Notes under the pieces: model-generated | Told to the model about the DNA's origin: nothing | What the model saw: only the letters and a program-made list of their open reading frames with translations | The model's database searches: none | IMG/VR virus record: IMGVR_UViG_3300046453_000093 | Span: 26,875 to 90,874 of that record | DNA from: a virus | Taxonomy: Duplodnaviria > Heunggongvirae > Uroviricota > Caudoviricetes | DNA length: 64,000 bases | Reading direction: 5' to 3' (one strand) | Position numbers and translations under genes: made by a program | In this document: piece by piece, positions 1 through 64,000 of the stretch | Layout of the letters: every line of letters starts with the position of its first letter | Position numbering within the stretch: the stretch's first letter is position 1

Positions 1-3
1 GAG

Positions 4-342
4 TTGAGTTTTAGAGATATACAATATTTACATACAACATCAGCTACTTTCACAAGAGGTTATCTATACATTGACAATGACGAAGCAAGGAAGCGTCTTG
101 GCTTAGAGCGTGAAGAGATTAAGGTTAATCAAATTTCAAGAGCAGAGATTGAAAAAGGTCTTAAAGGTGGAATTCCACTATTGAAGAAGATGTTGGAAAC
201 AATCAAAGAATCTGAGAATAGTGCTTTATTGCGAGAAGTCGTTAGTATTGCTAAAGAAATCAAAGTTGACAACACAACAAAATTACAACTGTTAGCAGAA
301 GCTAGTGGCATCCCAATGGAAGTTTTAATTGATATGGAATAA
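4..342 (+). CDS. hypothetical protein, 5'-truncated at window edge; C-terminus looks helix-turn-helix (LLAEASGIPMEVL)
   Basis: ORF runs off the window start. HTH-like C-terminal segment. Followed directly by a strong hairpin terminator. Confidence 0.3.
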   Translation: MSFRDIQYLHTTSATFTRGYLYIDNDEARKRLGLEREEIKVNQISRAEIEKGLKGGIPLLKKMLETIKESENSALLREVVSIAKEIKVDNTTKLQLLAEASGIPMEVLIDME

Positions 343-347
343 TAAAT

Positions 348-373
348 AAGAGGTAGTTCTACCTCTTATTTTC
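348..373 (+). terminator. rho-independent terminator
   Basis: aagaggta-gttc-tacctctt hairpin followed by a T-run. Confidence 0.7.
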
Positions 374-382
374 AATAAAAGG

Positions 383-1351
383 GTGAAGGAAATGAAAGAA
401 AAAATTTTAATTACAGGTGGAACAGGACTTATAGGTTCACATCTGATAGAATTTATCACTACTAAATTTGCTGATAAATATGAAATTATTGCTACAAAAT
501 TACCTAGAACACTACCGTATCTACCTGATGTTGTAAATTATATTGATTGTGATTTTACTGATTTATACGCTTGCATCAATCTTATCAGAGGAAATAAACC
601 TGAATACATAATACATTTAGGGGCGCAATCGTATCCAAAAATTTCTGAGTCAAATCCTTATATGACTGTAAATAGTAATATAGTTGGAAATTTAAATATT
701 TTTGAAGCAATTAGAATATCAGAGTATACTCCTAAGAAAATCATGGTTACTTGCTCGTCAGCTTCCTATGGTGATGTTAAAGGTAAATATCCTACAACTG
801 AAGACACTGCATTTAACCCATTAAGTCTTTATGCAGTTACAAAAGCTACTCAAGACCTTCTTTCATATCAATACTTTAGGAATTATGAATTACCTATTGT
901 TAGAATCAGACCATACATTATTGCAGGTGAACGTCAGGGCGAAAACAATGCTATCAATAGTTTTGCAAAGCAAATTGCAATGATTGAAAAAGATGGCAAA
1001 GGTGTCTTGAAGGTTGGCAATTTAAACACATTTCGAGACATTACTGATGTCAAAGATTTTGTAAGAGGTTTATGGAGCTTGATGTTTGATGGTGAAAATG
1101 GTGAAGCTTATAATATTTGTTCAGGCACACCAAGAAAAATGAAAGACATTTTAAATCAATTGGTTGAGTTGTCGAATGCTGACATTACAATTGAGGTTGA
1201 TGAATCAAGATTAAGACCTTCAGACATTCCTTTAGAGCATGGCTCTAATCACAAAATTAATACATTGACAGGTTGGCAACCTGAAATACCTTTTAGGGAT
1301 ACCTTAGAAAGAATTTTAAATCATTGGAGGGATAAGGTTGAATCAAATTAA
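383..1351 (+). CDS. NAD(P)-dependent sugar epimerase/dehydratase (extended SDR family), probably acting on an NDP-sugar such as GDP-heptose or GDP-mannose
   Basis: N-terminal Rossmann motif TGGTGLIGSHL. Catalytic YxxxK (YAVTK). ~320 aa, typical of Gmd/GalE-like enzymes. RBS aagggtgaagg. Confidence 0.75.
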   Translation: MKEMKEKILITGGTGLIGSHLIEFITTKFADKYEIIATKLPRTLPYLPDVVNYIDCDFTDLYACINLIRGNKPEYIIHLGAQSYPKISESNPYMTVNSNIVGNLNIFEAIRISEYTPKKIMVTCSSASYGDVKGKYPTTEDTAFNPLSLYAVTKATQDLLSYQYFRNYELPIVRIRPYIIAGERQGENNAINSFAKQIAMIEKDGKGVLKVGNLNTFRDITDVKDFVRGLWSLMFDGENGEAYNICSGTPRKMKDILNQLVELSNADITIEVDESRLRPSDIPLEHGSNHKINTLTGWQPEIPFRDTLERILNHWRDKVESN

Positions 1352-2252
1352 ATGTTACTTTCATTTCGGTGGAGAATTAAGAACAGGTGGTACAAGAATC
1401 CTAAACAACTTAAAAAAATATTCTCCTGAAAATATTACTTTTGTAGATAATCTAAACGATTGTGACTTTGCAATTATTCATTTGCAATATAAACATGATT
1501 TAGATTTTTATTTACACAACTGTAATAAACCAATAATCTTCTTAATTTCAGAACTCCAAAACTCAAAAGAATATTTCAACGAATTCTTCTCCAATCCCCT
1601 TCTAAAAATGACTTACACCTTTCACCCTCTGAGACACTTAGGATACATTGATGAAAACGACAAGAAAAACCATGTGCTTGGTGCTTGGGGTTTTGACGAA
1701 CAATTGTTTGGACAAGACAATCCTTATGAATTAGTTCAATTGGATAGACCTAACACATCAATATGTTTTGGTTTTTATGATTCCGAACGTTACAGCGAAC
1801 AGTATTTGGCAACAAAACAAACAGGTGGAAAATTAATTCATTTAGATATTAAGAAGTGGGATTTTCTAAGACAAGGATTGTTTTTTGATGAAAAACATCA
1901 TTGGTACAAAGAATGGGTTGAGAATGACGAATTAGTTGATTTATATAAATCATGTAAATTTGTTTCAGGCTTACGTTCAGGGGCAGGATTCGAAGTTCCT
2001 GTATTAGAAGGTGCATCATTAGGGCTTACTCCAATATGTTTTGACAATATCTATTACAGACAATGGTTTAATGATTTTGCTGTTTTTATTCCTGAAGAAT
2101 TTGATGTAGACATGGTAAACAATCTAGTTAATATCTATCGGAATTATGATTCATTCAAGTTGAAATTAGACCAAATTAACTATGTTCGTGACAGATTTAA
2201 ATGGGAGACAATTGCAAAAAACTTTTGGAAAGAAGTAAATGCTTCGTTATAG
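1338..2252 (+). CDS. putative divergent GT-B glycosyltransferase (GT4-like C-terminal lobe)
   Basis: C-terminal segment [39 protein letters not shown] resembles the GT4 donor-binding motif (EGFG-PVLEAMA-G-P). Overlaps the upstream gene by 14 nt. Confidence 0.4.
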
Positions 2253-2263
2253 AGGTGATTCAA

Positions 2264-2716
2264 ATGGAGTTACAGACTATTCTTGAAAAGAATGGTGGCA
2301 CTATTAACTTTTATGGTCAATGGCAACATGATGGATTTTATTGGATTGAAGCAGACAAGGGACAAATTCATATAGCAGATGATGTATTTATTGGATGGGG
2401 AACTAGAATAGTTTGCAATGAATACATTTACATAGGAAAATGCACAATCATTGCTGAAAATGTAACGATTCGAGATATGAATCATATGTTTGATGAACCT
2501 GATGAAATAAGATACATGAAACATCAACCATATTCAACAGCACCAACAATTATTGAAGATGGGGTATGGGTTGGTGCAGGGGCTAGAATCTTAAAAGGTG
2601 TTAGGGTTGGTCATGGTGCTATTGTAGGTGCAAATGCTGTCGTTACAAAGGATGTTCCACCAAATGCAATTGTTGGTGGAGTACCTGCAAAAATTATTAA
2701 ATATAGACATGAATAG
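2264..2716 (+). CDS. hexapeptide-repeat (left-handed beta-helix) sugar O-acetyltransferase, MAT/WbbJ-like
   Basis: Tandem hexapeptide repeats [46 protein letters not shown]. Start moved to the ATG at 2264, preceded by RBS agaggtga; the track ORF begins at 2201 inside the upstream gene. Confidence 0.75.
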
Positions 2717-2727
2717 GAGGTGACAGG

Positions 2728-3906
2728 ATGCTAAGAGTTTTATTGGTAACAGATAGCATCACACTCAATACAGGTTATGCTCAAACAGCAAAAATCATTG
2801 TAGATGCTTTATTAGAAGCAAAATGTGATGTGAGACAATTGGCTTGGGGTATAAATGAAGAACCTCAAGACAGCAAGATAAAATTATATCCTACTTCACC
2901 GAATGACTTTTACGGAAAAACATCTTTTCCAAATATAATTGAAGACTTTCTTCCACAAGTTGTTCTAAGTTTTGGGGACTTGTTTAATGTGAGTTGGATT
3001 GCAAATTTCCCAAACCGTTTTTTTAAATGGGTAGCTTATTTTCCGATTGATGCTGAACATATTACTGTAGCGCAAAAACACATGATACTACAAATTGACC
3101 AACCAATTGTCTATTCTAAAACTGCTTTAAATATAGTTCTAAGCGAGACAAAGCGTGAAGACTTAAAAATAATTTATCATGGAATTGATACTGAAAAGTT
3201 TCAGCCATTAAATAAAGATGAATTGAAAAGAAAGTATCGGATGGATGGAAAGTTTATTGTTGGTACTGTTGGCAGAAATAACGCACGTAAAAATTTTCCT
3301 GCTCTTATGGAAGCTTTTGCTGAGTTTTCTAAAGACAAGCCTGACGCAAAACTCTACCTTCACACGAAGCCAGTTGATGTAGGACATAATTTATATGAAT
3401 ACATCAAGAGGTATAAATTGGATAATAAAGTTTATTTTACCCAAGATATGGATGGAGTAATTGGACTTAGTGATGATGAACTAGTTGAATTATACAACTG
3501 TTTTGACATATTTGTTTCGACAACAGCAGGAGAAGGGCTTGGTCTTCCAGTTTTAGAAGCACAGGCATGTAAAGTTCCTGTGCTAGTTACGGATTATTCG
3601 GCATGTAAAGAATTTGTCCCTAAAGATTTCAGGATTAAAGTTAAAGCACATTATTTTGAACCGTTTTGGGATGTTGAACGAGCCATAATCGACCAAGAAG
3701 ATTTGGTTGACAAGTTAAACAAATTATACCACAACAAACAAGTCCTTCCAATCATTGGAGAAAAGTCTAGAAGCTTTGTTGAAGGATATGATTGGAAGTT
3801 CATTAAGCCATTGTGGTCATATTTTATCAAATTATATGCAGAACAACAGTTCGGTATTAAAGAAGAGGATACGAATAGTACTATGTCTAAATTCATTCGT
3901 ATTTAA
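2728..3906 (+). CDS. glycosyltransferase family 4 (GT-B, retaining)
   Basis: EGLGLPVLEAQACKVPVLVTD motif (E-x7-E). ~390 aa. No TM segment. RBS ggaggtga. Confidence 0.8.
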   Translation: MLRVLLVTDSITLNTGYAQTAKIIVDALLEAKCDVRQLAWGINEEPQDSKIKLYPTSPNDFYGKTSFPNIIEDFLPQVVLSFGDLFNVSWIANFPNRFFKWVAYFPIDAEHITVAQKHMILQIDQPIVYSKTALNIVLSETKREDLKIIYHGIDTEKFQPLNKDELKRKYRMDGKFIVGTVGRNNARKNFPALMEAFAEFSKDKPDAKLYLHTKPVDVGHNLYEYIKRYKLDNKVYFTQDMDGVIGLSDDELVELYNCFDIFVSTTAGEGLGLPVLEAQACKVPVLVTDYSACKEFVPKDFRIKVKAHYFEPFWDVERAIIDQEDLVDKLNKLYHNKQVLPIIGEKSRSFVEGYDWKFIKPLWSYFIKLYAEQQFGIKEEDTNSTMSKFIRI

Positions 3907-3923
3907 GGATTGAAGGTGAAAAG

Positions 3924-5021
3924 GTGACAAGTGTATTGTTTCGAGGGTCATGCTTGGGTTTCTCAGGATATGACAACACAAATTTACTGTATGTAATTGG
4001 TATGATTCAGAATGATGTAAATGTCAAGTTGATTGAACAATTGGATAACAGAGATTTCTATTTTCAATTCATTAGAAAAGATTGGGTTGAATTGTTAAAA
4101 GATGCAATGGATAAACCAATGCCTGACGAATACATATATTTTAATAGAACAACGTTAGACTGTTTTAAACAATATCCAAATGCACTAAAGACATATGTTT
4201 CAACAGTGTGGGAAACTGACCCTGCACCTGATTATTTTATTGATGCATTTAATAATATAGAAGCAAATGGAATTATTGTTCCAAGTAATTTTAATAAAAG
4301 AATGATAGATGGGAAAATAAATAAGCCTGTCCACACATTAAGAGAAGGTTTGGACTTATCACTCTATGAAAATATGAGTGAAAATAAACCTCAAGGGACT
4401 TTTAAATTTCTCAGTTTATTCCAATGGCTACCAAGAAAAGGTTATGATGTATTGCTAGAAGCATATTTTAAAGAGTTTCAAAATCATGAAGATGTTGCAC
4501 TAGTGATTAAAACATCCTCTTTAAATTATGGGGTAATTCCATCAAGTCAGATTTTGGGGAATATCGCCAATGTAAAAAGAAGGTTTGGTAAAAGTCTACC
4601 TGTATATGTACTTCCTACACACATTTCATATGACGAAATTCTTAATTTGTATAATGACTGCCATAGTTATATCTGTGCATCTAGAACAGAGGGGTATTGC
4701 AGACCATTACTAGAAGCAATGGCGAGTAACTTACCTGTAATAACTACCAATTGGGGTGGACAAACGGACTTTGTAAACAATGAGAATGGATACTTACTAG
4801 ATTACAGACTTGCAAATATTCCACAACAATGGTATTCAGGAGATTTTCAGCCACATCAAGTATGGGCTGACCCAAGTGTGGAACATCTACAACACTTAAT
4901 GAGAAGCGTATATGAAAATCGTTCTGAAGCACAAGAGAAGGCTAAAAGGGCAAAGCAGATGACTCAAGAATATGATTATAGATTGATTGCAAAAGATTTA
5001 GAACAAATCTTATTCAGTTAA
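3924..5021 (+). CDS. glycosyltransferase family 4 (GT-B)
   Basis: TEGYCRPLLEAMASNLPVITTNWGGQTDF motif. GTG start with RBS gaaggtgaaaagg. No TM segment. Confidence 0.75.
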   Translation: MTSVLFRGSCLGFSGYDNTNLLYVIGMIQNDVNVKLIEQLDNRDFYFQFIRKDWVELLKDAMDKPMPDEYIYFNRTTLDCFKQYPNALKTYVSTVWETDPAPDYFIDAFNNIEANGIIVPSNFNKRMIDGKINKPVHTLREGLDLSLYENMSENKPQGTFKFLSLFQWLPRKGYDVLLEAYFKEFQNHEDVALVIKTSSLNYGVIPSSQILGNIANVKRRFGKSLPVYVLPTHISYDEILNLYNDCHSYICASRTEGYCRPLLEAMASNLPVITTNWGGQTDFVNNENGYLLDYRLANIPQQWYSGDFQPHQVWADPSVEHLQHLMRSVYENRSEAQEKAKRAKQMTQEYDYRLIAKDLEQILFS

Positions 5022-5023
5022 TT

Positions 5024-6031
5024 TTGAAGGGTGGAGGGGAAATGGAAATATACAGAGCGAAATCACCTCTAAGGGTTTCTTTTTCAGGTGGTGGGACAGA
5101 TATAGAGCCATATTTAATAGATTATGGCGGTTGCGTTTTAAGTACCACAATTAATAAGTATTGCTATGCTACTCTTATTCCAAGAGATGATAATCAAGTG
5201 ATTATTCATTCTCATGATTTCAATCTGACAGTGAAGTATCAGCTTGACGAAAAAGACTCACTAGAAGACGACCTGAAGCTTGTAAGAGCAGTTATAAGGA
5301 GACTTGATGTAAGACAAGGGTTCGAAATTAAGATTCACAGTGACGCTCCTGTGGGTTCAGGATTAGGGTCTTCGTCCAGTTTGGTAGTTTGTCTAATTGG
5401 AGTTTTGTCAAAATGGATGAATCTATCTTTGTCGCTATATGATATTTCAAGAATGGCTTATGAGATTGAAAGAGTAGATATGAATATAAGTGGAGGTCAT
5501 CAAGACCAGTACGCAAGTGCATTTGGCGGGTTTAATTTTATAGAGTTCTTTGACAATAAAACCATTGTTAATCCATTAAGAATTAAAGAAAGCTATCTAA
5601 ATGAATTGGAATATAACCTGCTTCTATGTTTTACAGGTAAGACTAGAATGGGAGAAAGCATTATCAAAAAACAGGTTAGTAGTTATAAAGATAATGTGCA
5701 GTATCTTCATGAGTTAAAAAGTCTTACTTTAGATATGAAGAATTCCCTATTGACAGGAAATGTTCATGAATTTGGTTCGCTTTTTCACGATGCTTGGGAG
5801 AATAAAAGGAAGCTTACCAGTGGTATTTCAAATCCACATATTGATGAATTATATGAGATTGGCAGAAATGCGGGTGCTTTAGGTGGAAAGCTTTTAGGTG
5901 CAGGTGGCGGTGGCTACTTGCTTTTTTATTGTACTGACAAGCAAAAAGTTGGGAAAGCATTGCAAGATGCAGGTGGACAATTAGTAGATTTTAACTTTGA
6001 TTATAAGGGGTTAACGACATGGAAAATATAA
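5024..6031 (+). CDS. hddA: GHMP-family sugar kinase, D-glycero-D-manno-heptose 7-phosphate kinase (HddA-like)
   Basis: GHMP motif PVGSGLGSSSSLVVCLIG. N-terminal PLRVSFSGGGTD. Context between gmhA, gmhB and hddC. Alternative start at 5042 (MEIYRAK). Confidence 0.7.
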   Translation: MKGGGEMEIYRAKSPLRVSFSGGGTDIEPYLIDYGGCVLSTTINKYCYATLIPRDDNQVIIHSHDFNLTVKYQLDEKDSLEDDLKLVRAVIRRLDVRQGFEIKIHSDAPVGSGLGSSSSLVVCLIGVLSKWMNLSLSLYDISRMAYEIERVDMNISGGHQDQYASAFGGFNFIEFFDNKTIVNPLRIKESYLNELEYNLLLCFTGKTRMGESIIKKQVSSYKDNVQYLHELKSLTLDMKNSLLTGNVHEFGSLFHDAWENKRKLTSGISNPHIDELYEIGRNAGALGGKLLGAGGGGYLLFYCTDKQKVGKALQDAGGQLVDFNFDYKGLTTWKI

Positions 6032-6570
6032 TTAATGAACACTTAGAAGTTGTAGAATCAATGAAAAGTCTTGTTTCAAAGATTGACTTAATTGCTGATG
6101 TAATTATTCAAGCTTATGAAGATGGAAATAAAGTTTTGATTTTTGGTAATGGTGGAAGTGCAGTAGATTCTGAACACTTCACCACAGAATTGGTTAGTCG
6201 TTTTAAGTTTGACAGAGAAGGATTAAATGCAATCAGTCTGTCAAGTAATGTTGCTACTCTAACTGCCATTGGGAATGATTATGATTTTGATTCAGTGTAT
6301 TCTAGACAGGTAAAGGCATATGCAAATCAGGGCGATATTGTAATTGGTATTACTACAAACGGATTTTCACCAAATGTAATTAAGGGTTTAGAAAAGGCGA
6401 TTGAATTAAAATGTATTCCAGTTCTAATCACAGGAAACAAGAATATTGACAATGAGTATATTACACTAAATATTAATTCCAATAATACAGCACGTATTCA
6501 AGAAGCTTACCTACTAGCTATTCATATGATATGCGAAAAGGTAGAAAGAGTATTGTTCGGTGAGAAATAA
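6019..6570 (+). CDS. gmhA: sedoheptulose-7-phosphate isomerase (SIS domain), GmhA
   Basis: IFGNGGSAVDSEHFTTELVSRF matches the GmhA signature GNGGSA-DAQHF--EL. 183 aa. Confidence 0.85.
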   Translation: MENIINEHLEVVESMKSLVSKIDLIADVIIQAYEDGNKVLIFGNGGSAVDSEHFTTELVSRFKFDREGLNAISLSSNVATLTAIGNDYDFDSVYSRQVKAYANQGDIVIGITTNGFSPNVIKGLEKAIELKCIPVLITGNKNIDNEYITLNINSNNTARIQEAYLLAIHMICEKVERVLFGEK

Positions 6571-7072
6571 AACTGTTTTTCTAGATAGAGATGGAGTTAT
6601 TTGTGAAGATATTCACCATCTACATAAGGTAGAACAACTGGAATTGATAAATGGTACAAAAGAAGCAATTCGAGCATTGAAAGATAATGGATATCTAGTC
6701 ATTGTCATAACGAATCAGTCAGTAGTCGCAAGAGGACTTGTAGACGTATTTGGAGTCATTACAATTAATAATCACTTAAATAACATGGTTGACAACCTGA
6801 TTGACGACTTTTTGTTCTGTCCTCACTTGCCTACAGATGATTGTTTATGCAGAAAGCCGAATATTCAGCTTATCAAAAATGCAAGTCTTTATTATGATGT
6901 AGATATTTTCGAATCATATATAGTTGGTGATAAGTCAACCGATATTCAAGCAGGGTATAATGCGGGGCTAAAAACAATCGCTGTGAGAACAGGGTATGGA
7001 GAAATGCCTGAATATGCTGACTACAAAGCTGACAATCTTTTAGACGCTGTGAGGAAAATAATATGCAAATAG
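6560..7072 (+). CDS. gmhB: D-glycero-D-manno-heptose 1,7-bisphosphate phosphatase (HAD family), GmhB
   Basis: VFLDRDGVI HAD motif I. CPHLPTDDCLCRKP matches the GmhB zinc-binding CPH...C-CRKP. 170 aa. Confidence 0.85.
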   Translation: MRNKTVFLDRDGVICEDIHHLHKVEQLELINGTKEAIRALKDNGYLVIVITNQSVVARGLVDVFGVITINNHLNNMVDNLIDDFLFCPHLPTDDCLCRKPNIQLIKNASLYYDVDIFESYIVGDKSTDIQAGYNAGLKTIAVRTGYGEMPEYADYKADNLLDAVRKIICK

Positions 7073-7701
7073 CAGTAATTCTATGTGGTGGAAAAGGAAC
7101 AAGATTATTTCCTTTAACAAGGGAAATTCCTAAACCAATGTTACCAATTAAAGGCAAGTCTGTATTAGAATATCAAATTGAATTTCTTAGAAAAAATAAT
7201 GTAAAAACTATCTATCTAGCTGTTGGATATTTGAAAGAGCAGATTATTGATTATTTTAAAGATGGTTCTAATTTTGGTGTTGAAATCAAATATCTTTATG
7301 ATAATTGTGAGGGAACAGGCGGTGCGTTAAGAGGATTAAAAACGCTACTTGGTCTTAATACTCCTATTCTAGTAATGAATGGGGACACATTGTTTGATGT
7401 TGACATTCAGGATATGGTAAATCATCATAGTGAATCAATCACTATAGCAGTTGCCAATGTAGAAAACCCTGATAGATACGGTGTAGTTCAAGATGGAAAG
7501 ATTCAAGAAAAAATTAAGGTTGATAGAGGTTTGGTTTCAATAGGTTTATATATTATTGAACCTGATGTTTTCAGTCTGATTTTTGATGGATACTGCTCAT
7601 TAGAGAAAGATATTTTTCCATTGTTAAAACAAGGATTTTATCAATATGAAGGCGATTGGTATGACATGGGTACGATGGAAGTTTATGAAGAAGTGAGGTG
7701 A
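7063..7701 (+). CDS. hddC: D-glycero-D-manno-heptose 1-phosphate guanylyltransferase-like nucleotidyltransferase (HddC-like)
   Basis: N-terminal ILCGGKGTRLFPLT sugar-nucleotidyltransferase motif. ~210 aa. Context. Nucleotide specificity (GDP vs other) cannot be read from sequence. Confidence 0.7.
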   Translation: MQIAVILCGGKGTRLFPLTREIPKPMLPIKGKSVLEYQIEFLRKNNVKTIYLAVGYLKEQIIDYFKDGSNFGVEIKYLYDNCEGTGGALRGLKTLLGLNTPILVMNGDTLFDVDIQDMVNHHSESITIAVANVENPDRYGVVQDGKIQEKIKVDRGLVSIGLYIIEPDVFSLIFDGYCSLEKDIFPLLKQGFYQYEGDWYDMGTMEVYEEVR

Positions 7702-8363
7702 AATATATGGCACTAAGAGCATCTTTGAATTCAAATGTAAATGATAGAAGTAAGTGGATTGGTTCTGTTGATGGTCAAAATATTCCAATTGTCACAAGGC
7801 ACTCTGCTTCAGGTACATCTGAGACAGTTCTTATTTACATCTTTAATGATGGAAATCGTGACAGCGATTCAGAGCCAATGAATTTAGAGTATAGAAATGT
7901 CACTATTAAACCAAGAGGTAAGAGAACAAGGATTCTTACAAGCCTTGGAGAAGACATAGCACCATATGTAAATACAATTCCTATTGAAGACCCAAAATGG
8001 TATGGAAGTGGCACTAAAATATTAACAGACCCTATAGTTTTGGGTGGAACTCAAATTCGAGAAGAATTTTGGGTTAAAAGCATACAAGGAAATAACTTAA
8101 TAGTTGATAGGGGTCAAAACAATTCTACAGCTTTAACTTTACCCAATAGAATGTGGATTGAAGCTTACCCTGACCATTTATATCTTAGTTTGACAGGTAA
8201 AGATGGTACTTGGGTACAAGGTAGTCAATTACTATTGCCTGATATTTTGGAAGGTTGGACACCAATCAAGGTATATGTGAGAGTTTCGACAGGCGCATTA
8301 AAAACTCAAATGAAAATAGATTCATTTTTATCTATTAATGGTGATGAATATCCTAAGTTTTAA
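7698..8363 (+). CDS. hypothetical beta-rich protein, paralog of 8388-9152; translationally coupled to hddC (likely true start ATG at 7707, MALRAS...)
   Basis: Shares motifs with the next ORF (MAL N-terminus, YIFNDG / YVYNDG, NLEYR / NLRYE, IKPRGK / LKPKSF). Overlaps hddC stop. RBS gaggtg. Confidence 0.5.
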   Translation: MKYMALRASLNSNVNDRSKWIGSVDGQNIPIVTRHSASGTSETVLIYIFNDGNRDSDSEPMNLEYRNVTIKPRGKRTRILTSLGEDIAPYVNTIPIEDPKWYGSGTKILTDPIVLGGTQIREEFWVKSIQGNNLIVDRGQNNSTALTLPNRMWIEAYPDHLYLSLTGKDGTWVQGSQLLLPDILEGWTPIKVYVRVSTGALKTQMKIDSFLSINGDEYPKF

Positions 8364-8387
8364 AAATAATAAAGGGGGAATTACCCA

Positions 8388-9152
8388 ATGGCTTTACAAT
8401 TATTAAAAGATTTCACTGTAACAGGTGGGAGATATGTAAATTTAATCACAATGGACACACCATTGACAATTACACAAGATGGTGGGATTGACGATATTAA
8501 TACAATAGTACCAACTTATTTTTATGTGTACAACGATGGAAAAAGGCGTGACCCAATGTTTGACCCTGTAGATGGTACAGATATGAATTTAAGATACGAA
8601 CAAATTATTTTAAAACCAAAATCTTTCCAAACAGTTATTATTTCAGCAGGAGGTGGAAGTAATGGTACTTCAACTAGATTATATCTTGGTGCAGTTTCAG
8701 TTACAACTCCCGCAGTTATGAGGATAGAAATTGGTTCAGTATTAGCTTTAACTCAAGGTGTAAACACAGAAGATGTTTTAGTTATGAAAATTGGTGGAGA
8801 TGCTTACGGTTCTTATGTTGATGTAATTAGAAACTATCGAAATTCATCTACAACTCTATCAGCCTTGAATATTGTTCCAGGAAATACTGTTGATGTAAGC
8901 ACAAAACACATTTTTCTTTCAAAAACAACTGATTTTTCAGGCTCGGTTGGAGGGTCACAGTTGACTCTTAGTAATGTAACTAGTTCGATTACAGTTCCTT
9001 CAGCAAACCCTGATGTAACTCAATATCAAACTATTTATATTAAAGCTGTTCCTCAACTGCAAAAATCAGGTTCAACTCAGATTACTCGTATTCCAACCCA
9101 ACATAAAACTGATGTATATTTTGAAATCTCATATAGAGAGTTACCGAACTAA
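8388..9152 (+). CDS. hypothetical protein, paralog of 7698-8363
   Basis: Paralogy as above. RBS aaaggggg. Confidence 0.5.
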   Translation: MALQLLKDFTVTGGRYVNLITMDTPLTITQDGGIDDINTIVPTYFYVYNDGKRRDPMFDPVDGTDMNLRYEQIILKPKSFQTVIISAGGGSNGTSTRLYLGAVSVTTPAVMRIEIGSVLALTQGVNTEDVLVMKIGGDAYGSYVDVIRNYRNSSTTLSALNIVPGNTVDVSTKHIFLSKTTDFSGSVGGSQLTLSNVTSSITVPSANPDVTQYQTIYIKAVPQLQKSGSTQITRIPTQHKTDVYFEISYRELPN

Positions 9153-9165
9153 GAGGGTAGTGATT

Positions 9166-9393
9166 ATGAATATGGTAAAAAGATATATTTGGAATATATT
9201 AATCTCTATTGACCAATTGCTCAATACATTGCTCTTTGGTTCTCCTGATGAAACAATGTCCTCTCGAATGGGAAAGCATGTTGCCAAGAAAGATTGCCTA
9301 TTCTGTAACCTTGTATGCAAGTTTCTTAATCTCTTTGAAAAAGACCATTGTAAAAAGTCTATTGAAGAAGACGAAGGAGAGCCAATGAAATAA
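9166..9393 (+). CDS. small Cys/His-containing hypothetical protein (possible zinc-binding)
   Basis: Start adjusted to MNMVKRY after RBS agagggtag. Contains C-x2-C-x3-C and H-C cluster (KKDCLFCNLVCKF...DHCKK). Confidence 0.35.
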   Translation: MNMVKRYIWNILISIDQLLNTLLFGSPDETMSSRMGKHVAKKDCLFCNLVCKFLNLFEKDHCKKSIEEDEGEPMK

Positions 9394-9436
9394 ATGTTTT
9401 TAAAGAGATTAAGTATTATTTAAAGGGGGCATATAA

Positions 9437-10270
9437 ATGTCATTACAATTTATTTCTGTAAATACACCTTCCAATATCATTGCGTATATTGGAAGTGGAA
9501 TTCCAGTAATTACAAGCCATAATGTATTCACTACAATAGTAGATGATTCAGATTTTGGCATAAAAGATTTACTTATTGATAAGTCATCTCATAAATTCGA
9601 TGAAATCATGGCAGGAAAACCATATATTGATGTTTACTATGATGGTGCTAATATTCAAGGAACTCTAATGAATGTAGATTTCAATTTCCCATCAATTGCA
9701 AAAGTATCATTGTTTGGAGGAAGTTATGATTGTGAGGTAAATGGAGATTATAAGTTTGTCTTCCCTGTTTCTATTCACCCTGCTATTTCAGAAAAACGTG
9801 TGAATGTAACAATTAAAGCTGAAGGATTTCCACCTACATCTATTGAAATTGGTGGAAGTAATGAAAACGCAAATGCTATAACTTTTCTTGACGAGAATGG
9901 AGTGTACAACGTTACACCTTCAAGCACTGAAGAATTAGCTTTTTATTGGCAAAACAAACTGGTAGATTTACAATGGAGTGCTGTAGACCTCGCAACAATT
10001 ACAGGATTATTGGCTCACACTATGTTTACTCATGTCTTGCCTAATATTGAACAATTAAATTTAACTGTAGAAGAACAAAATGGCTTACAAGAACTTCAAA
10101 CAAATCTTTTACCTTTGATTTCTACCAGTCTTTCAACTATTAAGCCTGACGAAAATTCAATGGATATTCATTATGCTTCCTATCGTTACCATTTATATCA
10201 AGCAAATGAAGCTATACAAAAATACATAGAAGATAAAACTAATATTTCGAAATATTCTCCATTTGAATAA
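9437..10270 (+). CDS. hypothetical protein
   Basis: RBS aaaggggg. 277 aa. No recognisable motifs. Confidence 0.45.
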   Translation: MSLQFISVNTPSNIIAYIGSGIPVITSHNVFTTIVDDSDFGIKDLLIDKSSHKFDEIMAGKPYIDVYYDGANIQGTLMNVDFNFPSIAKVSLFGGSYDCEVNGDYKFVFPVSIHPAISEKRVNVTIKAEGFPPTSIEIGGSNENANAITFLDENGVYNVTPSSTEELAFYWQNKLVDLQWSAVDLATITGLLAHTMFTHVLPNIEQLNLTVEEQNGLQELQTNLLPLISTSLSTIKPDENSMDIHYASYRYHLYQANEAIQKYIEDKTNISKYSPFE

Positions 10271-10295
10271 TAAATAAATTATGAGGTGAATAAGG

Positions 10296-10493
10296 ATGGA
10301 AGGTTGTTTGGTACTGTGTGAACATTGCCCAATTGAGAAAACCCCAAATGGTTCTTGTTATGACATGAATGGTGTTTGGACACTAATTCAGGAAGAATGG
10401 GTTTATCAAGGGACATGGAAATGTAATCTATACAATAAAGAAATGGACATATGTGATTGTCCAATGGAAATGAATACCGAAATGGGAGACTAG
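10296..10493 (+). CDS. small Cys-rich hypothetical protein (7 Cys in 65 aa)
   Basis: Good RBS atgaggtga. Followed by hairpin aatgggaga-ctagt-tctcccatt. Confidence 0.4.
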   Translation: MEGCLVLCEHCPIEKTPNGSCYDMNGVWTLIQEEWVYQGTWKCNLYNKEMDICDCPMEMNTEMGD

Positions 10494-10544
10494 TTTCTCC
10501 CATTTCATTGACTACGAAAATAAGGGAAAGGTGGTGGATTGTGA

Positions 10545-13500
10545 TTGGAAGAATTATTACTCGAAAGACAGTTGAATAGCAAAACTTATCTAAATGAAGA
10601 TGGTACTCGTACCATGAAATATTTTGGTAGACCTATTCACTTTGATAAGAATGGCAAACTCGAAGAAATTGATGTAAATTTTCATCTAAATACCACATCC
10701 AACCCTGCATATTATTTATTTAATACAGTTAATAATAGTTTCAGAATAGGATTATCGAAAAATTTATCTATTGATAAATCTATTAAATTTTCTTTTAGAT
10801 ACGATGGTGTTGGTGACATATTCACAACCATTAAGGGTTTAGCCTTATACGATTCTGAAAAAGACGAATATACAATTTTTGAAAAACCTCAAGCGAATAC
10901 AGGTTCTATTGAAAACAATATCGCCAAATATCCAAATGTATTCAATGGAATGGATTTTGAATTTCATTCCTTAGATGACAAGTTGAAAGAATATATTTAT
11001 CTAAATGACAAGGGCAATATTCCAAATCCTACGGATTATGGATATAATCCTGAAACTACATATTTAATTGTGCTTAATGAACTAAGCACAAACTTGTTAG
11101 AACTTCAATACAATGAAGAACAGCTAGAAGTTTACAATGAAGGAATCCAAAAATTAATCTCCCCAAAAGAATGGGCAAAGGATAATGACCAAAAGGATTT
11201 AACCATTCTCAACAACTATAATGCTGACACTGGCGAATATTATTTCGGTGTTCCTTATTCAGAGATTCAGAACGCCAATTTACCTATAACAATTGACCCT
11301 ACGTGGCAGACTTCGGGAGTTCCAACAGTTCAAAACTTTGATTGTACTTATGAATTTGACTCTTTTGAAGGCGGCTATTATACCTATCCTAACCTAACCA
11401 CTTTAGGTATGTTTCCTGAGAATGGAGGTTATATCTCTCAACGGAGTATGATTAAATTTGATTTATCAGGACTTCTGGCTTCATTTAATAATGTTGTAAA
11501 AGCGTATTTTAATTTTACGTTTCAGTCAACCAATGCTTTCTATTTGTCTATATTGACTAGTTATTCTCCAAATTCTCAAAACATGTTTGAGAATATTATC
11601 CCTAATTCGACTGGATTTTTAGTAGCTAGTTCACCTGTAGATGTTACAGCAGTAGTAAAAAATTGGCTTTCTAACCCTAGTTCAAACTATGGTTTTGGTC
11701 TTGATTATTTCGGTGGCAATACCTCAAGAATTTATGGTTTAGGTAGTGGTGTCAGCACCCAACCTTATCTTAGCATTGATTACGTTTCTAGTGTTTTAGG
11801 TTTTACTGGTTTGCCAACTTCTAACTCTATCAAGTGGACATGGAATGCGTTAGCAGAAGCAGAAAAATACGTTATCTATGATAATAATAATGTCAAACTT
11901 GCTGAAATACCAAGTGGAACATTGACATGGACTGAGACAGGCTTATCGCCAAACACCTCGTATACTCGTAAAATTCGATATGTAACAGGCGGAGTCGAAC
12001 AAACTCCTGAAACAGTGGCGAGTGCTACAACTTATACGGTTTTACAGCCTGTTAGCAATTTAGTTGCTACTAATGTGACGAGCAATAGTGCGACTTGGCA
12101 ATGGGGCGACATAGTTTTTGGAAATGAACTCGCCCCTCTGTTTGACAGTGGGAGATGGTCTACTAGTTCCACTGTAACATTTAATAGCCCAACGAAGTTA
12201 ACCATTGATAATACAAGCGGGTCTTATTTTGGGTCATATGTAGAAATAACAGTAAAGTCGAACACTAACTATCTGTTAAATTTATTAAAAGGTGGCACTG
12301 GTGCAAGCACTAACGGATATGTCAGAATTACAGGTGTTGTTAATGGTGTTGTAGAAGCCACAAATATAGCTAACAATAACACTGGTGTTGCAATTCCTTT
12401 TAATAGTGGAACTTACTCTTCTTTGAGAATTTTCTTTTATGCAAATTACACTAGTGGAGGAATTTCTTTTGAGAATGTTTCTATCAAAGAAACAAACTCA
12501 GGAATCATTTCTTACGAAATACTAGATAAAAATGGTGTTTTATTGTATACGACTCCTGATGGAAACACAAAGACATGGACTGAAAACAATTTACGATATA
12601 GCTCTAATTATATCAGACAAGTTCGTGTGGCTAGAAATGGTGAGAGAAGTAGCAATGTTCAGGTGAGTGTGACTACGAGTGCTAGACCTATAAATATGTC
12701 AGCGCAAACTATTACGGTTAATCCTAGTGCGGATACCTATAATAATGGCTTTAATCCTACCATAAATTATGGAACAGCTACACAGTTTTCTGTAGGTAGA
12801 GGTGCTTCAGTATCTTATCTATATAAGGGATTTTTAAAATTCCCTATCCCGCTTTCTACTGACATTACACTAAATACCGCTACTCTAAAATTGTACAGTA
12901 CCACAGCAATTAGTACAAGTTATAATTGGTTTATAGAAAATGTGAATAGTCAATGGGACGAAACAACGTTAAACTACAATAATATGCCAGTTAGCAATAC
13001 AACAACACCGTTGTATAATGTAAGTAGGGCAATTTCCGCTAACATAGATAGTGACTTTGTTCTTGATGCCACACTGGTTAAAAATTGGATAAATAATCCT
13101 TCTTCAAATTATGGGGTATCAATAAGGCATAATGGAACTACTAATGGTAATTTTGCCCAATTTAATTCAAAAGAATCAGCTGATGCTACAAAGATACCAA
13201 GGCTTGTAATAAATTATACACCTTCTATTCCACCACTCAAGCCAACAGTCCTATCAGGGGCAGTTTTATCGTCTTCCTCCATTCGTTGGTCTTGGAGTGC
13301 AGGAGATGGCACAGCAACCGAATATCGCATTTACAATGCTGATACAGACCAATTGATTGGAACTTCTTCGACTAGTAGCTTTGATGAAAGTGGAGTTACA
13401 TTAGGCAACACATACAATCGCTATGTGGTTGCATACAACTCAGGTGGAGAGTCGCCTGTAACAAGTACAACATTGCATACTTCGCCTTTGGCTAATTTTA

Positions 13501-15188
13501 GAGGTATTCCACAAACTGCTACTTCTATTAAATGGGCTTTCGACCTGTTTACCACTGTTGACAAAGTTATTATTTATGACAATAACAATGTGAAGCTGAC
13601 TGAAGTCTTAAGTGGTACGACTGAGTGGGTTGAAACAGGGCTACTACCAAATAGTACTTACACTAGAAAAGCAAGATATGTAAAAAATGGTGTAGAAGAC
13701 AGTGTATATGTTGTTGTCTCTAATAATACCTATGCCACTTTAGTTGTCCCTCAAAGTGCAAGTGGAGTCGCTGTGAATACTAATACCATTACTTGGTCTT
13801 GGGATGATACGGTAAACCAAGGTATCACTGGATTTGAAGTACTAGATAAATTCAACAATGTAAAATACAGTGGTAGCAATACGGTTAAGTCTTGGACTTC
13901 CAAACAATTAAGATACGGAACAGATTATGAGCGATATGTGAGAAGTGTTCGTAATGGTGAAAAAAGTGGATTAGTTAAGATAACTGCTAGGACACAGGAC
14001 AGACCTGCAAATATAGATGAGATGACGACATATGAAACTTTGAATGTTAGTCAGGATGTTTATATCAATTCAAGCACTCCGACTTCATCATCATCAACAG
14101 GTGCTATAAGCTACATTGGAAAATCAGGAACTACTTTATATAGGTATTTAATTAAATTTAATACTTCAACCATTCCAATTGGACGTGAATTAAAAACCGC
14201 AAAAATTAGGATTTATGAAACCTCCTATTCAGGTACTCCATCACAAATGGGACTTTATAAAATTACACAAAGTTGGTTAGATACTGCAAATTGGAATACT
14301 CAACCATCTTGTGAAAGTATTTCGATTGCTCAAATACCATTTTCTTCGACAACTGGAAAATATTATGAAGCCAATTTACCTATCGCAAATATCCAAGATT
14401 GGGCAAATAATAATAATGGGTTATTAATCAAGTCAGACGAAGTATCGTCAGGGTATGTACAAGTAAATACTTATGAGGGATTATTCCAACCATTTTTGGA
14501 CATATCGCATGAGTCGCCAATTGCCCCATTATCACCTAGCAATTTACAAGGCTCAATCAAAACAGGCTCAAGTATTTTATGGCAGTGGAATGAAACAACT
14601 TCTATTAACGCTCAAGGCTATCGTATTTACAATGCTGACAATGACCAATTGATTGTTGAATTACCTGTCGGAATTACAAGTTATGAAGAAACTGGCAGAG
14701 TTATGGGAATAACATATAATCGCTATGTGGTTGCATATAATTCCTATGGTGAGTCTCAAGTTGTTTTGACCTCTTATTTGTTCGACCAATCACCTCCAAC
14801 TAATATTGTTGGCACACCACAATCTTCAAGTCGCATAATTTGGACATTCGAGCCTGTGAGTGGATTTACAGAATATCGTATTTATTACTTTAATTCAACG
14901 AACAATACAAATACTCTTTTCGCTAGGGTAAAATATGAAAATGGGCAATATAACACGTATTTAGAAAGTAACTTAACGACTCCAATAGGTGGTTTCGGAA
15001 ATCCTCAGTTACCACGTAACGGATTGAACCCAAATACGACAGAGACAATAAAGGTAACGACAGTTGGAGAAACATATGAAAGCAGATATTCTAACTCAGT
15101 TAGTGCAACAACTTACACGCTACCACCAATGAGAACAATCAGTGGTCAAAAACTAGGTTTGAATAATTTAAAATGGACAATTATATAG
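10545..15188 (+). CDS. giant (1547 aa) virion-associated adhesin-like protein: repeated fibronectin type III domains plus three CBM-like (DNRLRE-type) beta-sandwich modules
   Basis: Repeated FN3 pairs (EYRIYNADTDQLIG...YNRYVVAYNSGGES twice; IKWTWNALAEAEKYVIYDNNNVKL...TSYTRKIRYV twice). Three modules sharing LVKNWLSNPSSNYGFGL / LVKNWINNPSSNYGVSIRHNG / IQDWANNNNGLLIKSDE. Very S/T/N-rich. Confidence 0.6.
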   Translation: MEELLLERQLNSKTYLNEDGTRTMKYFGRPIHFDKNGKLEEIDVNFHLNTTSNPAYYLFNTVNNSFRIGLSKNLSIDKSIKFSFRYDGVGDIFTTIKGLALYDSEKDEYTIFEKPQANTGSIENNIAKYPNVFNGMDFEFHSLDDKLKEYIYLNDKGNIPNPTDYGYNPETTYLIVLNELSTNLLELQYNEEQLEVYNEGIQKLISPKEWAKDNDQKDLTILNNYNADTGEYYFGVPYSEIQNANLPITIDPTWQTSGVPTVQNFDCTYEFDSFEGGYYTYPNLTTLGMFPENGGYISQRSMIKFDLSGLLASFNNVVKAYFNFTFQSTNAFYLSILTSYSPNSQNMFENIIPNSTGFLVASSPVDVTAVVKNWLSNPSSNYGFGLDYFGGNTSRIYGLGSGVSTQPYLSIDYVSSVLGFTGLPTSNSIKWTWNALAEAEKYVIYDNNNVKLAEIPSGTLTWTETGLSPNTSYTRKIRYVTGGVEQTPETVASATTYTVLQPVSNLVATNVTSNSATWQWGDIVFGNELAPLFDSGRWSTSSTVTFNSPTKLTIDNTSGSYFGSYVEITVKSNTNYLLNLLKGGTGASTNGYVRITGVVNGVVEATNIANNNTGVAIPFNSGTYSSLRIFFYANYTSGGISFENVSIKETNSGIISYEILDKNGVLLYTTPDGNTKTWTENNLRYSSNYIRQVRVARNGERSSNVQVSVTTSARPINMSAQTITVNPSADTYNNGFNPTINYGTATQFSVGRGASVSYLYKGFLKFPIPLSTDITLNTATLKLYSTTAISTSYNWFIENVNSQWDETTLNYNNMPVSNTTTPLYNVSRAISANIDSDFVLDATLVKNWINNPSSNYGVSIRHNGTTNGNFAQFNSKESADATKIPRLVINYTPSIPPLKPTVLSGAVLSSSSIRWSWSAGDGTATEYRIYNADTDQLIGTSSTSSFDESGVTLGNTYNRYVVAYNSGGESPVTSTTLHTSPLANFRGIPQTATSIKWAFDLFTTVDKVIIYDNNNVKLTEVLSGTTEWVETGLLPNSTYTRKARYVKNGVEDSVYVVVSNNTYATLVVPQSASGVAVNTNTITWSWDDTVNQGITGFEVLDKFNNVKYSGSNTVKSWTSKQLRYGTDYERYVRSVRNGEKSGLVKITARTQDRPANIDEMTTYETLNVSQDVYINSSTPTSSSSTGAISYIGKSGTTLYRYLIKFNTSTIPIGRELKTAKIRIYETSYSGTPSQMGLYKITQSWLDTANWNTQPSCESISIAQIPFSSTTGKYYEANLPIANIQDWANNNNGLLIKSDEVSSGYVQVNTYEGLFQPFLDISHESPIAPLSPSNLQGSIKTGSSILWQWNETTSINAQGYRIYNADNDQLIVELPVGITSYEETGRVMGITYNRYVVAYNSYGESQVVLTSYLFDQSPPTNIVGTPQSSSRIIWTFEPVSGFTEYRIYYFNSTNNTNTLFARVKYENGQYNTYLESNLTTPIGGFGNPQLPRNGLNPNTTETIKVTTVGETYESRYSNSVSATTYTLPPMRTISGQKLGLNNLKWTII

Positions 15189-15207
15189 AAAGGGGGTTGA
15201 ATAGTTA

Positions 15208-17691
15208 ATGACGTATCTTAGAGGATATAAGCTTTATGAACCTCTTGACATTTTGAACCCCAATCCATCAAGTGATAGATTGATAGTTACTTTTATTGAA
15301 GGAAGTGACTATCAATCAACTGATGGTAGTATTATTTTTACAGAAACAACTGTCAATTCAACATATCTAAACGGTGGGGAAACAGAATATCGCTACTTTG
15401 TAGCTTTTGATGATGAAAATATAGGATTGCCTTCAAATATTTTTTCTATTTTAAATCTAATGCCACCTACAAATGTTACAGCATATGCAACAGAGTATGA
15501 TGAAGTACAAACAGAGTTTACAATTGCTGAATTTGCAAGTGGATACAAATACTCATTAAAAGATTTATCTACAGGAGAAATAGTCGTAAGTGATTTGTCT
15601 AGTGATGGCTCTATATTTGGATTAAAAGCTAATTCAACATATGAAATAAAATTAGCTTCAATAAATGACGATGATGAAGTTACTGAATGGAGTAATTCTA
15701 TTCAAGTGGCTACTTTAAAACTTTTTCTTTTAAGTTCAACACCATCGGACAAATACATCTCATGGCAATGGGAACACGAAAATATTGGTCTAAATGTAGT
15801 TAAATTCGAACTAATTAATAAGGATGACAATGTTGTTCTTTATTCAGGTTTAAATACAACTTATGGTCAAATTAGTCCAACAAAAATTCACAACAATGCT
15901 GTAAAAGTAACTTATGACAATGCAGTCACAAGGGAAACAAGACTAATAACATCAGCAGTTTACAACAATAATACAGATAAATTTAGTTTTGGTCAGCTAA
16001 CAACTAAAGATGATAAAAAATCTATTGCTTCTATGAAAATTGAAATTTATCGTGATTTGCTATTGAGTGCAATGTATAAAAATACATATTTTGCAGATAA
16101 TCTAAAAACATTTAGTAATAGCAATATACTTTATTCTGATTTAAAAGCATTTGGTTCATATAGATTATCGTTAATCAACTATAGACATGATGACTATAGT
16201 TTTTACCAAGATAGTATTTCGAATGGTTCATTCAAGACTTATGTGGAAATAAAAACGCATCAAACATATTCAAGAAATGTTGGATTAAAACTCTCATTAA
16301 ATAATAATATTACAGACAAATATAAAATTAACTATGATTATTTTGCAAACAATAAGTCTATACTATCAATAAAACCACTTGTGTTTAACTCGCAATCTAG
16401 AGTAATACAATCAAAATCAGTGACATATCAAGATGGGAAAATTTTAAATCAACCTAAATACAATATCTATAATAATCGCACGTCACCATTTGGGCTTAAA
16501 TTGGATTATTTCAACTTTATGCAGACACTTGTAACAAGGCAGAGACAGACAGTATTCAACCCTGCAACATCGTATGATGTTAACCATGTTGACGTTGTTT
16601 TTAACACAACGATAACCAATGTTGATTTACAAAGTCAGGTTAACAAAGTGAGAATACTATGTATTGGTGATAGTATCACAGCGGGAGCGCCAAGTTATGA
16701 CCCACAATATGGCGGGACTGTATGGATTGCTGACTTAATTACTGGAAAAACAAAGACTCGTAACGTAATAGAATCACAATACCCATATTGGCTACAAAAA
16801 AGATTAGGTATTGATGACTTTGAAATTATCAACGAAGGGTCAGGACGTAGAACCTCAACTGAAGTTGAATACCATGTAAGAAGTCAAATGGAAGCATACA
16901 AACCTGAATATGTAATTATTATGATTGGTACAAACGATATTTTTCAATCTCAAGATAGTGGAATAACAAATCTTCAGAACGTGGTAAACACAACGTTAAA
17001 TAATATCCGCAAAACAGTTGATAAAGTTAGAGAGTTTAATGGTGTTCCAATTCTAGGGACACAGTTGCCACGTAACTCAATTGTTCCCATTGAAGCTAAA
17101 AATGCTCTGAGAAATCTGAATGCGGGGATAAAAAATCTCGGTATCGAATACGGTATTGACATTATTGATTGGTACGATGAATTTGTACAAAAAGACAATA
17201 CTGGTAAAGAAAATGGAGTTTTACGCTATGATTTAACCGTAGATGATACTCACCCATCGGTTGCAGGATACAAGAAAATGGCATACACTATCAACTTAGG
17301 TATCTTCAATTCGTTTAGAGCAAGTCTAAGACTATTTGGTTCAATGTTAGGAAATGATGTTGATTATTCGACAGAAGAGTCGAAGGTTCAACCTGACCCA
17401 TATACTTTTAACTACTCTATCGTACTCCCTGAACTGAGAAGACTACAAAGATATGTGTTCTCTAAGTATATTAAAAACACAGGAAATTCATGGGGGCTAT
17501 TTGTAATACAGTTAAATGACCCTGACAATATTTGTGAAATATGGGATGCAAAAAATAAAGTATGGACAAATACTTTGATAGGACAATTAGCACCTAATCA
17601 AGTAATGGAATTCAGAATGAGATATATAATGCCATCAACAGGCACTAAAAAACAAGTGGATTTCAACATAGATTACATTGTTAAGAGATAG
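15208..17691 (+). CDS. 827-aa FN3-repeat protein with C-proximal SGNH/GDSL hydrolase (esterase/deacetylase) domain
   Basis: ILCIGDSITAG (GDS block I). IIMIGTNDI (block III). DDTHPS (catalytic D-x-x-H). N-terminal FN3-like repeats. RBS aaaggggg. Confidence 0.65.
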   Translation: MTYLRGYKLYEPLDILNPNPSSDRLIVTFIEGSDYQSTDGSIIFTETTVNSTYLNGGETEYRYFVAFDDENIGLPSNIFSILNLMPPTNVTAYATEYDEVQTEFTIAEFASGYKYSLKDLSTGEIVVSDLSSDGSIFGLKANSTYEIKLASINDDDEVTEWSNSIQVATLKLFLLSSTPSDKYISWQWEHENIGLNVVKFELINKDDNVVLYSGLNTTYGQISPTKIHNNAVKVTYDNAVTRETRLITSAVYNNNTDKFSFGQLTTKDDKKSIASMKIEIYRDLLLSAMYKNTYFADNLKTFSNSNILYSDLKAFGSYRLSLINYRHDDYSFYQDSISNGSFKTYVEIKTHQTYSRNVGLKLSLNNNITDKYKINYDYFANNKSILSIKPLVFNSQSRVIQSKSVTYQDGKILNQPKYNIYNNRTSPFGLKLDYFNFMQTLVTRQRQTVFNPATSYDVNHVDVVFNTTITNVDLQSQVNKVRILCIGDSITAGAPSYDPQYGGTVWIADLITGKTKTRNVIESQYPYWLQKRLGIDDFEIINEGSGRRTSTEVEYHVRSQMEAYKPEYVIIMIGTNDIFQSQDSGITNLQNVVNTTLNNIRKTVDKVREFNGVPILGTQLPRNSIVPIEAKNALRNLNAGIKNLGIEYGIDIIDWYDEFVQKDNTGKENGVLRYDLTVDDTHPSVAGYKKMAYTINLGIFNSFRASLRLFGSMLGNDVDYSTEESKVQPDPYTFNYSIVLPELRRLQRYVFSKYIKNTGNSWGLFVIQLNDPDNICEIWDAKNKVWTNTLIGQLAPNQVMEFRMRYIMPSTGTKKQVDFNIDYIVKR

Positions 17692-17720
17692 GGAGATTTT
17701 CTCTATCTCTATTTTTATTG
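17685..17720 (+). terminator. putative rho-independent terminator
   Basis: gagatag-ggagattttct-ctatctc hairpin followed by tatttttatt. Confidence 0.45.
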
Positions 17721-17733
17721 AGAGAAGGGGTGT

Positions 17734-18831
17734 ATGTTTGTGAGTAATGATACACAAAATCCTGTTAGATTAGAATTTGTAAGAGGAGATACATTTGAGA
17801 TAATTGATATTGGTGACTTGGGAAATGTTTATAGAAACAGTGGCAACAATATTTTACCCCTAATGATAGTTAATTCAGGCGGTAGAGATGCAGTTAACGT
17901 TAAAGCTAAATTTATCCCATATGAAAAAGAAGGTATAATTGATGATATTTCTGAAAAATGGAAACTATTAAGCTACGACACTTCAAGTGATTTTGCAGAA
18001 GAGTTGGATTTGCCTGATATTAAAAGTGGACAATTTATGACAGGATTTAAAATATATTCTGAAAACTTCAATAATATCATAACAACCTATCTTCCACCTG
18101 ATTGGGATACTATAGGTCGTTGGGAGACATATTCTTTAACCGAATCAGGGAATCAATTCAATTCCTATGTTCAGCATATTGCTGATACTGTTGATATTAC
18201 GACAGGTCGTGCTATTCCGATGCACTTTCCTGAAACAAAGAATTGTGATGTAAGTGTTCAAATTGCGACTCCAAGATATAACTTTGGAGGAATTCAGCTA
18301 AGAATGAATGCATCTACAGGTTATGGATATGCAATAATCATGTATCCTGACCCTGACACGATTCGACAAATTAATGAATATTATCGTGAGATTATTGGTG
18401 CAAGCTATGTGCCAATTGATACTTGGAATGAATCAGCAATTGGAATTGGAAAAGTGAATTACAGGGATTTAGACAACATGGCTTTTCCTAACATTTATAA
18501 TAAATTTCACTGGCTACCAAAAGGTACGGATTATCGTCTAGAGAGAGATACCTTGAGAGTTGAATTAAAAGAGAACGTCTTCAACGTTTGGGTTAACGAT
18601 GACTTTAAAGGAAAGTATATAGACCCTAACCCTATCTTAGAACAAGGTAAAGTGTCATTAATTGCGGGCAGGAGATATGATACAAGGGTTATCTTTGATA
18701 ACTTGCAATACAGAATTGAAACAAATCGTGGTGTCCTATTTGTCAAATCCGTTGTACCTGCAAACCCACTAGATTCTGTTACAAATGATAATATGTATCA
18801 TTCAAATCTATTAATTGAGTATTCAGAATAG
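17734..18831 (+). CDS. hypothetical structural protein
   Basis: RBS gagaagggg. 365 aa. No motif recognised. Confidence 0.45.
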   Translation: MFVSNDTQNPVRLEFVRGDTFEIIDIGDLGNVYRNSGNNILPLMIVNSGGRDAVNVKAKFIPYEKEGIIDDISEKWKLLSYDTSSDFAEELDLPDIKSGQFMTGFKIYSENFNNIITTYLPPDWDTIGRWETYSLTESGNQFNSYVQHIADTVDITTGRAIPMHFPETKNCDVSVQIATPRYNFGGIQLRMNASTGYGYAIIMYPDPDTIRQINEYYREIIGASYVPIDTWNESAIGIGKVNYRDLDNMAFPNIYNKFHWLPKGTDYRLERDTLRVELKENVFNVWVNDDFKGKYIDPNPILEQGKVSLIAGRRYDTRVIFDNLQYRIETNRGVLFVKSVVPANPLDSVTNDNMYHSNLLIEYSE

Positions 18832-18842
18832 GGGTGTGAAAT

Positions 18843-19742
18843 ATGCCCTTAATTGGATACGCTATCGGAAATATAGATGAACACTTTATTATTTCTGATG
18901 TATATAAGCCACAAAATTTCGAAGCGGGTTGGTATTTTATACCAAATAACTTTCCGAGTTACACCTTCATTTCAGCAGATATTGACCCAACCGTTGACGA
19001 AGTTGTAAAAGATGGAGATAAATTCATAATACAGGGTTTTGACCCTTATTTAGAAAGCATGGACTTTCCTGAAAACTACAAGCCAAAAAAGACCGAATAT
19101 GTCAAAGATAATTATTATCATTTTCCATCAGGTGTACCATTCGATTATCAGATGGGCTATTATTGGGAGATGTATGGAGATTTAGACTCTCCTTATCTAT
19201 TCATTCCTTATTTTGACCATAGTACATATGGAAGTATCGCATGGTTAGATTTTAACACACCAATAGAAAGATTCAATGCTCAGTTGACACTTGTTGAACA
19301 CTTACTTAAAGGAATTGTATTCCCATTTGTTGAAAAAGTTGTAGTTGATAAAACACTGGAATTTCCATTGATTGAAAAAATTGTTTCTTTATTAAGTTGT
19401 GATATTGAGATGGTTTCTCCAACATCAATGATTCTTAAATGGTCAGGTGAAAGAGTTCCATATATCGAGATATTAAGAAAGGAAATCAGCGATAGCAGTT
19501 TTGGTGAACCAATAGCCCAAGTAGCATTTGGAGATTTATCATATCCAATTGAAATTGACAACAACTCATTTACCTATAGTGTTCGTGGAAGCAATGGAAC
19601 AGGACAGAGTAATGTTGAGGTGACAATTGGAGTTAAAGGAAAGACAACAATTGAAACTGAAATTAATTTAGGCGACTTTGTTAAAATTTACGAAGGTAAT
19701 ATTGGTTTTGTAGATATATTTGAAACCGAAATAAGTATTTAA
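18843..19742 (+). CDS. hypothetical structural protein
   Basis: Tightly packed after the previous gene. 299 aa. Confidence 0.45.
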   Translation: MPLIGYAIGNIDEHFIISDVYKPQNFEAGWYFIPNNFPSYTFISADIDPTVDEVVKDGDKFIIQGFDPYLESMDFPENYKPKKTEYVKDNYYHFPSGVPFDYQMGYYWEMYGDLDSPYLFIPYFDHSTYGSIAWLDFNTPIERFNAQLTLVEHLLKGIVFPFVEKVVVDKTLEFPLIEKIVSLLSCDIEMVSPTSMILKWSGERVPYIEILRKEISDSSFGEPIAQVAFGDLSYPIEIDNNSFTYSVRGSNGTGQSNVEVTIGVKGKTTIETEINLGDFVKIYEGNIGFVDIFETEISI

Positions 19743-19757
19743 GGTGGGTGAAAGGCT

Positions 19758-20138
19758 ATGAGTGAAAAATATATTAAAAGTGTTGATTGGAATTGGACAC
19801 AGGGCAACTTCGGATTTCAAGTTGTCTTGTCCCTTACAGATAAAGACCATGAAACCTCAGTGGAGTTAAAAAATTACGACTTCTTTGTAAATGTTCAAAG
19901 AGGAGAGAATCCTAGAAACGTATTTCAAGCACCATGTCATATTATTGATATTGACAGTAAGCGTGTTGAATACAACGTTAGAGAAGGGGATTTATCAATT
20001 GGTGATGAATATTATTATATTGAGTTGCAAGGCATTAAAAAGAATCCTCTCAATGAGGACTTGGGCAATGTAATAAAAATATCATCACAAGAAGTAGTTA
20101 GAGTATTTGTAAGAAGTGCTAAAGAAGAAAGATTATAA
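19758..20138 (+). CDS. hypothetical protein
   Basis: RBS aaggtggg. 126 aa. Confidence 0.4.
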   Translation: MSEKYIKSVDWNWTQGNFGFQVVLSLTDKDHETSVELKNYDFFVNVQRGENPRNVFQAPCHIIDIDSKRVEYNVREGDLSIGDEYYYIELQGIKKNPLNEDLGNVIKISSQEVVRVFVRSAKEERL

Positions 20139-20156
20139 TGGGAGAGGTGATTAGGC

Positions 20157-20537
20157 ATGACTACTCCTTATTCTACGATAATTAAAAAGTTTGAAGATAA
20201 TCTTGCTGAATCTGATGTTAGTAAAATCGAATTATTTTCAAAAAGACAATTCTTAAGAAATGCCATCTCTACATACATTGGTACAATTGGCACTATTACA
20301 GCAGATAATTATGAACAAGTGGTAGTAGAAGACTTAAGTGAGATTGAATTACTGCTTTTAAGTCTTCTAATGTACGATTCATACTTTGAACAAGAGATTA
20401 TCAAGTACAATAAAGTGATAAATATATCCAATGAATTTATTAAGATTTCAGGTGCTTCTTTACGTGTTAAAACACTTAGAGATATGAAGGCTGAAAACCA
20501 AGCAAAAATAAATAACATTCTTTCAAGTTTGATTTAA
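20157..20537 (+). CDS. hypothetical protein (possible head-tail connector or tail completion component, by position only)
   Basis: RBS gggagaggtga. 126 aa. Confidence 0.35.
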   Translation: MTTPYSTIIKKFEDNLAESDVSKIELFSKRQFLRNAISTYIGTIGTITADNYEQVVVEDLSEIELLLLSLLMYDSYFEQEIIKYNKVINISNEFIKISGASLRVKTLRDMKAENQAKINNILSSLI

Positions 20538-20553
20538 AAGGTGGGCGAGAGTC

Positions 20554-20841
20554 ATGATTATTCATAGTGAAGGACGTACATACATCCTTAAAGTTAAAGA
20601 AGTATACATGAATGAAGATAAAAAATTCTGCGAAGAAATTATTGCATTGGATGAATGGGCTGAAATTGTTAGAAAAAAAGCGGTTTCCACCCTTTTTCAA
20701 ATGGAAGAAGTACTTTCAGATTTTATTGGTAAACCTGTAAGGCTTAGTGAGGATTATCCTGAAATTAAAAAACCAATATTAAATTTAAGTGGTTCAGTTA
20801 GCAGGTTGCCAATCAATATTGTCTTAGAGGAAATCAAGTAA
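20554..20841 (+). CDS. hypothetical protein
   Basis: RBS aaaggtggg. 95 aa. Confidence 0.35.
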   Translation: MIIHSEGRTYILKVKEVYMNEDKKFCEEIIALDEWAEIVRKKAVSTLFQMEEVLSDFIGKPVRLSEDYPEIKKPILNLSGSVSRLPINIVLEEIK

Positions 20842-20997
20842 AACATCGAATGATATTAGTATGACGACAAATAAAGGGTAGTTAGCAATAGTAGAAGTCA
20901 CATAATAAGTGAGAGTATTAAGCCACCCATTTTAGTCGTTTCAAAAAATAAACATCTGTTTGAAAGTGATTGATGTTTATATTGGAGGTGGGCAGAA

Positions 20998-21624
20998 ATG
21001 GACAATATGTTTGAAAATGAATTTACTGACGAATTAAAACAAGATTATTTAACATCAGCAGTTGATGGTTTTAACTTCTCAGTAGACAACTTTGGCATTG
21101 ATGTTTTAATAAATGGAATACCAAGCAAGGTTCTCTTGAAAAATAAGAAGAATGGTAATGATAAAGAGATTTCAGCCAAGATAAATGAAATTCACGTTGG
21201 TGATTTGATTGAAATGAATAGCCAAAAATGGCTAATTGTTGACTTGCCAGTTGAGAATGAGATTTATTCAAAAGCAACCTTGAGAAGATGCAATACATAT
21301 TTTCCTATAATTCAGAATAGAACAAGAGAATTAATTGGTTATGATGGTGACGAAAGACCAACTTACTCATATTCTTTTGAAACTTATAGTGAACCATGTA
21401 TTGCTTCAACTACATACCCAACAGGAAATGATAACGAGCAACTTCCACTACCTGAAGGAACTATTGACATTACAATTAAATATCAAATGGCTGACAATAT
21501 TGCAGTGAACGAGAATTTTCAGATATATAGTGAAAATTATGAAACTGTGAGCATTGACTATACGAAGGTTATTGATAGTGTAGGAGTAATGACCATTCGA
21601 GGGAGAAGAGAGGTGAGTGGTTAA
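20998..21624 (+). CDS. hypothetical protein (tail-proximal, possibly neck or tail-completion)
   Basis: RBS ttggaggtggg. 208 aa. Position upstream of the major tail protein. Confidence 0.4.
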   Translation: MDNMFENEFTDELKQDYLTSAVDGFNFSVDNFGIDVLINGIPSKVLLKNKKNGNDKEISAKINEIHVGDLIEMNSQKWLIVDLPVENEIYSKATLRRCNTYFPIIQNRTRELIGYDGDERPTYSYSFETYSEPCIASTTYPTGNDNEQLPLPEGTIDITIKYQMADNIAVNENFQIYSENYETVSIDYTKVIDSVGVMTIRGRREVSG

Positions 21625-22121
21625 TGGGAATGTATGAAAATTTGAGAGACATTGTAAAAGTTTTTCGATTTGATGAAACACTATTAAGACTACTTTTTTA
21701 TCCTGCTAAAGACTTGGCTAAGAATACGGATGACCCATTAGACCCCAATTTGCCTAACATGCTAAATAAAAATGAAGAAGTACTTTGGGAAATACGAGAC
21801 AAGAGAATATACACAACAAAAAAGGCTGACGATTTAGAAAATGACCCTATATGCAGAATTTATGTATATGCAGGTAAAAGGAAGCCAAGTATGGATTACA
21901 TAATAGCTTCACAGGAAGTTGTCGTAGACATTTTTTGTCATAATAGTTATGAAAAAGATATGCGCTCTCTTAGAATTAGTGACTGTGTAAATGATTTATT
22001 AATCTCTGAAAGAATAACAGGTTTCGGAAAAGTTGAATATGTTCAAGGATTTCCATTTGACGCTCCTAATGACTATGTTGCATTTCGTCACATCTATAAG
22101 TTTGGAAGTACAAAATTATGA
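21624..22121 (+). CDS. hypothetical protein
   Basis: Start overlaps upstream stop (ATGA-type coupling). 165 aa. Confidence 0.4.
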   Translation: MGMYENLRDIVKVFRFDETLLRLLFYPAKDLAKNTDDPLDPNLPNMLNKNEEVLWEIRDKRIYTTKKADDLENDPICRIYVYAGKRKPSMDYIIASQEVVVDIFCHNSYEKDMRSLRISDCVNDLLISERITGFGKVEYVQGFPFDAPNDYVAFRHIYKFGSTKL

Positions 22122-22840
22122 TGGACATTAAAGAGTTTTATATATTAGGACTACCAATCAACACTGAAATTGGTGAATGTAATTTTCTTAAGGTAAAAGA
22201 ATATCCTGACTATGTTGTGGATTTACAAACTATCTCACTAACTAAGTCTCACATAATTAATAAATATAATGAAATAAATAATTTGAAAAGAGACTTGGAG
22301 TTTGAAAAACTGATAAAAGAGATGGAAAAAGTAAGCCTATATACAATGGCAACATGGATTCCTGAATTAAAAGATTCATATATTAATATTTTTTCTAAAG
22401 CATTTAGAGATGAAGAAGTTCTTTTAGAAATTAATGAGAAGAACTTTGATTATTATCGAAAGCTAATTATGGAAATGAATTGGATGAAAGAGGAAAAAAT
22501 TAATCCCAATCCTGAGATTCAAAGGGCTATCGAGCGCAGTAAGAGGGTTAAATCATTAGATGGGGATAGGTTGGAATTCGCAGATATTGTATCGAGTGTA
22601 GTTGGCTACAACGGTCTAAGTTACAAAGATATTAACGAATTCACAATCTATCAATTATACATGACATTCTATCGAATTGCTCAGATAAAAAATTATGATA
22701 CCTCAACGCTATTTGCAACCGTATCAACAGACAAGGTTAAAATTGAAGGTTGGAGTAAACATATTAATTTTTATCAAGAAGACAATCACGCAATAACAAA
22801 AGAAGAATTAGACGAAAAATCTAATAGTTTATTTGGTTGA
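22118..22840 (+). CDS. hypothetical protein
   Basis: Overlapping-start coupling. 240 aa. Followed by terminator. Confidence 0.4.
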   Translation: MMDIKEFYILGLPINTEIGECNFLKVKEYPDYVVDLQTISLTKSHIINKYNEINNLKRDLEFEKLIKEMEKVSLYTMATWIPELKDSYINIFSKAFRDEEVLLEINEKNFDYYRKLIMEMNWMKEEKINPNPEIQRAIERSKRVKSLDGDRLEFADIVSSVVGYNGLSYKDINEFTIYQLYMTFYRIAQIKNYDTSTLFATVSTDKVKIEGWSKHINFYQEDNHAITKEELDEKSNSLFG

Positions 22841-22842
22841 AA

Positions 22843-22878
22843 TAAGTAGTCGTTTATCGACTACTTATTTTTATATTT
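22843..22878 (+). terminator. rho-independent terminator
   Basis: taagtagtcg-tttat-cgactactta hairpin plus T-run. Confidence 0.65.
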
Positions 22879-22912
22879 ATTTAAATTTACAAGAATAGGG
22901 AGGAATTTATTA

Positions 22913-23641
22913 ATGAAAACACTTATCGCAGATACAGCGGACGTTGTAATGAGAAGAAAATCAGATGGTAAAACTATTTTTACCGCTGAAGCACAAATCG
23001 CAGGAATCTCACAGGAAATTTCTGAGAATGAAGTACGTGGAGGTATTGGTAACAAGAAAATTAGTGTTATCCGTAGTGATAAAAATATCAATTTAACTAC
23101 TAAAATGGCATTATTTGACCTTGAATACCTTAGTATGACTCAAGGTGTTGCAGTTGAAAGTGGTACTGCTACTGTAACTAAGAAAGAAGAACTTTCAGTT
23201 GTTGGTTCAGGCACTTTAACTGTTACAGTAACAGGTACTCCTGCAAACAACAAAGTAACTCTTATCAACTCTAAAGGTGTGTCACAAGAGTTCACAGCAG
23301 TTGCTAAAGCTTGTACAGTTACAGCCCCATTTGCTACAGCAGGTGAAAAAGTAACTGCACTTTATAAAGACACTGTAACAGGTAATATTGTTAAATTGCA
23401 ATCAGATACATTCTCTGAAAACTATGAAGTTGAATACCGTACAATTGCGTACAATCCAGTAACCAACCAAGTAGTTGCAGATATCTATTTCCAATTTGAT
23501 AACTGCTTACCTTCAGGTGCGTTTGAGATTTCCCTTGAAAACGGAAATGCCTTAGCCCCTGAATTGAAGTTCCAAGCTTTAACTGCACCAAATTCTTCTG
23601 ATATTGGTCGTATTGTTGAAGTTCCAAGGGATGTAGCTTAA
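22913..23641 (+). CDS. putative major tail (tube) protein
   Basis: Consensus RBS agggagg. Flanked by terminators (high-expression unit). Position immediately upstream of chaperone pair and tape measure gene. 242 aa with T/V-rich Ig-like C-terminal region. Confidence 0.55.
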   Translation: MKTLIADTADVVMRRKSDGKTIFTAEAQIAGISQEISENEVRGGIGNKKISVIRSDKNINLTTKMALFDLEYLSMTQGVAVESGTATVTKKEELSVVGSGTLTVTVTGTPANNKVTLINSKGVSQEFTAVAKACTVTAPFATAGEKVTALYKDTVTGNIVKLQSDTFSENYEVEYRTIAYNPVTNQVVADIYFQFDNCLPSGAFEISLENGNALAPELKFQALTAPNSSDIGRIVEVPRDVA

Positions 23642-23664
23642 TTTTATTTTCACATCACGATTAG

Positions 23665-23696
23665 AGCAGGGATTATTCCCTGCTTTTTTATTTTTA
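23665..23696 (+). terminator. rho-independent terminator
   Basis: agcagggattattccctgct hairpin followed by tttttatttttat. Confidence 0.7.
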
Positions 23697-23722
23697 TATG
23701 GATAAAAGGGGAGGAATAAAAA

Positions 23723-24283
23723 ATGGCTAAAAAAGCACCAAAAAAGGCAAACTTATCTATTGCAAAGGTAAAAAAAGCTTCTAAGTTAATTGATGAAACA
23801 ATTCCGCACATTATCGAAGAAGGAGTTTATAAAGGTGAACAAATAACATTTCAACCGCAATTTGACGATTTAAAAATTGAAGAATTATTAGTTAATTTTG
23901 GAAATATAATGACTGAAGCTGATGAAAATGGCATTGAGATTTCTCAGCAAGTTGAAAACTATTTGGTTCAAATGTTAATTGTGAAATACTTTACTCATTT
24001 CAGGAAAGACATTCCGAGTGTATTACTTGGCAATGATAATTCTATTGGCATGTTAGATGCTTTAGAACATTTCCGAAAAACAGGATTGCTACTTGAATGT
24101 ATGAACAATATGTTTTCACCTGAAGAAGTACGATTGGTTTATGATAGATTGACTGATTTTTCTGCTAGAGGGTTATTAGCATTGGACTTAAACGATGAAA
24201 CAAGTAGAAAATTCTCACAACTAAAATTGAAGAATCAAGATATATATGACCAACTTGGCAAAATGAAAACAGATATTGATTGA
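23723..24283 (+). CDS. putative tail assembly chaperone (by position)
   Basis: Acidic 186-aa protein between the major tail protein and the TMP. RBS aaaggggagg. Confidence 0.4.
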   Translation: MAKKAPKKANLSIAKVKKASKLIDETIPHIIEEGVYKGEQITFQPQFDDLKIEELLVNFGNIMTEADENGIEISQQVENYLVQMLIVKYFTHFRKDIPSVLLGNDNSIGMLDALEHFRKTGLLLECMNNMFSPEEVRLVYDRLTDFSARGLLALDLNDETSRKFSQLKLKNQDIYDQLGKMKTDID

Positions 24284-24311
24284 TTTCATTGTATGAAATG
24301 GGTTGATTTAA

Positions 24312-24812
24312 TTGATTTTTAATAATTTAAAAGAATTTGAAGCATATATTAATAAATTGTTGGCTGAAACAATGAATGACGAAGTGGCAAAAAAGGTAAA
24401 AGAAGTAGAACAACGTAATGTAGAAGACGAAGTTTATCAAGGTTACGTCACCAATAACACTGGTGGTCAACCTTGGCGATATAAGAGAAGAAGAACAAAA
24501 GAAGGACTCCAAGATACAAGCAATATGGTACACAATGTAGACGTAATGAGAAATAGCGTCCAATTAACGGTTGAAAATATAACTACTGGTAGTAATGACG
24601 ATTTTCGTTTAGACACTCTGATTGAATATGGAGATGGATATGACGGAAAAGAGTATCAATACAAGGACAACAGAGATGATACAGCAGACCAATATTTAAA
24701 GCCTAGACCTTTTACCCAAGGTACGATAGATGAATTAAAAATGAATAAAGAACATGTTACTGCACTCAAGAATGGTTTGAAGGCAAGAGGGGTAGATGTT
24801 GTCAGGAAGTGA
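24312..24812 (+). CDS. hypothetical protein, possible second tail assembly chaperone (TTG start)
   Basis: Position. Separate ORF in the +1 frame relative to the upstream gene with no overlap, so no canonical -1 slippery fusion is visible. Confidence 0.3.
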   Translation: MIFNNLKEFEAYINKLLAETMNDEVAKKVKEVEQRNVEDEVYQGYVTNNTGGQPWRYKRRRTKEGLQDTSNMVHNVDVMRNSVQLTVENITTGSNDDFRLDTLIEYGDGYDGKEYQYKDNRDDTADQYLKPRPFTQGTIDELKMNKEHVTALKNGLKARGVDVVRK

Positions 24813-25010
24813 GTTATTTGAGTAAAAAGGATAAGAATATATTTCAGGACAACAGTAGTTTCATTTGAATTGGCATTCTAATATATTGGATTGCCACTTG
24901 AAATGAAAAAAACGATAAGTATAAAGGAAGAGTTTATTTTAATATTTTTAAGACAGGGAGTACCATAAATATGGCACTTCTTTTTTATTTTTAAGAAGGG
25001 GTGTGATTAA

Positions 25011-28000
25011 ATGGATAATTTACAAATATTATTAACAGGTTCACTTAACACCAAAAGTTCAGTTCCTGAGATAAATAAAGCTATTAGCATTATTGAACAG
25101 TCTAAAGATTTACAGAAAATAAAGTTAAAAGTTGATATAGACCCAACTGCTCTTGATGCCATTAAGAAAATTGCAGAATCAGTAAAAAATATACCTAAAC
25201 CAAAGATTGACATGAAGGAAGCAACAAAGTCCGCTGAAATACAAATGAAGCAGTTTAAAGAGCAAAATGTTAAATATTGGGCTGAAATTGGTGAAGGTGT
25301 AGATGGTGTAAAAAAGAAATTGGGTCATAAATATGGTGACAGTAATCTTTTAAATGTTACCCAAATAAAAGGTGAAAGCGAACAGCTAAAGTCATTTTCT
25401 GTGAACGTTGAAACTGCAACTGGAAAAATGCGACAATTCAACTATGAAAAAGCAAAAGTTCAAATGGCTAATGGTAGCGAAGAAACAAGATGGGTTGCCA
25501 CTTTAATTAGAGATTTAGATATTACTGGCAAAGAATATAAAGAAGTACTAAAACTTCAGGCAAGACTAGAATCACAACTAAAATCTAGTTTGACAAAGGG
25601 AAGTATTGATAAAAAGACACATGATAGCCTGTTAGACAATGTAAAACAAGCCAAGTCAAAACAAGAATTAGAAACTTTCCAAAATACAAATAAGGTATTG
25701 TTGGCAGAATATCAGACTGAGGAAAAAATTACAAAAGAGATTGAAAAACAAGTTCAATTATTACAAACAAAAATGAGAAACATTAATGCTGAAGGCTCTA
25801 TTCCTAAAGACAGAAGAAGTTCAATGGGTAGTGACCTCAAGAATATAAAAACGATGGAAGACCTTACTAATTTTACAAAGAAGTATGAAAATGAATTAAT
25901 AACACTTACAGCAACTGAGAAAAAGTATGCACAAGGAAAAGAAAAACTATCAAACTTAATTCTAAAATTAGGTCAAGATGGACAGATAAGCGAAGGAAGA
26001 TTGAAAAGGTTAAATAGTGCATTAAATAGTTCTGAGAATTTAGCACAAATAACTAAGTTAGAACAGGCAATTGCAAGAACAATAGCTAATAAGAAAAAAA
26101 TGGATGATATCAATTCATTTCAAAGGAAATCGAAATCAAACACTGATAGCCTAATAACAACAGCGGGTAGCCATGTAGATATATCTGCACTTAAAGCATA
26201 TCAAGATAGGGTAAACTCATTGTCTTTGCGAACTAAGGATTATCAAAATGTTCTGAAACAGCTTGGTATTGAGTATTCAGATTTAGAGAAAAAAGCCAAG
26301 AGTGCGCAAATGTCTGAAAAAATGATGTTAGATGAAGCAAAAGATAGATTGAAAACACAGTTGGAAACATTGAGAATAAAAGGGAAAATAGATGACACTC
26401 AACACAAGGCACTCACTGGAAAAGTTGATAGTGCTACAACAAGTATGCAATTAAAAACATTTGAAAATGAGAATAAGATATTGCTCGCTCAATATGATGT
26501 CAATCAAAAGAACACGAAGGAATTGCAGAAGCAAATAGACTTACAACAAACAAAAATGAGAAATATCAATGCACAAGGTTCTGTCCCTGAAAAACGTAGA
26601 ACAGAAATGGGCAATGACCTAAAAAGCATTAAGTCAATGCAAGATTTAACTAACTTTACACAAAAATACAGCAAAGAGTTAGCAACTGCAACTGTATCAG
26701 AGAAAAAATTCTCAACTGGTCAAGATGCCATGAGAAATCGTATAAAACAGTTGGGGGAAGATGGGTTAATAACTGAAAAAAGACTCAAATCCTTAAACAA
26801 TGCTGTCAATACTACAAAGAATGTAGAAGAAGTTAAAAAACTAGAAGGAATAATCGACAAGCTTGAAGCAAAAGTAAAAAAGAAACAAAAAATTGAACTT
26901 TTTCAAGCAGGTTCTAAAGTTGATATTCAAAACTTACAAAGGACATATGGGGCATATATTGATGCAAGTAAATTAAGAGATTATGATAATGCAGTAAAAG
27001 CATTGACTCCTGATACCAAAAATCTGAATCATGAAATGGCTCTCTTAATTAAAAAGTTTGCTGAACTTTCAGCTAATGCAAAAGACGCAAAGAAACTAAA
27101 AATGCCAAATCTAAATGGCTTAACACCTGAACAGCAAATGAAATCTAATTTAACAAGCCAACTGCAAAAAATGAGAGAAGCAAGTACCTTAACAGAGAAA
27201 TCGTTTATAAGATTAAATAATTCTATAAATAGTTCCCATAATATTGCAGAACTTATGAAGCTAGATGGAATCCTAAAACGTCAAGCAACTAGAAAAGAAA
27301 ACAAATTTGATGTTGGTCTATTCAAAAGACAAATGGAAACAAAGATACAAAATATGACTACCACATATGGCGATAAACATATTGACCAATCTGCACTCCA
27401 AAAATTTGAACAAAGTCTGACAAGATTAGACCCAAAATCGAGGACTCTTAAAAATGACCTTAAATTGTTAAGACAAGAAATGGCAGAATTGGAGTCGAAT
27501 ACTAGAAGAGCAAGTGGGGCTACAGAACAAGCTAACATGAGCATGGGAAAAATGTTAGCAACCGCACTTAAGAAATTCCCAGTGTGGATGTTGAGTGCCA
27601 CATTGTTCTACGCACCAATTCGTGCGTTAAGGTCTATGACTGATAGATTGATTGAAATTGATACTGCTATGACACAGATTAGACGTGTTATGGATATGCC
27701 TGATTTCAAATTCACAGAGTTGTTAGAGAGCGCAGTTAATATGAGTGATGAACTAGCAACCAAGTTAAAAGACGTACTATCCATTATGGGTGATTTTGGT
27801 CGTATGGGCTTTAATGAAAATCAACTAGTAGACATTACTAAAACTGCTCAAGTCACTCAGAACGTATCTGATTTGAACTCAACAGAAGCAGTTGACACCT
27901 TGACATCAGCAATGCTTAATTTCAACGTGTCCGCTGAGGACAGCATGACCATAATCGACAAATTGAACGAAGTGGATAACAACTATGCAATTAGTACGAA

Positions 28001-31000
28001 AGACCTAGCAGATGGAATTCGAAAAGCGGGTGCAAGTGCGAAAACTTTTGGTGTTGACCTTGACGAGTTAGTGGGATATGTTTCAGCCATCGGAAGTACC
28101 ACAAGGGAAAGTGGGGCAATCGTAGGAAATGGGTTAAAAACTATTTTCTCAAGGATTACCACTATGGATAGTGCAGAAACCGCATTGAATAACGTTGGTG
28201 TTTCAATTAAAGATATGGCAGGAAGTGTTAGACCTGTTAGTGATATTATATCAGACCTTGCAGGTAGATGGACAAGTTTAACTGACGAACAGCGTCAGAA
28301 TTTAGGGGTTACATTAGCGGGAAGACATCAGCTAACAAGATTTTTGGCGCTCATGAATAATTTCGATATTGCTATTTCTTCAACGAACACCTCTTTAAAT
28401 TCACAGGGTTCAGCTATGAAAGAGCAAGAAAAATTTGCTGACAGCTTAGAAGGACGATTAAATCGTCTAGATACCGCATGGAATAAGCTAACTTTAGCAA
28501 TGGGCGAAGCAGTTATTTCTGATGGGTTAGTTGCGGGGATAGAAGTGTTGGATGCTCTTGCTAAAAGTGTGGGTGCATTTGTAAAAACATTTGGATTCTT
28601 ACCTACTACTTTAGCTATAGTGGGTGTCGCCTTGACACTGTTTAACACTAAGATAAAAACGCTTGTGGTTAGTATGTTTTTTGGTTCTAAAGGCATGGAT
28701 ATGATGAAGCTACACGCTCTAGGAATAACAGAAGGAATGACAAGAGCAGAATACGCTACGTTGAGTCTGAAAACAGGACTTATGGCTCTTGGTGCGGTAA
28801 CAGCCGCAGGAGTAGGATTTTTTATTCTTGGTGCTATAATAGAACACTTTATTAAAAAGTCCGCTGAAGCGCAAAGACAAGCTGAAGAGATAAAGGCAAT
28901 GGAAGATGCTGAGGTCGAAGCTTTAACTAAGAATAGGGAACAAGTTGAAAAACTAATTGAACAATATAATGGTTTAACCGAAGCAAGAGGTAAATATGGA
29001 GAGAACAACACCTTAAAGCAGGAAGAAAAATATTTTGCACTACAACAAAAACTAGGCGAATTATATCCTGCCTTAATAGACCACATTGATGGTGCGGGAA
29101 GAACACATCTAAAAACAAAAGACGCAATTGAGAAAGAAAAGCAGGAAACATATGCTTTAATAGATGCCAAGAAGCTTCAAATGCAAATTGATGGAAAAGC
29201 AAAAATTGCAGAAGCAGAAACAAAAAGAAATGACTTACAGAAAAAAATTGATGATACAAAAAATGAGATAGCCAATCCTGTTAAAGTTGTTGGTTTTGGA
29301 GAAAATCAAAAAGTTGTTCAAAAAAGCCAAGAAGAACTTGATTTATTGGGAAAACAATTAAAGCTATATGAAGGTCAATGGTCAACTGCTTCACAAGCTG
29401 TCACAAACGAAACACTTAAAATAGCAGACGCTTATACAAATGTGGAAATTGACCCAAGCATACAGCAAGGTGTTGACGACTTCTTTAATTCAATTGATAC
29501 ATCTAAGATGAATTCAGGGGAATTAGAATCTTTTTCTCAACAAATTGGTGAAGCTACCAACGCACTTCAAGAAGCATATAAAAACAATGACCCTACAGCA
29601 TTCGACCAAGCTTCAGATGCTATTCGAAATATTGGTAAAAGTATGGGGCTAACAACGAGAGATATGCTTGGATTCGATTTGTCTTTTGAAGGGCTGAAAA
29701 AACAAGCAGAGATGGGTGCAAAAGCTGTTTATGCGGGTAGAGATGGCTTTGATGGTCTTGATGAAAGCGTAAGCGAAGCAGACGGAACTATGGATGAATA
29801 TTCAGGAACAATTGGTGGTGTTGCTGAGACAACCAATGGTTTAGCAGGTGGTACAAGCGCACTAGGTGGGGCAATGGGCGATTTGTTAGGTACAACTGGT
29901 GGCGTAGCTAGTGCCATGTCTGACAATGCCAATGCATCATCTATATTGTTAGGTGTTACTGAAGACCAAATTAAAGTATTGCAAAACGCTCTTGCGGTAT
30001 TCCAAGCCTTTAGTGGGCAACAAAACTTGTCTGAGCAACAAAGTATGATGTTGGCAAATGCAACTGCAACTTTATCAGCACAATTTCCACAATTTACTGG
30101 AAATTTAGCTGAGAATACTAATTTCATGTCAAAACAAATAGGCATGATGGACGCTCTAAGTGGAGTGTCAGCGGACAATACTGCTGTAATGGTTGGAAAT
30201 GAGAACAGTAAGACTAGGGCAGTAATTGAACAAACAAATCAACGTATTAATGGTTATAAAAAAGAAGCACAGGCTCTAAGTGCTTTAATGGACAGAATTG
30301 CGGCTTCTTATGATGAAGAAGGGATGTCAGGTGCAAAAACGAACGCATACCATAACGCTCAGAATAGACTTGGCGAAATAGCTGTTGAATATGCTACTGC
30401 ACAAGCAAGCTTGGTCAAACTCTATCATAGTAGTGGTGTAAAAGCGGGTGTAATCAGTACACCTAAAGATAATAAGAAAACAGGTTCAGGCAATAGTGAT
30501 TCAAAAGACGACAAAATTGAAAAAACAATTGATAAATACGAAGATAAATTACACGAACTTGACCAATCAATAAAAGCTTCTGAATCCGTTCAAAGTCGTT
30601 ACACTGAAGGTTCGACTAAATGGATAGCAGAACAAAAGAAACAAATTAAATTGCTTGGTCAAAAGAAGGCTCAAACTGAATTAGAAGAAAAAGCCTTGAG
30701 GAAACTACTTAAAACTGGCAAATTAGATAAAGACCAAAAAAAGGAAGTAAACTCTCGCCTAAAAGAATTAAGTACTACACAAACCGAATACACCACTCAA
30801 ATAAGAGAGATGGGCTTAGAGCTTGCTGATGCAAAAATTAATTATACAATTGACAAATATGAATCGTCTATAAGTAGCCTTGATGATTCTCTAGCTCAAT
30901 CTGAAGCTAAATTAAAAGGATATACCGAAGGGTCAAAAGAGTGGTCTAGTGAGATAAGTAATCAGATTGGTTTGATAAACAAAAAGAAAACAGCAAATCA

Positions 31001-33023
31001 AAATGAAATTAATGCTCTTAAACAGATATTGAAAACCGATAACCTGTCCGCTGAACAGAAAAAGGAATTAAACAAAACTATATATGCACTAACTACCACC
31101 CAAATTGAATACAATAATTCTGTTAAAGAATTGCAGAAACAACTTTCGCAAGCAAAATTAGACAAGTTGCTTGACAGTATAGCAGATTCAGCGGAAAAAG
31201 CTGATAGAGAGTTAAAGAAAATTGACGATACAATTCACATGACTGACCCAAATGATAAAGATGCAATGTTGAAGGCTCAAGAGAGCAGGATGAAAAAACT
31301 ACTGTCGATGCGGAAAGAAGCATTAGATAATATAAAAAAATTGGAAGACATGAGGGGTTCACTCGCAGGGAATTCTGAAGCACTCAAAAAAAATGCTGAA
31401 GAAATACAAGCATGGAAAGATAAATTAGCAGGAATTGATGTTGATATATTCGACCAAAAAGATGCGATAAAACAAGTTTATGAAGACATTGCTGACGCTT
31501 ATATTGATGCAATGAAAAATGCCTACGAAACCGAAAGAGATATTAAAATAAAAGAAATTGAAAAAATTCGTAAAGCAGAAGAAAAAGCGCATGAAGAAAA
31601 AATGAAAGAGTTCGAAGAACAATCGAAAGCGCTTGATGAAGAGTATAATAAAAAAATGCGTGAGATTGATGATGAAGCGTCTTCTGAGGATTACAGTAAG
31701 GGACTAGGTAAAAAACAAGAAGAATTAGCGACCCTACAGAGCAAGATTAACGCACTGTCATTGGACGATAGCCCTGAAGCTAAAAAACAACTCGCAGAAT
31801 TATTGAAACAAAAAGCTGAAAAAGAAGAAGAAATGAACGATTACATCAATGACCATAATCGTGAACAGAGAAAACAGGCAATTGAAGACGATAGAGATGC
31901 ACGACAGAAGGCAATTGATGACAACAAAGAAGCCGAAGATGAATCTTTTCAAGAGAGACAAGACGCTCTAGACGACCAAATAGAAGCCATTCAAAAAAAA
32001 TATGATGATATTCTTAACGATGAAAAAAAATGGAATACAGTAAGACAAGATATTCTCAATGGCGATATAGCGAAATATAAAGACGAACTAGATGGAATCT
32101 CAGACTATATCAAAAATAACAATAAGGAAATTGGAGAAAGTATATCTAACAATATAACCGATGCTCTTGCTGAAGCCAAAAAAGGCTTGGAAGCAATTAA
32201 AACAGGTTTTGATGACATTTCGAAACAGGCAGATGCCGAGAAAAAGAAACAGGATGATGCTGATGCAAAAAAGAGGAAAGATGAAGCTGATGCAAAAAAG
32301 AAAAAAGAAGAAGCTGAAGCCAAAAAGAAAAAAGATGCTGAAGCTAAGAAAAAGAAGGATGCTGAAGCCAAAAAGAAAAAAGATGCTGAAGCTAAGAAAA
32401 AGAAAGATGCTGAAGCGAAGAAAAAGAAAGATGCTGAAAATGATAAAGACGATAAGGATGATAAGGATGATAAGGGTAGTGGCAAATCATCAAAAAAATC
32501 TTGGGAAAGCATTGGACTAAAGAAGAAGAAATATTCAACACCTAAAGGCGGTTGGAATAAAAACAATGTAAAAGACAGAATGGCTAAACGTGGCTATGAC
32601 AACTCAGTGGCTAATCGTGCAAAACTATATAAGCACTGGGGAGGTAAAGGAACTTTTTCAGGTACAGCATCTCAAAATGCTTGGCTATTGAAGAAGATGA
32701 ACGAAAAAGGATTTAGGTCAGGTGGATATACAGGAGATTGGTTTGGTAACGATGGGAAATTAGCTATGTTACATAAAAAAGAAATTGTTTTAAATAAGGG
32801 CGATACTGAAAACTTCCTGAAAGCTATAGACATCACAAAAGATTTTGCCAATTTGTTAAAAAATATTACAATTCCTAAATTGAACGATTCTTCAAAATCT
32901 GGCAATACAGTCAACTTAAACATCAATATTGAAAATCTTCAAGGTGGCAAAAAAGGCGCAGATGATTTGATAAAAATAATCAATACTAAAATTAGGGGAA
33001 AAGGAGGTTTATTGTTGTCATGA
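25011..33023 (+). CDS. tail tape measure protein, 2670 aa (TP901-family TMP core present)
   Basis: Core region ~nt 27650-28160 (ATKLKDVLSIMGDFGRMGFNENQ...DLADGIRKAGASAKTFGVDLDELVGYVSAIGSTTRESGAIVGNGLKTIFSRI). Hydrophobic TM-like stretch ~28560-28860. Long coiled-coil N-terminal and C-terminal regions with internal duplications. Position before Dit and Tal. Confidence 0.85.
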   Translation: MDNLQILLTGSLNTKSSVPEINKAISIIEQSKDLQKIKLKVDIDPTALDAIKKIAESVKNIPKPKIDMKEATKSAEIQMKQFKEQNVKYWAEIGEGVDGVKKKLGHKYGDSNLLNVTQIKGESEQLKSFSVNVETATGKMRQFNYEKAKVQMANGSEETRWVATLIRDLDITGKEYKEVLKLQARLESQLKSSLTKGSIDKKTHDSLLDNVKQAKSKQELETFQNTNKVLLAEYQTEEKITKEIEKQVQLLQTKMRNINAEGSIPKDRRSSMGSDLKNIKTMEDLTNFTKKYENELITLTATEKKYAQGKEKLSNLILKLGQDGQISEGRLKRLNSALNSSENLAQITKLEQAIARTIANKKKMDDINSFQRKSKSNTDSLITTAGSHVDISALKAYQDRVNSLSLRTKDYQNVLKQLGIEYSDLEKKAKSAQMSEKMMLDEAKDRLKTQLETLRIKGKIDDTQHKALTGKVDSATTSMQLKTFENENKILLAQYDVNQKNTKELQKQIDLQQTKMRNINAQGSVPEKRRTEMGNDLKSIKSMQDLTNFTQKYSKELATATVSEKKFSTGQDAMRNRIKQLGEDGLITEKRLKSLNNAVNTTKNVEEVKKLEGIIDKLEAKVKKKQKIELFQAGSKVDIQNLQRTYGAYIDASKLRDYDNAVKALTPDTKNLNHEMALLIKKFAELSANAKDAKKLKMPNLNGLTPEQQMKSNLTSQLQKMREASTLTEKSFIRLNNSINSSHNIAELMKLDGILKRQATRKENKFDVGLFKRQMETKIQNMTTTYGDKHIDQSALQKFEQSLTRLDPKSRTLKNDLKLLRQEMAELESNTRRASGATEQANMSMGKMLATALKKFPVWMLSATLFYAPIRALRSMTDRLIEIDTAMTQIRRVMDMPDFKFTELLESAVNMSDELATKLKDVLSIMGDFGRMGFNENQLVDITKTAQVTQNVSDLNSTEAVDTLTSAMLNFNVSAEDSMTIIDKLNEVDNNYAISTKDLADGIRKAGASAKTFGVDLDELVGYVSAIGSTTRESGAIVGNGLKTIFSRITTMDSAETALNNVGVSIKDMAGSVRPVSDIISDLAGRWTSLTDEQRQNLGVTLAGRHQLTRFLALMNNFDIAISSTNTSLNSQGSAMKEQEKFADSLEGRLNRLDTAWNKLTLAMGEAVISDGLVAGIEVLDALAKSVGAFVKTFGFLPTTLAIVGVALTLFNTKIKTLVVSMFFGSKGMDMMKLHALGITEGMTRAEYATLSLKTGLMALGAVTAAGVGFFILGAIIEHFIKKSAEAQRQAEEIKAMEDAEVEALTKNREQVEKLIEQYNGLTEARGKYGENNTLKQEEKYFALQQKLGELYPALIDHIDGAGRTHLKTKDAIEKEKQETYALIDAKKLQMQIDGKAKIAEAETKRNDLQKKIDDTKNEIANPVKVVGFGENQKVVQKSQEELDLLGKQLKLYEGQWSTASQAVTNETLKIADAYTNVEIDPSIQQGVDDFFNSIDTSKMNSGELESFSQQIGEATNALQEAYKNNDPTAFDQASDAIRNIGKSMGLTTRDMLGFDLSFEGLKKQAEMGAKAVYAGRDGFDGLDESVSEADGTMDEYSGTIGGVAETTNGLAGGTSALGGAMGDLLGTTGGVASAMSDNANASSILLGVTEDQIKVLQNALAVFQAFSGQQNLSEQQSMMLANATATLSAQFPQFTGNLAENTNFMSKQIGMMDALSGVSADNTAVMVGNENSKTRAVIEQTNQRINGYKKEAQALSALMDRIAASYDEEGMSGAKTNAYHNAQNRLGEIAVEYATAQASLVKLYHSSGVKAGVISTPKDNKKTGSGNSDSKDDKIEKTIDKYEDKLHELDQSIKASESVQSRYTEGSTKWIAEQKKQIKLLGQKKAQTELEEKALRKLLKTGKLDKDQKKEVNSRLKELSTTQTEYTTQIREMGLELADAKINYTIDKYESSISSLDDSLAQSEAKLKGYTEGSKEWSSEISNQIGLINKKKTANQNEINALKQILKTDNLSAEQKKELNKTIYALTTTQIEYNNSVKELQKQLSQAKLDKLLDSIADSAEKADRELKKIDDTIHMTDPNDKDAMLKAQESRMKKLLSMRKEALDNIKKLEDMRGSLAGNSEALKKNAEEIQAWKDKLAGIDVDIFDQKDAIKQVYEDIADAYIDAMKNAYETERDIKIKEIEKIRKAEEKAHEEKMKEFEEQSKALDEEYNKKMREIDDEASSEDYSKGLGKKQEELATLQSKINALSLDDSPEAKKQLAELLKQKAEKEEEMNDYINDHNREQRKQAIEDDRDARQKAIDDNKEAEDESFQERQDALDDQIEAIQKKYDDILNDEKKWNTVRQDILNGDIAKYKDELDGISDYIKNNNKEIGESISNNITDALAEAKKGLEAIKTGFDDISKQADAEKKKQDDADAKKRKDEADAKKKKEEAEAKKKKDAEAKKKKDAEAKKKKDAEAKKKKDAEAKKKKDAENDKDDKDDKDDKGSGKSSKKSWESIGLKKKKYSTPKGGWNKNNVKDRMAKRGYDNSVANRAKLYKHWGGKGTFSGTASQNAWLLKKMNEKGFRSGGYTGDWFGNDGKLAMLHKKEIVLNKGDTENFLKAIDITKDFANLLKNITIPKLNDSSKSGNTVNLNINIENLQGGKKGADDLIKIINTKIRGKGGLLLS
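32254..32476 (+). repeat. in-frame tandem repeats inside TMP: ~7 copies of a 24-nt unit (gatgctgaagcYaaRaagaaaaaR = DAEAKKKK) followed by 4 copies of a 9-nt unit (gataaRgaY = DKD)
   Basis: Directly visible periodicity in nucleotide and protein sequence (KKKKDAEAKKKKDAEA...DKDDKDDKDDKG). Confidence 0.85.
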
Positions 33024-33793
33024 TAAAACAATATCTAAATTTTACTTATAATGGCATTAATTCTAGAGACATGGGATGTTCCCATGTCTCTTTAAATTCA
33101 GGTTTATATGAAGAAAATATTGGCGGAAATCGTACTATTATTGAGCAACAAAACAGTCAATCAGATAGAAGATATTACAGACGCATCTCTATTGAACCAA
33201 TAGAATTTGAGATGACTATCATGTTAAACGATAGTATTATTAATTCTCAAACCGCTACAGTAGATTCTGTGATTGTGTGGTTGATGCAAGATTACTACAA
33301 AGAGTTATATTTTGACAATGAAGTTGATAAAATATATTTTTGTATGCCAATTTCCAACCCTGTATTTCATCATGACGGAAGTGGAAAGGGATACATTGTT
33401 TTAAATATGCGTTGTTTTGATGGATACATATATTCAAGCGAAATCACAAAAGTATACGATTTATCATCGAACTATGCAATGGGTACAGAATTTTATATTT
33501 ACAATGATGGTCATGCAGATATTTATCCTTTAATGATAATAGAAGCAAAAGAACCAACAATAGAAATAAATAATAAAACAACACAAGAAAACACAAAGTT
33601 TACAGGCTTACTAGTTGGGGAGAAAATCACATTGGACAATGAAAACGAAGAAATCACAACAAGTGTTAATGGTGTTTATCGTTTTAGCAATCATAACGAT
33701 GTGTTTTTTCGACTTATACCACCAAAAAATCTTGTTAATATTCAGGGGAACTGTATCGTTACATTGAAATATAGGTATAAAAGAAAGTTTTAA
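33020..33793 (+). CDS. putative distal tail protein (Dit)
   Basis: Start overlaps TMP stop (ATGA). 257 aa. Position between TMP and Tal. Confidence 0.55.
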   Translation: MIKQYLNFTYNGINSRDMGCSHVSLNSGLYEENIGGNRTIIEQQNSQSDRRYYRRISIEPIEFEMTIMLNDSIINSQTATVDSVIVWLMQDYYKELYFDNEVDKIYFCMPISNPVFHHDGSGKGYIVLNMRCFDGYIYSSEITKVYDLSSNYAMGTEFYIYNDGHADIYPLMIIEAKEPTIEINNKTTQENTKFTGLLVGEKITLDNENEEITTSVNGVYRFSNHNDVFFRLIPPKNLVNIQGNCIVTLKYRYKRKF

Positions 33794-33808
33794 AAGGAGG
33801 TGTAAATA

Positions 33809-36763
33809 TTGTTACCTACTGTTGACTTATTATCAAAAAACCAAGAAATCAGATTGTTTGTTTGTAATAGCAGAATGGAGACAATCGGCAGGGTAAAAGA
33901 AGCAGAAATATCTTCCTTTGACATAAATGTAGGCAAATTGAATGAAGTATCATTTAGTATTCCCCTATATGTTGACAGCATAAACGATGGATTAAAAATA
34001 AATAAAAATAACAGTCTTTTAATTGATAGAACTATTTTAATGCTAGTATACGGTGAATGGAAAGAGTATTTTATGATTAATAGTCATGAAGATTCAGACG
34101 ACAATCAGTATCGGACAATTCACGCATTTTCGCTAGGAATTCAGTTAAATGACAAACTATTAAAAGGATATGTATCTAGAACTACTGCAACAACTATAGA
34201 CACTGATACTGGCGAGTCTAAAACCGAAGAGGTTGATGCGCCAATAAACATTCAACGAGCAATTACAGATGCCTTACAGAGAAACAGAGTGTGGACAGTT
34301 GGGTATATTGACCCCGCATTAAATATATTATATAGACAATTTGAATTTGATTCAGTAACTCCACTTGAGTACATATATCAAATTGGAGAAAAATTTAACG
34401 CAATTATAGAATGGGACACAATTAATCAAAAGATAAATGCCTATCATCCTGACAATTATGGCGAAGACAAGGGTTTTAAAATTACTGATGAAAAATATAT
34501 TAGTAATTTAATAAAAAAATCAAGTGACGATGATTTTTGTACAAGGTTATATTTAGAAGGAAGTGAAGGATTAACCATCAATTCCGTTCACCCAACAGGT
34601 CAAAGTTATATTGAAGATTATTCATATTTTATTAATACGAATCAAATGAGCGATAGCTTAAAACTTGCAATGATTTCATATAGTACATATGTTGATTCGA
34701 GAAGTGCTGAGTTTCCTTGGCTTTTGGCACAGCTAGAAGCGGAACAGACTGAATATAGAGCCATTAATAGCGAAATTTCAGATTTAGAGCAAAACCTAAA
34801 AGAAGCGACTGATAGGGAAGATATTTGTAAAGCAACAGGTGATTTCCTCACTTCTAAAACGACTGTTACTACATCTAGTCCTACTATCGAGAAAACATTT
34901 AAACCTGATACGGACTATATTGTGTTTACTAAGATTAGCAGTAATGAAAATGTACATACAGTTCATAATGATGTAGCTTTTACATGGGTGAAAGATGTGT
35001 GGAATGTTCTCAAATTTACTGAGAAGAGTAAGTTGTCCTTTTCGCAGTTTACGAGTTCATTTGATATTGATTATATATATATGTTTGTATCCGATGACGA
35101 CAATGAAAATGCAACAAACCAAGAATTGTTGGAAAAATATAATTCTAGTTATATAACTAGCTTAATTACACCAAAGAGAATATCTTCACTCGCAAAGAAA
35201 AGTGAGTTAGATGCAGTAAACGCTCAAATTACACAATTAAAAGAAGACATATCAATTGAAAAACATCTGTCATCCGAACAGTTGAATGAATTGGATAGAT
35301 TCATTATTGAAAAAGATTATATTGACGAAAATCTAATTGATGCTCAGAGTTTATTGGTAGAGGGTAAAAAACAACTTGAAGAAAGAAATAAGCCACAAGT
35401 TTTGTTTGATGTTGGTTTGTTTAATTTCCTGAATTGCCTTGAGGAAAAAAGGAATTGGGATAAGTTATCAGCATTTGACATTGTAAGAATCCAAAGCAAA
35501 AAGATTGATGTAGATATCAAAGCAAGAATCATCAATATAAGTATAAGTGACGATTCTATAGGGTTGACTATTGCTAATATCAAAAATGCCAAGAACGAAC
35601 AAGATAAATTTATTCAAATGTTGTATGGTGCAGTCAGCGGTTCGAAAACAATACAGAAAAAAGAGTGGACTTGGGATAAGGCAAAAGATGTTGAGATTAA
35701 ACTAAATGATTATACTAGCAGTGCTATTGACGCTACAAAACAAAGAATTGTTGCAGGAATCAATGAGAATGTTGTCCTAAGTGAGAGAGGACTAAAAATC
35801 ACTTCTACCGATAGTCCTGAAACATTTCTTGTCGCAAATCATGGTGTTATTGCAATTACTCACGACAATGGAAAAACGTGGGAAAATGCCCTGACGACTG
35901 ATGGGCTAGTTGCAGAAAAAGTAGTGGGTCATATTATAGCAGGTGACAAATTAGAAATAGGAAACAGCAGAGGTTCATTTAAGGTGACAGGGGAAGAAGT
36001 AACTATCACAGGAGGTTCACTGATAATTGAAGGGGGTCTTCCTGAAGAACAAATAGCTACAGACGCTACAGATAAATGGAATGATTCAAGTGACCTAATA
36101 AATGATTTGGTGTCTGACAGTGTAATCACACCCTACGAAAAAAATAGCCTTAAACAGAAATGGGATGCAATTGTGTTAGAGCATAATACAAATTCATCTA
36201 CGATGGATGTTTATTACGATGACCCAAACACTTTGCCATACTTTAGTGATTATAACAATAGTTTTAATTCATTATATGATTATTTATTTATAGAGAAACA
36301 GAATGATAACTATACTTTATTATCTGATGCAAATATGACAAATAAAACAATGATTGACAAGACAGTTTTTTCTAATAGGTTTAATGCTTATAATACTTCT
36401 TTAGAAGAAGTGAAAAAACAAATATCAATTAAGGCTAAAGAACTTACAGATAAATTCCAACAAGACCTACAGGAAGCAAAAAACGATATTTCCTATCATA
36501 CTGAACTCCATTCAACAGCAGGAAACCAATTCATGAATGGAGACATAAGCACAACGGTTTATGTAGTTGTCTACAAGGGCAGGGAAGACATAACAAATAC
36601 ACTTCCTACTTCTGCATTCCAGTGGAAAAAGACAGATAAAGATGGGATAGAAGATACAGTTTGGAACAATTCTCACGTAGGGGTGGGGAGTCAGATTCTA
36701 ATTGACAGAGAAGATGTCTTTAGAAAAGCGACTTTTTGGTGCGATATAGATATCGTCACATAA
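33809..36763 (+). CDS. tail tip / tail-associated protein (Tal; prophage-tail endopeptidase family N-terminal domain), 984 aa
   Basis: Size and position after Dit. RBS aaaggaggtg. Long coiled-coil middle region. Confidence 0.55.
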   Translation: MLPTVDLLSKNQEIRLFVCNSRMETIGRVKEAEISSFDINVGKLNEVSFSIPLYVDSINDGLKINKNNSLLIDRTILMLVYGEWKEYFMINSHEDSDDNQYRTIHAFSLGIQLNDKLLKGYVSRTTATTIDTDTGESKTEEVDAPINIQRAITDALQRNRVWTVGYIDPALNILYRQFEFDSVTPLEYIYQIGEKFNAIIEWDTINQKINAYHPDNYGEDKGFKITDEKYISNLIKKSSDDDFCTRLYLEGSEGLTINSVHPTGQSYIEDYSYFINTNQMSDSLKLAMISYSTYVDSRSAEFPWLLAQLEAEQTEYRAINSEISDLEQNLKEATDREDICKATGDFLTSKTTVTTSSPTIEKTFKPDTDYIVFTKISSNENVHTVHNDVAFTWVKDVWNVLKFTEKSKLSFSQFTSSFDIDYIYMFVSDDDNENATNQELLEKYNSSYITSLITPKRISSLAKKSELDAVNAQITQLKEDISIEKHLSSEQLNELDRFIIEKDYIDENLIDAQSLLVEGKKQLEERNKPQVLFDVGLFNFLNCLEEKRNWDKLSAFDIVRIQSKKIDVDIKARIINISISDDSIGLTIANIKNAKNEQDKFIQMLYGAVSGSKTIQKKEWTWDKAKDVEIKLNDYTSSAIDATKQRIVAGINENVVLSERGLKITSTDSPETFLVANHGVIAITHDNGKTWENALTTDGLVAEKVVGHIIAGDKLEIGNSRGSFKVTGEEVTITGGSLIIEGGLPEEQIATDATDKWNDSSDLINDLVSDSVITPYEKNSLKQKWDAIVLEHNTNSSTMDVYYDDPNTLPYFSDYNNSFNSLYDYLFIEKQNDNYTLLSDANMTNKTMIDKTVFSNRFNAYNTSLEEVKKQISIKAKELTDKFQQDLQEAKNDISYHTELHSTAGNQFMNGDISTTVYVVVYKGREDITNTLPTSAFQWKKTDKDGIEDTVWNNSHVGVGSQILIDREDVFRKATFWCDIDIVT

Positions 36764-36774
36764 ATAATTAATGA

Positions 36775-36808
36775 AAACACGTTAAAATTTTAGCGTGTTT
36801 TTTATTTT
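36775..36808 (+). terminator. rho-independent terminator
   Basis: aaacacgttaaaattttagcgtgttt hairpin plus tttttatttt. Confidence 0.7.
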
Positions 36809-36820
36809 GGATAAAAGGAA

Positions 36821-38962
36821 GTGTTATATATAATGAGTATTGTTAGTTCAGGACAACTCACCATTAGTGACATCAATGATGCAAAACAGTTAGTATTATA
36901 TTTGAATCCAAGTGTAAGAAATCAGATATATAATCCAAATGCGACAGGTAGTACAGCTTACAATCCTGACTTTACAGGTTCAAATTTAACTTTCACACCT
37001 GAATTATATGTAGCAGGTGGTGGAACTACGAATCTATTACCAAGTAGTGCTATTGTGTCATGTAATTGGTATGAGGGTTCACAAACCACAAATGCTATTG
37101 GTACAGGTAATACCACAGGTGCAGATGGAATTAGTAGTTATAGTATTCCAACTGGTACACCACAAACAACTTTGAAAGTATTAACTGTTAAATCCAATTT
37201 AACGAATAAGAACTCGCAAAAATTCACTTGTGTAGTAGTGTATCATGATGATGATTTAAATGCTGACATAACCATGAAGGCAGACGTTGAAGTTGTCAAA
37301 GTGACAAATGGAGTAAAGGGAGCAGATGGCACAGGTACTGATGCAGTAGTTGGCGTTCTTAGTAATGAGAATTCTACTATTCCTGCTAACTCTAGTGGTA
37401 CAGCTACAGCCCAAAATTTAGCTTTAGCAACCACCACTTTAAAAATCTTCGAAGGAACAGATGATATTACAAGTAGTTATACAGTTTCAATTGCTTTAAA
37501 CCCTAACGATACAACTAAATTTAATGTGACTACAAGTGGAACACCTGCAAATAGTGTGATTACTGTTAGCACAATGACTGATGCAACTGCAAGTGCAAGT
37601 GTAACATTTACTGCTACTAGAAGTGGATATCCAACGATTACCAAAGTATTCAATGTTTCAAAATTGAATGCAGGTACAAATGGTTCAGAAGTAACAATAA
37701 ATTGGTTGGATATACCTAGTACTTTGGCAGTAAGCAATACTGGTGCTTATGCACGTTCCACCCTAACATTTAAATCGTACTCTAAAACAGGGGCAAGTGT
37801 ACAGCAAGCATATGATGGTTTTTTGCAAGTTGATACCTCGCCTGATGGCACAACTTGGACTAACGCTGTTGCAAATACAACACAATTTTCAAGTGGTTCT
37901 TACACATATCCTGCAAGTGGTTCAATGCCAACAGGAATAAAATTTATAAGAGTAAGGTTATATTCAGCCACAGGTGGTAGTGGTCTACTAGACGAAGAAA
38001 CAATTTCAATTATCGCTGAAGGAAATGATGCGTTTTTCTGTAATATGGTTACACCTCAAGGTGATATGATTCGAAATTCTTCAGGACAATTAACAGTAAA
38101 AGCAGAACTCGTTAAGGGTTCAAGTCCAGTAACACCAACAGCAATAAAATGGTATGTCCAAGACCCCGCTGTAACTATAGCTACAAACGGTGGTGGAGGA
38201 GATACGGATGGTGGCATTGGTTGGAGATTGTTGCAGACAGTAGCTGACGCTACAACAGCCCCAACTCTAAATGGTGCAACAGCGGGTGGTACATTGACAG
38301 GCGCAACTTACTTTGTAAAGTATACTTGGTGTTCAACAAATGGAGAAACCTTACCAAGCGCACAAGCGCAATTAGCTGTTACAGCAAACTACAACTTAAA
38401 GATTACTGTTCCCGCATTCCCAACAGGTGTGTTTAAAGCCAAGGTGTATGTAGGCACAGTAACTGGAACTGTAAAGTATCAAGGAGATATCAATACAAGT
38501 GCAGGAACTTACACCATTACAGCACCAATTAATACAACAAATCCACAACCACCATCAACGAATACAGCAACTTATACTCAAACTGTTACGAACTTCGCAA
38601 CGGATACAATAACTGTTCCTGCAACTGCAATAACTAATTTTGAAGGATTTAAAGCAATTTTGACATATAACACTCTTAAATATAGTGGAATCGTTGTCTT
38701 GAAAGATATTTCTGACCCAATTCTCTGTAGAATTGATGGAGTAGAAGTGTTTAAGAACGGTGATGGAACTAATACCTATAGAGCAACATTAATACAAGGT
38801 GGAAGTGAAATAGATAGTTCAGGAACAAAATATACATACACTTGGTCTATTTGGAATAAAGATGGTACAAAAACAACATTTAATAAAACAGGTAAAACAA
38901 CTTCGGTAGATGCCACTGATATAACAAATATTGGAAATCTTCTTTGTGAGGTTTCTTTGTGA
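36821..38962 (+). CDS. tail fibre / receptor-binding protein 1 (713 aa, T/S/G-rich beta protein)
   Basis: N-terminus MSIVSSGQLTISDINDAKQL is conserved with the N-terminus of the next ORF (shared anchor domain). Extreme Thr/Ser/Gly/Asn richness. Confidence 0.55.
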   Translation: MLYIMSIVSSGQLTISDINDAKQLVLYLNPSVRNQIYNPNATGSTAYNPDFTGSNLTFTPELYVAGGGTTNLLPSSAIVSCNWYEGSQTTNAIGTGNTTGADGISSYSIPTGTPQTTLKVLTVKSNLTNKNSQKFTCVVVYHDDDLNADITMKADVEVVKVTNGVKGADGTGTDAVVGVLSNENSTIPANSSGTATAQNLALATTTLKIFEGTDDITSSYTVSIALNPNDTTKFNVTTSGTPANSVITVSTMTDATASASVTFTATRSGYPTITKVFNVSKLNAGTNGSEVTINWLDIPSTLAVSNTGAYARSTLTFKSYSKTGASVQQAYDGFLQVDTSPDGTTWTNAVANTTQFSSGSYTYPASGSMPTGIKFIRVRLYSATGGSGLLDEETISIIAEGNDAFFCNMVTPQGDMIRNSSGQLTVKAELVKGSSPVTPTAIKWYVQDPAVTIATNGGGGDTDGGIGWRLLQTVADATTAPTLNGATAGGTLTGATYFVKYTWCSTNGETLPSAQAQLAVTANYNLKITVPAFPTGVFKAKVYVGTVTGTVKYQGDINTSAGTYTITAPINTTNPQPPSTNTATYTQTVTNFATDTITVPATAITNFEGFKAILTYNTLKYSGIVVLKDISDPILCRIDGVEVFKNGDGTNTYRATLIQGGSEIDSSGTKYTYTWSIWNKDGTKTTFNKTGKTTSVDATDITNIGNLLCEVSL

Positions 38963-38974
38963 TAAATATAATAA

Positions 38975-39007
38975 AAAGAGTATTATTAATTGATACTCTT
39001 TTTATTC
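38975..39007 (+). terminator. rho-independent terminator
   Basis: aaagagtattattaattgatactcttt hairpin plus ttttatt. Confidence 0.65.
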
Positions 39008-39042
39008 TTGAATTTTAAAGGATAGAAAGGGTGAATCAATAA

Positions 39043-42000
39043 ATGACTATAGTTTCGACAGGACAAAAATCAATTTATGATATGAATGATGTCTATTCAG
39101 ACGTAGACAAACCTGCAAACCCAACTGAAGGCTCACTTTGGTTTGACACTGTTAATAAAAAACTTTATGTTTACTCGAATAATGATTGGATATTTGCAAT
39201 GGATGGAGTAGACATTGGTGGAAGAAACCTATTGAAAAACACATCAAAATTTAAAGATACGACCTATTGGAGTTTGTCACTTGGTACAGGTGTTTCAGGC
39301 ACGTTATCAGTAGTGAGTGATACTACTTATGGGAATGTCATTCAGGCTACAAAGACTACTGATGGTGGAAGTTGGTGGGTTTTTGGAATAAGCAATAGTG
39401 GATTAACGCTTGCAAACAAGAAGTTTGTTACAGGAAAAGAGTACACTCTTTCTTTTATGGTTAAAAATGCCATACCAATCACAGTCAACTTTATGGATGG
39501 AAATGGGACAAATTCTGTTATTACATCAAGTAAAGCAATTGCCATAAACCCTAGTTGGACTAAATTTGAGTGGACTTTCAAAGCGGATGGTACAGGAAAC
39601 ATACCCCAATTATATATTTCTAAAAGCGGAACTGCATTAGGTTCAGTACTAATAACAAATGTTCAATTAGAAGAGGGGAATATCCCTACTGGTTATACTA
39701 GTGCGCCTGAAGATGTAGAAACAGTGATTACGGATATTTGGGAAACACTAGGAAATATGGCTAGTGACAACATCCTCGATTGCAATGAGAGACAGGTAAT
39801 TAAAGACAAATTAACTGACATTCTAGGATATGTTATTAAAAGTGATGTTACTGCATTGCCAACAGGTGCAACTTTAGAAACTGGTGGGATTGGCGACTAT
39901 TATATTGTTAGGTCATCAGCTAATTTAGCAGGTATTTCAACAAACGATACTCTTTATAAGGCTGTGGAAACTCAGTATACAGCATTAAAAAGTTACCTAG
40001 ACGCTGTAACACCAGTTAAACCTTGGGATACAAGTACTGTAAACAAGGATTTAGTGATTGATGTTTCAGATAAAGATATCTTTAGAAAAAAATGGGTGGA
40101 TTATTATAACGCAGTAAATGACCTGTATGAATCAACTACTCAAAAGTTGAAGCAGAATGTAGACGATGTTACGGTGGGAGGAAGGAATTTCTCTCAAAAT
40201 TCTAACTTTGCATATTATACAACAAATACTACTGTAGGTTGGGATAATACAAAAAACGGTACGAATGTTCTTACTGGTTGGACAGGTTACAATGGAAGTG
40301 TACTTTCACCTTCTACTGGATACCACGCTCATGTTAACACGACCAAGTTTTCCTATCCTGTTTTGGAATTGATAGATAGGAACTCAACATTTGGAGGATT
40401 GCATAGGTGGTTAGCGTCTAGTCAAACATTACCTTCAACATCATCTTTTGCTTCTAGTTTGGTTGTGAGTAAAACTTACACCCTTAGTATGGAAGTTTAT
40501 TCTGATACAATTGGTTCAGTAATAAATACTGGCATGTATCATTATAAAAAGAGTACAGGAGTTTTAAGCTTTCACAGTTTTCAGTGGGACTTACCACCAA
40601 GTACAAAAACAAATACATGGGAGAAAAAAACGATTACATTTACGATTGACCCTGATTGGGACTTGACAAAAGACAATAGCATTTATATTTATGGAAATTA
40701 TAGTACAATGGAATGCTCTCAATGGGTTAAAAACATCATGCTTGAAGAAGGCAATAAGGCAAGTGCGTGGTCTCCATCAATCGAAGATATCAACAAATAT
40801 GCTAGTGACCAATCTCAAGCAGGTAAAGATGCTTGGTCTAAATTTAGTGGTGCAAACAACACGCTTCCATCAGGTACAGTAACTTGGGGAAATAATGTTA
40901 CAACAACAAGTGTAGAAAATGCAGTATTAAACTTCAACACGAGAAATGACAGAATTACAACAATTCCCGCCAATCCTTCAATCAATACGGATGGTAGTGC
41001 AATAGACCATACGGTTAATACAGATGGTAGTTGTGACATCTCATTTGAGTGGAATTTTACAGCTACAGGAGACTCAGGAGATATTGATGGATTCATAGTT
41101 TATGTGTTTGCAGGTGCATCAGCAAATGCATATTCTTTTGGAACAAGTTCTGCAAGCGAACAAGTATTTTATACAACCCCTGATAAAAGAGCGCTGATTA
41201 TTTATGGCATTCCTGCAAATAGATATTACACATTTGGAGTGCAGGCATATAGGATTGTGGATAAAGATATAAGTGCTACTGGTGTATTAAAATCTAGCAT
41301 TATTAAGTCAAGTGCTACAGGTGAAAATCCTTATTTGCCTTCACAAACTGTTTCTTTTGATGGAGATATAACAGGAACAATAAATGGAACAGATGCCACT
41401 ACAGTAGTAAATCAGGCAGGAAATTCTCTTCAACTTGGAAAAGACTATAATAAAGTAACATTTGATGCGAATACAGGAATGTTAATTAGAAAATACGATT
41501 CTACTGCTAAAATTGATAAAGCTAGAGTTATGCTCAATGCAACAGATGGGCTGAAGATACAGACCTCGACTAATGGAGTAGACTTTAGTGATACTCTTTA
41601 CATTGACACTAGTGGTAATGCTATCTTCACAGGCAAAGTATCAATTGGTGCAGGTACAACATTTGCGAGTGGTTACAATCCAACTTCAAAGGCTACAATT
41701 GATGATATTATAAAAGCAACAAAACCAAAATTTAGGTACATAAGGGATTGGCTGAGTGGCTCTAGTGTTAATGCAGGAAATCATTGGATTGAGATTAAAG
41801 CATCGACAGGGTTAATCAACAGGGCATCAGGTAAAGTTATAACTGCTTCATCAACAATTGCAGGTACAAATACACAGGTGACAGATGGCATAATCACAGC
41901 AGGTAACACAGACTACGTTTCGGTTGCAGGTACTTCTGCATGGGTTCAGATTGATTTAGGTGCTATATATAGCGACATTGAATTCATTCAGGTGTGGCAT

Positions 42001-43446
42001 TATCATGCTGATGGGAGAACATACAATGGGACAAAAACAGAAGTTTCTGAGGATGGGACAACTTGGATAACACTCTATGACAGTGCAGTCAGTGGAACTT
42101 ATAAAGAATTGCCAACTGGTAAATTAATTCCAGTAGATATTTCAAAAACATTAGGAAGAACTGGAACATTTATTGGTACAGATGGAATATACACTGGAAT
42201 ACTTGATGCTTCACAGGTAAAAACAGGTACACTATCTGCCATACATATCACTAGTTCGACAATGGACTTAGCAGGTGGGAAGTTTGTTATTGATGGTCTT
42301 GGAAATGCTACATTTAAAGGTGCTTTAAGTGGTGCAACTGGTACATTTAGTGGTGCTTTAAGTGGTGCAACTGGTACATTTAGTGGTTCAATTACTACAG
42401 ACAAAAATATTACTGTAGGGAATTATATTTTAATGGGCGACCAAGCAAGCGCAACAACTAAAGGTATTAAATTTGACTTAAATAGTTCTATATTAGCTGA
42501 CTTATGGGGTGCTAACTTCTTAAAGATTACAATAAAAGCTCCCTCTGTTGAAATTGCTTCAAATTCAGATGGTTCAGGAAGCATCATATGTGAAGGCAAA
42601 GATGTTTGGATTCAACCAAATATTGGAGGGTATGCATATTTCACTGCTGATTTAAATGTAGGATACAACAAGTTGATTGGTGTTGCTAACATTACAATGG
42701 CAGATAGCTCTACTATCTCTACCGAATCAGGATACATTAATATAAAAAGTAGCGCAAACGGTATTGTGTATGCTCAAGGGCTTGATTTAAGGGTAACTGC
42801 ACCAAATCAACCATCTGTTTATAGACCTGTCAGATGCGGTATTGTTTATGCAAATGGCGGTATTCAAGCAACGGTTATTGACATGGACTCTTTCGACAGT
42901 AATGCATTCACAAATATGTATTTAAGACCTAGAGGTGAGCTTAGGGTGTGCGCTCCAACTTCTACTACAGATTATAACCCTATTAGGGTAAGTGGTACAA
43001 TAACTGGCTATACACATTTTTATACACAAGTTGCTTCTACTGGCGAATTTAGAGTAGTAAAAAATAGCGAATCAACTTGGAATAGTGCGCCTAGTTATGC
43101 TCCTGTGAGAGCAAGTTCTTTTCCAACTGGTTCATCTGTAAAGTGGAAAACAAACATCGAAAGATTAGAAGTAGATGAAGCATTATATATGCTAAAAACA
43201 ACACCTGTTTATACCTACCATTTACAAACAAACGTTGATTCAGGAATTTATGATAAACCGAAAGTAGGTATGTTGGCAGAAGCAGTTCCACAAAGACTAA
43301 GAGATGAAGATGGTGTTGACCCATATTCTATTACAGCAACACTGTGGAAAGTTGTACAAGAACAACAGTCACAAATTGAGTCTTTACAACAAAGTTTATC
43401 AGATTTAGAAATGATGTTAGGTGTAGACGTTACACCTAACAATTAA
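39043..43446 (+). CDS. tail fibre / tailspike 2 (1467 aa) with discoidin-like carbohydrate-binding module and C-terminal S74-type intramolecular chaperone (autoproteolytic) domain
   Basis: N-terminus MTIVSTGQKSIYDMNDVYSD paralogous to fibre 1. Segment WVQIDLGAIYSDIEFIQVWHYHADGRTYNGTKTEVSEDGTTW is F5/8-type-C-like. Direct 33-nt repeat ggtgctttaagtggtgcaactggtacatttagt x2 at 42313-42378. C-terminal ...VKWKTNIERLEVDEALYMLKTTPVYTYHL...GMLAEAV... is typical of endosialidase-type chaperone domains. Confidence 0.65.
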   Translation: MTIVSTGQKSIYDMNDVYSDVDKPANPTEGSLWFDTVNKKLYVYSNNDWIFAMDGVDIGGRNLLKNTSKFKDTTYWSLSLGTGVSGTLSVVSDTTYGNVIQATKTTDGGSWWVFGISNSGLTLANKKFVTGKEYTLSFMVKNAIPITVNFMDGNGTNSVITSSKAIAINPSWTKFEWTFKADGTGNIPQLYISKSGTALGSVLITNVQLEEGNIPTGYTSAPEDVETVITDIWETLGNMASDNILDCNERQVIKDKLTDILGYVIKSDVTALPTGATLETGGIGDYYIVRSSANLAGISTNDTLYKAVETQYTALKSYLDAVTPVKPWDTSTVNKDLVIDVSDKDIFRKKWVDYYNAVNDLYESTTQKLKQNVDDVTVGGRNFSQNSNFAYYTTNTTVGWDNTKNGTNVLTGWTGYNGSVLSPSTGYHAHVNTTKFSYPVLELIDRNSTFGGLHRWLASSQTLPSTSSFASSLVVSKTYTLSMEVYSDTIGSVINTGMYHYKKSTGVLSFHSFQWDLPPSTKTNTWEKKTITFTIDPDWDLTKDNSIYIYGNYSTMECSQWVKNIMLEEGNKASAWSPSIEDINKYASDQSQAGKDAWSKFSGANNTLPSGTVTWGNNVTTTSVENAVLNFNTRNDRITTIPANPSINTDGSAIDHTVNTDGSCDISFEWNFTATGDSGDIDGFIVYVFAGASANAYSFGTSSASEQVFYTTPDKRALIIYGIPANRYYTFGVQAYRIVDKDISATGVLKSSIIKSSATGENPYLPSQTVSFDGDITGTINGTDATTVVNQAGNSLQLGKDYNKVTFDANTGMLIRKYDSTAKIDKARVMLNATDGLKIQTSTNGVDFSDTLYIDTSGNAIFTGKVSIGAGTTFASGYNPTSKATIDDIIKATKPKFRYIRDWLSGSSVNAGNHWIEIKASTGLINRASGKVITASSTIAGTNTQVTDGIITAGNTDYVSVAGTSAWVQIDLGAIYSDIEFIQVWHYHADGRTYNGTKTEVSEDGTTWITLYDSAVSGTYKELPTGKLIPVDISKTLGRTGTFIGTDGIYTGILDASQVKTGTLSAIHITSSTMDLAGGKFVIDGLGNATFKGALSGATGTFSGALSGATGTFSGSITTDKNITVGNYILMGDQASATTKGIKFDLNSSILADLWGANFLKITIKAPSVEIASNSDGSGSIICEGKDVWIQPNIGGYAYFTADLNVGYNKLIGVANITMADSSTISTESGYINIKSSANGIVYAQGLDLRVTAPNQPSVYRPVRCGIVYANGGIQATVIDMDSFDSNAFTNMYLRPRGELRVCAPTSTTDYNPIRVSGTITGYTHFYTQVASTGEFRVVKNSESTWNSAPSYAPVRASSFPTGSSVKWKTNIERLEVDEALYMLKTTPVYTYHLQTNVDSGIYDKPKVGMLAEAVPQRLRDEDGVDPYSITATLWKVVQEQQSQIESLQQSLSDLEMMLGVDVTPNN

Positions 43447-43483
43447 TACTTAATAATTAATTGGATGAAAAGGGGAATATATA

Positions 43484-43639
43484 ATGAATATTAAAGATGT
43501 TAATAAGGTAATTGATAAATACGAGCAAATGCTTTCTCAAGCAAATAGACAACTGGTTCTATTGAGCGTTATGGTTGATGAACAACAGGAAGAAATTCAA
43601 CAACTTACAAGCAAAATCCACGAGTTAGAGTCTAAGTGA
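43484..43639 (+). CDS. small coiled-coil protein (51 aa), XkdX-like by position; not in the ORF track (<60 aa)
   Basis: Strong RBS aaaagggg 8 nt upstream of ATG. Located between tail fibres and endolysin, as for PBSX xkdX. Confidence 0.4.
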   Translation: MNIKDVNKVIDKYEQMLSQANRQLVLLSVMVDEQQEEIQQLTSKIHELESK

Positions 43640-43718
43640 TAAATATAATAGCCTTGTTGAAAAGCAATTAAATAGCAGGGCTATTATTATTATAAAAAAT
43701 TTTTAGGGGGAATTTAAT

Positions 43719-44453
43719 ATGTTAACTTATCAAAAACGCAATTTGGAGAACATTGACAAGCTTGCTGACCACACTAAAGCTATTGCTTTAAAGTGGCATG
43801 AGTATCTAGTGCAAAATAAAATTGATATTCTGATTTATAGCACTATTAGAACAAAGGCACAACAAGAAGAAAATGTCAGAAAAGGTGTATCTCAAACAAT
43901 GAAATCCTATCACATTGTAGGTCAAGCATTGGATTTCGTAAGAATCCAAAATGGTGACGAGGATTGGGATGGATACAATAAGCCTGATATTAAAAAAGCA
44001 ATTGCAGAAGCAAAAAGACTTGGATTTGAATGGGGAGGGGATTGGAAATCATTTGTTGACAAACCGCACCTACAATTTAATTTTAATGGGTATGGTACTG
44101 ACACATTTGGAAAATACAAAGAGCCTAAGCCAGTTGAGAAGCCAAAAGTAGAATTAAAACCTGCTGAGAAGCCAGTTGAAAAGCCAAAGGTGGAGAAGCC
44201 AAAAGTTAAAGCAGACACTAAAAAAGACAAGCTTGAATACAAACGTATACTGAAAAATGGCTGTGAAGGTCAAGATGTAAAAAATCTTCAGAATGCGTTA
44301 AACAAGTTAAACTTTAAATGTGGAGTTGCTGATGGTAAGTTTTTAGACAAGACAGAAGATGCTGTAATCAGGTTCCAAAAAGTATATCTTCCAAGTGAAG
44401 TTGATGGAATGGTTGGTAATCACTTTATTGATGCAATTAACAAAAAACTTTAA
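43719..44453 (+). CDS. endolysin: N-terminal peptidase M15 (L-alanyl-D-glutamate peptidase, VanY/CwlK-like) + Lys/Pro/Glu-rich linker + C-terminal PG_binding_1 domain
   Basis: SYHIVGQALDF (SxHxxGxAxD). DKPH (DxxH zinc ligands). Linker KPVEKPKVELKPAEKPVEKPKVEKPKV. C-terminal GCEGQDVKNLQNALNKLNF...DGKFLDKTEDAVIRFQ...DGMVG. Confidence 0.85.
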   Translation: MLTYQKRNLENIDKLADHTKAIALKWHEYLVQNKIDILIYSTIRTKAQQEENVRKGVSQTMKSYHIVGQALDFVRIQNGDEDWDGYNKPDIKKAIAEAKRLGFEWGGDWKSFVDKPHLQFNFNGYGTDTFGKYKEPKPVEKPKVELKPAEKPVEKPKVEKPKVKADTKKDKLEYKRILKNGCEGQDVKNLQNALNKLNFKCGVADGKFLDKTEDAVIRFQKVYLPSEVDGMVGNHFIDAINKKL

Positions 44454-44471
44454 GACTTGATGTTAAAAGTA

Positions 44472-44512
44472 GTGCCTAATCTAAGGTGCTACTTTTATTT
44501 ATTTTTATGAAA
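44472..44512 (+). terminator. putative terminator after endolysin
   Basis: agtagtgcc-taatctaa-ggtgctact (with G-U pairs) followed by tttatttattttt. Confidence 0.45.
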
Positions 44513-44567
44513 AAGAGAGAGGTGAGTATGGTAAAAAATTCAAGCACTTGAAGGAGTATGTTTCGCA

Positions 44568-45056
44568 ATGGAGAAAGAAAGGGTTAAGAGAAACAGTTGT
44601 TTTAATTGTGATGATTGCGAATTGCAAGGTGTTTGCAATTCAGTAGCGAGTTCCAATTGCATTTTTGAAATTGGTTGCAAAATGAAGAAAAGTGCATCGT
44701 GTTTCCCAATTCAGATATTCTTAGGAGTTATTGCAACCTTGTTTGGAATAGTACTCTTACTACCATATCATACATTTAAATCACACGCATATCTTACAAT
44801 GTTACAAATCGCTAATGAAAATATTTGGGGGATGACATGCTTAATGGTTGGGTTGTTTCAGCTATATGTCATACTGACTTCAAAAAGTAAGATTTTCATG
44901 GTAATTAGTCTATCATTACAAGCGTTTGTTTGGTCTTTTGTTGGGACTATGTTGTTGGTTAATGATTTAATCTTGGGTAACACAATAAATACTGGATTTA
45001 CCACGTATATGACAATTGCAGGACTAGCACTTTATACATCCTATAGATTAAGGTGA
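44568..45056 (+). CDS. membrane protein with Cys-rich N-terminus (7 Cys in first 38 aa) and ~4 TM helices, inside the lysis cassette
   Basis: RBS gaaggag. CFNCDDCELQGVCNSVASSNCIFEIGC followed by hydrophobic segments IFLGVIATLFGIVLLL, GMTCLMVGLFQLYVIL, FMVISLSLQAFVWSFVGTMLLV and YMTIAGLALY. Confidence 0.5.
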   Translation: MEKERVKRNSCFNCDDCELQGVCNSVASSNCIFEIGCKMKKSASCFPIQIFLGVIATLFGIVLLLPYHTFKSHAYLTMLQIANENIWGMTCLMVGLFQLYVILTSKSKIFMVISLSLQAFVWSFVGTMLLVNDLILGNTINTGFTTYMTIAGLALYTSYRLR

Positions 45057-45060
45057 TGAC

Positions 45061-45450
45061 ATGAAAAATATAGAGACATGGATTCCTGTTGTTGTAGCAT
45101 TTGTAACTGGTCTTACACCATTTTTTATTGCAAGAAGTACCAATAAAAAAGACCTTACTGTAAATGACAGGCAATTGCTTTCAGAGGATGAAAGACAGTT
45201 TAGAGCAGATTTAAAGGGAATTATTGGTTCTTACAAGCAGGAATTAGAAGACACAAGAAATGAATTAAAACAGTCAAGGGAAGAAATAAAAGAATTAAGG
45301 GAAGAAATAGCAAAATTACATAAAATCAATCTTGTTCTAACCTTGGAAAATCAAAAATTAGTATTAAGAGTTGAAGAATTCAGCGTGTTCTTAAAGAAGC
45401 TAAAAAACAATGAGGAAATTGATGAAAAGGAGTTTGATTTAGATGATTAA
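45061..45450 (+). CDS. BhlA/XhlA-like holin-associated membrane protein (N-terminal TM + long coiled coil)
   Basis: TM IETWIPVVVAFVTGLTPFFIA followed by a charged coiled coil. Position adjacent to the holin, as in SPbeta bhlA-bhlB. Confidence 0.5.
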   Translation: MKNIETWIPVVVAFVTGLTPFFIARSTNKKDLTVNDRQLLSEDERQFRADLKGIIGSYKQELEDTRNELKQSREEIKELREEIAKLHKINLVLTLENQKLVLRVEEFSVFLKKLKNNEEIDEKEFDLDD

Positions 45451-45709
45451 TTGGAAAGTGCGTTTTCGCAATAAGAAGTGGGTTGTAGGCTTTATTTCTC
45501 AATTATTAATTGTTGCTCAAATGGTTACAGTTGGATTAAATCAGTCAGGTGCAATTGATTTTGTTTGGTCTGACCAAATAAATATTTGGGTACTAGGATT
45601 TATGAATACTGTATTGGTAATGCTTGGTATGTTGGGAATTGTGCAAGACCCAACAACTAAAGGTTATTCAGATAGCGATAATGCCTTAGACTACAAAGAA
45701 CCAAAATAA
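45443..45709 (+). CDS. holin (88 aa, two TM; phi-LC3/BhlB-like)
   Basis: Two TM helices. C-terminal DPTTKGYSDSDNALDY motif characteristic of phi-LC3-family holins. Overlaps upstream gene. Confidence 0.7.
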   Translation: MINWKVRFRNKKWVVGFISQLLIVAQMVTVGLNQSGAIDFVWSDQINIWVLGFMNTVLVMLGMLGIVQDPTTKGYSDSDNALDYKEPK

Positions 45710-45717
45710 AGGATAAA

Positions 45718-45753
45718 ATTAGACCACTCAGAAATGGGTGGTCTAATTTTTTG
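45718..45753. terminator. bidirectional rho-independent terminator at the convergent late/early junction
   Basis: attagaccactc-agaaat-gggtggtctaat with T-runs on both sides. Confidence 0.75.
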
Positions 45754-45767
45754 TTTATTGATTGTAT

Positions 45768-45977
45768 TTATCCGATGAATTCAAAGACATTAACTTTACG
45801 GTTGTTCTCAATAGTTTTGCCATTAATCTTTATAACTCCTTTTCTGATTAGTTGACCCACAGATGAAAAAAGATAATCGGAATTATTAAAAACAGTTATT
45901 AATTGAGAATAGGTGGCTCTGTGAACATTTTTTAGAAAAAATTGAACTAAATCTCGATATATTTCAAAGGTCATCAT
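45768..45977 (-). CDS. small (69 aa) putative winged-helix DNA-binding protein
   Basis: RBS agcgaggtga. Helix-turn-helix-like TYSQLITVFNNSDYLFSSVGQLIRKGVIKINGK. Own extended -10 promoter and operator-like palindromes upstream. Confidence 0.4.
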   Translation of the reverse strand: MMTFEIYRDLVQFFLKNVHRATYSQLITVFNNSDYLFSSVGQLIRKGVIKINGKTIENNRKVNVFEFIG

Positions 45978-46027
45978 TAATCACCTCGCTTTAGATTTCT
46001 CCTCATATATTGCACATTTCGCTAAAT

Positions 46028-46097
46028 ATTATACATTATTACGTAAAAAATGACATTATGCTTATAAACTGCGTAAAATGTCATTTTTACGCAGTTT
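46028..46097 (-). promoter_or_regulatory. extended -10 promoter (TGTATAAT) with upstream palindromic operator array
   Basis: Perfect 13-bp inverted repeat aaactgcgtaaaa-tgtca-ttttacgcagttt (46066-46097) plus a third half-site acgtaaaaaatgaca (46041-46056). TGTATAAT at 46035-46028 on minus. Confidence 0.45.
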
Positions 46098-46230
46098 ATA
46101 ATAGCTTTTATGTTTATCTTTCCTTTTTTGAAATTCTCCATAAAATCAACGATACTGATAGCAACACAGGTATCAGTATAATTAAATCATCTATTGAACT
46201 GTAAAAATCCTTCATGAACAGTACATCTCC

Positions 46231-46262
46231 TCAAATAAAAAAGAACGCTATAATTAGCGTTC
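46231..46262 (-). terminator. rho-independent terminator of the SPFH operon
   Basis: gaacgcta-taat-tagcgttc hairpin followed by ttttttatttg on minus strand. Confidence 0.7.
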
Positions 46263-46284
46263 CAAAAATATCATTTTTTATTAC

Positions 46285-47283
46285 TTACTTCAATAAGGAT
46301 TCAGGTAAATCTAGAATACTTCCATTTCCACCCATAACAGCAGGTAGCTTTACTTGTGGCAGTACTTTAATTAATTCAGCCTGATTGTCCAATTCTTTTA
46401 GGCGAATTGTTTCATTAATAATGCTTCTACGCTTCTCAACAGCCTTTGCTTCTTGCTCTGCAACTTTTACATCGTTTTGCGCCTTTTCCAAATTCTTTTG
46501 GTTGTCGATTGCTTGCGCTTCTTTTGCTTGAATAGCATTAAATGATTTATTGATTGCTTCTTGAACTTTAGGGTCAACATATTCTAAATCGCCAACATAT
46601 CCAATATTTTGTAATGTGATACCAAAATCGTTAAAATATGGTGTGGCAACCTTTCGTACATGTTCAATTACTTCTGCTTTATGAGAACGAATTTCCTCCA
46701 TTGACATACTTCCATATTCTTCTAAAAGAATTGTGCCTAACTTATTACGTACTTCTGTGTCCATAATGTTAGCCAAATTGCTACCACGATATTGATACAG
46801 ATATTTGGCTGTATTGAATTCCTCAACTTTTGCAGTTGCAGTCAATCCGATTTTAAATTTAATGGAGTCCTTTGATTCTCCAATAAACCCACTCGCTTTA
46901 CCATCTGAAGAACGAGTTGCATCGTTGAACCATTGGCGATTTACTGGTGTTCTATCGACCAAAGGAACTCTTACTGTATCAACATACTTCCCTTGCCAAC
47001 TATGTCTTCCAGTTTGAACCCACTTTCTAGGTATTTGAATCCTTTTGGTTGCAACCTGCATCTCTTCTAAGTATTTTACACTTTCGAATTTTGCTTGTTC
47101 AGAAGTCTTTCCTTCTAATGGAATAACGAATGCAGTCTGATTGGCATCTACATTAACAAATTTTGGTTTGTTGTAAGGCTTTACGCATCCTGATAATGTA
47201 GTGACTCCTATTGCTAAAATGATTGGTAAAATAATTTTCTTTTTCATTGATTCAATTTCCCCTTTTTTGATTTTATTTATCAT
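46285..47283 (-). CDS. SPFH (band 7 / flotillin-stomatin-like) domain lipoprotein
   Basis: Lipoprotein signal KKKIILPIILAIGVTTLSGC. C-terminal coiled-coil segment QAIDNQKNLEKAQNDVKVAEQEAKAVEKRRS typical of SPFH proteins. Confidence 0.6.
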   Translation of the reverse strand: MINKIKKGEIESMKKKIILPIILAIGVTTLSGCVKPYNKPKFVNVDANQTAFVIPLEGKTSEQAKFESVKYLEEMQVATKRIQIPRKWVQTGRHSWQGKYVDTVRVPLVDRTPVNRQWFNDATRSSDGKASGFIGESKDSIKFKIGLTATAKVEEFNTAKYLYQYRGSNLANIMDTEVRNKLGTILLEEYGSMSMEEIRSHKAEVIEHVRKVATPYFNDFGITLQNIGYVGDLEYVDPKVQEAINKSFNAIQAKEAQAIDNQKNLEKAQNDVKVAEQEAKAVEKRRSIINETIRLKELDNQAELIKVLPQVKLPAVMGGNGSILDLPESLLK

Positions 47284-47529
47284 TTATTTTTTGTTAAATA
47301 CATTTCTAATATCTTTTTGTAATACCAATGCCACAATAACTACTTCACAAATCCAAACATATGGTTTAAGATTCTCGTATATTGTCAACATGGCGTTTGA
47401 TTCATATGAATCATTTAATTGTTGGACTGCCAAATTTGAACTAACAACTGGTTCAAACGCTGAAATAATTACGTTCAAGATAGAAAGTATAATAGCGGTA
47501 ATTAATGCCTTAATTATCAATCGCTTCAC
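47284..47529 (-). CDS. small 2-TM membrane protein, NfeD-like partner of the SPFH protein
   Basis: Two hydrophobic helices (IKALITAIILSILNVIISAF; YVWICEVVIVALVL). Directly abuts the SPFH gene. Overlaps upstream gene by 4 nt. Confidence 0.45.
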   Translation of the reverse strand: MKRLIIKALITAIILSILNVIISAFEPVVSSNLAVQQLNDSYESNAMLTIYENLKPYVWICEVVIVALVLQKDIRNVFNKK

Positions 47530-47843
47530 TCTGTCACCTCCACTACATTTTTAAACACCTTTTCAAATGCTTCCAATCCTCTCTGATTAAGTAGGCTCTT
47601 GTGAAAAACAACATTCTTACCATAAATTTCATTGTAGTGATGCCCCATTGGTTGGTGTTCATTATAATAGGTCAAATTGTTTTCGTCTTTCATAATTTCA
47701 AAAGATTCAATGTCATCATACCTACTTTTAACAGCAAATTTGTGAGTATCATTTGCAAAAATCGCCATGCTACAGACATCTACCATTCTTTTTGAAGGTA
47801 ATCCATACATCAGTTCTAATGCCAATTCTCTTGCATCTTCCAA
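47526..47843 (-). CDS. hypothetical protein, first gene of the SPFH operon
   Basis: 105 aa. RBS aagagaggtga. Follows the sigma-A-like promoter. Confidence 0.4.
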   Translation of the reverse strand: MEDARELALELMYGLPSKRMVDVCSMAIFANDTHKFAVKSRYDDIESFEIMKDENNLTYYNEHQPMGHHYNEIYGKNVVFHKSLLNQRGLEAFEKVFKNVVEVTE

Positions 47844-47888
47844 GAAATATTCACCTCTCTTTTTTCTTAATCTCTTATCTACTTTCTT

Positions 47889-47917
47889 AGTATATCATTA
47901 TATTTATCACTTGTCTA
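47889..47917 (-). promoter_or_regulatory. sigma-A-type promoter TAGACA-N17-TATACT for the SPFH operon
   Basis: -35 at 47917-47912 and -10 at 47894-47889 (minus strand), spacer 17 nt. Confidence 0.5.
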
Positions 47918-47943
47918 CTAATATAGGAAACTTTTTCAAAAAA

Positions 47944-47969
47944 AAGAATGGTCTATACCGACCATTCTT
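47944..47969. terminator. hairpin terminator (functions for the minus-strand rusA-like gene)
   Basis: aagaatggtc-tatacc-gaccattctt perfect 10-bp stem with tttttttt on the minus strand. Confidence 0.7.
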
Positions 47970-47980
47970 AATCTTCTAAG

Positions 47981-48565
47981 CTATTTGGATTTCTTTTCTG
48001 TGTATTGATTGCACAGCATATTTCCAATTTCCTCTTGTATTCTACCTTCTTTTGCCTTGTTTAAAATACTACATTTACCTTTTTGATACCTTTTGCATGT
48101 CTGACAATTGTCTATAAATTCATCAAACTCTTGGTCGTTGTCAAAAATACCAATATATTCCACAGGTGAAAGCATTACTTCAATCCTTGGATTTTTAGTA
48201 TCATAGAGTATTCTTTGAGTTCTAATTAACACTCTAGAGTCATTGTCATAACATATCTTCTCTAAGCTGTCGCACAACAATTTGTATAAGTTATTGTCGT
48301 CACGACCTTTTTTATTGAAGTATATTATTGTATCAAGATATATGTACCCTGTTTCTGTCCACTCATAATCCCATTCCTGTTTTTTCATTTGTCTCATGGC
48401 TTGTTTTTGAATCAGTTTTTTACACATTGTTCCTTCATCAGTCAAAATTCTTTTTCCAGTTGGTATGTATCGTTTCAAATCTTTATTGTATGAGACTTGG
48501 TTTTGGTATAATTGATTTATACTTGTTGGCAAAGGAAGGGTTAGATGCACTTGCATTTTCTTCAT
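47981..48565 (-). CDS. rusA: RusA-like Holliday junction resolvase with C-terminal Cys-containing extension
   Basis: LTLPLPTSINQLY (RusA LP-P-S-N--Y). Later D/N/K/D acidic catalytic pattern (GRDDNNLYKLLCDSLEK). C-terminal C-x2-C. Confidence 0.65.
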   Translation of the reverse strand: MKKMQVHLTLPLPTSINQLYQNQVSYNKDLKRYIPTGKRILTDEGTMCKKLIQKQAMRQMKKQEWDYEWTETGYIYLDTIIYFNKKGRDDNNLYKLLCDSLEKICYDNDSRVLIRTQRILYDTKNPRIEVMLSPVEYIGIFDNDQEFDEFIDNCQTCKRYQKGKCSILNKAKEGRIQEEIGNMLCNQYTEKKSK

Positions 48566-48588
48566 GCACTCACCCTCAATTTATAATT

Positions 48589-49308
48589 TTATTTATCATT
48601 AACAATGGAACTTATTTCATGAATCGTAGAACGTAAATCTTTATTGTTCTTTATCGTGTAATCATAGTCTATCATGTTATTAATCTCTATATCGTATGTT
48701 GTTAGTCGTGATTCAACTGACTCTAGACTATCCCCTCTATTAATCATTCTTTCTCTTGCTGTATCTTTGTCTGTAAATATAAAGATACTAACTAGATTAG
48801 GATATATATTTTTTAATTGTTTCATACCATTATAATCAACTATAATGTAAGTATTAGATTTCGATAGTTTACTATTGATTTCAGCCTTAGTAACTCCATA
48901 AGATGCCCTACCATAATATGTTGTTTTTTCTGCAAGTTCTCCATTTATATCCAATTTGTCAAAGTCTTCTTGATTGATATAGTAATAGTCAACTCCATCA
49001 ACTTCGCCTTCTCGCATTGGTCTAGTGGTCACTGAAACTATTTCTTTATCCTCACCCATTATAGTACGCATGATACTGGTTTTCCCCGCCCCACTATGAC
49101 CACTAATTGCATAAAGCTTATTGGTATAACGTGAGTATGGGGGTAGAAAGTGCGGTATTCCGTCCTTGTCCCACATAGCTGTCCAATTCGTCATTTCACT
49201 ATTGTCAGGTGGAATAAGAATTTCTCTAATGCCACACATATTAATCCATTTCCAACCATGATTCTTTACAGCTATTTCAGCGTCTAATAATCTATTCACT
49301 TTCTTCAA
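48589..49308 (-). CDS. guanylate kinase-like nucleoside monophosphate kinase with ~70-aa N-terminal extension
   Basis: P-loop SGHSGAGKTS. Guanylate kinase signature SVTTRPMREGEVDGVDYYYI. Motifs YGRASYG, IIVDYNGM and TARERMINRGD. Confidence 0.75.
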   Translation of the reverse strand: MKKVNRLLDAEIAVKNHGWKWINMCGIREILIPPDNSEMTNWTAMWDKDGIPHFLPPYSRYTNKLYAISGHSGAGKTSIMRTIMGEDKEIVSVTTRPMREGEVDGVDYYYINQEDFDKLDINGELAEKTTYYGRASYGVTKAEINSKLSKSNTYIIVDYNGMKQLKNIYPNLVSIFIFTDKDTARERMINRGDSLESVESRLTTYDIEINNMIDYDYTIKNNKDLRSTIHEISSIVNDK

Positions 49309-49320
49309 CTCCTTTATTGA

Positions 49321-49623
49321 TTAGTACTCTGTCGAAGAGATGATGCAAGGCTCAGTTATTTTCTCGTTTTTAATAACCCATTCAAAAGTCCTCAACACCC
49401 ATGTATCTCCATAATATTCTAATTTAGTTTGTGGTAATGATAATTCATCTTCAGGTAGGTCATCAGTACTTATGTACATTGTATCGCTAAGACTTACTTC
49501 ACCTTCGAAGTCTTCTTCGATTATGGTCATATCTATACCTGTTAGTTCATGATAATAGTCCTTTACTTGCTCCTCAGTTTCGGCACAAGCCCAATCACAT
49601 TCATTCATCTTAAATACTTTCAT
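49321..49623 (-). CDS. hypothetical acidic protein
   Basis: 100 aa. RBS aaaggagtg. Confidence 0.4.
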   Translation of the reverse strand: MKVFKMNECDWACAETEEQVKDYYHELTGIDMTIIEEDFEGEVSLSDTMYISTDDLPEDELSLPQTKLEYYGDTWVLRTFEWVIKNEKITEPCIISSTEY

Positions 49624-49640
49624 TTCCTCAACACTCCTTT

Positions 49641-50264
49641 TTATAATGATTTGTTGTTTGAAATATATTCACGATATTCATCCATCAAATCGTAGAAATT
49701 TACTAAGAAATCATATTTTGATTCCCCTGCATTGTATCCACGACTAAGGTTCACATCAATATCAACTGTTTCAATGTCTAATGTAAAATCATTTCTTTTC
49801 ATCAGTTGGTTAATTTCATGCACTAGAATTGTATTGTCAATTAGTTTGACTAGATGGTAATCATGTTCTGTTGGTTGAGGAAGACCAAAAGCATCCCACA
49901 TGACTGACATAATCTTATCCTCTGCCAGTTTGTAATCAAACAAATACTGTTTTAATGGTCTAGCCACATCATTTACAATTGATTCAGAAGCGTCATGTAA
50001 TAGACAATATAACTGTTGCAACACTGTCCATCCTAATTTTCTCGCAATCCTAGCACATAGAATAGAGTGTTCGCCAACACAGTAAAATCTTTCTGAATGA
50101 CCTGTGAATCGTGCTAAATTTGATAAGGAGTGTGCAACATCTATAATGTTTACATCTTCTTTTCTAGGGTCTATTGGATAAAATCTACCACCTGTATACA
50201 CCTGAATCCAATCTCCCACTCGTTCTTGTTGATAAGTTGCCAAATTATTTCTCCTTCTTTCCAT
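49641..50264 (-). CDS. HD-domain phosphohydrolase (YfbR-like 5'-deoxynucleotidase family)
   Basis: HD motif GEHSILCARIA...LLHDASESIVNDV (H...HD...D). Confidence 0.6.
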   Translation of the reverse strand: MERRRNNLATYQQERVGDWIQVYTGGRFYPIDPRKEDVNIIDVAHSLSNLARFTGHSERFYCVGEHSILCARIARKLGWTVLQQLYCLLHDASESIVNDVARPLKQYLFDYKLAEDKIMSVMWDAFGLPQPTEHDYHLVKLIDNTILVHEINQLMKRNDFTLDIETVDIDVNLSRGYNAGESKYDFLVNFYDLMDEYREYISNNKSL

Positions 50265-50430
50265 CTATTTTTGATAAAAATTTTGCATGTTCAAACCATT
50301 CGTTTAGCTTATTGATTAAATCTCTTGCTCTGTCAGTGTCTAGTTTGCCTTGTGCGATTTTTAAGTCAATCATATCTCTATAAGACATTAATTGTTTATA
50401 GTAGTCATTTAAGCCCATCATATTCACCAC
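50245..50430 (-). CDS. hypothetical small protein
   Basis: 61 aa, in a tightly packed early-gene array. Confidence 0.3.
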   Translation of the reverse strand: MVNMMGLNDYYKQLMSYRDMIDLKIAQGKLDTDRARDLINKLNEWFEHAKFLSKIDGKKEK

Positions 50431-50432
50431 CT

Positions 50433-50648
50433 TTAAGGTAGGAATTCCACATCGTCAAGTACAAGATTTAATTCTAAGCCATAAATATCTTCATAAAGAA
50501 TTTCTAGACTTCTTCTTATGTATAATGACCAAGATTCTTGTATCGTCCAATAATTCCCTACCCTATCATCATATACTACACCATCTAATAACTCCCACAA
50601 CTCAAATGAGTGATTATATTTCTCATTCAGGTAGGTCATTTGCTCCAA
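50433..50648 (-). CDS. hypothetical small protein
   Basis: 71 aa. Confidence 0.3.
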   Translation of the reverse strand: MEQMTYLNEKYNHSFELWELLDGVVYDDRVGNYWTIQESWSLYIRRSLEILYEDIYGLELNLVLDDVEFLP

Positions 50649-50808
50649 TTATTGTTAAGTAAAAATTCTCTCCACCAATGAGGTTTTTCATTTTTTCTTC
50701 TGCCAATCTTCTTGCTTCAGGTTCGTCTTCACAGCGCATACAAAACTCACCACAGCATAAGACATATCCTTTTTCTATCTTTATCCATTCAAAATTATAT
50801 TCAGTCAT
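50623..50808 (-). CDS. hypothetical small Cys-containing protein
   Basis: 61 aa, C-x2-C...C-x2-C. Confidence 0.3.
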   Translation of the reverse strand: MTEYNFEWIKIEKGYVLCCGEFCMRCEDEPEARRLAEEKMKNLIGGENFYLTIIGANDLPE

Positions 50809-51106
50809 GCTGATTCACCTTCTTTAAATACTGAACCATTTTCAGTAAAGTATTTGCTAATTCTTCAGTTTGCATTATCGTTAGAAAGATTGACGAACCT
50901 TCGCCTAGATGATAAACATCACTGCAATCATCAGTTATTTCCAAACAAATAGGGGTAGTATCGTCCTGTTCTGCTGTCTCTCTTAGTGTAGCACTATTAC
51001 TAAATACTTTTACATAATTGTCACCCATATTTTCTTTCTGATAATTGTAGATATATTGGTCTTCAAATTTTACATCAATCATTTGCATTTTCCACCTTTC
51101 TTTCAA
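50801..51106 (-). CDS. hypothetical protein
   Basis: 101 aa. Confidence 0.35.
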   Translation of the reverse strand: MKERWKMQMIDVKFEDQYIYNYQKENMGDNYVKVFSNSATLRETAEQDDTTPICLEITDDCSDVYHLGEGSSIFLTIMQTEELANTLLKMVQYLKKVNQHD

Positions 51107-52397
51107 CTAGTTTGCAAGTTTGTAAAAATGCTTCTTGTATGTCATCTCGCTGTTTCCATTCTTCATTTTCGTCCATATACCATTTACCATCTTCTGATGT
51201 GCCAGTAATATTAATCACATCTCCAACGTACAGATGGGGAATACCATCCTTGTCATAATACTTCTTTTTCTTAACTTTCAATTTTATAATGTCTCCTGTT
51301 TTCAAGTTGTACAAGGATAAAATTGGAGTATACTTATCATTAATATCAATGATGGCAAAAGTATTTTCATCCTGATTAAGATATGTTGTTCTCATGAATC
51401 CATAGAATTCTTTTTCGATTTCTAATGGCTTATAAAGAGAGATTTGTTCTGCCTGTTTAAAGGTCTGTTTTAAATTTGTTTCATTTTCATGTTGTAATTG
51501 GATTCTTTTTATTTTGCTTTTTTCAACATACTTTTTATCGTATTTGATTCCTTTGCCATTCTTAAAAGAATCGTAAAGTTCAAAAATTAATTGCTTTTCT
51601 CCAAATTTTTTAAAGAAATCTAATTGGATTAGAATCTTCATCTGTCTGCTGTCTATAGCTGTCTTTTCAATGATATCAACTAACAAGTCTGTAAAGAATT
51701 TATAGTCATTATCCTTTAAATTGTATAGGCTTTCAGCCATTTGTAGATTGCAGTGTTTGACTAATTTCATTCCATAATTTATTTTATCGTTTGTTAGAGC
51801 GCAATAAGATACAGGATTTTTAAAACTGATAGGGTCAACCTGAACACCCAATCGTTTTGCTTCAAGATAAATTCCTTCGAACCTGTCAGGCTTTCCATCA
51901 AACGAGTTAAATAGTGCTGTCATGAATTCTTTTGGATGATAGACTTTTAAAAAGGCACAGATGTAAGCGATTATCGCATATGCAAATGAATGAGATTTAT
52001 TAAAGGAATATTTAGAAAACTCAAGCATGTCCTTCCAAAGCTGTTCAAATTGCTCATTCGTCCACCCTCTATCTTGGACAAGCCCTTTAATTAATTCATC
52101 ACGACATTCAGCCATAAGTTTAGGTAATTTTTTTCCAGTTGCTTTCCTAAGCTTGTCGCTGTTTCGCATCTTAGCCAATCTGCCAACTTCAATTAATTGC
52201 TCTTGGAATACAATGATTCCATATGTAGGTTTCAGGATATTCTCCAAATCAGGGTGAAGGTATTCAAATTCTTCTTCACCATGTTTTCTAGCAATATAGT
52301 TGTCTATGTATTTCATAGCACCTGGTCGATAAAGTGCATTAGCAACAGCCAAATCGTCTAGACAAGTTGGTTTCATTTTTTCAAGTGTTCTTTTCAT
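51075..52397 (-). CDS. dnaE: DNA polymerase III alpha (DnaE-type) - 3' exon / C-terminal portion
   Basis: SGMKRTLEKMKPTCLDDLAVANALYRPGAMKYIDNYIARKHGEEEF...PTYGIIVFQEQLIEV aligns to E. coli DnaE [30 protein letters not shown]...NFIDRKHGREE...PTYGIILYQEQVMQI. Confidence 0.8.
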   Translation of the reverse strand: MKRTLEKMKPTCLDDLAVANALYRPGAMKYIDNYIARKHGEEEFEYLHPDLENILKPTYGIIVFQEQLIEVGRLAKMRNSDKLRKATGKKLPKLMAECRDELIKGLVQDRGWTNEQFEQLWKDMLEFSKYSFNKSHSFAYAIIAYICAFLKVYHPKEFMTALFNSFDGKPDRFEGIYLEAKRLGVQVDPISFKNPVSYCALTNDKINYGMKLVKHCNLQMAESLYNLKDNDYKFFTDLLVDIIEKTAIDSRQMKILIQLDFFKKFGEKQLIFELYDSFKNGKGIKYDKKYVEKSKIKRIQLQHENETNLKQTFKQAEQISLYKPLEIEKEFYGFMRTTYLNQDENTFAIIDINDKYTPILSLYNLKTGDIIKLKVKKKKYYDKDGIPHLYVGDVINITGTSEDGKWYMDENEEWKQRDDIQEAFLQTCKLVERKVENAND

Positions 52398-52404
52398 ACC
52401 GCTT

Positions 52405-52799
52405 GCACATAATCCTATGTTTCCATAGGTGCTGACTATATCATCTCACCTCTAAAAATAGAGGTTTGTTCCGTATTTCGAGTGGTAGCCTATTGCCCAC
52501 CCTACTCCCTACCTCTCGGATTGGGATAGTCGATTCACATTTAGATTATATTTAACATTTGTCTAAGATTAAACACTTATTGTCATCACCTCAATATTAA
52601 TCAAGGCAATATGTTAAATATAATCATTTAGCACAGGATTACCATATCTTAAAAGACTTAGGCTTCCCTGTTAGCACGAATATTAATAAGTCATTTCCTA
52701 CTTAAAAGGACACACCTTATTCGCACACCTCTAGGCAATAGAGTTAACGAAATTTAATCGAGTAGTGTCACCACTACAAGTGAGCCATTTTACTAACTC
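52405..52799 (-). ncRNA. group I self-splicing intron (no ORF) interrupting the dnaE-type polymerase gene; boundaries approximate
   Basis: Non-coding ~390 nt between two polymerase segments that are colinear with DnaE. On minus strand, R-like element gugaaucGACUAu (~52535) and S-like element gaugauaUAGUCag (~52437) can form P7 (GACUA/UAGUC). Multiple in-frame stops. Confidence 0.7.
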
Positions 52800-54701
52800 A
52801 AATTGAAATACTCCATCTGTAAAACCTTTTTGGAATACTTCCTTATATACTTTTTCATCATCAAAGTCTATGATTGCGGGGTCTAAATATTCACGATACT
52901 TTTTCTTAATCATGTCCAATACATCATAATAAACATCAACGGTTCTTAACCCAAGAAGGTCTACTTTAACTATTCCAAGGTCTTCAGCGTCATTCATATC
53001 CATTTGGAAAACTAAGTGACCATCGTTCTCTGCAAGTGCATGGTAATAATCTAATTCATCAATAGTAATAGCTTTCCCACATGGATGTACACCGAAGCTT
53101 CTAGGTAAACCCGCCAACTTTTCAGCATACATGAATAATTGCGGATACCTCTTTTCCCATTTCTGTGTATAGCCTTCCTCTCTTGCGTCTTGGATAGTTA
53201 AGTCATTTAAGTCTTTTGTGATATTGTTCAAGATATTAAAGTCAATACCTAGCACTCTACCAACATCTTTAATTGCAGACTTGTCCCAAATGTAGCCAAA
53301 TTGTCCAAGTGAAGCAAATTTCTTTTTCGTATATTTCTCCTCAATGTTTTGGACAACCTTTTCTCTGTCTTTTGTGCCGAAATCTGAATCTACATCGGGG
53401 ATTTTTAGTTCTTTTGGTGTGATGATTCCCTCTTTCAATAAATCCAATTGACCTACATCAATAAATCTTTCAAAGTATAGTCCATACTTTATAGGGTCAA
53501 TGTCAACTATATTTAAGAGGTAAGCAATAAGACATCCTCCACCACTTCCCCTTGCAATCCCACGTCTTTCAACAGAATTTACATATGAGTAAACTAATAA
53601 GAAGTATCCAATGAATCCCATATCTCTTACAGCATTGAATTCATATTCTAAACGCTCTTGATATATTTTACGTGTGTTTTTGTCCTTTTTATTTATTCCC
53701 CTCTGTTTCCAACCTGTATTACAAAGGTCTTTGAGATATTCTTCTTCGTTTTTATATTCGAATGGAATATCAACATGTGGAATTAAAGGTGCTGATAGTG
53801 GAATATGAACGTTGCATTTGTCAGCTATTAATCTTGTTGCTCTTATCGCAATCTCAGCTTCTTCTTCTGTAAGAGTGGGCTGAAGAAGTCTCATTACATC
53901 AGATTCGCTTTGTAAAAAGGCATCGAGATAAGTTTCGCCCGCTTCCCTGTTTTGTCCAATTTGAATAAATATTCCATGTAAGTCGAAATCTTCTTCTTCT
54001 GTATAGTGGCTATCTGCTGTAACAACATATTCGACATTCATTTCTTTTGCTATATCTACAATTGCCCTATTAAGCCTTCTTTGTTTAATGTCTCTATGAG
54101 ATTGAATTTCTAAGTAATAATCATCCTTGAATACTTCTTTATATTTCTTTATTACACCTTTTGCTTCAGTAATGCCCTGTTCAGTTATAATAATGTCTTC
54201 TTTGTTTCCAATTTTCCCACTAGCAAGCGTTTGTTGAACTTGTCCTGCCATACATCCTGAAAAAATAATTAAACCTTCACTATGTTGTTTTAGTAGTTCA
54301 AAGTCTACCCTTGGTTTGCTATAAAAACCCTCTAAGTAGCCTTTGGTGACTAGTTTGTTTAGGTTGAGTCTACCTTTTTCATTTTTAGCCAAAACAGTCA
54401 TATGATAATATTTATTGTCTTTGTCTTTATCAAACCTACTCTTTGGAGAAATGTATAGTTCACAACCATGTATGTACTTCACACTCTGTTTTTTGCATTC
54501 TTTATATATTTTTACACTACTAAACAATGAACCATGCTCAGTAATTGCCATTGCAGACTGATTCATTTTTTTAACTTTATTTATCATTTGTTCAGGTTTT
54601 GACATGCCATCAAGTAATGAGTATGCCGAATGACAATGTAAATTGATAAATTTGTCATCATCTGAAACTTTAATTAATCCATGTGTATTACTATTGCACA
54701 C
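52731..54701 (-). CDS. dnaE: DNA polymerase III alpha (DnaE-type) - 5' exon / N-terminal portion (PHP + palm); last ~20 codons are intron read-through
   Basis: PHP domain FINLHCHSAYSLLDG near N-terminus. ORF ends ...GVFQFE followed by intron-encoded residues (E. coli GVFQLESRGMK). Confidence 0.8.
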   Translation of the reverse strand: MCNSNTHGLIKVSDDDKFINLHCHSAYSLLDGMSKPEQMINKVKKMNQSAMAITEHGSLFSSVKIYKECKKQSVKYIHGCELYISPKSRFDKDKDNKYYHMTVLAKNEKGRLNLNKLVTKGYLEGFYSKPRVDFELLKQHSEGLIIFSGCMAGQVQQTLASGKIGNKEDIIITEQGITEAKGVIKKYKEVFKDDYYLEIQSHRDIKQRRLNRAIVDIAKEMNVEYVVTADSHYTEEEDFDLHGIFIQIGQNREAGETYLDAFLQSESDVMRLLQPTLTEEEAEIAIRATRLIADKCNVHIPLSAPLIPHVDIPFEYKNEEEYLKDLCNTGWKQRGINKKDKNTRKIYQERLEYEFNAVRDMGFIGYFLLVYSYVNSVERRGIARGSGGGCLIAYLLNIVDIDPIKYGLYFERFIDVGQLDLLKEGIITPKELKIPDVDSDFGTKDREKVVQNIEEKYTKKKFASLGQFGYIWDKSAIKDVGRVLGIDFNILNNITKDLNDLTIQDAREEGYTQKWEKRYPQLFMYAEKLAGLPRSFGVHPCGKAITIDELDYYHALAENDGHLVFQMDMNDAEDLGIVKVDLLGLRTVDVYYDVLDMIKKKYREYLDPAIIDFDDEKVYKEVFQKGFTDGVFQFELVKWLTCSGDTTRLNFVNSIA

Positions 54702-55377
54702 TTGAATCGACCCCTCCTATTCCATATTCTTCAAATAAATGTTTTTGTGGGGAATATTTTCCGAAATATTTAAACTCAGCTTCTAACCTTAACTTGATAG
54801 CTTCTTCAATAATTTTTGAAGTACCAAGGTATATTTTTTCATAATCAACCTTTATGTGTGCTTGATAATTTTTATCTCTTTTTTGATACGAAACTCCAAT
54901 AAAGCCTGTATTGCTTCTAGAGACACCTTTATTTCTAGAATTTTGCTGATTATTACAAACTCTTAAATTAGACTTTCTATTGTCTAATCTTTTTGTGTTT
55001 TCGTGGTCTACTTGGTCATTGTCGCTTGTAACATCCATAATTAATCTATGCATTCTAATGGCAGAACTATTACAAACTGCATATCCATGTTTTGACAAAT
55101 GCCATTTATGTTTATTAACCTTGTCTATATCCTCAATGTCAATTAATGCCCTAGCAATTTCCCTGTTTGCTTTATCGTACAGAACAACTTCAGCAAAATT
55201 ATCTTTAATAATTATTTCATTCTTATCAAATTTTGTTTTTGTTAATATTTGTCCGTATTGTAGCATCTGACTATAATGTTTTCCACACATGTATCTACCA
55301 TTTGTTATCTTGGACTTTGGTGTGTACATTCGTGATGTTTCATATTCACTTATTCCGCAAATATCGCAAGTTCTCAA
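54691..55377 (-). CDS. free-standing HNH homing-type endonuclease with AP2 DNA-binding domain
   Basis: HNH motif VDHENTKRLDNRKSNLRVCNNQQNSRN. AP2-like GFIGVSYQKRDKNYQAHI...YLG. N-terminal Cys cluster. Immediately upstream of the intron-containing polymerase gene. Confidence 0.75.
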   Translation of the reverse strand: MRTCDICGISEYETSRMYTPKSKITNGRYMCGKHYSQMLQYGQILTKTKFDKNEIIIKDNFAEVVLYDKANREIARALIDIEDIDKVNKHKWHLSKHGYAVCNSSAIRMHRLIMDVTSDNDQVDHENTKRLDNRKSNLRVCNNQQNSRNKGVSRSNTGFIGVSYQKRDKNYQAHIKVDYEKIYLGTSKIIEEAIKLRLEAEFKYFGKYSPQKHLFEEYGIGGVDSSVQ

Positions 55378-55451
55378 TAATCCTCACTCCTTTACTAATA
55401 ACAACTTAATACAATTGTATCACAAGTGTTAAATATAATCAATATCATTCA

Positions 55452-55489
55452 AAAATAAATCCCTGCACACTTAGTACAGAGATTTATTT
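55452..55489 (-). terminator. rho-independent terminator after the DGQHR gene
   Basis: aaataaatcYctg...cagRgatttattt 13-bp stem with T-run on minus. Confidence 0.55.
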
Positions 55490-55497
55490 CATTACTA

Positions 55498-56736
55498 CTA
55501 TTTTAAATACTCTTTTTCTTTCTTTTTATTGAATTCATCGGCTTTGTCAAGCAAATATTTGAAGACTGCCTTTTGACCTGAACTACTAGCTGAGAACATC
55601 ACATTGGTATTTTTTCCTATTCCTCTGATTCCACCATAATTAAGCCAATCTTCATTCTTGTATGTCCAATCAATTTGTCCTAATAATGTGTAAATATCAT
55701 CTTCATTCGCAAACAAACGTTCTTCTTTAGCTTGAGACACAAATTTACATATTCCAATTAGCGCATAGCTTTTTTCAATAATATACCTTCCTTTTGTGTC
55801 CATATCGTCAGGCAATGCGAATAAGATTTTTTCAAATTTAGAATTCACACTATTCTTCACTCTGTCAAAATTCTTTTTCTTCAAGAAATTCTTATCACAG
55901 ACAAGGCTTGAACTCAATAGCTCTTTAATGGAGTTGTAGATTGTCGTTAATAGGAATGTGTTTTGATTACTCTTGAATATAGATTGCTTATCGGTTTCAA
56001 CACCATAATGAATGAAATACCTGTTGGTTTCACCTATTTCCTTAGCCATCTTCGCAAATAAATCTGTTTGAGACAGACGGATATTGGCACTTTTAGACGG
56101 TCTTCTAGCCAAGTTGTTCAAGTCGAAAAATAATTGAGATTCTTGTTCTTCGTCTAAACCGTTAAAAATGATAACAGGTATAGTCATTTCTTCCAACATT
56201 TCTAGTTGTTTTTCAATATTCGTCTTTTCGCTTAAGTCACTTGTCTTCTCAATTTTTGTTTTTAATTCTTGTATTGCTTCTTTAACGCTTTCTGTTCTAT
56301 GTTGACCATCGTTTATGGACATCTTACTATTGGTGTCAATAAGGATGGTTCTTTTATCATCATCATAAATAATAGTTCCCTTGCAGGTAACAGTTATTGA
56401 GTTAAAGAATCGCATGTATGCTTCTGAATTCTCTTCGTCCCCAATACCGCTAAGTATATATTTCTTTAAAGATTTAACATTGTTTTTGCTCATGCTACGC
56501 TGTATCTTTGGAAACACTTCCAAAAATTTAGACAAGTCTTTAAATTTTAACATTGAAGAATATACTTCTTTCCCAAACTGATAGCCCTTCACTCCTGAGA
56601 TTTGAGCATACCGTTCAAAATTTAAATCAATCGTCTTTTTGTTCTTGGTTCTATAGAGTATGTCTTCCGATTTCTGTAAATCAGTTGCGAATTGCGACAT
56701 CATCATTTCTCCTTTGTTTTGCAATTTTTTCTTCAA
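55498..56736 (-). CDS. DGQHR-domain protein (DndB-like family)
   Basis: Motif INDGQHRTESV. ~400 aa. Probable true start at one of the Met triplet (MMMSQ, ~56706) to avoid overlap with the upstream RHH gene. Confidence 0.6.
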   Translation of the reverse strand: MKKKLQNKGEMMMSQFATDLQKSEDILYRTKNKKTIDLNFERYAQISGVKGYQFGKEVYSSMLKFKDLSKFLEVFPKIQRSMSKNNVKSLKKYILSGIGDEENSEAYMRFFNSITVTCKGTIIYDDDKRTILIDTNSKMSINDGQHRTESVKEAIQELKTKIEKTSDLSEKTNIEKQLEMLEEMTIPVIIFNGLDEEQESQLFFDLNNLARRPSKSANIRLSQTDLFAKMAKEIGETNRYFIHYGVETDKQSIFKSNQNTFLLTTIYNSIKELLSSSLVCDKNFLKKKNFDRVKNSVNSKFEKILFALPDDMDTKGRYIIEKSYALIGICKFVSQAKEERLFANEDDIYTLLGQIDWTYKNEDWLNYGGIRGIGKNTNVMFSASSSGQKAVFKYLLDKADEFNKKKEKEYLK

Positions 56737-56872
56737 TTGCTTCCATGATAAATTGATGTTTAGATATTTTACTTATGCTTTGCATGTTTAGCTTGTGAAC
56801 AACGTCATCAATCTCTTTGTTCTTTTCAATTTGAATCTTTAGGGGAAATCTCACAGCATCTTTAATAGTCAC
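56681..56872 (-). CDS. ribbon-helix-helix (Arc/CopG-like) small DNA-binding protein
   Basis: Beta-strand VRFPLKIQI followed by two helices (KEIDDVVHKLN; SKISKHQFIMEAIEEKIAK). RBS taggagg. GTTAC inverted repeats just upstream. Confidence 0.5.
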   Translation of the reverse strand: MTIKDAVRFPLKIQIEKNKEIDDVVHKLNMQSISKISKHQFIMEAIEEKIAKQRRNDDVAIRN

Positions 56873-56885
56873 TATTTCAACCTCC

Positions 56886-56925
56886 TAGTTACCATAGTAA
56901 CCTCTATAACTTTTGTTACCATTTG
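56886..56925 (-). promoter_or_regulatory. putative operator: GGTAAC...GTTAC-tatg-GTAAC repeats immediately upstream of the RHH gene RBS
   Basis: Inverted pentamer repeats directly visible; RHH proteins typically autoregulate via such short repeats. Confidence 0.35.
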
Positions 56926-56966
56926 TTTATTAAAATATACCATGTCTGAAAAATATATTCAATGAA

Positions 56967-56995
56967 AAAAGTGTGAACATGTATAGTTCACACTT
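56967..56995. terminator. bidirectional hairpin terminator
   Basis: aagtgtgaac-atgtatag-ttcacactt with flanking A/T runs. Confidence 0.6.
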
Positions 56996-57005
56996 TTCAA
57001 ATTCA

Positions 57006-57968
57006 TCATATGGTCATTGACAAAACTCCACCAGTATTGGCTGTCATGTTTATTAATTTAGCGCTAAAGGTGTTTAATTGTTGAAGCTTGTCTTTGCTTG
57101 AGAGTCTATCAAAATGTTCAATTTCTTTCTTCAGTGCAGAAAAATCGTTTAATAGCATCAAAAAGTCTCTCTGTACTTGTTCGCTTTTTCCTATTTCATT
57201 AGATAGCTCAGACTGAAGAATATTTATTTTTCTTTCTAATTTTTCAACTTTATCAATGTTACTATTTTGGACTGCTCTTTGAGACATTTCCAACAGACTT
57301 ACAAAGAAAGGGTTGATATTAAGCCCTACGGTTTCCATATTCCCAACTATTTCAGAAATTGTTTCTACCAAGTCAACTTCTTCCTTTGGTTTTGGATTAT
57401 CAAATTTAGTTGTCACATCTAAGTCTAAGCTGTGTTTAACATTATCAACTTCATCGAAAGGCGAAAAAAACTCTAATTCTGTAACTTCCTGACTACTTTT
57501 CAATTCTACAATTTCTTCTTCTTCAGCGTTAGCTAAATCTTTAATAGCAATTTGACCATCGTCATAAATGTACTTATCTCTTTTTTGATAGAATTTAAAA
57601 CTAATTGCTTGTTTTGTTCTATCGGTAAATATGTGAGACAATTCTTCAAACATAATTGATGTACTCTTTGATTTAAGTCTTCCGTTTTTAATTACCTTAT
57701 TTTTGGAGAAAATTTCGTAGTAAAGGTATATTAATTCTTCTTCTGCATTAGACCAATCTTTTTTATTTGCATAAGTATATGTTGGATTGTCTTCAGCCTT
57801 TTTCCAAATTTTAATTAGATTATGGAATCCAATTAAGTCATTGATAGGTATATTGCTTTTCTCAGAAAGGTCTTGAATATATTTTTCAAATTCAACCTCT
57901 TGATTACTGAAAACAGTATTCTTTAATTCTAATATTGTTTCTTCAAGTGTTAGATGTGCCATTATCAA
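57006..57968 (-). CDS. hypothetical protein (320 aa, acidic, coiled-coil C-terminus)
   Basis: RBS aaaaggggttg. No recognisable motifs. Confidence 0.45.
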   Translation of the reverse strand: MIMAHLTLEETILELKNTVFSNQEVEFEKYIQDLSEKSNIPINDLIGFHNLIKIWKKAEDNPTYTYANKKDWSNAEEELIYLYYEIFSKNKVIKNGRLKSKSTSIMFEELSHIFTDRTKQAISFKFYQKRDKYIYDDGQIAIKDLANAEEEEIVELKSSQEVTELEFFSPFDEVDNVKHSLDLDVTTKFDNPKPKEEVDLVETISEIVGNMETVGLNINPFFVSLLEMSQRAVQNSNIDKVEKLERKINILQSELSNEIGKSEQVQRDFLMLLNDFSALKKEIEHFDRLSSKDKLQQLNTFSAKLINMTANTGGVLSMTI

Positions 57969-58026
57969 TCAACCCCTTTTAACTTGATAATAGCACTTGA
58001 TGTATCTAAAAATCAAGATATATCAA

Positions 58027-58602
58027 TCAAATATCCCAACATTTAAATATGCCTTGGTTTTTTGTAGTTGTCTTTTTGCATATCTTACAAGTACATTCAT
58101 TCTCCAACTTACTGTCTCTCAAGCCCAATTTAACTTCTATATCATGTCTTCCTTTTACTGCTAAGTCATCGGCTCTCTCGTTTAGGGGGATGTCAATGTG
58201 TCCTTTGACTTTTATCCACTCTATGTAAAGTTGCCTACTAGCAACGTCTTTAAGTTCTATCCATAATTGTTTATTAGAAACAGGTTGACCCTGCGAATTT
58301 ATCCAACCGTTCATCTTCCACTTCTTATTAACCCAATCTTCTTTCATGCAATTTATGAGATATGCACTATCACTATGCACTTTAATTGGAATGTCTGTAG
58401 TTTTTATCTCTTTTAAACCATATAAAACTGAGTAGACTTCTGTTTGCTGATTGGTGGTATCAGGTTCAAAACCGCCCCAATGTTCTCTGACATGATTCTT
58501 ATATTTTAAAATGGATGCCCAACCCGCACATCTTGTTTTATTGTTGCTAGACGAGCCATCTGTCCATATTTCTATTGGTTCTTTATTTAAAATGTCAAAC
58601 AT
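58027..58602 (-). CDS. rnhA: ribonuclease HI (RNase H type 1) with short C-terminal Cys-rich tail
   Basis: IWTDGS (Asp1). TEVYSVLYGL (Glu). HSDSAY (Asp). VKGHIDIPLNERADDLA (His/Asp). C-terminal CTCKICKK. Confidence 0.75.
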   Translation of the reverse strand: MFDILNKEPIEIWTDGSSSNNKTRCAGWASILKYKNHVREHWGGFEPDTTNQQTEVYSVLYGLKEIKTTDIPIKVHSDSAYLINCMKEDWVNKKWKMNGWINSQGQPVSNKQLWIELKDVASRQLYIEWIKVKGHIDIPLNERADDLAVKGRHDIEVKLGLRDSKLENECTCKICKKTTTKNQGIFKCWDI

Positions 58603-59132
58603 TTTAGTATGACCTCATTCCAGTAGTCATAGTTGCCTATCTTTCTACTATCATATTCTATTCCTGATTCTTGCCATTGTTTAGAGCGTTTTTTGGATTC
58701 TTCAACATCGAATCCTGTATATGAATCATCGACAAACATCCATTTGTGATGATAAATTTGGGGATTGTTTTTTCTACCTTTTCTGAAAGCAACCTTGCCT
58801 GTTAGAAGGTTTACTTTGTAGCTGTCACCCACTGTGGGTTCAGGTGAAGCATTAAAGTCTTTACAGTGAATAAAGCTTACTTCCTGCTTTGCTTTATTTG
58901 TCTTTATAATTGTGTATTCAAAAGTTTCACCTATGTTTAAGTGTCTGCTTAACAATAATTCTGCTTCTAATATCATGTCGTCAATATCAGAATGCTTTAT
59001 AAGAGGAAGAACTGACGAATGTATATATGTGCATCCACCTATTCTTTTTCCTGCTTTTCTAGTCTTCATAGATTTCATACTTACCACTAAGCCATCCTGC
59101 TCCAAATTCAACCCACCCACCTTCGATTCCAT
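58587..59132 (-). CDS. hypothetical protein
   Basis: 181 aa. Overlaps downstream gene start. Confidence 0.4.
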   Translation of the reverse strand: MESKVGGLNLEQDGLVVSMKSMKTRKAGKRIGGCTYIHSSVLPLIKHSDIDDMILEAELLLSRHLNIGETFEYTIIKTNKAKQEVSFIHCKDFNASPEPTVGDSYKVNLLTGKVAFRKGRKNNPQIYHHKWMFVDDSYTGFDVEESKKRSKQWQESGIEYDSRKIGNYDYWNEVILKCLTF

Positions 59133-59250
59133 CTTTTAATAATGTTGGGCTTCCTTCTGCTACAATCTTAAATCCATATTTACGACTCAACTCTGTTAGT
59201 TCTTCTAGGAATTTTTCTGCTCTTTCTTTTTGACTCATGTTCTCACCTCA

Positions 59251-59481
59251 TTAGTCTTCTTCTTTGAAATACCAACCTGCATCTAGATGATTTGACAACC
59301 AAGTTTCATATTGTTCATGTATATAATCCTCAACTTCGTCATCAGTCATTTCTTCAAGTTCTTCTTCTGTAAGACCTAATTCTTCTAGTGTTTCAGTGTT
59401 ATCACGATTCGCACTAACATAACCTAAACCTGCATAAAATTCTACTTCTGTATCTAATGTATATTTACTCATTATTAACAT
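59251..59481 (-). CDS. hypothetical small acidic protein
   Basis: 76 aa. Confidence 0.35.
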   Translation of the reverse strand: MLIMSKYTLDTEVEFYAGLGYVSANRDNTETLEELGLTEEELEEMTDDEVEDYIHEQYETWLSNHLDAGWYFKEED

Positions 59482-59713
59482 CTCCTTTAACTAGTTGTGA
59501 TTTTCCAAAAAACAATACATCAGCTTCATAACCATCAACATCAACAGCATACATTTGACTAGGCTCACGAAATTCATTAATGTTTACAATTGTTCCTTTG
59601 GCTACTGGATTACCATTCGTATTTATAATTAATACTCTATCTCTCACTTGCAATTCCATTATAAGCACCTCAACCCTTTTTAATCGCCCATCCAATTCCA
59701 TAATGTTCTCCAT
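59465..59713 (-). CDS. hypothetical small protein
   Basis: 82 aa. Confidence 0.35.
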   Translation of the reverse strand: MENIMELDGRLKRVEVLIMELQVRDRVLIINTNGNPVAKGTIVNINEFREPSQMYAVDVDGYEADVLFFGKSQLVKGDVNNE

Positions 59714-59912
59714 TTGTTGCTAAATCTTTTATAAATGCTTTTATCCTAACTTTTACATAAGCCTTCCATAGTTTGCCTTCATACACTTCTGAATAAACGA
59801 CACTTTCTCTCATAGGAAATATTGTTCTTACCTCTATTCTATATTTACCAATTTCATTACGCTTCTCTTTCGGTGGCATATCTTTAAAAAATCTTGGTAT
59901 CATATTTATCAC
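59670..59912 (-). CDS. hypothetical small basic protein
   Basis: 80 aa. RBS ggtgataaatatg. Confidence 0.35.
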   Translation of the reverse strand: MINMIPRFFKDMPPKEKRNEIGKYRIEVRTIFPMRESVVYSEVYEGKLWKAYVKVRIKAFIKDLATNGEHYGIGWAIKKG

Positions 59913-60107
59913 CTTTTGATAAAATATTTATTATCTATGCTTCGTCACTTGCTTCTTCTAGTAATTCAATTAATGTCCAATATGAATTAGACGATATTTC
60001 TCCGCATTCATATAATCCATCTAGTTCTTTTTCAATCTTTTTCAATACATTTCTTACATTATCTCCATCCATACTCAAACCCACCTCATGTTAAGATATT
60101 TATTTTA

Positions 60108-60323
60108 TCAATAATTATATTTATTCTCTTGATATTCAATTTCATCTGTTCCATTAAATCTTCCACCAAAATAGTTCGCAAATGCTCTTTTGCATTTGAC
60201 ACAAGAATAAACATCTTTATAGGTGTAATCGCCACCGTAAGTATCACAAACTTCGTTTTCAGTTACTAGTTCTGCATCATCACAACATATTTCATCATAA
60301 TACTCGATAGTTATAGTTTCCAT
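60108..60323 (-). CDS. small Cys-rich (zinc-ribbon-like) protein
   Basis: 71 aa with CC...C...C-x2-C. Confidence 0.35.
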   Translation of the reverse strand: METITIEYYDEICCDDAELVTENEVCDTYGGDYTYKDVYSCVKCKRAFANYFGGRFNGTDEIEYQENKYNY

Positions 60324-60348
60324 ATTATCACCTCTGCAATAAAAACAT

Positions 60349-60576
60349 TCATTTTATTAAATTGTCTGCTAATTCTTCTTTACTAGCAAAGGCATCTTTT
60401 TCATCAATCTCTCCATGACAAGTTGCGTATAATATTCTTGCATTACCAAACTGTTTAAAAATAGAATCATAATCTTCTTTTTGATTTTCAACTATGATTC
60501 TTGACAAAACAGGTGCAGAATGAAGTCTATTATCCATTAGATAGTAAATTTTTTGTCCTAATTCATATTTAAACAT
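60349..60576 (-). CDS. hypothetical small protein
   Basis: 75 aa. RBS atgaggtgaaaac. Confidence 0.35.
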   Translation of the reverse strand: MFKYELGQKIYYLMDNRLHSAPVLSRIIVENQKEDYDSIFKQFGNARILYATCHGEIDEKDAFASKEELADNLIK

Positions 60577-60970
60577 GTTTTCACCTCATAAGATAATTAT
60601 TTTTATCCATGTTTTCTATCTAACATGTCGTTATAAAAATCGCAAGATAAATCACATAGTTCATCTATAATTTCTAATTGTTTATCAAAATCACTTTCAT
60701 TTTCAATATTATTTAACAAGCCTTTTACTGTTTGGATATATTTATACATATAATCACCTCAAATAAAAATATTTCATCTAATCTTCTCTATAGTTTTCTA
60801 AAATTTTCTTAAACTTTTCCCAACACTCTTTACAGGAAACCTGTTCATTTGCTCCAATAATTGCAAGCGTATCATCTTTTGTTTTCGGTTGGGGTTCAAC
60901 ACCATCATCAAATAAGTGACAACCTAAACTACAAATTCTCAACACTCTATATCAACCCTTATTAAAATAT

Positions 60971-61252
60971 TTATTTTATCAATTGCTCATTAATGAAATC
61001 ATCTACATCTGTCGTATTACATTCTGTATAATCTACTTCAACTTCTACAATTTCTGCATTATGGTAAGGGCAATCTCTCCTTAGTTTATCTCCATACATA
61101 AAAGCACGTAGATGATTTTTAACATGAGATATACTACTCCATGTTCTACCATCTTTTGTCCAAATAAAGAGTTCGCTCTCTCTTCTACCTTTAGAAAACT
61201 CTCCTGTTTCTTTATTACGAATTTTCCATAGTTTTGTTTTCAAATTTATCAC
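60971..61252 (-). CDS. hypothetical small protein
   Basis: 93 aa. RBS tatgaggtgataaatttg. Confidence 0.35.
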   Translation of the reverse strand: MINLKTKLWKIRNKETGEFSKGRRESELFIWTKDGRTWSSISHVKNHLRAFMYGDKLRRDCPYHNAEIVEVEVDYTECNTTDVDDFINEQLIK

Positions 61253-61272
61253 CTCATAAAATATTCATTTTA

Positions 61273-61491
61273 TTAAATAATCTTTCGTTCTAAAATCCTA
61301 GATTCATCTATATTTGATAGTTTCATAGATATAAATCTTTTACATCCAGTACACTCTCCATGCACTCTAGGCGAAAAGTCCCCCAACCAACTTTCATAAA
61401 TAAATACTCCACTACAATCATTTTCTCCACAAGCAATAATCACTCTGCGTTTTTTCTCGTCTTCTTCTTCATAAAACCACAAAGTTATCAC
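61273..61491 (-). CDS. small zinc-ribbon-like protein (C-x4-C...C-x2-C)
   Basis: 72 aa. Motifs CGENDC and CTGC. Confidence 0.35.
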   Translation of the reverse strand: MITLWFYEEEDEKKRRVIIACGENDCSGVFIYESWLGDFSPRVHGECTGCKRFISMKLSNIDESRILERKII

Positions 61492-61506
61492 CTCATTTTT
61501 CTTTTT

Positions 61507-61794
61507 TTAATCGAGTTTGCTTATCAGTTCTACCAACACATCGCCATGACAGGGTTTGGGCTTACAAAAACATCCTAGAGTCTTACCTTTCAACTTCTTG
61601 AGTTTCTTTAGTAGGTGTGGTTGTTCCATAATCCATTCACGATATTTTTCTATTGCTTCTTCCCTTGTGGCAACCTTATACAATGCTTTCGTTCCTTCTT
61701 CATGAGAGAAGGGGTTTCCATAGATGCTTCCACGACCTATATAGATGTCGTAGGGTTCTTTGTATTTATTTACAACTTTAGTAATCACTGTCAT
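61507..61794 (-). CDS. DUF4326-family protein
   Basis: YDIYIGRGSIYGNPF N-terminal motif. C-terminal GCFCKPKPCHGDVL (C-x-C-x5-CH-GD), characteristic of DUF4326. Confidence 0.55.
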   Translation of the reverse strand: MTVITKVVNKYKEPYDIYIGRGSIYGNPFSHEEGTKALYKVATREEAIEKYREWIMEQPHLLKKLKKLKGKTLGCFCKPKPCHGDVLVELISKLD

Positions 61795-61990
61795 ATTTTA
61801 ATGCTACATAGCTACTACATATTTTCTTACCATTATATATAACGTTAACTGACAACCCACTGCTACCCCAATCATTGTCTGATTCTATGTCTACTGATAA
61901 ATTTTGTTCTAATACATCTAATAGAATATTTGGGTCTTCATATAATAACTCTCTAAGCTTTTCTTTGAACCAATATTGTTCTTCTCCCAC
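61778..61990 (-). CDS. hypothetical small protein
   Basis: 70 aa. Confidence 0.3.
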   Translation of the reverse strand: MGEEQYWFKEKLRELLYEDPNILLDVLEQNLSVDIESDNDWGSSGLSVNVIYNGKKICSSYVALKYDSDY

Positions 61991-61999
61991 ATTCTCACC

Positions 62000-62698
62000 T
62001 CAATATTTAATAACCCTCAATTGTAATCCCTTCTCTTCTGCAATATCAATCATATGTTGAGAGCCTGTAGTGCCATCTTTTTCCATAAACACTACACATG
62101 CGTCAGAGAAATCAGCCATTTGTGCATTCCTAACATATCCACCTTGTTTTCCCAAATCCCAATCAGCAGGGAATTCAGCCCACCAATAATCTCTTTTTCT
62201 AGCATATTTAATACCAAAACTATCAGCACCTCTAGCCATACCACTTACAATTATAACTATTTTGTCACACTTGTTTTTGAGTATGGCATCGAGTTTTTTC
62301 TCTAATAAGTTATAGTCTTTGAAATCTCTAGAACCCGCAACAATAATTTTGAACATGTCTTCATGTTCCATACGGACAATTTCTTCTACAGATAATTCTC
62401 GTTTATGAATTTTTTGCATTTGTAGTTTAAATGCTATATTTTTTATATATTGAGGATAATCATCTTCTTTTAAGTAGAAACCGCTACCGCTACCATCCAA
62501 ACCTTTGCATAACTTGTAGAATCTTGTTTTAGCAACTTCTTTATTTTCTTTCATATAATTATATAAAGATTTACACAAGTTATCATAATATGAATCAGGT
62601 ATTAGTGTTTCATTTTTAAAATAATACAGATAAGAGTATACTAAATAGTTTGTTTGCAATCTATTAATCTGATTGAGAAGACTATTCTCGTAAAGCAT
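62000..62698 (-). CDS. protein with C-terminal SLOG/DUF2493-like Rossmann domain (YspA/DprA-LOG-like)
   Basis: KIVIIVSGMARGADSFGIKYA (GxARGAD motif) ... VVFMEKDGTTGSQHMIDIA. Confidence 0.45.
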   Translation of the reverse strand: MLYENSLLNQINRLQTNYLVYSYLYYFKNETLIPDSYYDNLCKSLYNYMKENKEVAKTRFYKLCKGLDGSGSGFYLKEDDYPQYIKNIAFKLQMQKIHKRELSVEEIVRMEHEDMFKIIVAGSRDFKDYNLLEKKLDAILKNKCDKIVIIVSGMARGADSFGIKYARKRDYWWAEFPADWDLGKQGGYVRNAQMADFSDACVVFMEKDGTTGSQHMIDIAEEKGLQLRVIKY

Positions 62699-63002
62699 CG
62701 TAGTCTACCGCATTTTTATTGTATTTACTGAATATGGTTATGAGAGATGAAAACATTTCGATGCTTTGATTCATCGTGTTATTAATTACCAAATCAGCTT
62801 TTACTGCCCTGAATTGGCTGTATTCAATGTTACGCTCTTCACTAAAGTAGACAATTTGAATTCGATGTGTTTTAGTGACAATGATGGACTCCTCTTTAGT
62901 CCTTAAAGTTTTTACAACGCTAGTATCTAATAAATCCATAAATACATCAGCCATTAAATTCATTCGTTCTCTATTAATTTCAAAGATTAGTATTTTTTTC
63001 AT
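62682..63002 (-). CDS. hypothetical protein
   Basis: 106 aa. Confidence 0.35.
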   Translation of the reverse strand: MKKILIFEINRERMNLMADVFMDLLDTSVVKTLRTKEESIIVTKTHRIQIVYFSEERNIEYSQFRAVKADLVINNTMNQSIEMFSSLITIFSKYNKNAVDYDALRE

Positions 63003-63184
63003 TACTTCACCTTTTTTACAAAATAGTCATCGTAAGAGTAAATCTTTTTTCCTTTTGCTCCACAGAAAATGCAGTGATACTCACCATTTTTTTCTTGTTC
63101 CATAATTGTATCTGAAACATTAAAGTCTTTCCCACAACTGTCACAGTGAAAGCAAACCATCAATATTTTATTAGTCATTTGTCA

Positions 63185-63394
63185 TCATCCTATCATAAGT
63201 TTAACACCAGTAATATATATGATAACATAATAAATCCAAATTACTATTGCCATGATTGGTAATAATACAAGAAAAATAAAGTTATAACCTCTTGCAATCA
63301 TTATTACCATTAGTATTAAGAATGTGTACATTATTAGATATACTACAAAACCAACATATCCGATAAATTGCGCTAGATTAATTATATCTATCAC
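63185..63394 (-). CDS. small hydrophobic membrane protein (2 TM)
   Basis: 69 aa, almost entirely hydrophobic. Confidence 0.35.
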   Translation of the reverse strand: MIDIINLAQFIGYVGFVVYLIMYTFLILMVIMIARGYNFIFLVLLPIMAIVIWIYYVIIYITGVKLMIG

Positions 63395-63664
63395 CTACAA
63401 TGACAATATTAATTCGCTAGTTACAATGGTGTCTTTTCCTTTGTTGATTCTATCTAATACAACATGTTGAGGATCGCCAATATCATTTGTCAATTCGCCA
63501 TCCTCTAATCTGACATAAGTAAAATAAGACCCATTCCTAGCAACAATATAGTAATCGTTTTCCATTGATTCATTGTCCTTAATAACAAATGGTGTCTGCG
63601 GTAATTTAGTAAGCTTAGTTTTTTCCTTCTTATTAATTATTACTCTTGTTTTGAATTGTTCCAT
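63395..63664 (-). CDS. hypothetical small protein
   Basis: 89 aa, abuts downstream gene. Confidence 0.35.
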   Translation of the reverse strand: MEQFKTRVIINKKEKTKLTKLPQTPFVIKDNESMENDYYIVARNGSYFTYVRLEDGELTNDIGDPQHVVLDRINKGKDTIVTSELILSL

Positions 63665-64000
63665 TGGTCATTTCCCCTTTTAATTTATTTTCATAAGATA
63701 GACAAGCCGAATGTTCTGCATTATGATATTCCTTGCAAATAGATAAGTTTATTTCCCCCATTTGAATATAGCCCACTTCTGCCATTTTAATCTTATCTAT
63801 CTGCTTCATTAAAATTCCCCTTTATTCACTTTATCTTGGCATATGTCATAGCACTTACTGCACACAGACAAATATGATTCATTGCTCCCAAGTTGAATTT
63901 GCTCACCTTTAAATGTGGGAATTCCATTAATAATTCTCATATTCATGGTAGCTGTGTTGTTGCATAGTTTACAAATAGTTTTCATCTGAACAAACTTATC

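Follow-up and report, generated by a model that had tools for sequence, protein, structure and literature searches.

A mobile cassette of heptose-pathway and glycosyltransferase genes in the head module of an SPbeta-like phage and its putative role in virion glycosylation

A horizontally mobile gene cassette, which may serve the cytoplasmic glycosylation of virion surface proteins, was found in a 64,000-nucleotide stretch (hereafter, the window) of the genome of an uncultured SPbeta-like siphophage, whose host is probably a Bacillus-type bacterium of low GC content. Its enzyme genes, all found where first noted, occupy positions 383–7701 of the plus strand and encode nine co-oriented soluble proteins. 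Judging from the gene content and context, virion glycosylation ranks first among the explanations considered, with about an even chance of being correct, since two proteins with a virion-type fold travel with the cassette, the cassette is located just 3' of the major head gene in two unrelated phage lineages, and bacterial homologues of its proteins share a locus with spore-coat genes. The initial annotation had reached the same function partly from the absence of transmembrane segments, and that part of the argument did not hold (see below).

The genes leading to the cassette encode, in order, terminase, portal, YonD-like, YonC-like, YonB-like head and YonA-like proteins. The insertion point is two genes past the gene of the YonB-type head protein, and the YonA-like head-module gene (4–342) is the left neighbour. 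The cluster follows the head genes on the same strand within the late structural operon, as initially described; the replication module is on the other strand. A stem-loop with a 12-bp stem followed by a U-rich tract (344–371, plus strand; −13.4 kcal/mol, z −4.5) lies between the YonA-like gene and the first gene of the cluster and forms the left boundary of the insert. The gap between this stem-loop and the ribosome-binding site of that gene is too short for a promoter, and promoter-like sites were not enriched. Neighbouring genes overlap at their start and stop codons at 1338/1351, 6019/6031, 6560/6570 and 7063/7072. No transmembrane-grade hydrophobic stretch was found in any cluster protein, the highest 19-residue Kyte–Doolittle mean being 1.76, within the GHMP motif.

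The heptose route is well supported by sequence comparison and is encoded by genes in the order kinase, isomerase, phosphatase and nucleotidyltransferase. Matches to Pfam, NCBIfam and PDB entries bore out the proposed HddA, GmhA, GmhB and HddC identities, and the motifs GNGGSAVDSEHF, DRDGVI, CPH...CLCRKP and GGKGTRL are present in the translations. The HddA-type GHMP kinase, a putative D-glycero-D-manno-heptose 7-phosphate kinase (5024–6031, plus strand, likely start at 5042), had HddA (NF049969, E 2e-87, 294 bits) as its top NCBIfam match and the heptose kinases 3k85, 4n3o and 4usk (236–277 bits) as its top PDB matches. It is followed on the same strand by GmhA, sedoheptulose-7-phosphate isomerase with a SIS domain (6019–6570, E 2e-47), GmhB, a HAD-IIIA heptose-1,7-bisphosphate 7-phosphatase with a CxH...CxC zinc motif (6560–7072, E 3e-40), and a sugar-1-phosphate nucleotidyltransferase of the ManC/HddC group (7063–7701, NTP_transferase E 2e-31). 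All four pathway proteins scored below the NCBIfam equivalog cut-offs, namely 294 versus 600 for HddA, 161 versus 276 for GmhA, 137 versus 178 for GmhB and 124 versus 300 for HddC. For the nucleotidyltransferase, HddC (123.8) tied with an archaeal GlmU-type model (124.6). Its top solved match was a UTP–glucose-1-P uridylyltransferase (91 bits), with mannose-1-P guanylyltransferases just under it (85–88 bits) and Yersinia HddC lower (66–67 bits). With this tie and this best match, GDP, the carrier named initially, is plausible and not established.

The first gene of the cluster (383–1351, plus strand, likely start ATG 392) encodes an extended SDR enzyme of the GDP-manno-sugar clade (Pfam GDP_Man_Dehyd, E 2e-54). 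Its best solved relative is the A. thermoaerophilus GDP-6-deoxy-D-lyxo-4-hexulose reductase (2pk3, 180 bits); the C. jejuni GDP-D-glycero-D-manno-heptose 4,6-dehydratase (7us5, 150 bits) is another, and the three best relatives all use GDP-manno-type sugars as substrates. The YxxxK motif is intact. In all three phage SDR copies that were aligned, SSE is replaced by SSA, that is, the catalytic Glu of 4,6-dehydratases is replaced by Ala, which makes the formerly suggested 6-deoxyheptose unlikely. The enzyme is probably a GDP-heptose epimerase or oxidoreductase.

Family matches confirmed not only this enzyme but also a divergent GT-B glycosyltransferase, a hexapeptide acetyltransferase and two GT4 enzymes. 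The small GT-B protein (1338–2252, plus strand, 304 aa) had no match in Pfam or NCBIfam, and its C-terminal half resembles the GT4 C-domain (phrog_2170, E 3e-6; hhalign probability 85%), with the first Glu of the E-x7-E motif missing. It belongs to a family of proteins of about 290 aa, some of which are fused behind two GT4 modules; its AF2 model was confident for the Rossmann-like N-domain only. The hexapeptide-repeat O-acetyltransferase is WbbJ/maltose-acetyltransferase-like (2201–2716, plus strand, likely start at 2264, 150 aa; top match WbbJ, 95 bits). GT4-1 (2728–3906, plus strand, Glycos_transf_1 E 3e-17) and GT4-2 (3924–5021, plus strand, E 1e-16) each retain the complete E-x7-E motif. 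The closest phage homologues of GT4-1 were found in head modules of small siphophages, in S-CBS4 between the portal and head proteins, and it is weakly similar to the chlorovirus glycosyltransferase B736L (3oy2). Mycobacteriophage enzymes were not close to the GT4 proteins, and no Mycobacterium phage was present among 29 tblastn matches.

Two paralogous genes follow the enzymes on the plus strand and belong to a tiny family. The first (7707–8363) is a core member of the cassette and encodes a protein of 218 aa with an all-beta predicted structure (pLDDT 84, pTM 0.76), whose fold corresponds to the beta domains known from insertion domains of phage capsids and from the anchors of tailspikes. 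In BFVD it matched, among others, the initial ~90 residues of several tail fibres and tailspike-like proteins. Judging from this model, the protein looks like a virion part, and it is a candidate acceptor or decoration protein. The second (8388–9152) encodes 254 aa with 21% Ser+Thr.

The mobility of the cassette was evident from its relatives. The SPbeta-type phage BUCT082 and the Brevibacillus phage Sundance lack it, their head genes directly abutting the tail genes, whereas other relatives carry it at the same insertion site even where the small GT-B proteins are only 56–78% identical. The tailoring genes differ among relatives and include O-methyltransferases and a small GDSL esterase, as expected of an exposed glycan. 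In addition, a phage unrelated to that of the window (L010/L011; portal phrog_2833, major head protein phrog_2522, 14% identical to that of the window) has a collinear set 3' of its major head gene, consisting of the small GT-B, acetyltransferase, GT4-1 (E 6e-70), GT4-2 (E 8e-54), nucleotidyltransferase and both paralogues (E 5e-59 and 2.5e-24). This 72-kb phage has the cassette between head and lysis genes. In contrast to the window, a PGM/PMM (phosphohexomutase) fusion replaces the heptose genes there, while the transferases are kept. No deposited phage with the small GT-B or the 218-aa protein was found, every relative being metagenomic, and a scan of GTDB species genomes seeded with profiles turned up no prophage copy. 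A Bacillus pseudomycoides locus encodes homologues of the small GT-B (32% identity), GT4-2 (27%) and SDR (34%), together with rml genes, ManC, a Gmd/Rmd-like pair, a YkvP-like glycosyltransferase, CotO and CotZ.

The analysis establishes the gene families, the synteny, the mobility of the cassette and the fold of the 218-aa protein, and from these we infer the enzymatic reactions, nucleotide carrier, acceptor and biological role as follows. GmhA, the HddA-type kinase, GmhB and the HddC-type nucleotidyltransferase would convert host sedoheptulose-7-phosphate into nucleotide-activated D-glycero-alpha-D-manno-heptose, most likely GDP-linked, which the SDR may epimerise or redox-modify with no 6-deoxygenation. 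Three soluble GT-B enzymes would then assemble a short glycan in the cytoplasm, with O-acetylation by the hexapeptide enzyme. A protein on the virion surface would be the acceptor, with the two beta-proteins that are co-mobile with the enzymes as the strongest candidates. The resulting glycan coat on the particle could provide shielding, stability or adhesion.

That transmembrane segments, a flippase and a priming transferase are absent is no pointer to protein acceptors, because soluble enzymes such as TagE and TarM, and also phage DNA-hypermodification clusters with a similar set of enzymes, serve other acceptors. TagE and TarM, both soluble members of GT4, act on wall teichoic acid in the cytoplasm before export, so neither a flippase nor a priming enzyme is needed. 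In the same way the cassette enzymes could glycosylate a polymer of the host envelope (wall teichoic acid, the anchor of lipoteichoic acid or a secondary cell-wall polymer), causing receptor masking (superinfection exclusion) or keeping progeny off debris. This assumption is rather unlikely, although it has further precedents: the prophage-encoded TarP glycosylates teichoic acid in S. aureus, and glucosylated teichoic acid is the receptor of SPbeta-type phages. GT4-1 and GT4-2 also match LTA-anchor and diacylglycerol glycosyltransferases weakly (about 25–38 bits), and a virion-type SGNH esterase is encoded downstream. However, no TagE or TarM model or structure was among the matches, and three transferases with tailoring enzymes suggest an oligosaccharide, whereas typical teichoic-acid decoration is a single sugar. 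Moreover, the cassette always occurs with the two virion-fold proteins within the head module, and its 5' edge has no promoter-like element for lysogenic expression.

Next, and also unlikely, is sugar hypermodification of phage DNA, in which the GT-B enzymes would put heptose and then more sugars on a pyrimidine bearing a hydroxymethyl or hydroxyl group, so that the DNA escapes restriction, with the donor coming from the four-gene pathway. The enzymatic logic is the same as that of arabinosyl-hydroxycytosine phage clusters, in which several BshA/GT4-like transferases are encoded along with a phosphosugar isomerase, a kinase and both a GmhB-like HAD phosphatase and a MurU-like nucleotidyltransferase (PMC13326640), and a phage cluster producing mono- and di-heptosyl-5hmC has been reported (bioRxiv 10.1101/2023.12.21.572611). 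GT4-1 is weakly similar to BshA, and the replication module includes a DndB-like protein and nucleotide-metabolism genes. But the base-modifying genes adjoin the transferases in the described clusters, and no thymidylate-synthase homologue, TET/JBP dioxygenase or C5-methyltransferase was found among ORFs of at least 190 aa in the 64-kb window and 7.6 kb upstream, together about 72 kb of a genome of roughly 130 kb. The cluster belongs to the late structural operon and not to the replication module, its neighbours in two unrelated phages are head genes and virion-fold proteins, and O-acetyl/O-methyl tailoring genes with an esterase better match surface glycans.

Lysogenic conversion of the spore surface, in which prophage enzymes would modify the glycans of the exosporium or crust within the mother cell, is very improbable. 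The B. pseudomycoides locus does pair cassette homologues with CotO, CotZ, the YkvP-like enzyme and rml genes, and SPbeta itself interrupts spsM, a spore-polysaccharide gene of B. subtilis. Against this, the genes are inside a late virion operon without their own promoter, they also occur between the head and lysis genes of the unrelated 72-kb phage, the linked proteins have a virion fold and are not spore proteins, and the GTDB scan found no prophage copy. The least credible explanation is a metabolic or takeover role without a defined glycoconjugate (a drain of sedoheptulose-7-phosphate or GTP, or a soluble heptose metabolite), for which isolated heptose-pathway "auxiliary metabolic genes" are known outside structural modules in cyanophages and Caulobacter phage Cr30, but which leaves the three conserved glycosyltransferases, acetyltransferase and linked structural proteins without a role and does not fit the exchange of heptose genes for another sugar-supply gene in L010, where the transferases are kept.

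If virion proteins are glycosylated, the next acceptor candidates after the paralogues would be the head proteins just upstream or the large fn3/CBM96 and esterase proteins downstream. No obvious Ser/Thr-rich tail was seen on the head proteins of phages with the cassette; a terminal S/T doublet on those of all three SPbeta-like carriers is weak evidence. The 254-aa paralogue is also kept in L010, and the next gene, for a 277-aa protein (9437–10,270, plus strand), is absent from L010 and kept in the closest SPbeta-like relatives only. A strong stem-loop (10,479–10,506, plus strand; −17.2 kcal/mol, z −5.8) divides the cassette from the large genes. The first of these (10,545–15,188, plus strand) encodes a 1547-aa protein with CBM96 and fibronectin-III domains and 22% Ser+Thr, which probably binds glycans as part of the virion and could be an alternative acceptor. 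The closest relative (L017) also has it 3' of the cassette, and other large fn3 proteins take this place in more distant relatives. An 827-aa protein with a GDSL/SGNH esterase domain (15,208–17,691, plus strand) is kept downstream in SPbeta-like relatives, and a terminator-like stem-loop with a T-run (17,684–17,710, plus strand) comes directly after its gene.

The nine enzyme genes at 383-7701 on the plus strand, which the initial annotation had described as a heptose pathway accompanied by glycosyltransferases, an acetyltransferase and an SDR, were all found, and searches against Pfam, NCBIfam, PHROGs and solved structures agreed on their families. The motifs quoted there, together with both E-x7-E motifs, are present in the translations. 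For GmhA (6019-6570), the best NCBIfam matches were phosphoheptose isomerase models (161 and 147 bits, E = 2e-47 and 5e-43, under the equivalog cut-offs of 276 and 209), no KdsD/API models were matched in NCBIfam, and the protein contains the motif GNGGSAVDSEHF, as in a SIS-domain sedoheptulose-7-P isomerase. The kinase (5024-6031) scored 294 bits with the HddA model NF049969, which is under the equivalog cut-off of 600, compared with 127 bits for the runner-up family, and was aligned over its full length with the solved heptose kinases 3k85, 4n3o and 4usk (236-277 bits). It belongs to the GHMP family and not to the PfkB family, which sets the alpha-anomer route, and its assignment is the clearest among the four pathway genes. 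GmhB (6560-7072) passes the HAD-IIIA and histidinol-phosphatase-domain cut-offs, as a HAD-IIIA 7-phosphatase does. Its best equivalog score was 137.5 bits (cut-off 178), and the scores of the beta model (137 bits) and the alpha model (101 bits) do not reveal anomer preference. Judging by these matches, the assignment of GmhA and GmhB is clear at the family level. The nucleotidyltransferase (7063-7701) scored 123.8 bits with HddC and 124.6 bits with an archaeal GlmU-type model (cut-off 300). Its matches among solved structures were a uridylyltransferase (91 bits, the best), mannose-1-P guanylyltransferases (85-88 bits) and Yersinia HddC (66-67 bits), so it was placed in the ManC/HddC/RmlA-fold group, with a nucleotide that is not callable from these scores. 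Since all four pathway proteins scored below the NCBIfam equivalog cut-offs, they are divergent members of their families.

The three best solved relatives of the SDR (383/392-1351) are 2pk3 (Rmd of A. thermoaerophilus), 7us5 (GDP-heptose 4,6-dehydratase of C. jejuni) and 6x3b (GDP-6-deoxy-D-mannose reductase). All three use GDP-linked manno-type sugars, which lends indirect support to GDP as the carrier. In a residue-level alignment the SDR reads SSA where 2pk3 and 7us5 read SSE, with YxxxK intact; the Ser/Thr-Glu pair (SSE/TSE) required for DmhA and the 6-deoxyheptose route is absent. The Ala is kept in both other aligned phage copies, and the Bacillus Gmd/Rmd-like homologues retain Glu (SSE). 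In GMD and RmlB enzymes this Glu is required for dehydration, and its replacement by Ala allows us to read the SDR as a probable epimerase or oxidoreductase rather than as a dehydratase that removes the 6-hydroxyl. The deoxyheptose suggested in the initial annotation was rejected on this comparison: SSA replaces the catalytic SSE in three of three aligned phage SDRs, and this motif makes a 6-deoxyheptose product unlikely.

The transferases GT4-1 (2728-3906) and GT4-2 (3924-5021) matched Glycos_transf_1 with 63 and 61 bits (cut-off 26.4) and carry the E-x7-E motif, as is expected of GT4 enzymes. The small GT-B (1338-2252) shares these features only partly. It has no Pfam match and Ala replaces the first Glu of E-x7-E; its C-terminal half was aligned to the GT4 C-domain by hhalign with a probability of 85%. 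Its AF2 model (pLDDT 53, C-half below 50) is reliable only for the Rossmann-like N-domain. No match to the Pfam heptosyltransferase families was found for any of the three transferases at E<=0.01. Only eight close homologues of the small GT-B were found among 5.8 billion proteins, all within the same cluster, and a profile search gave 510 representatives of ~290 aa. In several of these relatives the small GT-B follows two GT4 modules within a single protein of 1056-1503 aa, and such triple fusions mirror the three separate transferases of the window. The longest three fusion proteins tested (metagenomic P0038, P0075 and P0114; 1436-1503 aa; GT4 + GT4 + small GT-B) also carry an intein with a LAGLIDADG endonuclease. 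The fusion locus L008 (427-4737) also contains GT2 enzymes, methyltransferases, LicD, a cytidylyltransferase and an HddA-like kinase (46% identity), and resembles a more extensive glycosylation island, perhaps of viral origin. Two irregularities were noted in relatives of the cassette. In L016 (1688-2793) GT4-2 is called as two fragments (124 and 197 aa), and a pseudogene, an interrupted gene or a fault in the assembly could each explain this; in L017 (5082-6197) an HNH endonuclease gene lies between both GT4 genes.

The enzyme genes are followed by two genes encoding a 218-aa protein (7707-8363) and its 254-aa paralogue (8388-9152), which share 25% identity. The family comprises only 25 sequences in a large protein collection, and searches of Pfam and PHROG gave no match. 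The AF2 model of the 218-aa protein (pLDDT 83.9, pTM 0.76) is all-beta, and in BFVD it matched, among others, the N-terminal ~90 residues of several tail fibres and of proteins resembling tailspikes. On this basis, both paralogues are predicted to be structural, surface-type proteins and not enzymes.

The surrounding genome was also analyzed. The plus strand from 1 to ~45.4 kb is a single late operon, ending with the genes for a 2670-aa tape measure, Dit, Tal, tail proteins, an endolysin and a holin-like protein. The replication genes are located on the minus strand from 46.3 kb; the PolIII-alpha-type polymerase has 60% identity with that of Brevibacillus phage Sundance. The tail-tube-like protein (22913-23641) is 50% identical to its counterparts in SPbeta-type Bacillus phages, and the tail genes have 24-50% identity with those of the SPbeta-type phage BUCT082. 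The Logan contig L001 (45.7 kb) is identical to the window and shows the genes upstream of it, namely YonG-like, terminase, portal, YonD-like, YonC-like, YonB-like and YonA-like genes, with the Pfam tags YonG_N, YonD_N and YonB. The YonB-like protein was attributed to phrog_12438 ('virion structural protein', head and packaging). With its collinear head genes (YonG-YonF-YonE-YonD-YonC-YonB-YonA), its YomV/W/X/Y tail genes, its long tape measure and the opposite-strand PolIII-alpha-type polymerase, the element is an SPbeta-like siphophage. Its tail and lysis proteins are similar to Bacillus phage proteins. A Bacillus-type host may be guessed from the similarity of the tail and endolysin and from a GC content of ~33%. 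When the small GT-B profile was run against GTDB species genomes, no relative emerged by this method, hence no prophage naming a host.

Several features outside the cassette were noted. The polymerase is encoded in two ORFs, among those at 51075-52397, 52731-54701 and 54691-55377 (all on the minus strand), that match PHROG 405 positions 39-649 and 653-1078; a gap of ~330 nt lies between them and an HNH endonuclease gene directly upstream. Rfam gave no intron in this gap and no match anywhere in the window. In the tape measure (25011-33023, plus strand), internal residues 1005-1376 match the endolysin family phrog_669. A DUF4326 protein (61507-61794, minus strand) adjoins a protein with a ligase-like N-terminal NAD-binding domain and a YspA/SLOG domain (62000-62698, minus strand), a pair with possible small-molecule or nucleotide-signalling functions.

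The cluster (383-9152) starts directly after the YonA-like gene, one gene past the gene of the YonB-type head protein. The same position after YonB/YonA-like genes was found in L001, L003/L004 and L005, and the small GT-B of the relatives is 78%, 67% and 56% identical. The contigs L016, L017 and L019 show the cluster in the same gene order and do not extend to the head genes upstream. In BUCT082 and Sundance, the head genes run straight into the tail genes with no cluster; the window thus carries an insert of ~19 kb (383 to ~19742). Three stem-loops were found on the plus strand of this region, at 344-371 before the SDR gene (-13.4 kcal/mol), at 10479-10506 between a small ORF (10296-10493) and a 1547-aa gene (-17.2 kcal/mol), and at 17684-17710 just after an esterase gene (-14.8 kcal/mol); they may be attenuators or relics of recombination. 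Only ~25 nt separate the first hairpin from the ribosome-binding site of the SDR gene, and a sigma-70 promoter scan gave no enrichment (87 found, 94 expected), so expression of the cassette probably depends on late transcripts reading through.

The cassette is followed by genes encoding the 1547-aa protein, which combines two CBM96 modules with fn3 domains (10545-15188, plus strand), and an 827-aa GDSL/SGNH esterase (15208-17691, plus strand). Both are retained in the closest relative, L017; in L016 a GDSL domain lies within a 1156-aa fn3 protein, and in L003/L004 fn3 proteins follow the cassette. Both proteins are probably virion-associated, with a glycan-binding or deacetylating function.

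A ~290-aa relative from the small GT-B profile search (P0011) led to an unrelated phage, represented by the 72-kb contig L010 and also by L011 and L020. Its portal protein belongs to phrog_2833 and its major head protein to phrog_2522 (E = 2e-71), with 14% identity to the YonB-like protein of the window. In L010, a cement-like protein, the major head protein and two small genes precede a collinear set, which begins with a small GT-B, a 345-aa ORF and a hexapeptide acetyltransferase and goes on with homologues of GT4-1 (E = 6e-70) and GT4-2 (E = 8e-54). Next comes a nucleotidyltransferase fused to a PGM/PMM phosphohexomutase. Behind it lie counterparts of the window genes at 7698-8363 (E = 5e-59) and 8388-9152 (E = 2.5e-24), and then an endolysin. 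No CBM96/fn3 or GDSL proteins were found after the cassette in this phage. Since a collinear set is present despite unrelated head genes, the conserved mobile core consists of three transferases, acetyltransferase, nucleotidyltransferase and two paralogues. The sugar-supply genes are exchangeable, with heptose in the window and a hexose (GDP-mannose or NDP-glucose) in L010. Extra genes in the relatives encode O-methyltransferases, a small GDSL esterase or an HNH protein. Among deposited phages, a near-identity DNA search with window 1-8400 gave no match, and neither did the small GT-B or the 218-aa protein as protein queries; by these searches, no cultured phage appears to have the cassette. 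When IMG/VR and metagenomes were scanned for other lineages with the 218-aa protein, no phages beyond those described above were found.

The gene families, their synteny and mobility and the predicted fold are observations; the following reactions, carrier, acceptor and role are proposed from them. GmhA, the HddA-type kinase, GmhB and the nucleotidyltransferase would convert host sedoheptulose-7-P to NDP-D-glycero-alpha-D-manno-heptose, probably GDP-linked, which would be modified by the SDR. Acting in the cytoplasm, the three GT-B enzymes would assemble a short glycan chain on a surface protein of the virion, and the acetyltransferase (2201/2264-2716) would O-acetylate it. As the role of the cassette, glycosylation of virion proteins is given an even chance. 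As the enzymes and the two paralogues move together between unrelated capsids, the paralogues fit best as glycan acceptors or carriers. Ser/Thr-rich tails were also sought on head and tail-tube proteins as an acceptor signature, and only a terminal S/T doublet on head proteins was found. It ends the YonB-like proteins of three cassette-bearing SPbeta-like phages, namely …NDTTLA (L001, 6071-7036), …DDTSLV (L005, 7469-8434) and …KDSSLS (L003, 6894-7877), whereas the counterparts in the cassette-free Sundance and BUCT082 end differently (three versus two phages). As an acceptor site this doublet is only a lead, too weak to use. The broader proposal, a self-contained, horizontally mobile cassette for glycan decoration with its own acceptors (the two paralogues), three transferases, tailoring enzymes and an exchangeable sugar-supply module, is possible, at somewhat less than an even chance. 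If it is true, any recipient phage could show an O-acetylated heptose-containing glycan on its particle, and glycan coats would become a transferable trait of phage particles. A working cassette would also be a compact toolkit for placing defined heptose glycans on protein scaffolds.

Other acceptors were considered. No transmembrane-grade segment, as would belong to lipid-linked (Wzx/Wzy or ABC) machinery, was found in any protein of window 4-20841, and no Pfam family of priming phosphoglycosyltransferases, flippases/transporters or polymerases, as in lipid-linked or lysogenic-conversion modules, was detected. The enzymes are thus soluble, as initially annotated, with no membrane-grade hydrophobic stretch in any cluster protein, and a lipid-linked polysaccharide locus was rejected on this ground. 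The step taken there from a missing flippase to a protein acceptor is undermined, since soluble GT4 enzymes can glycosylate teichoic acid. Such a modification of the host wall is mechanistically possible for this reason, but it would leave the linked structural proteins and the three-transferase design unexplained, and it is considered unlikely.

Sugar hypermodification of phage DNA has precedents with a similar gene content. Clusters for arabinosylated hydroxycytosine (PMC13326640) contain an isomerase, a kinase, a GmhB-like phosphatase, a MurU-like nucleotidyltransferase and several BshA-like transferases, and another phage cluster can put heptose on 5hmC (Pyle et al., bioRxiv 10.1101/2023.12.21.572611). 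With the cassette, these clusters have in common an isomerase, a kinase, a phosphatase of the GmhB-like kind, a nucleotidyltransferase and more than one GT-B enzyme. However, the DNA hypermodification clusters adjoin a base hydroxymethylase/hydroxylase or a C5-methyltransferase with a dioxygenase and use APH-like kinases, whereas the cassette belongs to the late operon, has a GHMP kinase of the HddA type and, in both lineages, adjoins head genes and genes of virion-fold proteins. No acceptor-base enzyme (thymidylate-synthase-type hydroxymethylase or hydroxylase; C5-methyltransferase with TET/JBP dioxygenase) was found among the ORFs of the 64-kb window and 7.6 kb upstream, i.e., in ~72 kb or about half of the genome. 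A role in DNA modification is considered rather improbable. For annotation, this means that similar-looking gene sets can indicate DNA hypermodification and that context must decide. Separately, the replication module contains a gene for a DndB-family (DNA-sulfur-modification-associated) protein (55498-56736, minus strand; Pfam E = 3e-38), near a guanylate-kinase-like gene (48589-49308) and a dNMP phosphatase gene (49641-50264), which may hint at a modification of DNA or nucleotides that is independent of the sugar genes.

Conversion of the spore surface is considered very improbable, and a purely metabolic role still more so. A locus of the spore-surface (exosporium/crust) type in Bacillus pseudomycoides (JARHXM010000021.1, 77407-98276) holds homologues of three cassette enzymes. 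It encodes a member of the small GT-B family (WP_275857248.1) and homologues of GT4-2 (27%) and the SDR (34%), with overall identities to the cassette of 27-34%, along with rml genes, ManC, a Gmd/Rmd-like SDR pair, a YkvP-like transferase, CotO and CotZ. The three enzyme homologues lie together beside CotO/CotZ, but the locus is cellular and lacks the heptose pathway and the two paralogous beta-proteins that the cassette has. The phage transferases may have evolved from this locus. In sporulation, glycans of the spore surface are attached, with no lipid carrier, to a protein shell that is being assembled in the cytoplasm of the mother cell, and by analogy a maturing virion would be in the same cell-biological situation.

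The proposed glycosylation of virion proteins was compared with known systems. Transferases encoded by mycobacteriophages Che8, Corndog and Myrna glycosylate capsid and tail-tube subunits, which alters antibody recognition and matters for phage therapy (as summarised in PMC12619734). In that system, soluble phage transferases act inside the cell, as proposed here, and the suggested role is particle shielding. The location of transferase genes within or beside structural genes, typical of this system, was also found for the cassette, including in L010. However, the mycobacteriophage transferases are not close kin of those of the cassette, and a tblastn search with GT4-1 gave no Mycobacterium phage among the matches. 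The source study is reportedly Freeman et al. 2023, Cell Host Microbe 31:1216. Unlike the mycobacteriophage systems, the cassette would have a Firmicute host, carries a complete nucleotide-heptose pathway and its own virion-fold pair, and moves between unrelated phages, with glycosylation as its predicted function. The literature searched contained no phage virion heptosylation system and, for bacterial viruses, named virion glycosylation by phage-encoded transferases only for mycobacteriophages. If the proposal is correct, no virion heptosylation system would precede this one, nor would any system for virion glycosylation in phages of Firmicutes. The gene set is compact and mobile, with an acceptor predicted from sequence and fold.

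Like the cassette, chloroviruses and mimiviruses (PMC4691112) encode enzymes for making nucleotide sugars, together with transferases that glycosylate capsid proteins or fibrils in the cytoplasm; these are eukaryotic giant viruses that use other sugars (fucose, rhamnose, viosamine and others), and no heptose pathway is described for them. GT4-1 weakly matches the chlorovirus glycosyltransferase B736L (3oy2, E = 3e-7). The TibC/AAH autotransporter heptosyltransferases O-heptosylate protein in the cytoplasm before its arrival at the surface. These enzymes use ADP-heptose and a GT9-like fold, whereas the cassette transferases have no heptosyltransferase Pfam match at E<=0.01. The same four families (SIS isomerase, GHMP kinase, HAD-IIIA phosphatase and ManC-like nucleotidyltransferase) are found in Aneurinibacillus thermoaerophilus (S-layer glycan) and in Campylobacter and Yersinia (capsule or O-antigen heptose), and the A. 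thermoaerophilus and Campylobacter systems are the source of the SDR relatives 2pk3 and 7us5. The GDP-D-glycero-alpha-D-manno-heptose pathway of A. thermoaerophilus was reported by Kneidinger et al. 2001, as cited in PMC7378029. However, the cellular systems feed lipid-linked exported glycans and the window encodes nothing of that kind; its four pathway proteins are divergent, its SDR lacks the dehydratase Glu, and its GDP carrier is putative. Among phages, heptose-pathway genes have been annotated in cyanophages and Caulobacter phage Cr30, outside structural modules and without the transferase set of the cassette. In the T4-like Cr30 (record positions 2793-6532), an epimerase, a GT2 enzyme, an HddA-type kinase and GmhA are encoded in the early region beside RNA ligases, and this is a different, uncharacterised phage heptose module.

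Follow-up and report, generated by a model that had tools for sequence, protein, structure and literature searches.

The window, the 64,000-nucleotide stretch of caudoviricete DNA analyzed here, contains a block of sugar genes that ends with hddC and is followed by a run of small genes, which raises the question of whether the latter serve the glycosylation pathway, the virion, or neither. The original prediction counted four to six uncharacterized proteins, regarded their genes as translationally coupled to the heptose genes, and offered three candidate roles, namely, structural proteins (decoration, appendage, or glycan acceptor), scaffolds of a glycosylation complex, and sugar-modifying enzymes of novel fold. 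The nine-gene sugar block (383-7701, + strand), assigned with Pfam, encodes a GDP-mannose-dehydratase-like SDR, a 304-aa glycosyltransferase (GT)-like protein, a hexapeptide acyltransferase, two GT4 proteins, HddA, GmhA, GmhB, and HddC; no flippase or polymerase is encoded in the cluster. Orthologous blocks were found in lineages L001, L006, L008, and L019 and, in part, in L016.

Gene models and conservation behind hddC

The block behind hddC consists of five real genes, A to E, to which the earlier count of four to six resolves. All are on the + strand, are tightly packed, and have orthologues or a family match. They encode a paralogous pair of 218 aa (A, 7707-8363) and 254 aa (B, 8388-9152, with Ser/Thr-rich loop insertions), a 75-aa protein with 4 Cys (C, 9166-9393), a 277-aa protein (D, 9437-10270), and a 65-aa protein with 7 Cys (E, 10296-10493). 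Each gene starts with ATG behind a strong ribosome-binding site. Translation of A (MAL...) starts at 7707, 5 nt past the hddC TGA, as in its orthologues and in the public gene call; the overlap with the hddC stop that had been claimed for an ORF at 7698 stems from a mechanical GTG start, and the actual overlap is zero. The spacers that follow A to E measure 24, 13, 43, 25, and 51 nt, so that the range of 20 to 45 nt given before holds for 24, 43, and 25 but not for 13 and 51. The genes form an uninterrupted, same-strand, tightly spaced unit with the glycosylation genes, in agreement with the shared transcript proposed, and no intergenic terminator-like site was found on the + strand from 383 to 17684. 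Since a strong Shine-Dalgarno sequence precedes each of the genes, only cotranscription with the heptose genes is supported, rather than translational coupling. The only intergenic + strand terminator-like hairpin with a T-run between 383 and 19000 is located at 17684-17710 and probably terminates or attenuates the accessory-block transcript. A perfect hairpin with an 11- to 12-bp stem (10478-10507) spans the stop codon of E, and RNAfold gave a folding energy of -23.4 kcal/mol for 10465-10545; it is no typical intrinsic terminator because no T-run follows it on the + strand. At this position, the hairpin of L009 is a different one that looks more like a terminator, and L006 has none. The ORF at 9112-9393 was rejected as a separate gene, being a longer alternative start of C, as were the ORFs at 9209-9388 and 10279-10503 (- strand).

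Two tiny Cys-rich ORFs do flank the 277-aa protein, as had been noted, but the five genes do not form a single functional set, and the conserved unit comprises only A, B, and E. Protein C matches phrog_3342 (E value of 1.6e-21, residues 1 to 70 of 75 against profile positions 4 to 75 of 90), and tblastn retrieved 28 phage records from unrelated hosts at 34 to 57% identity. Hypothetical proteins of Xanthomonas and Caulobacter phages reach up to 55.7% identity (Xanthomonas phage BUDD), whereas matches in Pasteurellaceae phages and one cyanophage are weaker (34 to 46%). Although phrog_3342 is widespread, C is confined to one lineage among the relatives examined, with no orthologue in L001, L006, L008, or L009; it is a promiscuous small phage gene and variable cargo outside the function of A and B. 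The same applies to D, a lineage-specific variable cargo present in two of five close lineages, whose sole orthologue is found in L006 (11466-12299, 72% identity) and for which no family or PDB match was obtained. The N-terminal part of D is predicted to be beta-rich and residues ~164 to 268 to be helical in a low-confidence model; its single-sequence AF2 model (pLDDT of 35) was unusable. Protein E is 48 to 58% identical to small ORFs in L001, L006, and L009 and has an orthologue in L015 (E value of 2.5e-13); C8, C11, C21, C43, and C53 are kept in the four clear orthologues. Its gene is placed just upstream of a giant gene in four lineages, with Mom/Vut_1/QueC genes intervening in L001 and L015, and it tracks this downstream gene, not the sugar genes.

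Family and predicted fold of A and B

The claim that A and B are paralogs was confirmed by BLASTP (E value of 9e-8, 26% identity over 167 aa) and by a joint alignment of 24 A and B sequences. Its 14 invariant columns include the blocks on which the claim was based, covering N47, D48, G49, and R51 (YIFNDG/YVYNDG), Y62 (NLEYR/NLRYE), and P69 (IKPRGK/LKPKSF), and a few invariant residues are polar, including D48, R51, E119, R135, and H157. A C-terminal TQxKxD...E.P motif is common to both proteins. Database relatives (13 for A and 11 for B) share 58 to 100% identity. Across three lineages, identities amount to 44 to 48% for A, 29 to 50% for B, and 23 to 29% between A and B, with the orthologues forming separate A and B groups; cross-family matches recur in other lineages, and B orthologues follow A in L001, L006, L008, L009, L016, and L019. 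Judged from these sequences, the pair arose by an ancient duplication. Neither protein matches Pfam, PHROG, or NCBIfam, and only 22 profile matches, about nine of them full-length, were found among 1.84 billion cluster representatives, so that A and B define a new, very rare family. Ser and Thr are frequent, as predicted, amounting to 16% in A and 21% in B versus 6 to 13% in the sugar enzymes. Both proteins are free of Cys and lack an S/T-rich low-complexity tail, and their composition resembles that of the tail tube and fiber proteins of this phage, unlike that of its enzymes.

The AF2 model of A (pLDDT of 83, pTM of 0.77) contains 16 strands and no helix, in line with the beta-rich character proposed. 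It is composed of two domains, a sandwich formed by the N- and C-terminal strands and a beta-barrel inserted at residues ~85 to 155. There is one barrel in A and B and two in P0032 and P0033, with the terminal sandwich conserved. In structure searches, only the barrel of ~90 residues matched known structures, and no full-length analogue was found (TMq at most 0.31). The matches were to the N-terminal anchor domains of phage tailspikes and fibers and to the insertion domain (I-domain) of P22-type coat proteins. The six-stranded barrel can be superposed on the N-terminal domain of solved tailspikes and fibers, including Acinetobacter phage AP22 gp54 (4y9v), the Klebsiella phage K64-1 depolymerase S2-4 (9k4a), and the Ralstonia phage GP4 tail fiber (8jov chain 1), and, being generic, it also matches the N-terminal barrels of F1-ATPase and FliI. 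In tailspikes and fibers, however, the barrel forms the N terminus of a long trimeric spike whose body has an enzymatic or receptor-binding function, whereas A and B are stand-alone proteins of 218 and 254 aa with the barrel inserted in a separate sandwich; no fiber shaft or body domain follows it in either chain, which ends in the C-terminal strands of the sandwich. Similarly, the matched I-domains (P22, 5uu5/2m5s; Vibrio phage VP1, 9in6; CUS-3, 8skg) are part of an HK97-fold coat chain, whereas A and B are encoded by separate genes, at a distance of 7 to 8 kb from the probable capsid gene, and lack HK97-fold elements. No sequence or fold relation to characterized decoration proteins (lambda gpD, T4 Hoc/Soc, phage L Dec, T5 pb10, and similar) was found.

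Gene neighborhoods across eight lineages

Synteny was counted in eight lineages, namely, the window clade, L019, and L016, as well as L010, L011, L012-14, L015, and L020. Wherever the A+B pair occurs (three of three lineages), an orthologous glycosyltransferase cluster directly precedes it, the pair starting ~5 to 23 nt past the stop of the last sugar gene or, in L016, after one extra 170-aa gene. The relatives that occur singly are longer, and all of them (L010, L011, L012-14, L015, and L020, five of five) lack nearby sugar genes within the available DNA. The nucleotide-sugar pathway of L016 differs in that an NTP-transferase/phosphomannomutase fusion stands in place of the four heptose genes. 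A giant or fn3-rich protein adjoins family members in seven of the eight lineages, including the five without sugar genes. The relative precedes a 1983-aa protein in L010 and a member of the same giant family in L012-14 and L020 (E value of 4e-31); in L011 it lies between fn3 proteins that match the window giant (1e-22), and in L015 it is followed by E-like, giant-like (1e-93), GDSL, and 365-like genes. Except in L011, the A/B-like genes precede the giant gene in all lineages. In L016/L017, A and B stand behind the glycosyltransferase cluster, and a giant gene was not found within ~9.5 kb downstream. Adjacency is loose in the window clade, where cargo (C and D; Mom, Vut_1, and QueC in L001) lies between B and the giant gene; elsewhere, Vut_1 and QueC occupy the slot in L015, and an HNH gene is found inside the glycosyltransferase cluster of L006.

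In the window, the giant gene (10545-15188, + strand) encodes 1547 aa with three DNRLRE/CBM96 stretches and fn3 repeats (Pfam CBM96, 3.5e-30, and fn3, 1.2e-14; NCBIfam DNRLRE, 2e-41); Ser and Thr amount to 22%, with up to 11 of 20 residues. Orthologues are present in L001, L006, L009, and L015, the TTG start is kept in four lineages, and the protein is likely the fiber or adhesin partner of the cassette. The 827-aa protein encoded 3' of it (15208-17691, + strand; C-terminal GDSL/SGNH esterase domain, Pfam Lipase_GDSL_2, 8.6e-21), with orthologues in L001, L006, L008, and L015, is a conserved cassette member. The next gene (17734-18831, + strand) encodes 365 aa and is absent from Bacillus phage BUCT082; its orthologue also follows the GDSL gene in L015 (E value of 2.6e-19), L006 has a 362-aa gene there, and it probably belongs to the same cassette. 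By hhalign, the 365-aa protein is not related to A or B.

The block of the window clade, L019, and L016 lies downstream of the (probable) major capsid gene, with about 7 to 9 kb of sugar genes between. The first gene of L016 encodes a phrog_2522 major head protein (4e-71), which shows no sequence relationship with the YonB family, so that a capsid-specific binder would have to tolerate different capsids. Relative to BUCT082, window positions 383-20138 are an insertion between a YonA-like gene, itself next after the YonB-like probable capsid gene, and a YomZ-like gene. Other cassettes are located after the tail tube gene (L015), after lysis genes (L012 and L020), or after a ClpP-like protease gene and two small ORFs near a YonJ-like gene (L010, where no head, tail, or lysis gene was found in the stretch in view). 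The cassette is thus mobile, and it is carried by SPbeta-like siphoviruses.

Possible roles of A and B

Of the roles initially offered, a structural one fits best, because A is all-beta with a virion-type barrel and the pair stands behind the glycosyltransferase cluster in three divergent lineages; enzymatic and glycosylation-scaffold roles are unsupported, since family members occur in five lineages without sugar genes and no enzyme fold or family was found. We tentatively favor, as an explanation that is plausible as a whole though short of probable, that A and B are a nonenzymatic virion accessory pair docking the giant fiber. Both would be small all-beta proteins in which a conserved N- and C-terminal sandwich carries an inserted barrel of the type present in the particle-anchoring N terminus of tailspikes and fibers. 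They may assemble on the virion surface, probably as a hetero-oligomer, and form the platform to which the giant fiber docks, within an "appendage" cassette of SPbeta-like siphoviruses that would comprise A, B, E, the giant fn3/CBM96 protein, the GDSL esterase, and the 365-aa protein. The ATG starts and strong ribosome-binding sites of A to E and the TTG start of the giant gene fit many-copy base subunits and a low-copy fiber. The age of the pair, its fiber-like composition, the giant or fn3-rich neighbor in seven of eight lineages, and the mobility of the cassette also favor this explanation, whereas the giant gene missing downstream in L016/L017, the loose adjacency in the window clade, the generic nature of the barrel, the lack of a full-length structural analogue, and the unrelated capsid protein of L016 count against it. 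Where the cytoplasmic nucleotide-sugar/GT4 cluster is present, A and B may also present a phage-made glycan.

The sugar cluster is most naturally read as attaching a glycan to virion proteins in the cytoplasm, since its glycosyltransferases (two GT4 and the 304-aa GT-like protein) share an uninterrupted + strand block with structural genes. In mycobacteriophages, virion glycosylation by phage-encoded glycosyltransferases has been described (Freeman et al. 2023, pmid 37329881, as cited in PMC12582341 and PMC10955285). In both systems, glycosyltransferases are expressed, or in the window are predicted to be expressed, alongside structural genes, whereas the window differs in its full GDP-heptose pathway, in the conserved A+B pair that accompanies the glycosyltransferases, and in its low-GC Gram-positive host. 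The mycobacteriophage acceptors are reportedly the capsid and tail-tube subunits themselves, and neither a nucleotide-sugar pathway nor small proteins acting as dedicated partners are, to our knowledge, described for that system. With this precedent, A and B could be dedicated glycan acceptors that decorate the capsid, the heptose glycan being added in the cytoplasm before or during assembly and the giant protein being an independent neighbor. The close spacing to the sugar genes, the position just downstream of the (probable) capsid gene in all three lineages, the restriction of the paired form to glycosyltransferase clusters, the L016 block without a giant gene downstream, the cluster without flippase or polymerase, and the S+T content of B are consistent with such acceptors. 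We nevertheless consider them somewhat unlikely: the family is kept in five lineages without any glycosyltransferase in view, the split of three of three versus five of five may go back to one ancestral linkage event and not to repeated selection, A and B have no S/T-rich tail, and the giant protein, being richer in S/T, is at least an equal candidate for glycosylation. Rather unlikely, in our view, is a self-contained, transferable capsid-glycosylation kit with its own GDP-heptose derivative, two or three GT4-type transferases, and an A/B heteromeric carrier that would be modified in the cytoplasm and then act as both virion coat and socket for giant lectin-like fibers.

Small genes beside giant fiber genes often encode assembly factors, such as phage tail-fiber chaperones, and A and B might hold the giant fiber or another substrate for folding, oligomerization, or presentation to the glycosyltransferases and then be discarded. 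The ties of the family to both giant proteins and glycosyltransferase clusters would suit such chaperone or targeting subunits, and the conserved sandwich with a variable number of barrels could be a substrate-binding module. Yet Tfa-like chaperone genes lie immediately downstream of the fiber gene and not upstream as A and B do, no chaperone match was found in PHROG or Pfam, the fold matches virion-resident domains, and L016 has no adjacent fiber gene; we regard this role as improbable. That all five are unrelated "moron" genes (e.g., for host takeover or antidefense) in a permissive late-operon slot, with no tie to glycosylation or the virion, seems still less probable; the slot is indeed permissive, as its cargo illustrates, but this reading fits C and D and not A, B, and E, whose neighborhoods are conserved down to 23 to 31% identity (A and B) and across lineages (E). 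We give very little credence to the idea that A, B, and possibly D, as novel-fold enzymes that modify sugars or as novel-fold lectin-like subunits, complete the glycan pathway. Their site at the 3' end of the sugar operon, the few invariant polar residues, and a weak single Foldseek match to an endosialidase beta-barrel, which we take to be a sialic-acid-binding domain, would speak for it. However, the model of A comprises a sandwich and a barrel only, with no GT-A, GT-B, SDR, or similar fold, and no enzyme family or signature was detected in A, B, D, or E (Pfam, NCBIfam, and PHROG). In addition, E119...R135 lies within an 'E..V..I.GN.L.V.RG' hairpin that recurs as a tandem structural repeat in the unrelated giant proteins P0030, P0031, and P0040, which argues for a structural and not a catalytic motif.

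If real, a glycosylation kit of the kind outlined would be the first in phages to combine a nucleotide-sugar supply of its own with a purpose-built glycan-carrier protein, a system in which a dedicated carrier is modified instead of capsid or tail-tube subunits. Should A and B be adaptors only, they still define a new, very rare family and a marker of giant-fiber cassettes, and they also account for the ~19.7-kb insertion in the head-connector gene block. If they link both the glycan and the giant fibers to the particle, the pair would provide temperate SPbeta-like phages with a compact, mobile means of remodeling the virion surface, which would serve adhesion, host range, or immune evasion, and it would offer two defined small proteins in which to look for virion glycosylation outside the actinobacteriophages.

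Gene organization and transcription of the block behind hddC

The window is low in GC (~33%) and is coding on the + strand throughout up to ~45.5 kb. At ~46 kb (~45500-46300), after the lysis genes, the coding strand switches and the GC/AT skew reverses with it; here the late operon gives way to a block of divergent orientation. Downstream of A-E, PHROG profiles identified the full tail and lysis module of a siphovirus (2670-aa tape measure, Dit, Tal, endolysin, and a holin-like protein), a 242-aa protein shares 50% identity with proteins from Bacillus phages of the SPbeta group, and YonD_N and YonB family proteins are encoded just upstream of the window (precomputed Pfam annotation of the public copy of the contig). 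PHROG assigns the YonB-like protein to phrog_12438 ("virion structural protein, head and packaging"); neither this protein nor a YonB alignment matched a PDB sequence. Bacillus phage BUCT082 is collinear for the YonB-like, 126-aa, 208-, 165-, 240-, and 242-aa proteins, and the stretch from 383 to ~20138, which encodes the sugar genes, A-E, and the 1547-aa, 827-aa, 365-aa, 299-aa, and first 126-aa proteins, has no counterpart in it. A-E are thus part of an accessory insertion of ~19.7 kb, with the probable capsid gene on one side and the connector genes on the other.

Upstream of gene A, within 383-7701, Pfam profiles revealed a block of nine sugar genes, all on the + strand: a GDP-mannose-dehydratase-like SDR (383-1351), a 304-aa protein with weak GT4 similarity (1338-2252), a hexapeptide acyltransferase, two GT4 glycosyltransferases (GTs), HddA (GHMP kinase), GmhA (SIS isomerase), GmhB (HAD phosphatase), and HddC (nucleotidyltransferase; ending at 7701). 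The last four form a complete GDP-D-glycero-D-manno-heptose pathway within the late structural operon of this SPbeta-like phage, and the block contains two or three GT4-type transferases and neither flippase nor polymerase. Our literature search on phage-encoded hddC/gmhA heptose pathways returned no paper describing such a phage cluster. In the related contig L006, an HNH endonuclease gene (L006:5082-6197) separates the two GT4 genes in a cluster that is otherwise collinear. Since L001, another relative, and L006 each carry an additional methyltransferase and an additional ~311-aa gene, the glycan probably differs between relatives.

The five + strand genes A (7707-8363), B (8388-9152), C (9166-9393), D (9437-10270), and E (10296-10493) all start with ATG behind a strong ribosome-binding site of the Gram-positive type. 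The spacers from hddC through A-E are 5, 24, 13, 43, and 25 nt, and 51 nt separate E from the next gene. The original prediction had A overlapping the hddC stop codon and the block translationally coupled to the heptose genes. GTG 7698, the start this would require, is merely mechanical and was rejected because the orthologues and the public gene call begin at ATG 7707 (MAL...); A therefore does not overlap hddC, and the part of the claim that stands is the shared transcript, with which the uninterrupted, tightly spaced block agrees. Sigma-70 promoters parting A-E from the sugar cluster were rejected as well, since the 82 promoter-like matches observed were below the 93 expected from shuffled sequence. 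The sole intergenic + strand terminator-like hairpin within 1-19000 is located at 17684-17710, after the gene of the 827-aa GDSL protein. The SPbeta late structural cluster forms one polycistronic mRNA transcribed by the phage polymerase YonO (PMC8270828); a tblastn search of the window found no YonO-like RNA polymerase. Taken together, the scarcity of terminators and promoters in the block and the single YonO mRNA of SPbeta make the cotranscription of A-E with the sugar genes well supported.

A perfect hairpin with a stem of 11-12 bp (10478-10507) surrounds the E stop codon and lies ~40 nt ahead of the ribosome-binding site of the following gene, and the segment 10465-10545 folds at -23.4 kcal/mol. 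This hairpin is not conserved in L006, and the relative L009 has a different, more terminator-like hairpin at the same place. It was rejected as a + strand intrinsic terminator because a T-run is missing and the structure is not conserved; it may serve attenuation or mRNA stability.

The paralogous proteins A and B

The predicted paralogy of A and B was confirmed by BLASTP (E value of 9e-8) and by a joint alignment of 24 A and B sequences (A1), which contains 14 invariant columns, including the NDG-R, Y, and P blocks noted originally, as well as a C-terminal TQxKxD...E.P motif common to both proteins. A collection of 5.8 billion sequences contained 13 relatives of A and 11 of B, all metagenomic and all unnamed. 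Over three divergent lineages, A orthologues are 44-48% identical and B orthologues 29-50%, with 23-29% between A and B; orthologues of each form a separate group. The duplication is old, and neither copy was lost.

When 1.84 billion cluster representatives were searched with a profile, 22 matched, about nine of which were full-length members; the others share the hairpin motif 'E..V..I.GN.L.V.RG..GT' alone, which recurs in tandem in unrelated giant proteins. Long tandem arrays of a ~40-residue hairpin motif, 'E.MLVT.(I/V)SGNTLTV.RGY.GT.A..H', were seen in the giant proteins P0030, P0031, P0040, and P0041, one of which also has RTX repeats; no family in the Pfam copy searched corresponds to this motif. 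Longer single-copy relatives (275-317 aa; P0032, P0033, P0039, P0047, and P0049) keep the same N and C termini, and the first three of these contain the barrel motif twice. No match was obtained by blastn of window positions 7000-11000 against the phage collection, by tblastn with B and the 365-aa protein as queries against phage genomes, by IMG/VR scans with P0032, P0029, D, and A1, by genome-collection and metagenome scans with A1 and A, by a PDB sequence search with the A1 profile, or by NCBIfam on A-E. Kinship of A and B to the 365-aa, 299-aa, or D proteins was rejected, with hhalign probabilities below 2%.

The AlphaFold2 (AF2) model of A (pLDDT of 83.2, pTM of 0.77) is all-beta, in agreement with the beta-rich character proposed for the pair. 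PDB and BFVD contained no full-length analogue of A (best TMq of 0.31). The central ~90 residues of the model form a barrel that matches, at ~3 A rmsd, the anchor domains at the N termini of the GP4 tail fiber, the K64-1 depolymerase S2-4, and the AP22 tailspike. Both proteins have no Cys and an S+T content of 16-21%, and their composition is akin to that of the tail tube and fiber proteins of this phage and unlike that of its enzymes.

Neighborhoods and accompanying genes

We compared the gene neighborhoods of eight lineages. In the window clade (window/L004, L001, L006, L008, and L009), HddC is followed by A, B, variable genes, the giant fn3/CBM96 protein (1547 aa in the window), and the GDSL protein. 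Contigs L018 and L019 (137-179 kb) have the order YonB, small gene, GDSL gene, same sugar cluster, A (44%), B (50%), 349-aa protein, and SPRY/fn3/discoidin giants. In L016/L017, the major head protein (phrog_2522, 4e-71) and two small genes precede an orthologous GT set (304-like, 7e-33; acyltransferase, 6e-21; GT4a, 1e-69; GT4b, 6e-54); an NTP-transferase/phosphomannomutase fusion replaces the heptose genes. A 170-aa gene separates this set from A (46%) and B (31%), after which come two further small genes and the endolysin, with no giant gene in the ~9.5 kb downstream. The L016 capsid protein was rejected as a YonB relative.

The remaining loci have no sugar genes in view. A relative precedes a 1983-aa protein in L010; in L012-14 and L020 it lies after the lysis genes and before the same giant family, and in L011 it is flanked by fn3 proteins matching the window giant. 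In L015, the tail-tube gene is followed by a relative, an E-like gene (2.5e-13), Vut_1, QueC, a giant-like gene (1e-93), a GDSL gene, and a 365-like protein (2.6e-19). Two further observations concern these loci. (i) A reverse transcriptase (RVT_1) gene at L020:17453-18505, after the 1782-aa giant protein adjoining the A/B-like gene, may represent a diversity-generating retroelement that targets the fiber. (ii) L015 begins with a gene (L015:1-886), two genes upstream of a YonD-like gene and by position a putative terminase, that contains an intein with a LAGLIDADG endonuclease domain.

C matches phrog_3342 (E value of 1.6e-21) and shares 54-57% identity with hypothetical proteins from phages of Xanthomonas and Caulobacter, with up to 55.7% for Xanthomonas phage BUDD; such cross-phylum conservation is unusually high for a 75-aa protein in a low-GC Gram-positive-type phage. 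Weaker matches (34-46%) are to Pasteurellaceae phages and one cyanophage. C has no copy in the related contigs examined and is promiscuous cargo. D has an orthologue in L006 alone (72%) and matches neither a family nor a PDB entry; the AF2 model built from its sequence alone (pLDDT of 35) is unusable. E, with five conserved Cys, including a CxxC, has orthologues in L001, L006, L009, and L015, in each case upstream of the giant gene; in L001 and L015, Mom/Vut_1/QueC genes come between the two. E goes with the giant gene rather than with the sugar genes. The slot is permissive, since L001 carries Mom, Vut_1, and QueC where the window has C and D. Vut_1 (queuosine-precursor transporter family) and QueC lie between the E-like and giant genes at L001:11689-13499 and L015:11513-12794, and together with the Mom-family gene of L001 they look like 7-deazaguanine/DNA-modification cargo inside a virion-gene slot.

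In four lineages (window 10545-15188, L001:13531, L006:12531, L009:3178), the giant gene keeps a TTG start preceded by GGTGGTG, a strong ribosome-binding site, whereas A-E use ATG; this suggests that its translation is deliberately low relative to that of A-E.

A possible role of A and B at the virion surface

Genes for the A/B-type protein keep company with those for giant glycan-binding proteins; when duplicated, they are also linked to a cytoplasmic GT cluster that comes directly behind the capsid gene. The paired form was found solely with the GT cluster (3/3 lineages) and the single form solely where no GT cluster is in view (5/5), and a giant or fn3 protein adjoins the A/B-type gene in 7/8 lineages; as the lineages are nonindependent samples, this tally is suggestive, not statistical. 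Our tentative reading, which we hold with somewhat less than even confidence, is that A and B are a virion-surface structural platform or adaptor. They would be virion-surface subunits on which the giant fiber docks and, where the GT cluster is present, the likely carrier of, or neighbor to, a phage-made glycan. This reading fits all eight neighborhoods, of which the A/B-type protein is the common denominator; its conserved termini form one domain, and its barrel is of the spike-anchoring kind. Virion location, A-B interaction, fiber docking, and glycosylation are all predicted.

That A and B are instead dedicated glycan acceptors is a less likely reading, and we regard it as rather improbable: the pair does accompany the GT cluster and is rich in S and T, and the single form occurs next to giant proteins at loci with no GT cluster in view. 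The remaining probability is shared among an assembly factor, an enzyme, and unrelated cargo. Among the roles first proposed were sugar-modifying enzymes of novel fold, against which Pfam, PHROG, and NCBIfam detected no enzyme fold or family for either protein; matches to characterized decoration protein, chaperone, or enzyme families were likewise absent.

The closest known counterparts of A and B are at the domain level only, namely, the insertion domain of P22-type coat proteins and the N-terminal anchor barrels of tailspikes and fibers. The two proteins differ from the barrels and from the coat domain in standing alone, without a spike body in the case of the barrels and without an HK97-fold chain in that of the coat domain, and are members of neither group. 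For mycobacteriophages, capsid and tail-tube subunits are reportedly glycosylated, and we know of no nucleotide-sugar pathway or dedicated partner pair described there. Such virion glycosylation by phage GTs is the nearest system-level precedent (Freeman et al. 2023, as cited in PMC12582341). We classify A and B as a new family among the phage virion accessory proteins and consider a dedicated glycan-carrier system less likely. Their function is inferred here, and their clean synteny pattern makes testable predictions.

Follow-up and report, generated by a model that had tools for sequence, protein, structure and literature searches.

ORF A and ORF B, two giant adjacent genes, most likely constitute a two-gene accessory cassette within the late operon for structural proteins of an uncultured SPβ-like siphovirus, to which the window (the whole stretch of DNA analyzed here, 64,000 nucleotides) is assigned by its gene content. 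Under the reading that we favor, at a probability of about 0.55, A would be an accessory glycan-binding fibre located near the head or neck of the particle and B a receptor-modifying esterase; this is most likely a device known in kind and built from unusual parts. The coordinates of both genes in the preliminary description of this DNA proved exact, and a second, independent gene caller run on the source contig yielded the same two products. ORF A starts with TTG and ORF B with ATG, each preceded by a Shine-Dalgarno sequence; the intergenic gaps are small, and the orientation is that of the structural genes. Considering the HMM E-values given below and the lengths of 1547 and 827 codons in DNA of 33% G+C, A and B are not chance ORFs. 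No signal peptide or transmembrane segment was found in either protein. The features of the region are as follows:

7698–10270, + strand: three unassigned ORFs of 221, 254 and 277 aa, the 221-aa and 254-aa products being paralogues
10296–10493, + strand: small Cys-rich ORF, 65 aa, conserved 5′ of the giant gene
10478–10507, no strand assigned: hairpin with a 12-bp stem, closely 5′ of ORF A
10545–15188, + strand: ORF A, 1547 aa, N-terminal domain followed by repeating CBM96 and FN3 modules
10545–11339, + strand: N-terminal domain of A (residues 1–265), rare family
11340–11768, + strand: CBM96/DNRLRE module 1, divergent, carries VKNWLSNPSSNYG
11781–12671, + strand: FN3-1 (residues 413–494) and FN3-2 (502–522 and 649–709)
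12111–12488, + strand: insertion splitting FN3-2, ~125 aa, beta-rich, unassigned
12693–13220, + strand: CBM96/DNRLRE module 2, canonical, the best Pfam and NCBIfam stretch
13233–13967, + strand: FN3-3, FN3-4 and FN3-5
14016–14513, + strand: CBM96/DNRLRE module 3, degenerate motif IQDWANNNNG, contains TPTSSSSTGAISY
14526–15113, + strand: FN3-6 and FN3-7
15114–15185, + strand: conserved C-terminal tail of A, LPPMRTISGQKLGLNNLKWTII, resembling FN3 strands A-B
15208–17691, + strand: ORF B, 827 aa, with a head (1–85), two FN3 units (86–252), an unassigned middle (253–478), an SGNH domain (480–700) and a C-terminal beta-sandwich (706–827)
16645–17307, + strand: SGNH/GDSL hydrolase domain of B
17684–17710, + strand: hairpin with a 12-bp stem followed by a T-run, overlapping the stop codon of B and closing the A-B cassette in the manner of a terminator or attenuator
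17734–18831, + strand: constant partner 1, 365 aa, C-terminal ConA/galectin-like jelly roll
18843–19742, + strand: constant partner 2, 299 aa, 3′ of partner 1

All three CBM96 modules of A score above the curated cut-offs of the CBM96/DNRLRE family models (NCBIfam NF033679, DNRLRE_dom: 141.8 bits against a cut-off of 34, E=2e-41, 3 stretches; Pfam CBM96: 105.4 bits against a cut-off of 26, 3.5e-30), and a profile of the phage modules matches both solved members, 8wab and 7vbo, across the whole domain. The DNRLRE identification in the preliminary description was correct, DNRLRE being the same family as CBM96. The preliminary description also had three modules sharing one sequence block; there are indeed three modules, but only two of them, at residues 371 and 845, have the strict pattern [VI]xxW[LI]xNPSSNYG, with IQDWANNNNG in its place in the third. 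The modules are arranged in a repeated CBM96-FN3-FN3-FN3 pattern that totals three CBM96 and seven FN3 units, one of the latter split by the ~125-aa insertion (in-house FN3 model; Pfam fn3: E=1.2e-14, 4 stretches). Self-comparison recovered the duplicated FN3 pairs noticed earlier as three repeat pairs (residues 413–493 and 978–1059, 51% identity; 903–990 and 1334–1426, 49%; 651–718 and 1091–1157, 41%). Similarity to these FN3 units was found in the FN3 extensions of major tail proteins of phages, among the PHROGs, and in Bacillus phage 0305phi8-36, in a virion structural protein. The N-terminal domain belongs to a family with 126 representatives among 1.84 billion, and no relative with a solved structure was found; in cellular proteins, this domain sits ahead of CBM96/DNRLRE or disaggregatase repeats. 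A combines an N-domain-CBM96 unit of the type seen in cellular surface proteins with FN3 spacers, two further CBM96 modules and a nested beta-rich insertion. A is most likely a long, flexible, non-enzymatic, bead-on-a-string lectin-like fibre; counting against the favored reading, neither A nor B has the trimeric coiled coil or the beta-helix usual in fibres and spikes. Because the modules of A, which are net acidic, have not conserved the alginate-binding basic residues (Lys/Arg ladder) of the founding CBM96, we infer glycan binding by A from family membership.

In ORF B, the FN3-like repeats and the SGNH hydrolase described previously both withstood scrutiny. There are two FN3 units (86–170 and 171–252; hhalign probability 86% and 96%, respectively), with Pfam fn3 on B by itself below threshold (E=0.09). 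The hydrolase matches Pfam Lipase_GDSL_2 (E=8.6e-21) and Lipase_GDSL (E=7e-16) and carries the motifs GDS at 487, GTND at 574 and DDTH at 679–682; in a comparison of six homologues with 39–65% identity, the residues of catalytic blocks I, II, III and V (Ser489, Gly544/546, Asn576, Asp679 and His682) are invariant in all six. The closest solved relatives of the domain are GDSL-like proteins; the structure models are poor, with a mean pLDDT of 49 for B. The SGNH fold is also found in lipases, proteases and acyltransferases, so that the sequence alone leaves the substrate of B unfixed. B is the constant partner in the cassette, with a catalytically intact SGNH esterase. The earlier proposal of a carbohydrate-binding adhesin accompanied by a glycan O-deacetylase is reasonable, with an O-acetylated wall polymer as the presumed substrate and the virion as the presumed site; the suggestion of a depolymerase is unsupported, and no lyase or glycosidase domain was found in A or B.

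The gene order in the source contig is terminase, portal, YonD, a scaffold-position gene, YonB capsid (just 5′ of the window), a 155-aa gene, an insertion of ~20 kb, YomX, YomW, YomV and the YomU tube. The insertion consists of a sugar island, small ORFs, A, B and genes for proteins of 365, 299, 126, 126 and 95 aa. The sugar island encompasses GmhA/HddA/GmhB/HddC-like genes, a 4,6-dehydratase, a WbbJ-like O-acetyltransferase and two GT4s; a separate tail-tip module encodes Dit, Tal, a 713-aa tail protein and a 1467-aa DUF7359/F5-F8-type-C protein. The earlier placement of the cassette, with the sugar island on one side and the tail genes on the other, is accurate; more exactly, the cassette is flanked by the capsid/yonA-like genes and by the head-tail connector genes. 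Its position 5′ of the major tail protein gene, previously considered atypical, is not odd: head-proximal accessories are encoded there. No capsid-, portal- or tail-binding domain was recognizable in A or B in domain and profile searches. The head-fibre or decoration alternative raised in the preliminary description was a reasonable one, and the gene position favors a site at the head or neck rather than at the tail tip. The phage shares with Spbetavirus (SPβ, phi3T, BUCT082) and Mammaliicoccus phage phi127 a backbone of YonG, YonD, YonB capsid, YomX, YomW, YomV, YomU tube, YomO, YomN, a tape measure of >2000 aa, YomH/Dit and YomG/Tal, whereas SPβ, phi3T, BUCT082 and phi127 have nothing between the capsid/yonA and connector genes. 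The ~20-kb insertion, absent from SPβ, BUCT082 and phi127, is specific to the uncultured lineage. Being missing from all characterized SPβ-like phages, it is itself the unusual feature. The host is presumably Gram-positive; a host search found no relative in 185,579 species-representative genomes.

A search of 50,697 deposited phage genomes detected no homologue of A or B beyond FN3-level similarity. B and four downstream proteins (365, 299, 126 and 126 aa) are present in every related metagenomic phage, and the gene 5′ of B is always an FN3-containing giant, with FN3 arrays where assigned. The lectin-like modules of the giant differ: CBM96 in the window and loci L004 and L006, SPRY in L011 (where genes neighboring the giant carry SPRY and discoidin domains), and no lectin module assigned in L007. 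The C-terminal tail LPPMRTISGQKLGLNNLKWTII is common to every giant 5′ of an SGNH gene, whatever its architecture, and is a candidate docking peptide. Partner 1 (365 aa) is the most conserved protein of the module (57–87% identity); it has a CBM66/ConA-like lectin fold, with B. subtilis CBM66 as the best PDB match, and resembles actinophage minor-tail and receptor-binding proteins. Partner 2 (299 aa), for which no assignable family was found, follows partner 1 wherever the locus extends far enough (window, L007, L008, L009 and L011). The three ORFs of 221, 254 and 277 aa accompany the sugar island and the cassette of CBM96 type; the Cys-rich 65-aa ORF is immediately 5′ of the giant in L004 and L005, with three inserted genes between them in L006.

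T4 Hoc, T5 pb10 and phi29 gp8.5 are Ig-like/FN3 head decoration and head-fibre proteins encoded next to the capsid gene: dispensable, bead-like arrays on the capsid, thought to be weakly glycan-adhesive, of about 150–400 aa, with a defined capsid-binding domain and no enzyme partner. A is similar in its bead-like array and in the proximity of its gene to the capsid gene, but is far larger and has the enzyme partner B; no sequence similarity of A or B to Hoc, pb10 or gp8.5 was detected. Lactococcal siphophages carry ancillary CBMs on the neck passage structure (NPS), the tail-tube extension (TpeX) and the evolved Dit that provide weak but avid host-cell binding; NPS is reported to be non-essential and expressed with the capsid, and one NPS class resembles the CBM of carbohydrate esterases (PMC6669499). 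As in A, these decorations are away from the tail tip and encoded in the morphogenesis operon, the CBMs vary between related phages while the partner or anchor is constant, and binding is weak per module and multivalent, as predicted for A. However, NPS proteins consist of a BppU-like ring domain, which is N-terminal and conserved, a trimeric coiled coil and a single CBM at the C-terminus, and the NPS includes no separate esterase protein, whereas in A no such domain was detected, the protein is all-beta with FN3 spacers and three CBM96 modules, the conserved element is C-terminal and the cassette includes B; domain and profile searches found no sequence relationship. For the esterase, there are reports of virion SGNH polysaccharide deacetylases in Acinetobacter phage Aristophanes (PMC8471582) and Pectobacterium phage Possum (PMC9569702) and an esterase domain in the tailspike of Salmonella phage epsilon15 (bioRxiv 10.64898/2026.07.31.742079). 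B likewise has an SGNH esterase, with intact catalytic blocks, on a phage structural-type protein, and presumably modifies an acetylated receptor glycan on the host surface; those enzymes, however, are tail-tip proteins of phages with Gram-negative hosts, whereas B has FN3 spacers, its gene is located in an SPβ-like phage between those for the capsid and the connector, and B produced no match to them in the phage collection. The CBM96/DNRLRE family (NF033679, PF24517) was founded on the structure 7VBO from the alginate lyase Dp0100 (PMC9971899), in which, as in A, the modules are embedded in an FN3 array; A, in contrast, has no catalytic lyase domain, its modules have not kept the basic ladder, and it belongs to a phage structural operon rather than being a CAZyme.

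Several other readings have to be weighed against a head- or neck-proximal fibre with its esterase. A and B could be side fibres on the tail, or decorations of the tail tube or baseplate, with binding and esterase roles unchanged. The FN3 units of A match PHROGs annotated as major tail protein, the 365-aa neighbor is structurally like minor-tail and receptor-binding proteins, and the virion SGNH esterases known to date are domains of tailspikes or tail fibres. Nevertheless, the PHROG matches do not extend beyond the FN3 domains, no domain for binding Dit, Tal or the tube was detected, and the genes lie 5′ of YomX, YomW and YomV, with the tube gene 5 kb downstream and the Dit/Tal/fibre cluster >15 kb away, so we consider a tail location unlikely. 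Similarly improbable, in our estimate, is that A and B are soluble late proteins that are freed at lysis, bind wall or matrix glycans on debris and nearby cells and remove acyl groups from them, preventing futile re-adsorption or loosening biofilm. The lack of a detectable virion-anchoring domain, the hairpins that bracket the cassette like an autonomous moron, its location inside an insertion that includes metabolic genes, and the N-domain-CBM96 unit typical of cellular secreted or surface proteins would all fit, but neither protein has a secretion signal, the cassette sits tightly within the structural operon, in the same orientation, its synteny with four further small or structural-looking proteins is conserved across lineages whose tail genes differ, and FN3 arrays of >1500 aa would be costly as a diffusible factor.

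Virion glycosylation by phage glycosyltransferases has a precedent in mycobacteriophages, and the sugar island might make a GDP-heptose-derived, O-acetylated sugar that the GT4s attach to virion proteins, possibly A, in which case the SGNH enzyme would trim or transfer O-acetyl groups of the phage's own glycan and the CBM96 modules would bind it. The cassette directly adjoins the island in the window lineage, with the linkage seen also in L004, L006 and partly L007, and Ser and Thr make up 22% of A. We regard this as a more doubtful scenario: B and its partners are present in the distant L011 lineage although the 10 kb upstream contains no sugar genes, so that B is independent of the island, and the Ser/Thr-rich linker on which the earlier case for glycosylation was built, TPTSSSSTGAISY (residue 1178), aligns with the conserved NYGTAT segment of CBM96 module 3 and thus lies within a fold. 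By far the least credible option is that A and B are a single protein that is expressed through a programmed frameshift or through readthrough, or that an error in sequencing has divided, even though the end of A and the start of B look like two halves of one FN3 domain and the frame of B is +1 relative to A in four of the six loci. The A frame stops at 15186–15188 and the B frame has its own TAG at 15202–15204, one codon before the ATG of B, so that a single shift cannot fuse them; moreover, the offset varies between loci, being 0 in L007 and L011 with one or two stops, B has a Shine-Dalgarno sequence and a start codon of its own in every case, and the split is seen in six independent assemblies.

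Under the favored reading, that of a head- or neck-proximal glycan-binding fibre with a receptor-modifying esterase, A and B would be made late and, as the gene order suggests, attached to the particle close to its head or neck. Several weak CBMs of A would then provide an avid, reversible first contact with the host cell-wall glycopolymer, and B would strip O-acyl, probably O-acetyl, groups from the wall glycan, either unmasking the receptor for the separate tail-tip proteins or letting the particle move and be released. The variable giant would perhaps be coupled to B via the conserved C-terminal peptide, and the combination of a constant enzyme with a variable binder is a pattern typical of host-recognition hardware.

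By gene content, the window is assigned to an SPβ-like siphovirus: the 242-aa protein encoded at 22913 is 36–50% identical to YomU of 33 SPβ-group records, and YomX, YomW, YomV, YomU, the tape measure, Dit and Tal were all matched (tblastn, PHROGs and precomputed Pfam labels, the last comprising YonG_N, YonD_N, YonB, YomX, YomW, YomV, YomU_Tube, YomO and YomN). With 7.3 kb of the source contig upstream of the window added to the analysis, the upstream order reads YonG, a gene in the terminase position, a gene in the portal position, YonD, a 160-aa protein, YonB (a capsid Pfam family) and a 155-aa gene extending to window position 342, beyond which the sugar island starts. This gene order places the 1547-aa CBM96/FN3 protein (A, the "giant") and the 827-aa SGNH esterase-type protein (B) within an insertion of about 20 kb, with capsid/yonA-like genes on one side and connector genes on the other. 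The insertion consists of the sugar island (383–7701) and a block of about 13 kb encoding beta-sandwich proteins; the corresponding site is empty in SPβ, BUCT082 and Mammaliicoccus phage phi127.

Genes A and B and the start of the tail-tip module (window coordinates)
10545–15188, plus strand: A, TTG start, 1547 aa, Shine-Dalgarno sequence ahead
15208–17691, plus strand: B, ATG start, 827 aa, Shine-Dalgarno sequence ahead
33020: Dit, downstream tail-tip module
33809: Tal, downstream tail-tip module

The two open reading frames of the preliminary description are borne out by the gene calls and by the Shine-Dalgarno sequence before each, and an independent gene caller applied to the source metagenomic contig gave the same two products. 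Neither A nor B contains a signal peptide or a transmembrane segment. Strong hairpins with 12–14-bp stems flank the pair (10478–10507 and 17684–17710), the second of which overlaps the stop codon of B and is followed by a T-run. A further strong hairpin lies ahead of the tube gene yomU (22839–22871), and in two of the related metagenomic loci, L008 and L011, a hairpin separates the giant gene from the SGNH gene. A scan for sigma-70-like promoters gave fewer sites than in shuffled sequence, so no promoter inference was drawn. After Tal, the tail-tip/lysis module encodes a 713-aa tail protein, a 1467-aa DUF7359/F5-F8-type-C protein and an M15 endolysin with a PG-binding domain. The ORF in the tape-measure position (25011–33023) encodes 2670 aa and exceeds the SPβ tape-measure gene yomI (6858 nt, about 2285 aa) in length; by the rule of thumb of about 1.5 Å of tail per tape-measure residue, this length implies a tail of roughly 400 nm.

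Protein A consists of an N-terminal domain followed by CBM96 (DNRLRE) and FN3 modules in the repeat CBM96-FN3-FN3-FN3. It matches the NCBIfam DNRLRE family (NF033679) over three stretches (141.8 bits, cut-off 34, E=2e-41) and the same family in Pfam as CBM96 (PF24517; 105.4 bits, cut-off 26); its homologues P0002 and P0003 have three DNRLRE stretches each. Pfam fn3 covers four stretches (E=1.2e-14), and an in-house FN3 model finds seven units, among which duplicated units are 41–51% identical by fragment self-comparison.

Domain map of A (residues)
1–265: N-domain (map from self-comparison and the in-house FN3 model)
about 266–408: CBM96-1
413–494: FN3-1
502–522 and 649–709: FN3-2, split by a beta-rich insertion of about 125 aa
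717–892: CBM96-2
897–1141: FN3-3, FN3-4 and FN3-5
1158–1323: CBM96-3
1328–1523: FN3-6 and FN3-7
24 residues after FN3-7: C-terminal tail

The beta-rich domain of about 125 aa is nested between strands B and C of FN3-2 (residues 523–648, window 12111–12488); it produced no family match and may be a fourth binding module.

A phmmer search with full-length A against PDB sequences gave no match, and only a profile built on seven phage modules from A, P0002 and P0003 succeeded, reaching both solved members of the family, 8wab_A (E=3.4e-10, profile positions 8–167 of 170) and 7vbo_A, the founding alginate-binding CBM96 structure (E=4.9e-8, whole domain covered). The DNRLRE identification made in the preliminary description is therefore correct, the family cut-offs being passed and both solved members being matched over the whole domain. 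The CBM96 paper places its own module with NF033679 and notes the resemblance of the fold to that of the TGF-beta propeptide (PMC9971899), a resemblance that accounts for the weak TGF-beta-propeptide match of A. Other details of the modules had to be revised. The block [VI]xxW[LI]xNPSSNYG, said to recur in all three, is present in its strict form twice, not three times, module 3 reading IQDWANNNNG; and TPTSSSSTGAISY (residue 1178), taken for an S/T-rich linker, aligns with the conserved NYGTAT segment inside CBM96-3 and is therefore not a linker, so that the argument for glycosylation built on it fails.

The Lys/Arg ladder through which 7vbo binds alginate (SKQLKFKGTSKGSDDR; K22, K25, K27, K31 and R36) is not conserved: the profile of the phage modules has residues other than basic ones at these places, and the modules themselves are net acidic (K+R ≤ D+E). 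They have kept the CBM96 fold and probably bind a ligand other than alginate; the missing basic groove bears on ligand specificity, not on membership in the CBM96 family.

The N-domain family of A is rare (126 representatives among 1.84 billion) and N-terminal, in proteins of widely differing length. Its partners in a sample of 60 were CBM96 (23), disaggregatase repeats (20), TGFb-propeptide-like matches (12) and RHS repeats (4), and many matches to it start at residue 25–40 of the protein, a position that in our reading is compatible with signal peptides in the cellular versions. Given this co-occurrence with CBM96 and disaggregatase in cellular proteins, the first ~405 residues of A have the look of a unit taken over from surface proteins of cells. 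The family profile produced nothing credible among PDB sequences, that is, no solved relative.

Protein B carries an SGNH domain that matches Lipase_GDSL_2 (E=8.6e-21, 75.7 bits, cut-off 32.9) and Lipase_GDSL (E=7e-16, 59.4 bits, cut-off 23.6) in Pfam, the nearest PDB relatives being the GDSL-like 4iyj and 3p94 (Bacteroidales) and 4rw0.

Domain map of B (residues)
1–85: head
86–170: FN3 (hhalign, 86% probability)
171–252: FN3 (hhalign, 96% probability)
253–478: middle, poorly conserved, no domain assigned
480–700: SGNH domain
706–827: C-terminal beta-sandwich (model pLDDT ~70)

The conservation of the catalytic serine and histidine, on which the preliminary description had staked its SGNH assignment, is complete: G487-D488-S489 (block I), G544/G546 (II), G574-T575-N576-D577 (III) and D679-x-x-H682 (V) are invariant in six homologous sequences of 39–65% identity. 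In the AF2 model, strands alternate with helices over residues 480–700 (pLDDT 55–69); the full-length model, built from five sequences, is poor (pLDDT 49) and was used only for the FN3-like and C-terminal beta-sandwich regions. The top Foldseek matches of the FN3 region are tandem FN3 arrays, and Pfam fn3 on B stays below threshold. Given that the nearest solved relatives are only GDSL-like and that the matches to NCBIfam acetylxylan esterases are weak and sub-threshold (E=2.6e-5, 22.7 bits against a cut-off of 700), we consider B a plausible, and only a plausible, carbohydrate acetyl-esterase.

Relatives of these proteins are few. Among 5.8 billion clustered proteins, A has two beyond itself, P0002 (55% identity, full length) and P0003 (43%, over the ends); four relatives were found for B and six for its 365-aa neighbour, and IMG/VR contributed one relative, on a 136.7-kb contig. 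A search with B of the 185,579 species-representative genomes of GTDB found no relative and hence pointed to no host. Neither the region (megablast) nor B (tblastn) had a match in 50,697 phage records, and the sole match of A there was an FN3 stretch of Bacillus phage 0305phi8-36.

Comparison of the window with the related loci (L004–L009 and L011) reveals a constant and a variable part. B is kept end to end in every locus, a gene for a ~360-aa protein follows it in all of them, and a gene for a ~296-aa protein comes next in the window, L007, L008, L009 and L011, that is, wherever the contig reaches; L008 and L011 also encode the 126-aa proteins, of which L007 has one. Directly upstream of B there is always an FN3-containing giant, the lectin-like cargo of which varies: three CBM96 modules in the window, L004 and L006, and in L011 a SPRY domain on a six-FN3 array, preceded by genes with FN3+SPRY and discoidin domains. 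The L007 giant has no CBM96, and the SGNH protein of this locus has an N-terminal extension of ~330 residues that lacks a family match and is, only in our reading by eye, LamG-like. An enzyme and scaffold that stay the same, combined with binding modules that can be exchanged, are the hallmark of host-recognition hardware.

Within the module, conservation is highest for the 365-aa protein (17734–18831), at 57–87% identity across lineages against 39–65% for B. The C-terminal half, the confident part of its model, is a ConA/galectin-like jelly roll, with B. subtilis CBM66 as the best PDB match (E=4e-5, target TM 0.65) and actinophage minor-tail and receptor-binding proteins as the viral matches; family profiles of the 365-aa and 299-aa proteins found nothing credible among PDB sequences. 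The possibility that the 365-aa gene encodes the capsid protein was considered and ruled out, YonB being encoded upstream of the window and the 365-aa fold being lectin-like. In L007 (Ga0642624_14391, 13525–15533), the homologues of both proteins are split, into 172+195 aa and 139+171 aa, respectively, and represent either assembly frameshift errors or pseudogenes.

Several further observations concern the flanks of the giant gene. Upstream of it, L011 contains at least three more lectin-type genes (1–250 and 452–3606), including a fragment and a 652-aa FN3+SPRY protein that both end in ...SRLSF, and a 384-aa discoidin-domain protein; these look like a paralogous binder family. Loci of the CBM96-type lineage keep a small Cys-rich ORF (58–65 aa, CxxCxxCP-like spacing) upstream of the giant gene.

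Small Cys-rich ORF
window 10296–10493
L004 9786–9962
L006 7964–8140

This ORF abuts the giant gene in the window and in L004/L005, and a second small Cys-containing ORF lies at window 9112–9393. In L006, the small ORFs are separated from the giant gene by three genes (8159–9969) matching Pfam Mom, Vut_1 (a queuosine-precursor transporter family) and QueC, a trio suggestive of a cassette for DNA base modification at this same hotspot.

The junction between A and B is conserved on both sides. A motif of about 21 aa, LPxxxxxxGxxxGxNNxKWTI[SIR], ends each giant regardless of its architecture and occurs once per locus, and the SGNH proteins all start with RGY[KR][LI][YF].P (RGYKLYEP-like), which in L007 is placed after the N-terminal extension.

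A/B junction
window 15114–15230
L004 ~14560–14660
L006 ~17020–17120
L007 ~9910–10010
L008 ~3215–3345
L011 ~9870–10000

That A and B are joined into one protein by programmed recoding is very improbable: such fusion is excluded in the window by stops in both frames before the ATG of B (15186–15188 in the A frame; TAG at 15202–15204 in the B frame, one codon ahead of the ATG), and the A-to-B frame offset varies among loci. The giant tail appears to resemble FN3 strands A–B and the onset of the B head strand C, so that, judged from the residues alone, the two together look like one FN3 domain split over two polypeptides. In the L008/L011 lineage, and in that lineage only, the in-house HMM scores the tail+head chimera as one continuous FN3 (19–23 bits), compared with 9–10 bits for the tail alone, 5–8 for the head alone and 5–8 for shuffled-tail chimeras. 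An hhalign alignment of six chimeras spans the junction (score 24.9, 29% probability; maximum of 22.5 in 20 column-shuffled controls), and residues 1–85 of B alone are not FN3-like by hhalign; Pfam fn3 found nothing on heads, tails plus heads or any other construct and is uninformative here. The outcome is mixed and gives the split domain modest support, for which reason docking by strand complementation is kept only as a hypothesis. Besides docking, the conserved tail may reflect a recombination joint or be left over from gene fission.

The sugar island resolves to a pathway of the GDP-D-glycero-alpha-D-manno-heptose type, the gene names being family-level matches that all fall below the equivalog cut-offs.

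Sugar island genes (window coordinates)
383–1351: 4,6-dehydratase
2201–2716: WbbJ-like O-acetyltransferase
2728–5021: two GT4 glycosyltransferases
5024–6031: HddA-like kinase
6019–6570: GmhA
6560–7072: GmhB
7063–7701: HddC-like nucleotidyltransferase

The island, which sits within the late structural operon right behind the capsid gene, also includes a 304-aa ORF with no assigned family. Two adjacent paralogous ORFs with no assigned family (7698–8363 and 8388–9152; 26% identity over 167 aa) are 64–76% identical to their counterparts in L004, L006 and L007 and absent from L011; they accompany the island, not B.

The reading that we favour, at a probability of roughly 0.55, makes A and B accessory proteins of the particle surface whose genes belong with the head-proximal ones, A binding and B deacylating a host glycan. 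With several individually weak CBMs on FN3 spacers, protein A would attach avidly and reversibly to a glycopolymer of the host wall; B would strip O-acyl groups from that glycan, a step that would modify or unmask the receptor; and irreversible binding would be left to the dedicated tail-tip proteins. The analysis establishes the domains, the conserved catalytic residues, the missing secretion signals, the place in the operon, the insertion and the division into constant and variable parts; attachment to the particle and where it occurs, ligand, substrate and the coupling of A to B are inferred. The preliminary description had proposed an adhesin paired with a glycan O-deacetylase, which is reasonable but unproven. 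Mounting of the two proteins on the tail as side fibres is unlikely: the genes are upstream of the connector and tube genes, not in the tail-tip module, where Dit, Tal and the fibre genes occupy 33020–43446. It is equally doubtful that A and B are soluble late proteins set free at lysis. Less probable still is that B edits and A binds the phage's own glycan. The island would supply such a glycan, with its GmhA, HddA, GmhB and HddC-like genes, 4,6-dehydratase, WbbJ-like O-acetyltransferase and two GT4s; this reading is weakened by L011, where B and its partners occur and the 10 kb ahead of them are free of sugar genes.

A more elaborate version of the accessory-protein reading, which we consider rather unlikely, is a plug-and-play adaptor: the half-FN3 tail of the giant would dock by beta-strand complementation on the head of B, allowing lectin arrays to be swapped non-covalently on a constant enzyme/anchor at the capsid or neck. 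The phage of the window would in addition make an O-acetylated heptose glycan, and might decorate itself with, read and edit the same glycan class.

Lactococcal 936/P335 phages carry ancillary CBMs on neck, tube and Dit, which bind host cells weakly but multivalently and differ from one another while their anchor stays constant (PMC6669499). A functional analogy of A and B to the lactococcal neck passage structure (NPS) is possible. The NPS, however, combines a BppU-like ring domain, a trimeric coiled coil and a C-terminal CBM, for which A and B gave no PHROG, Pfam or PDB match. The secondary structure predicted for B shows long helices in the SGNH domain at most, and family and PDB searches with A returned only CBM96 and FN3 domains or nothing. 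The position after the capsid/yonA-like genes and the FN3 arrays would fit capsid decorations or head fibres; no capsid-binding domain was found. SGNH deacetylases are reportedly borne on tailspikes of phages of Gram-negative bacteria. A literature search by gene names for the SPβ virion structure returned name collisions only, and a further search yielded nothing on decorations.

Every domain family found here is known, as are glycan-binding decorations and virion esterases as kinds of phage hardware. What is new is the presence of CBM96/DNRLRE modules in a protein of a phage structural operon (in the literature searched, a single paper mentions DNRLRE in a phage, for a small ORF that was left unstudied), the combination of a lectin fibre and an SGNH protein that is separate and constant, the placement inside an insertion that is confined to an uncultured branch of SPβ-like phages, and the conserved C-terminal peptide of the giants.

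In phages of Gram-positive bacteria, CBMs located off the tail tip are increasingly seen, the examples coming mostly from dairy lactococcal phages. The cassette described here would extend this idea to the large temperate SPβ group, to the CBM96/DNRLRE family, which has two solved structures only and no described role in phage particles, and to a two-protein arrangement in which a multivalent lectin fibre is joined by an esterase that is separate and stays constant. For the element that couples the two, the conserved C-terminal peptide offers a concrete candidate, and CBM96 modules of non-alginate specificity could serve as glycan probes. The constant enzyme with its swappable lectin array amounts to a natural experiment on the exchange of host range modules.
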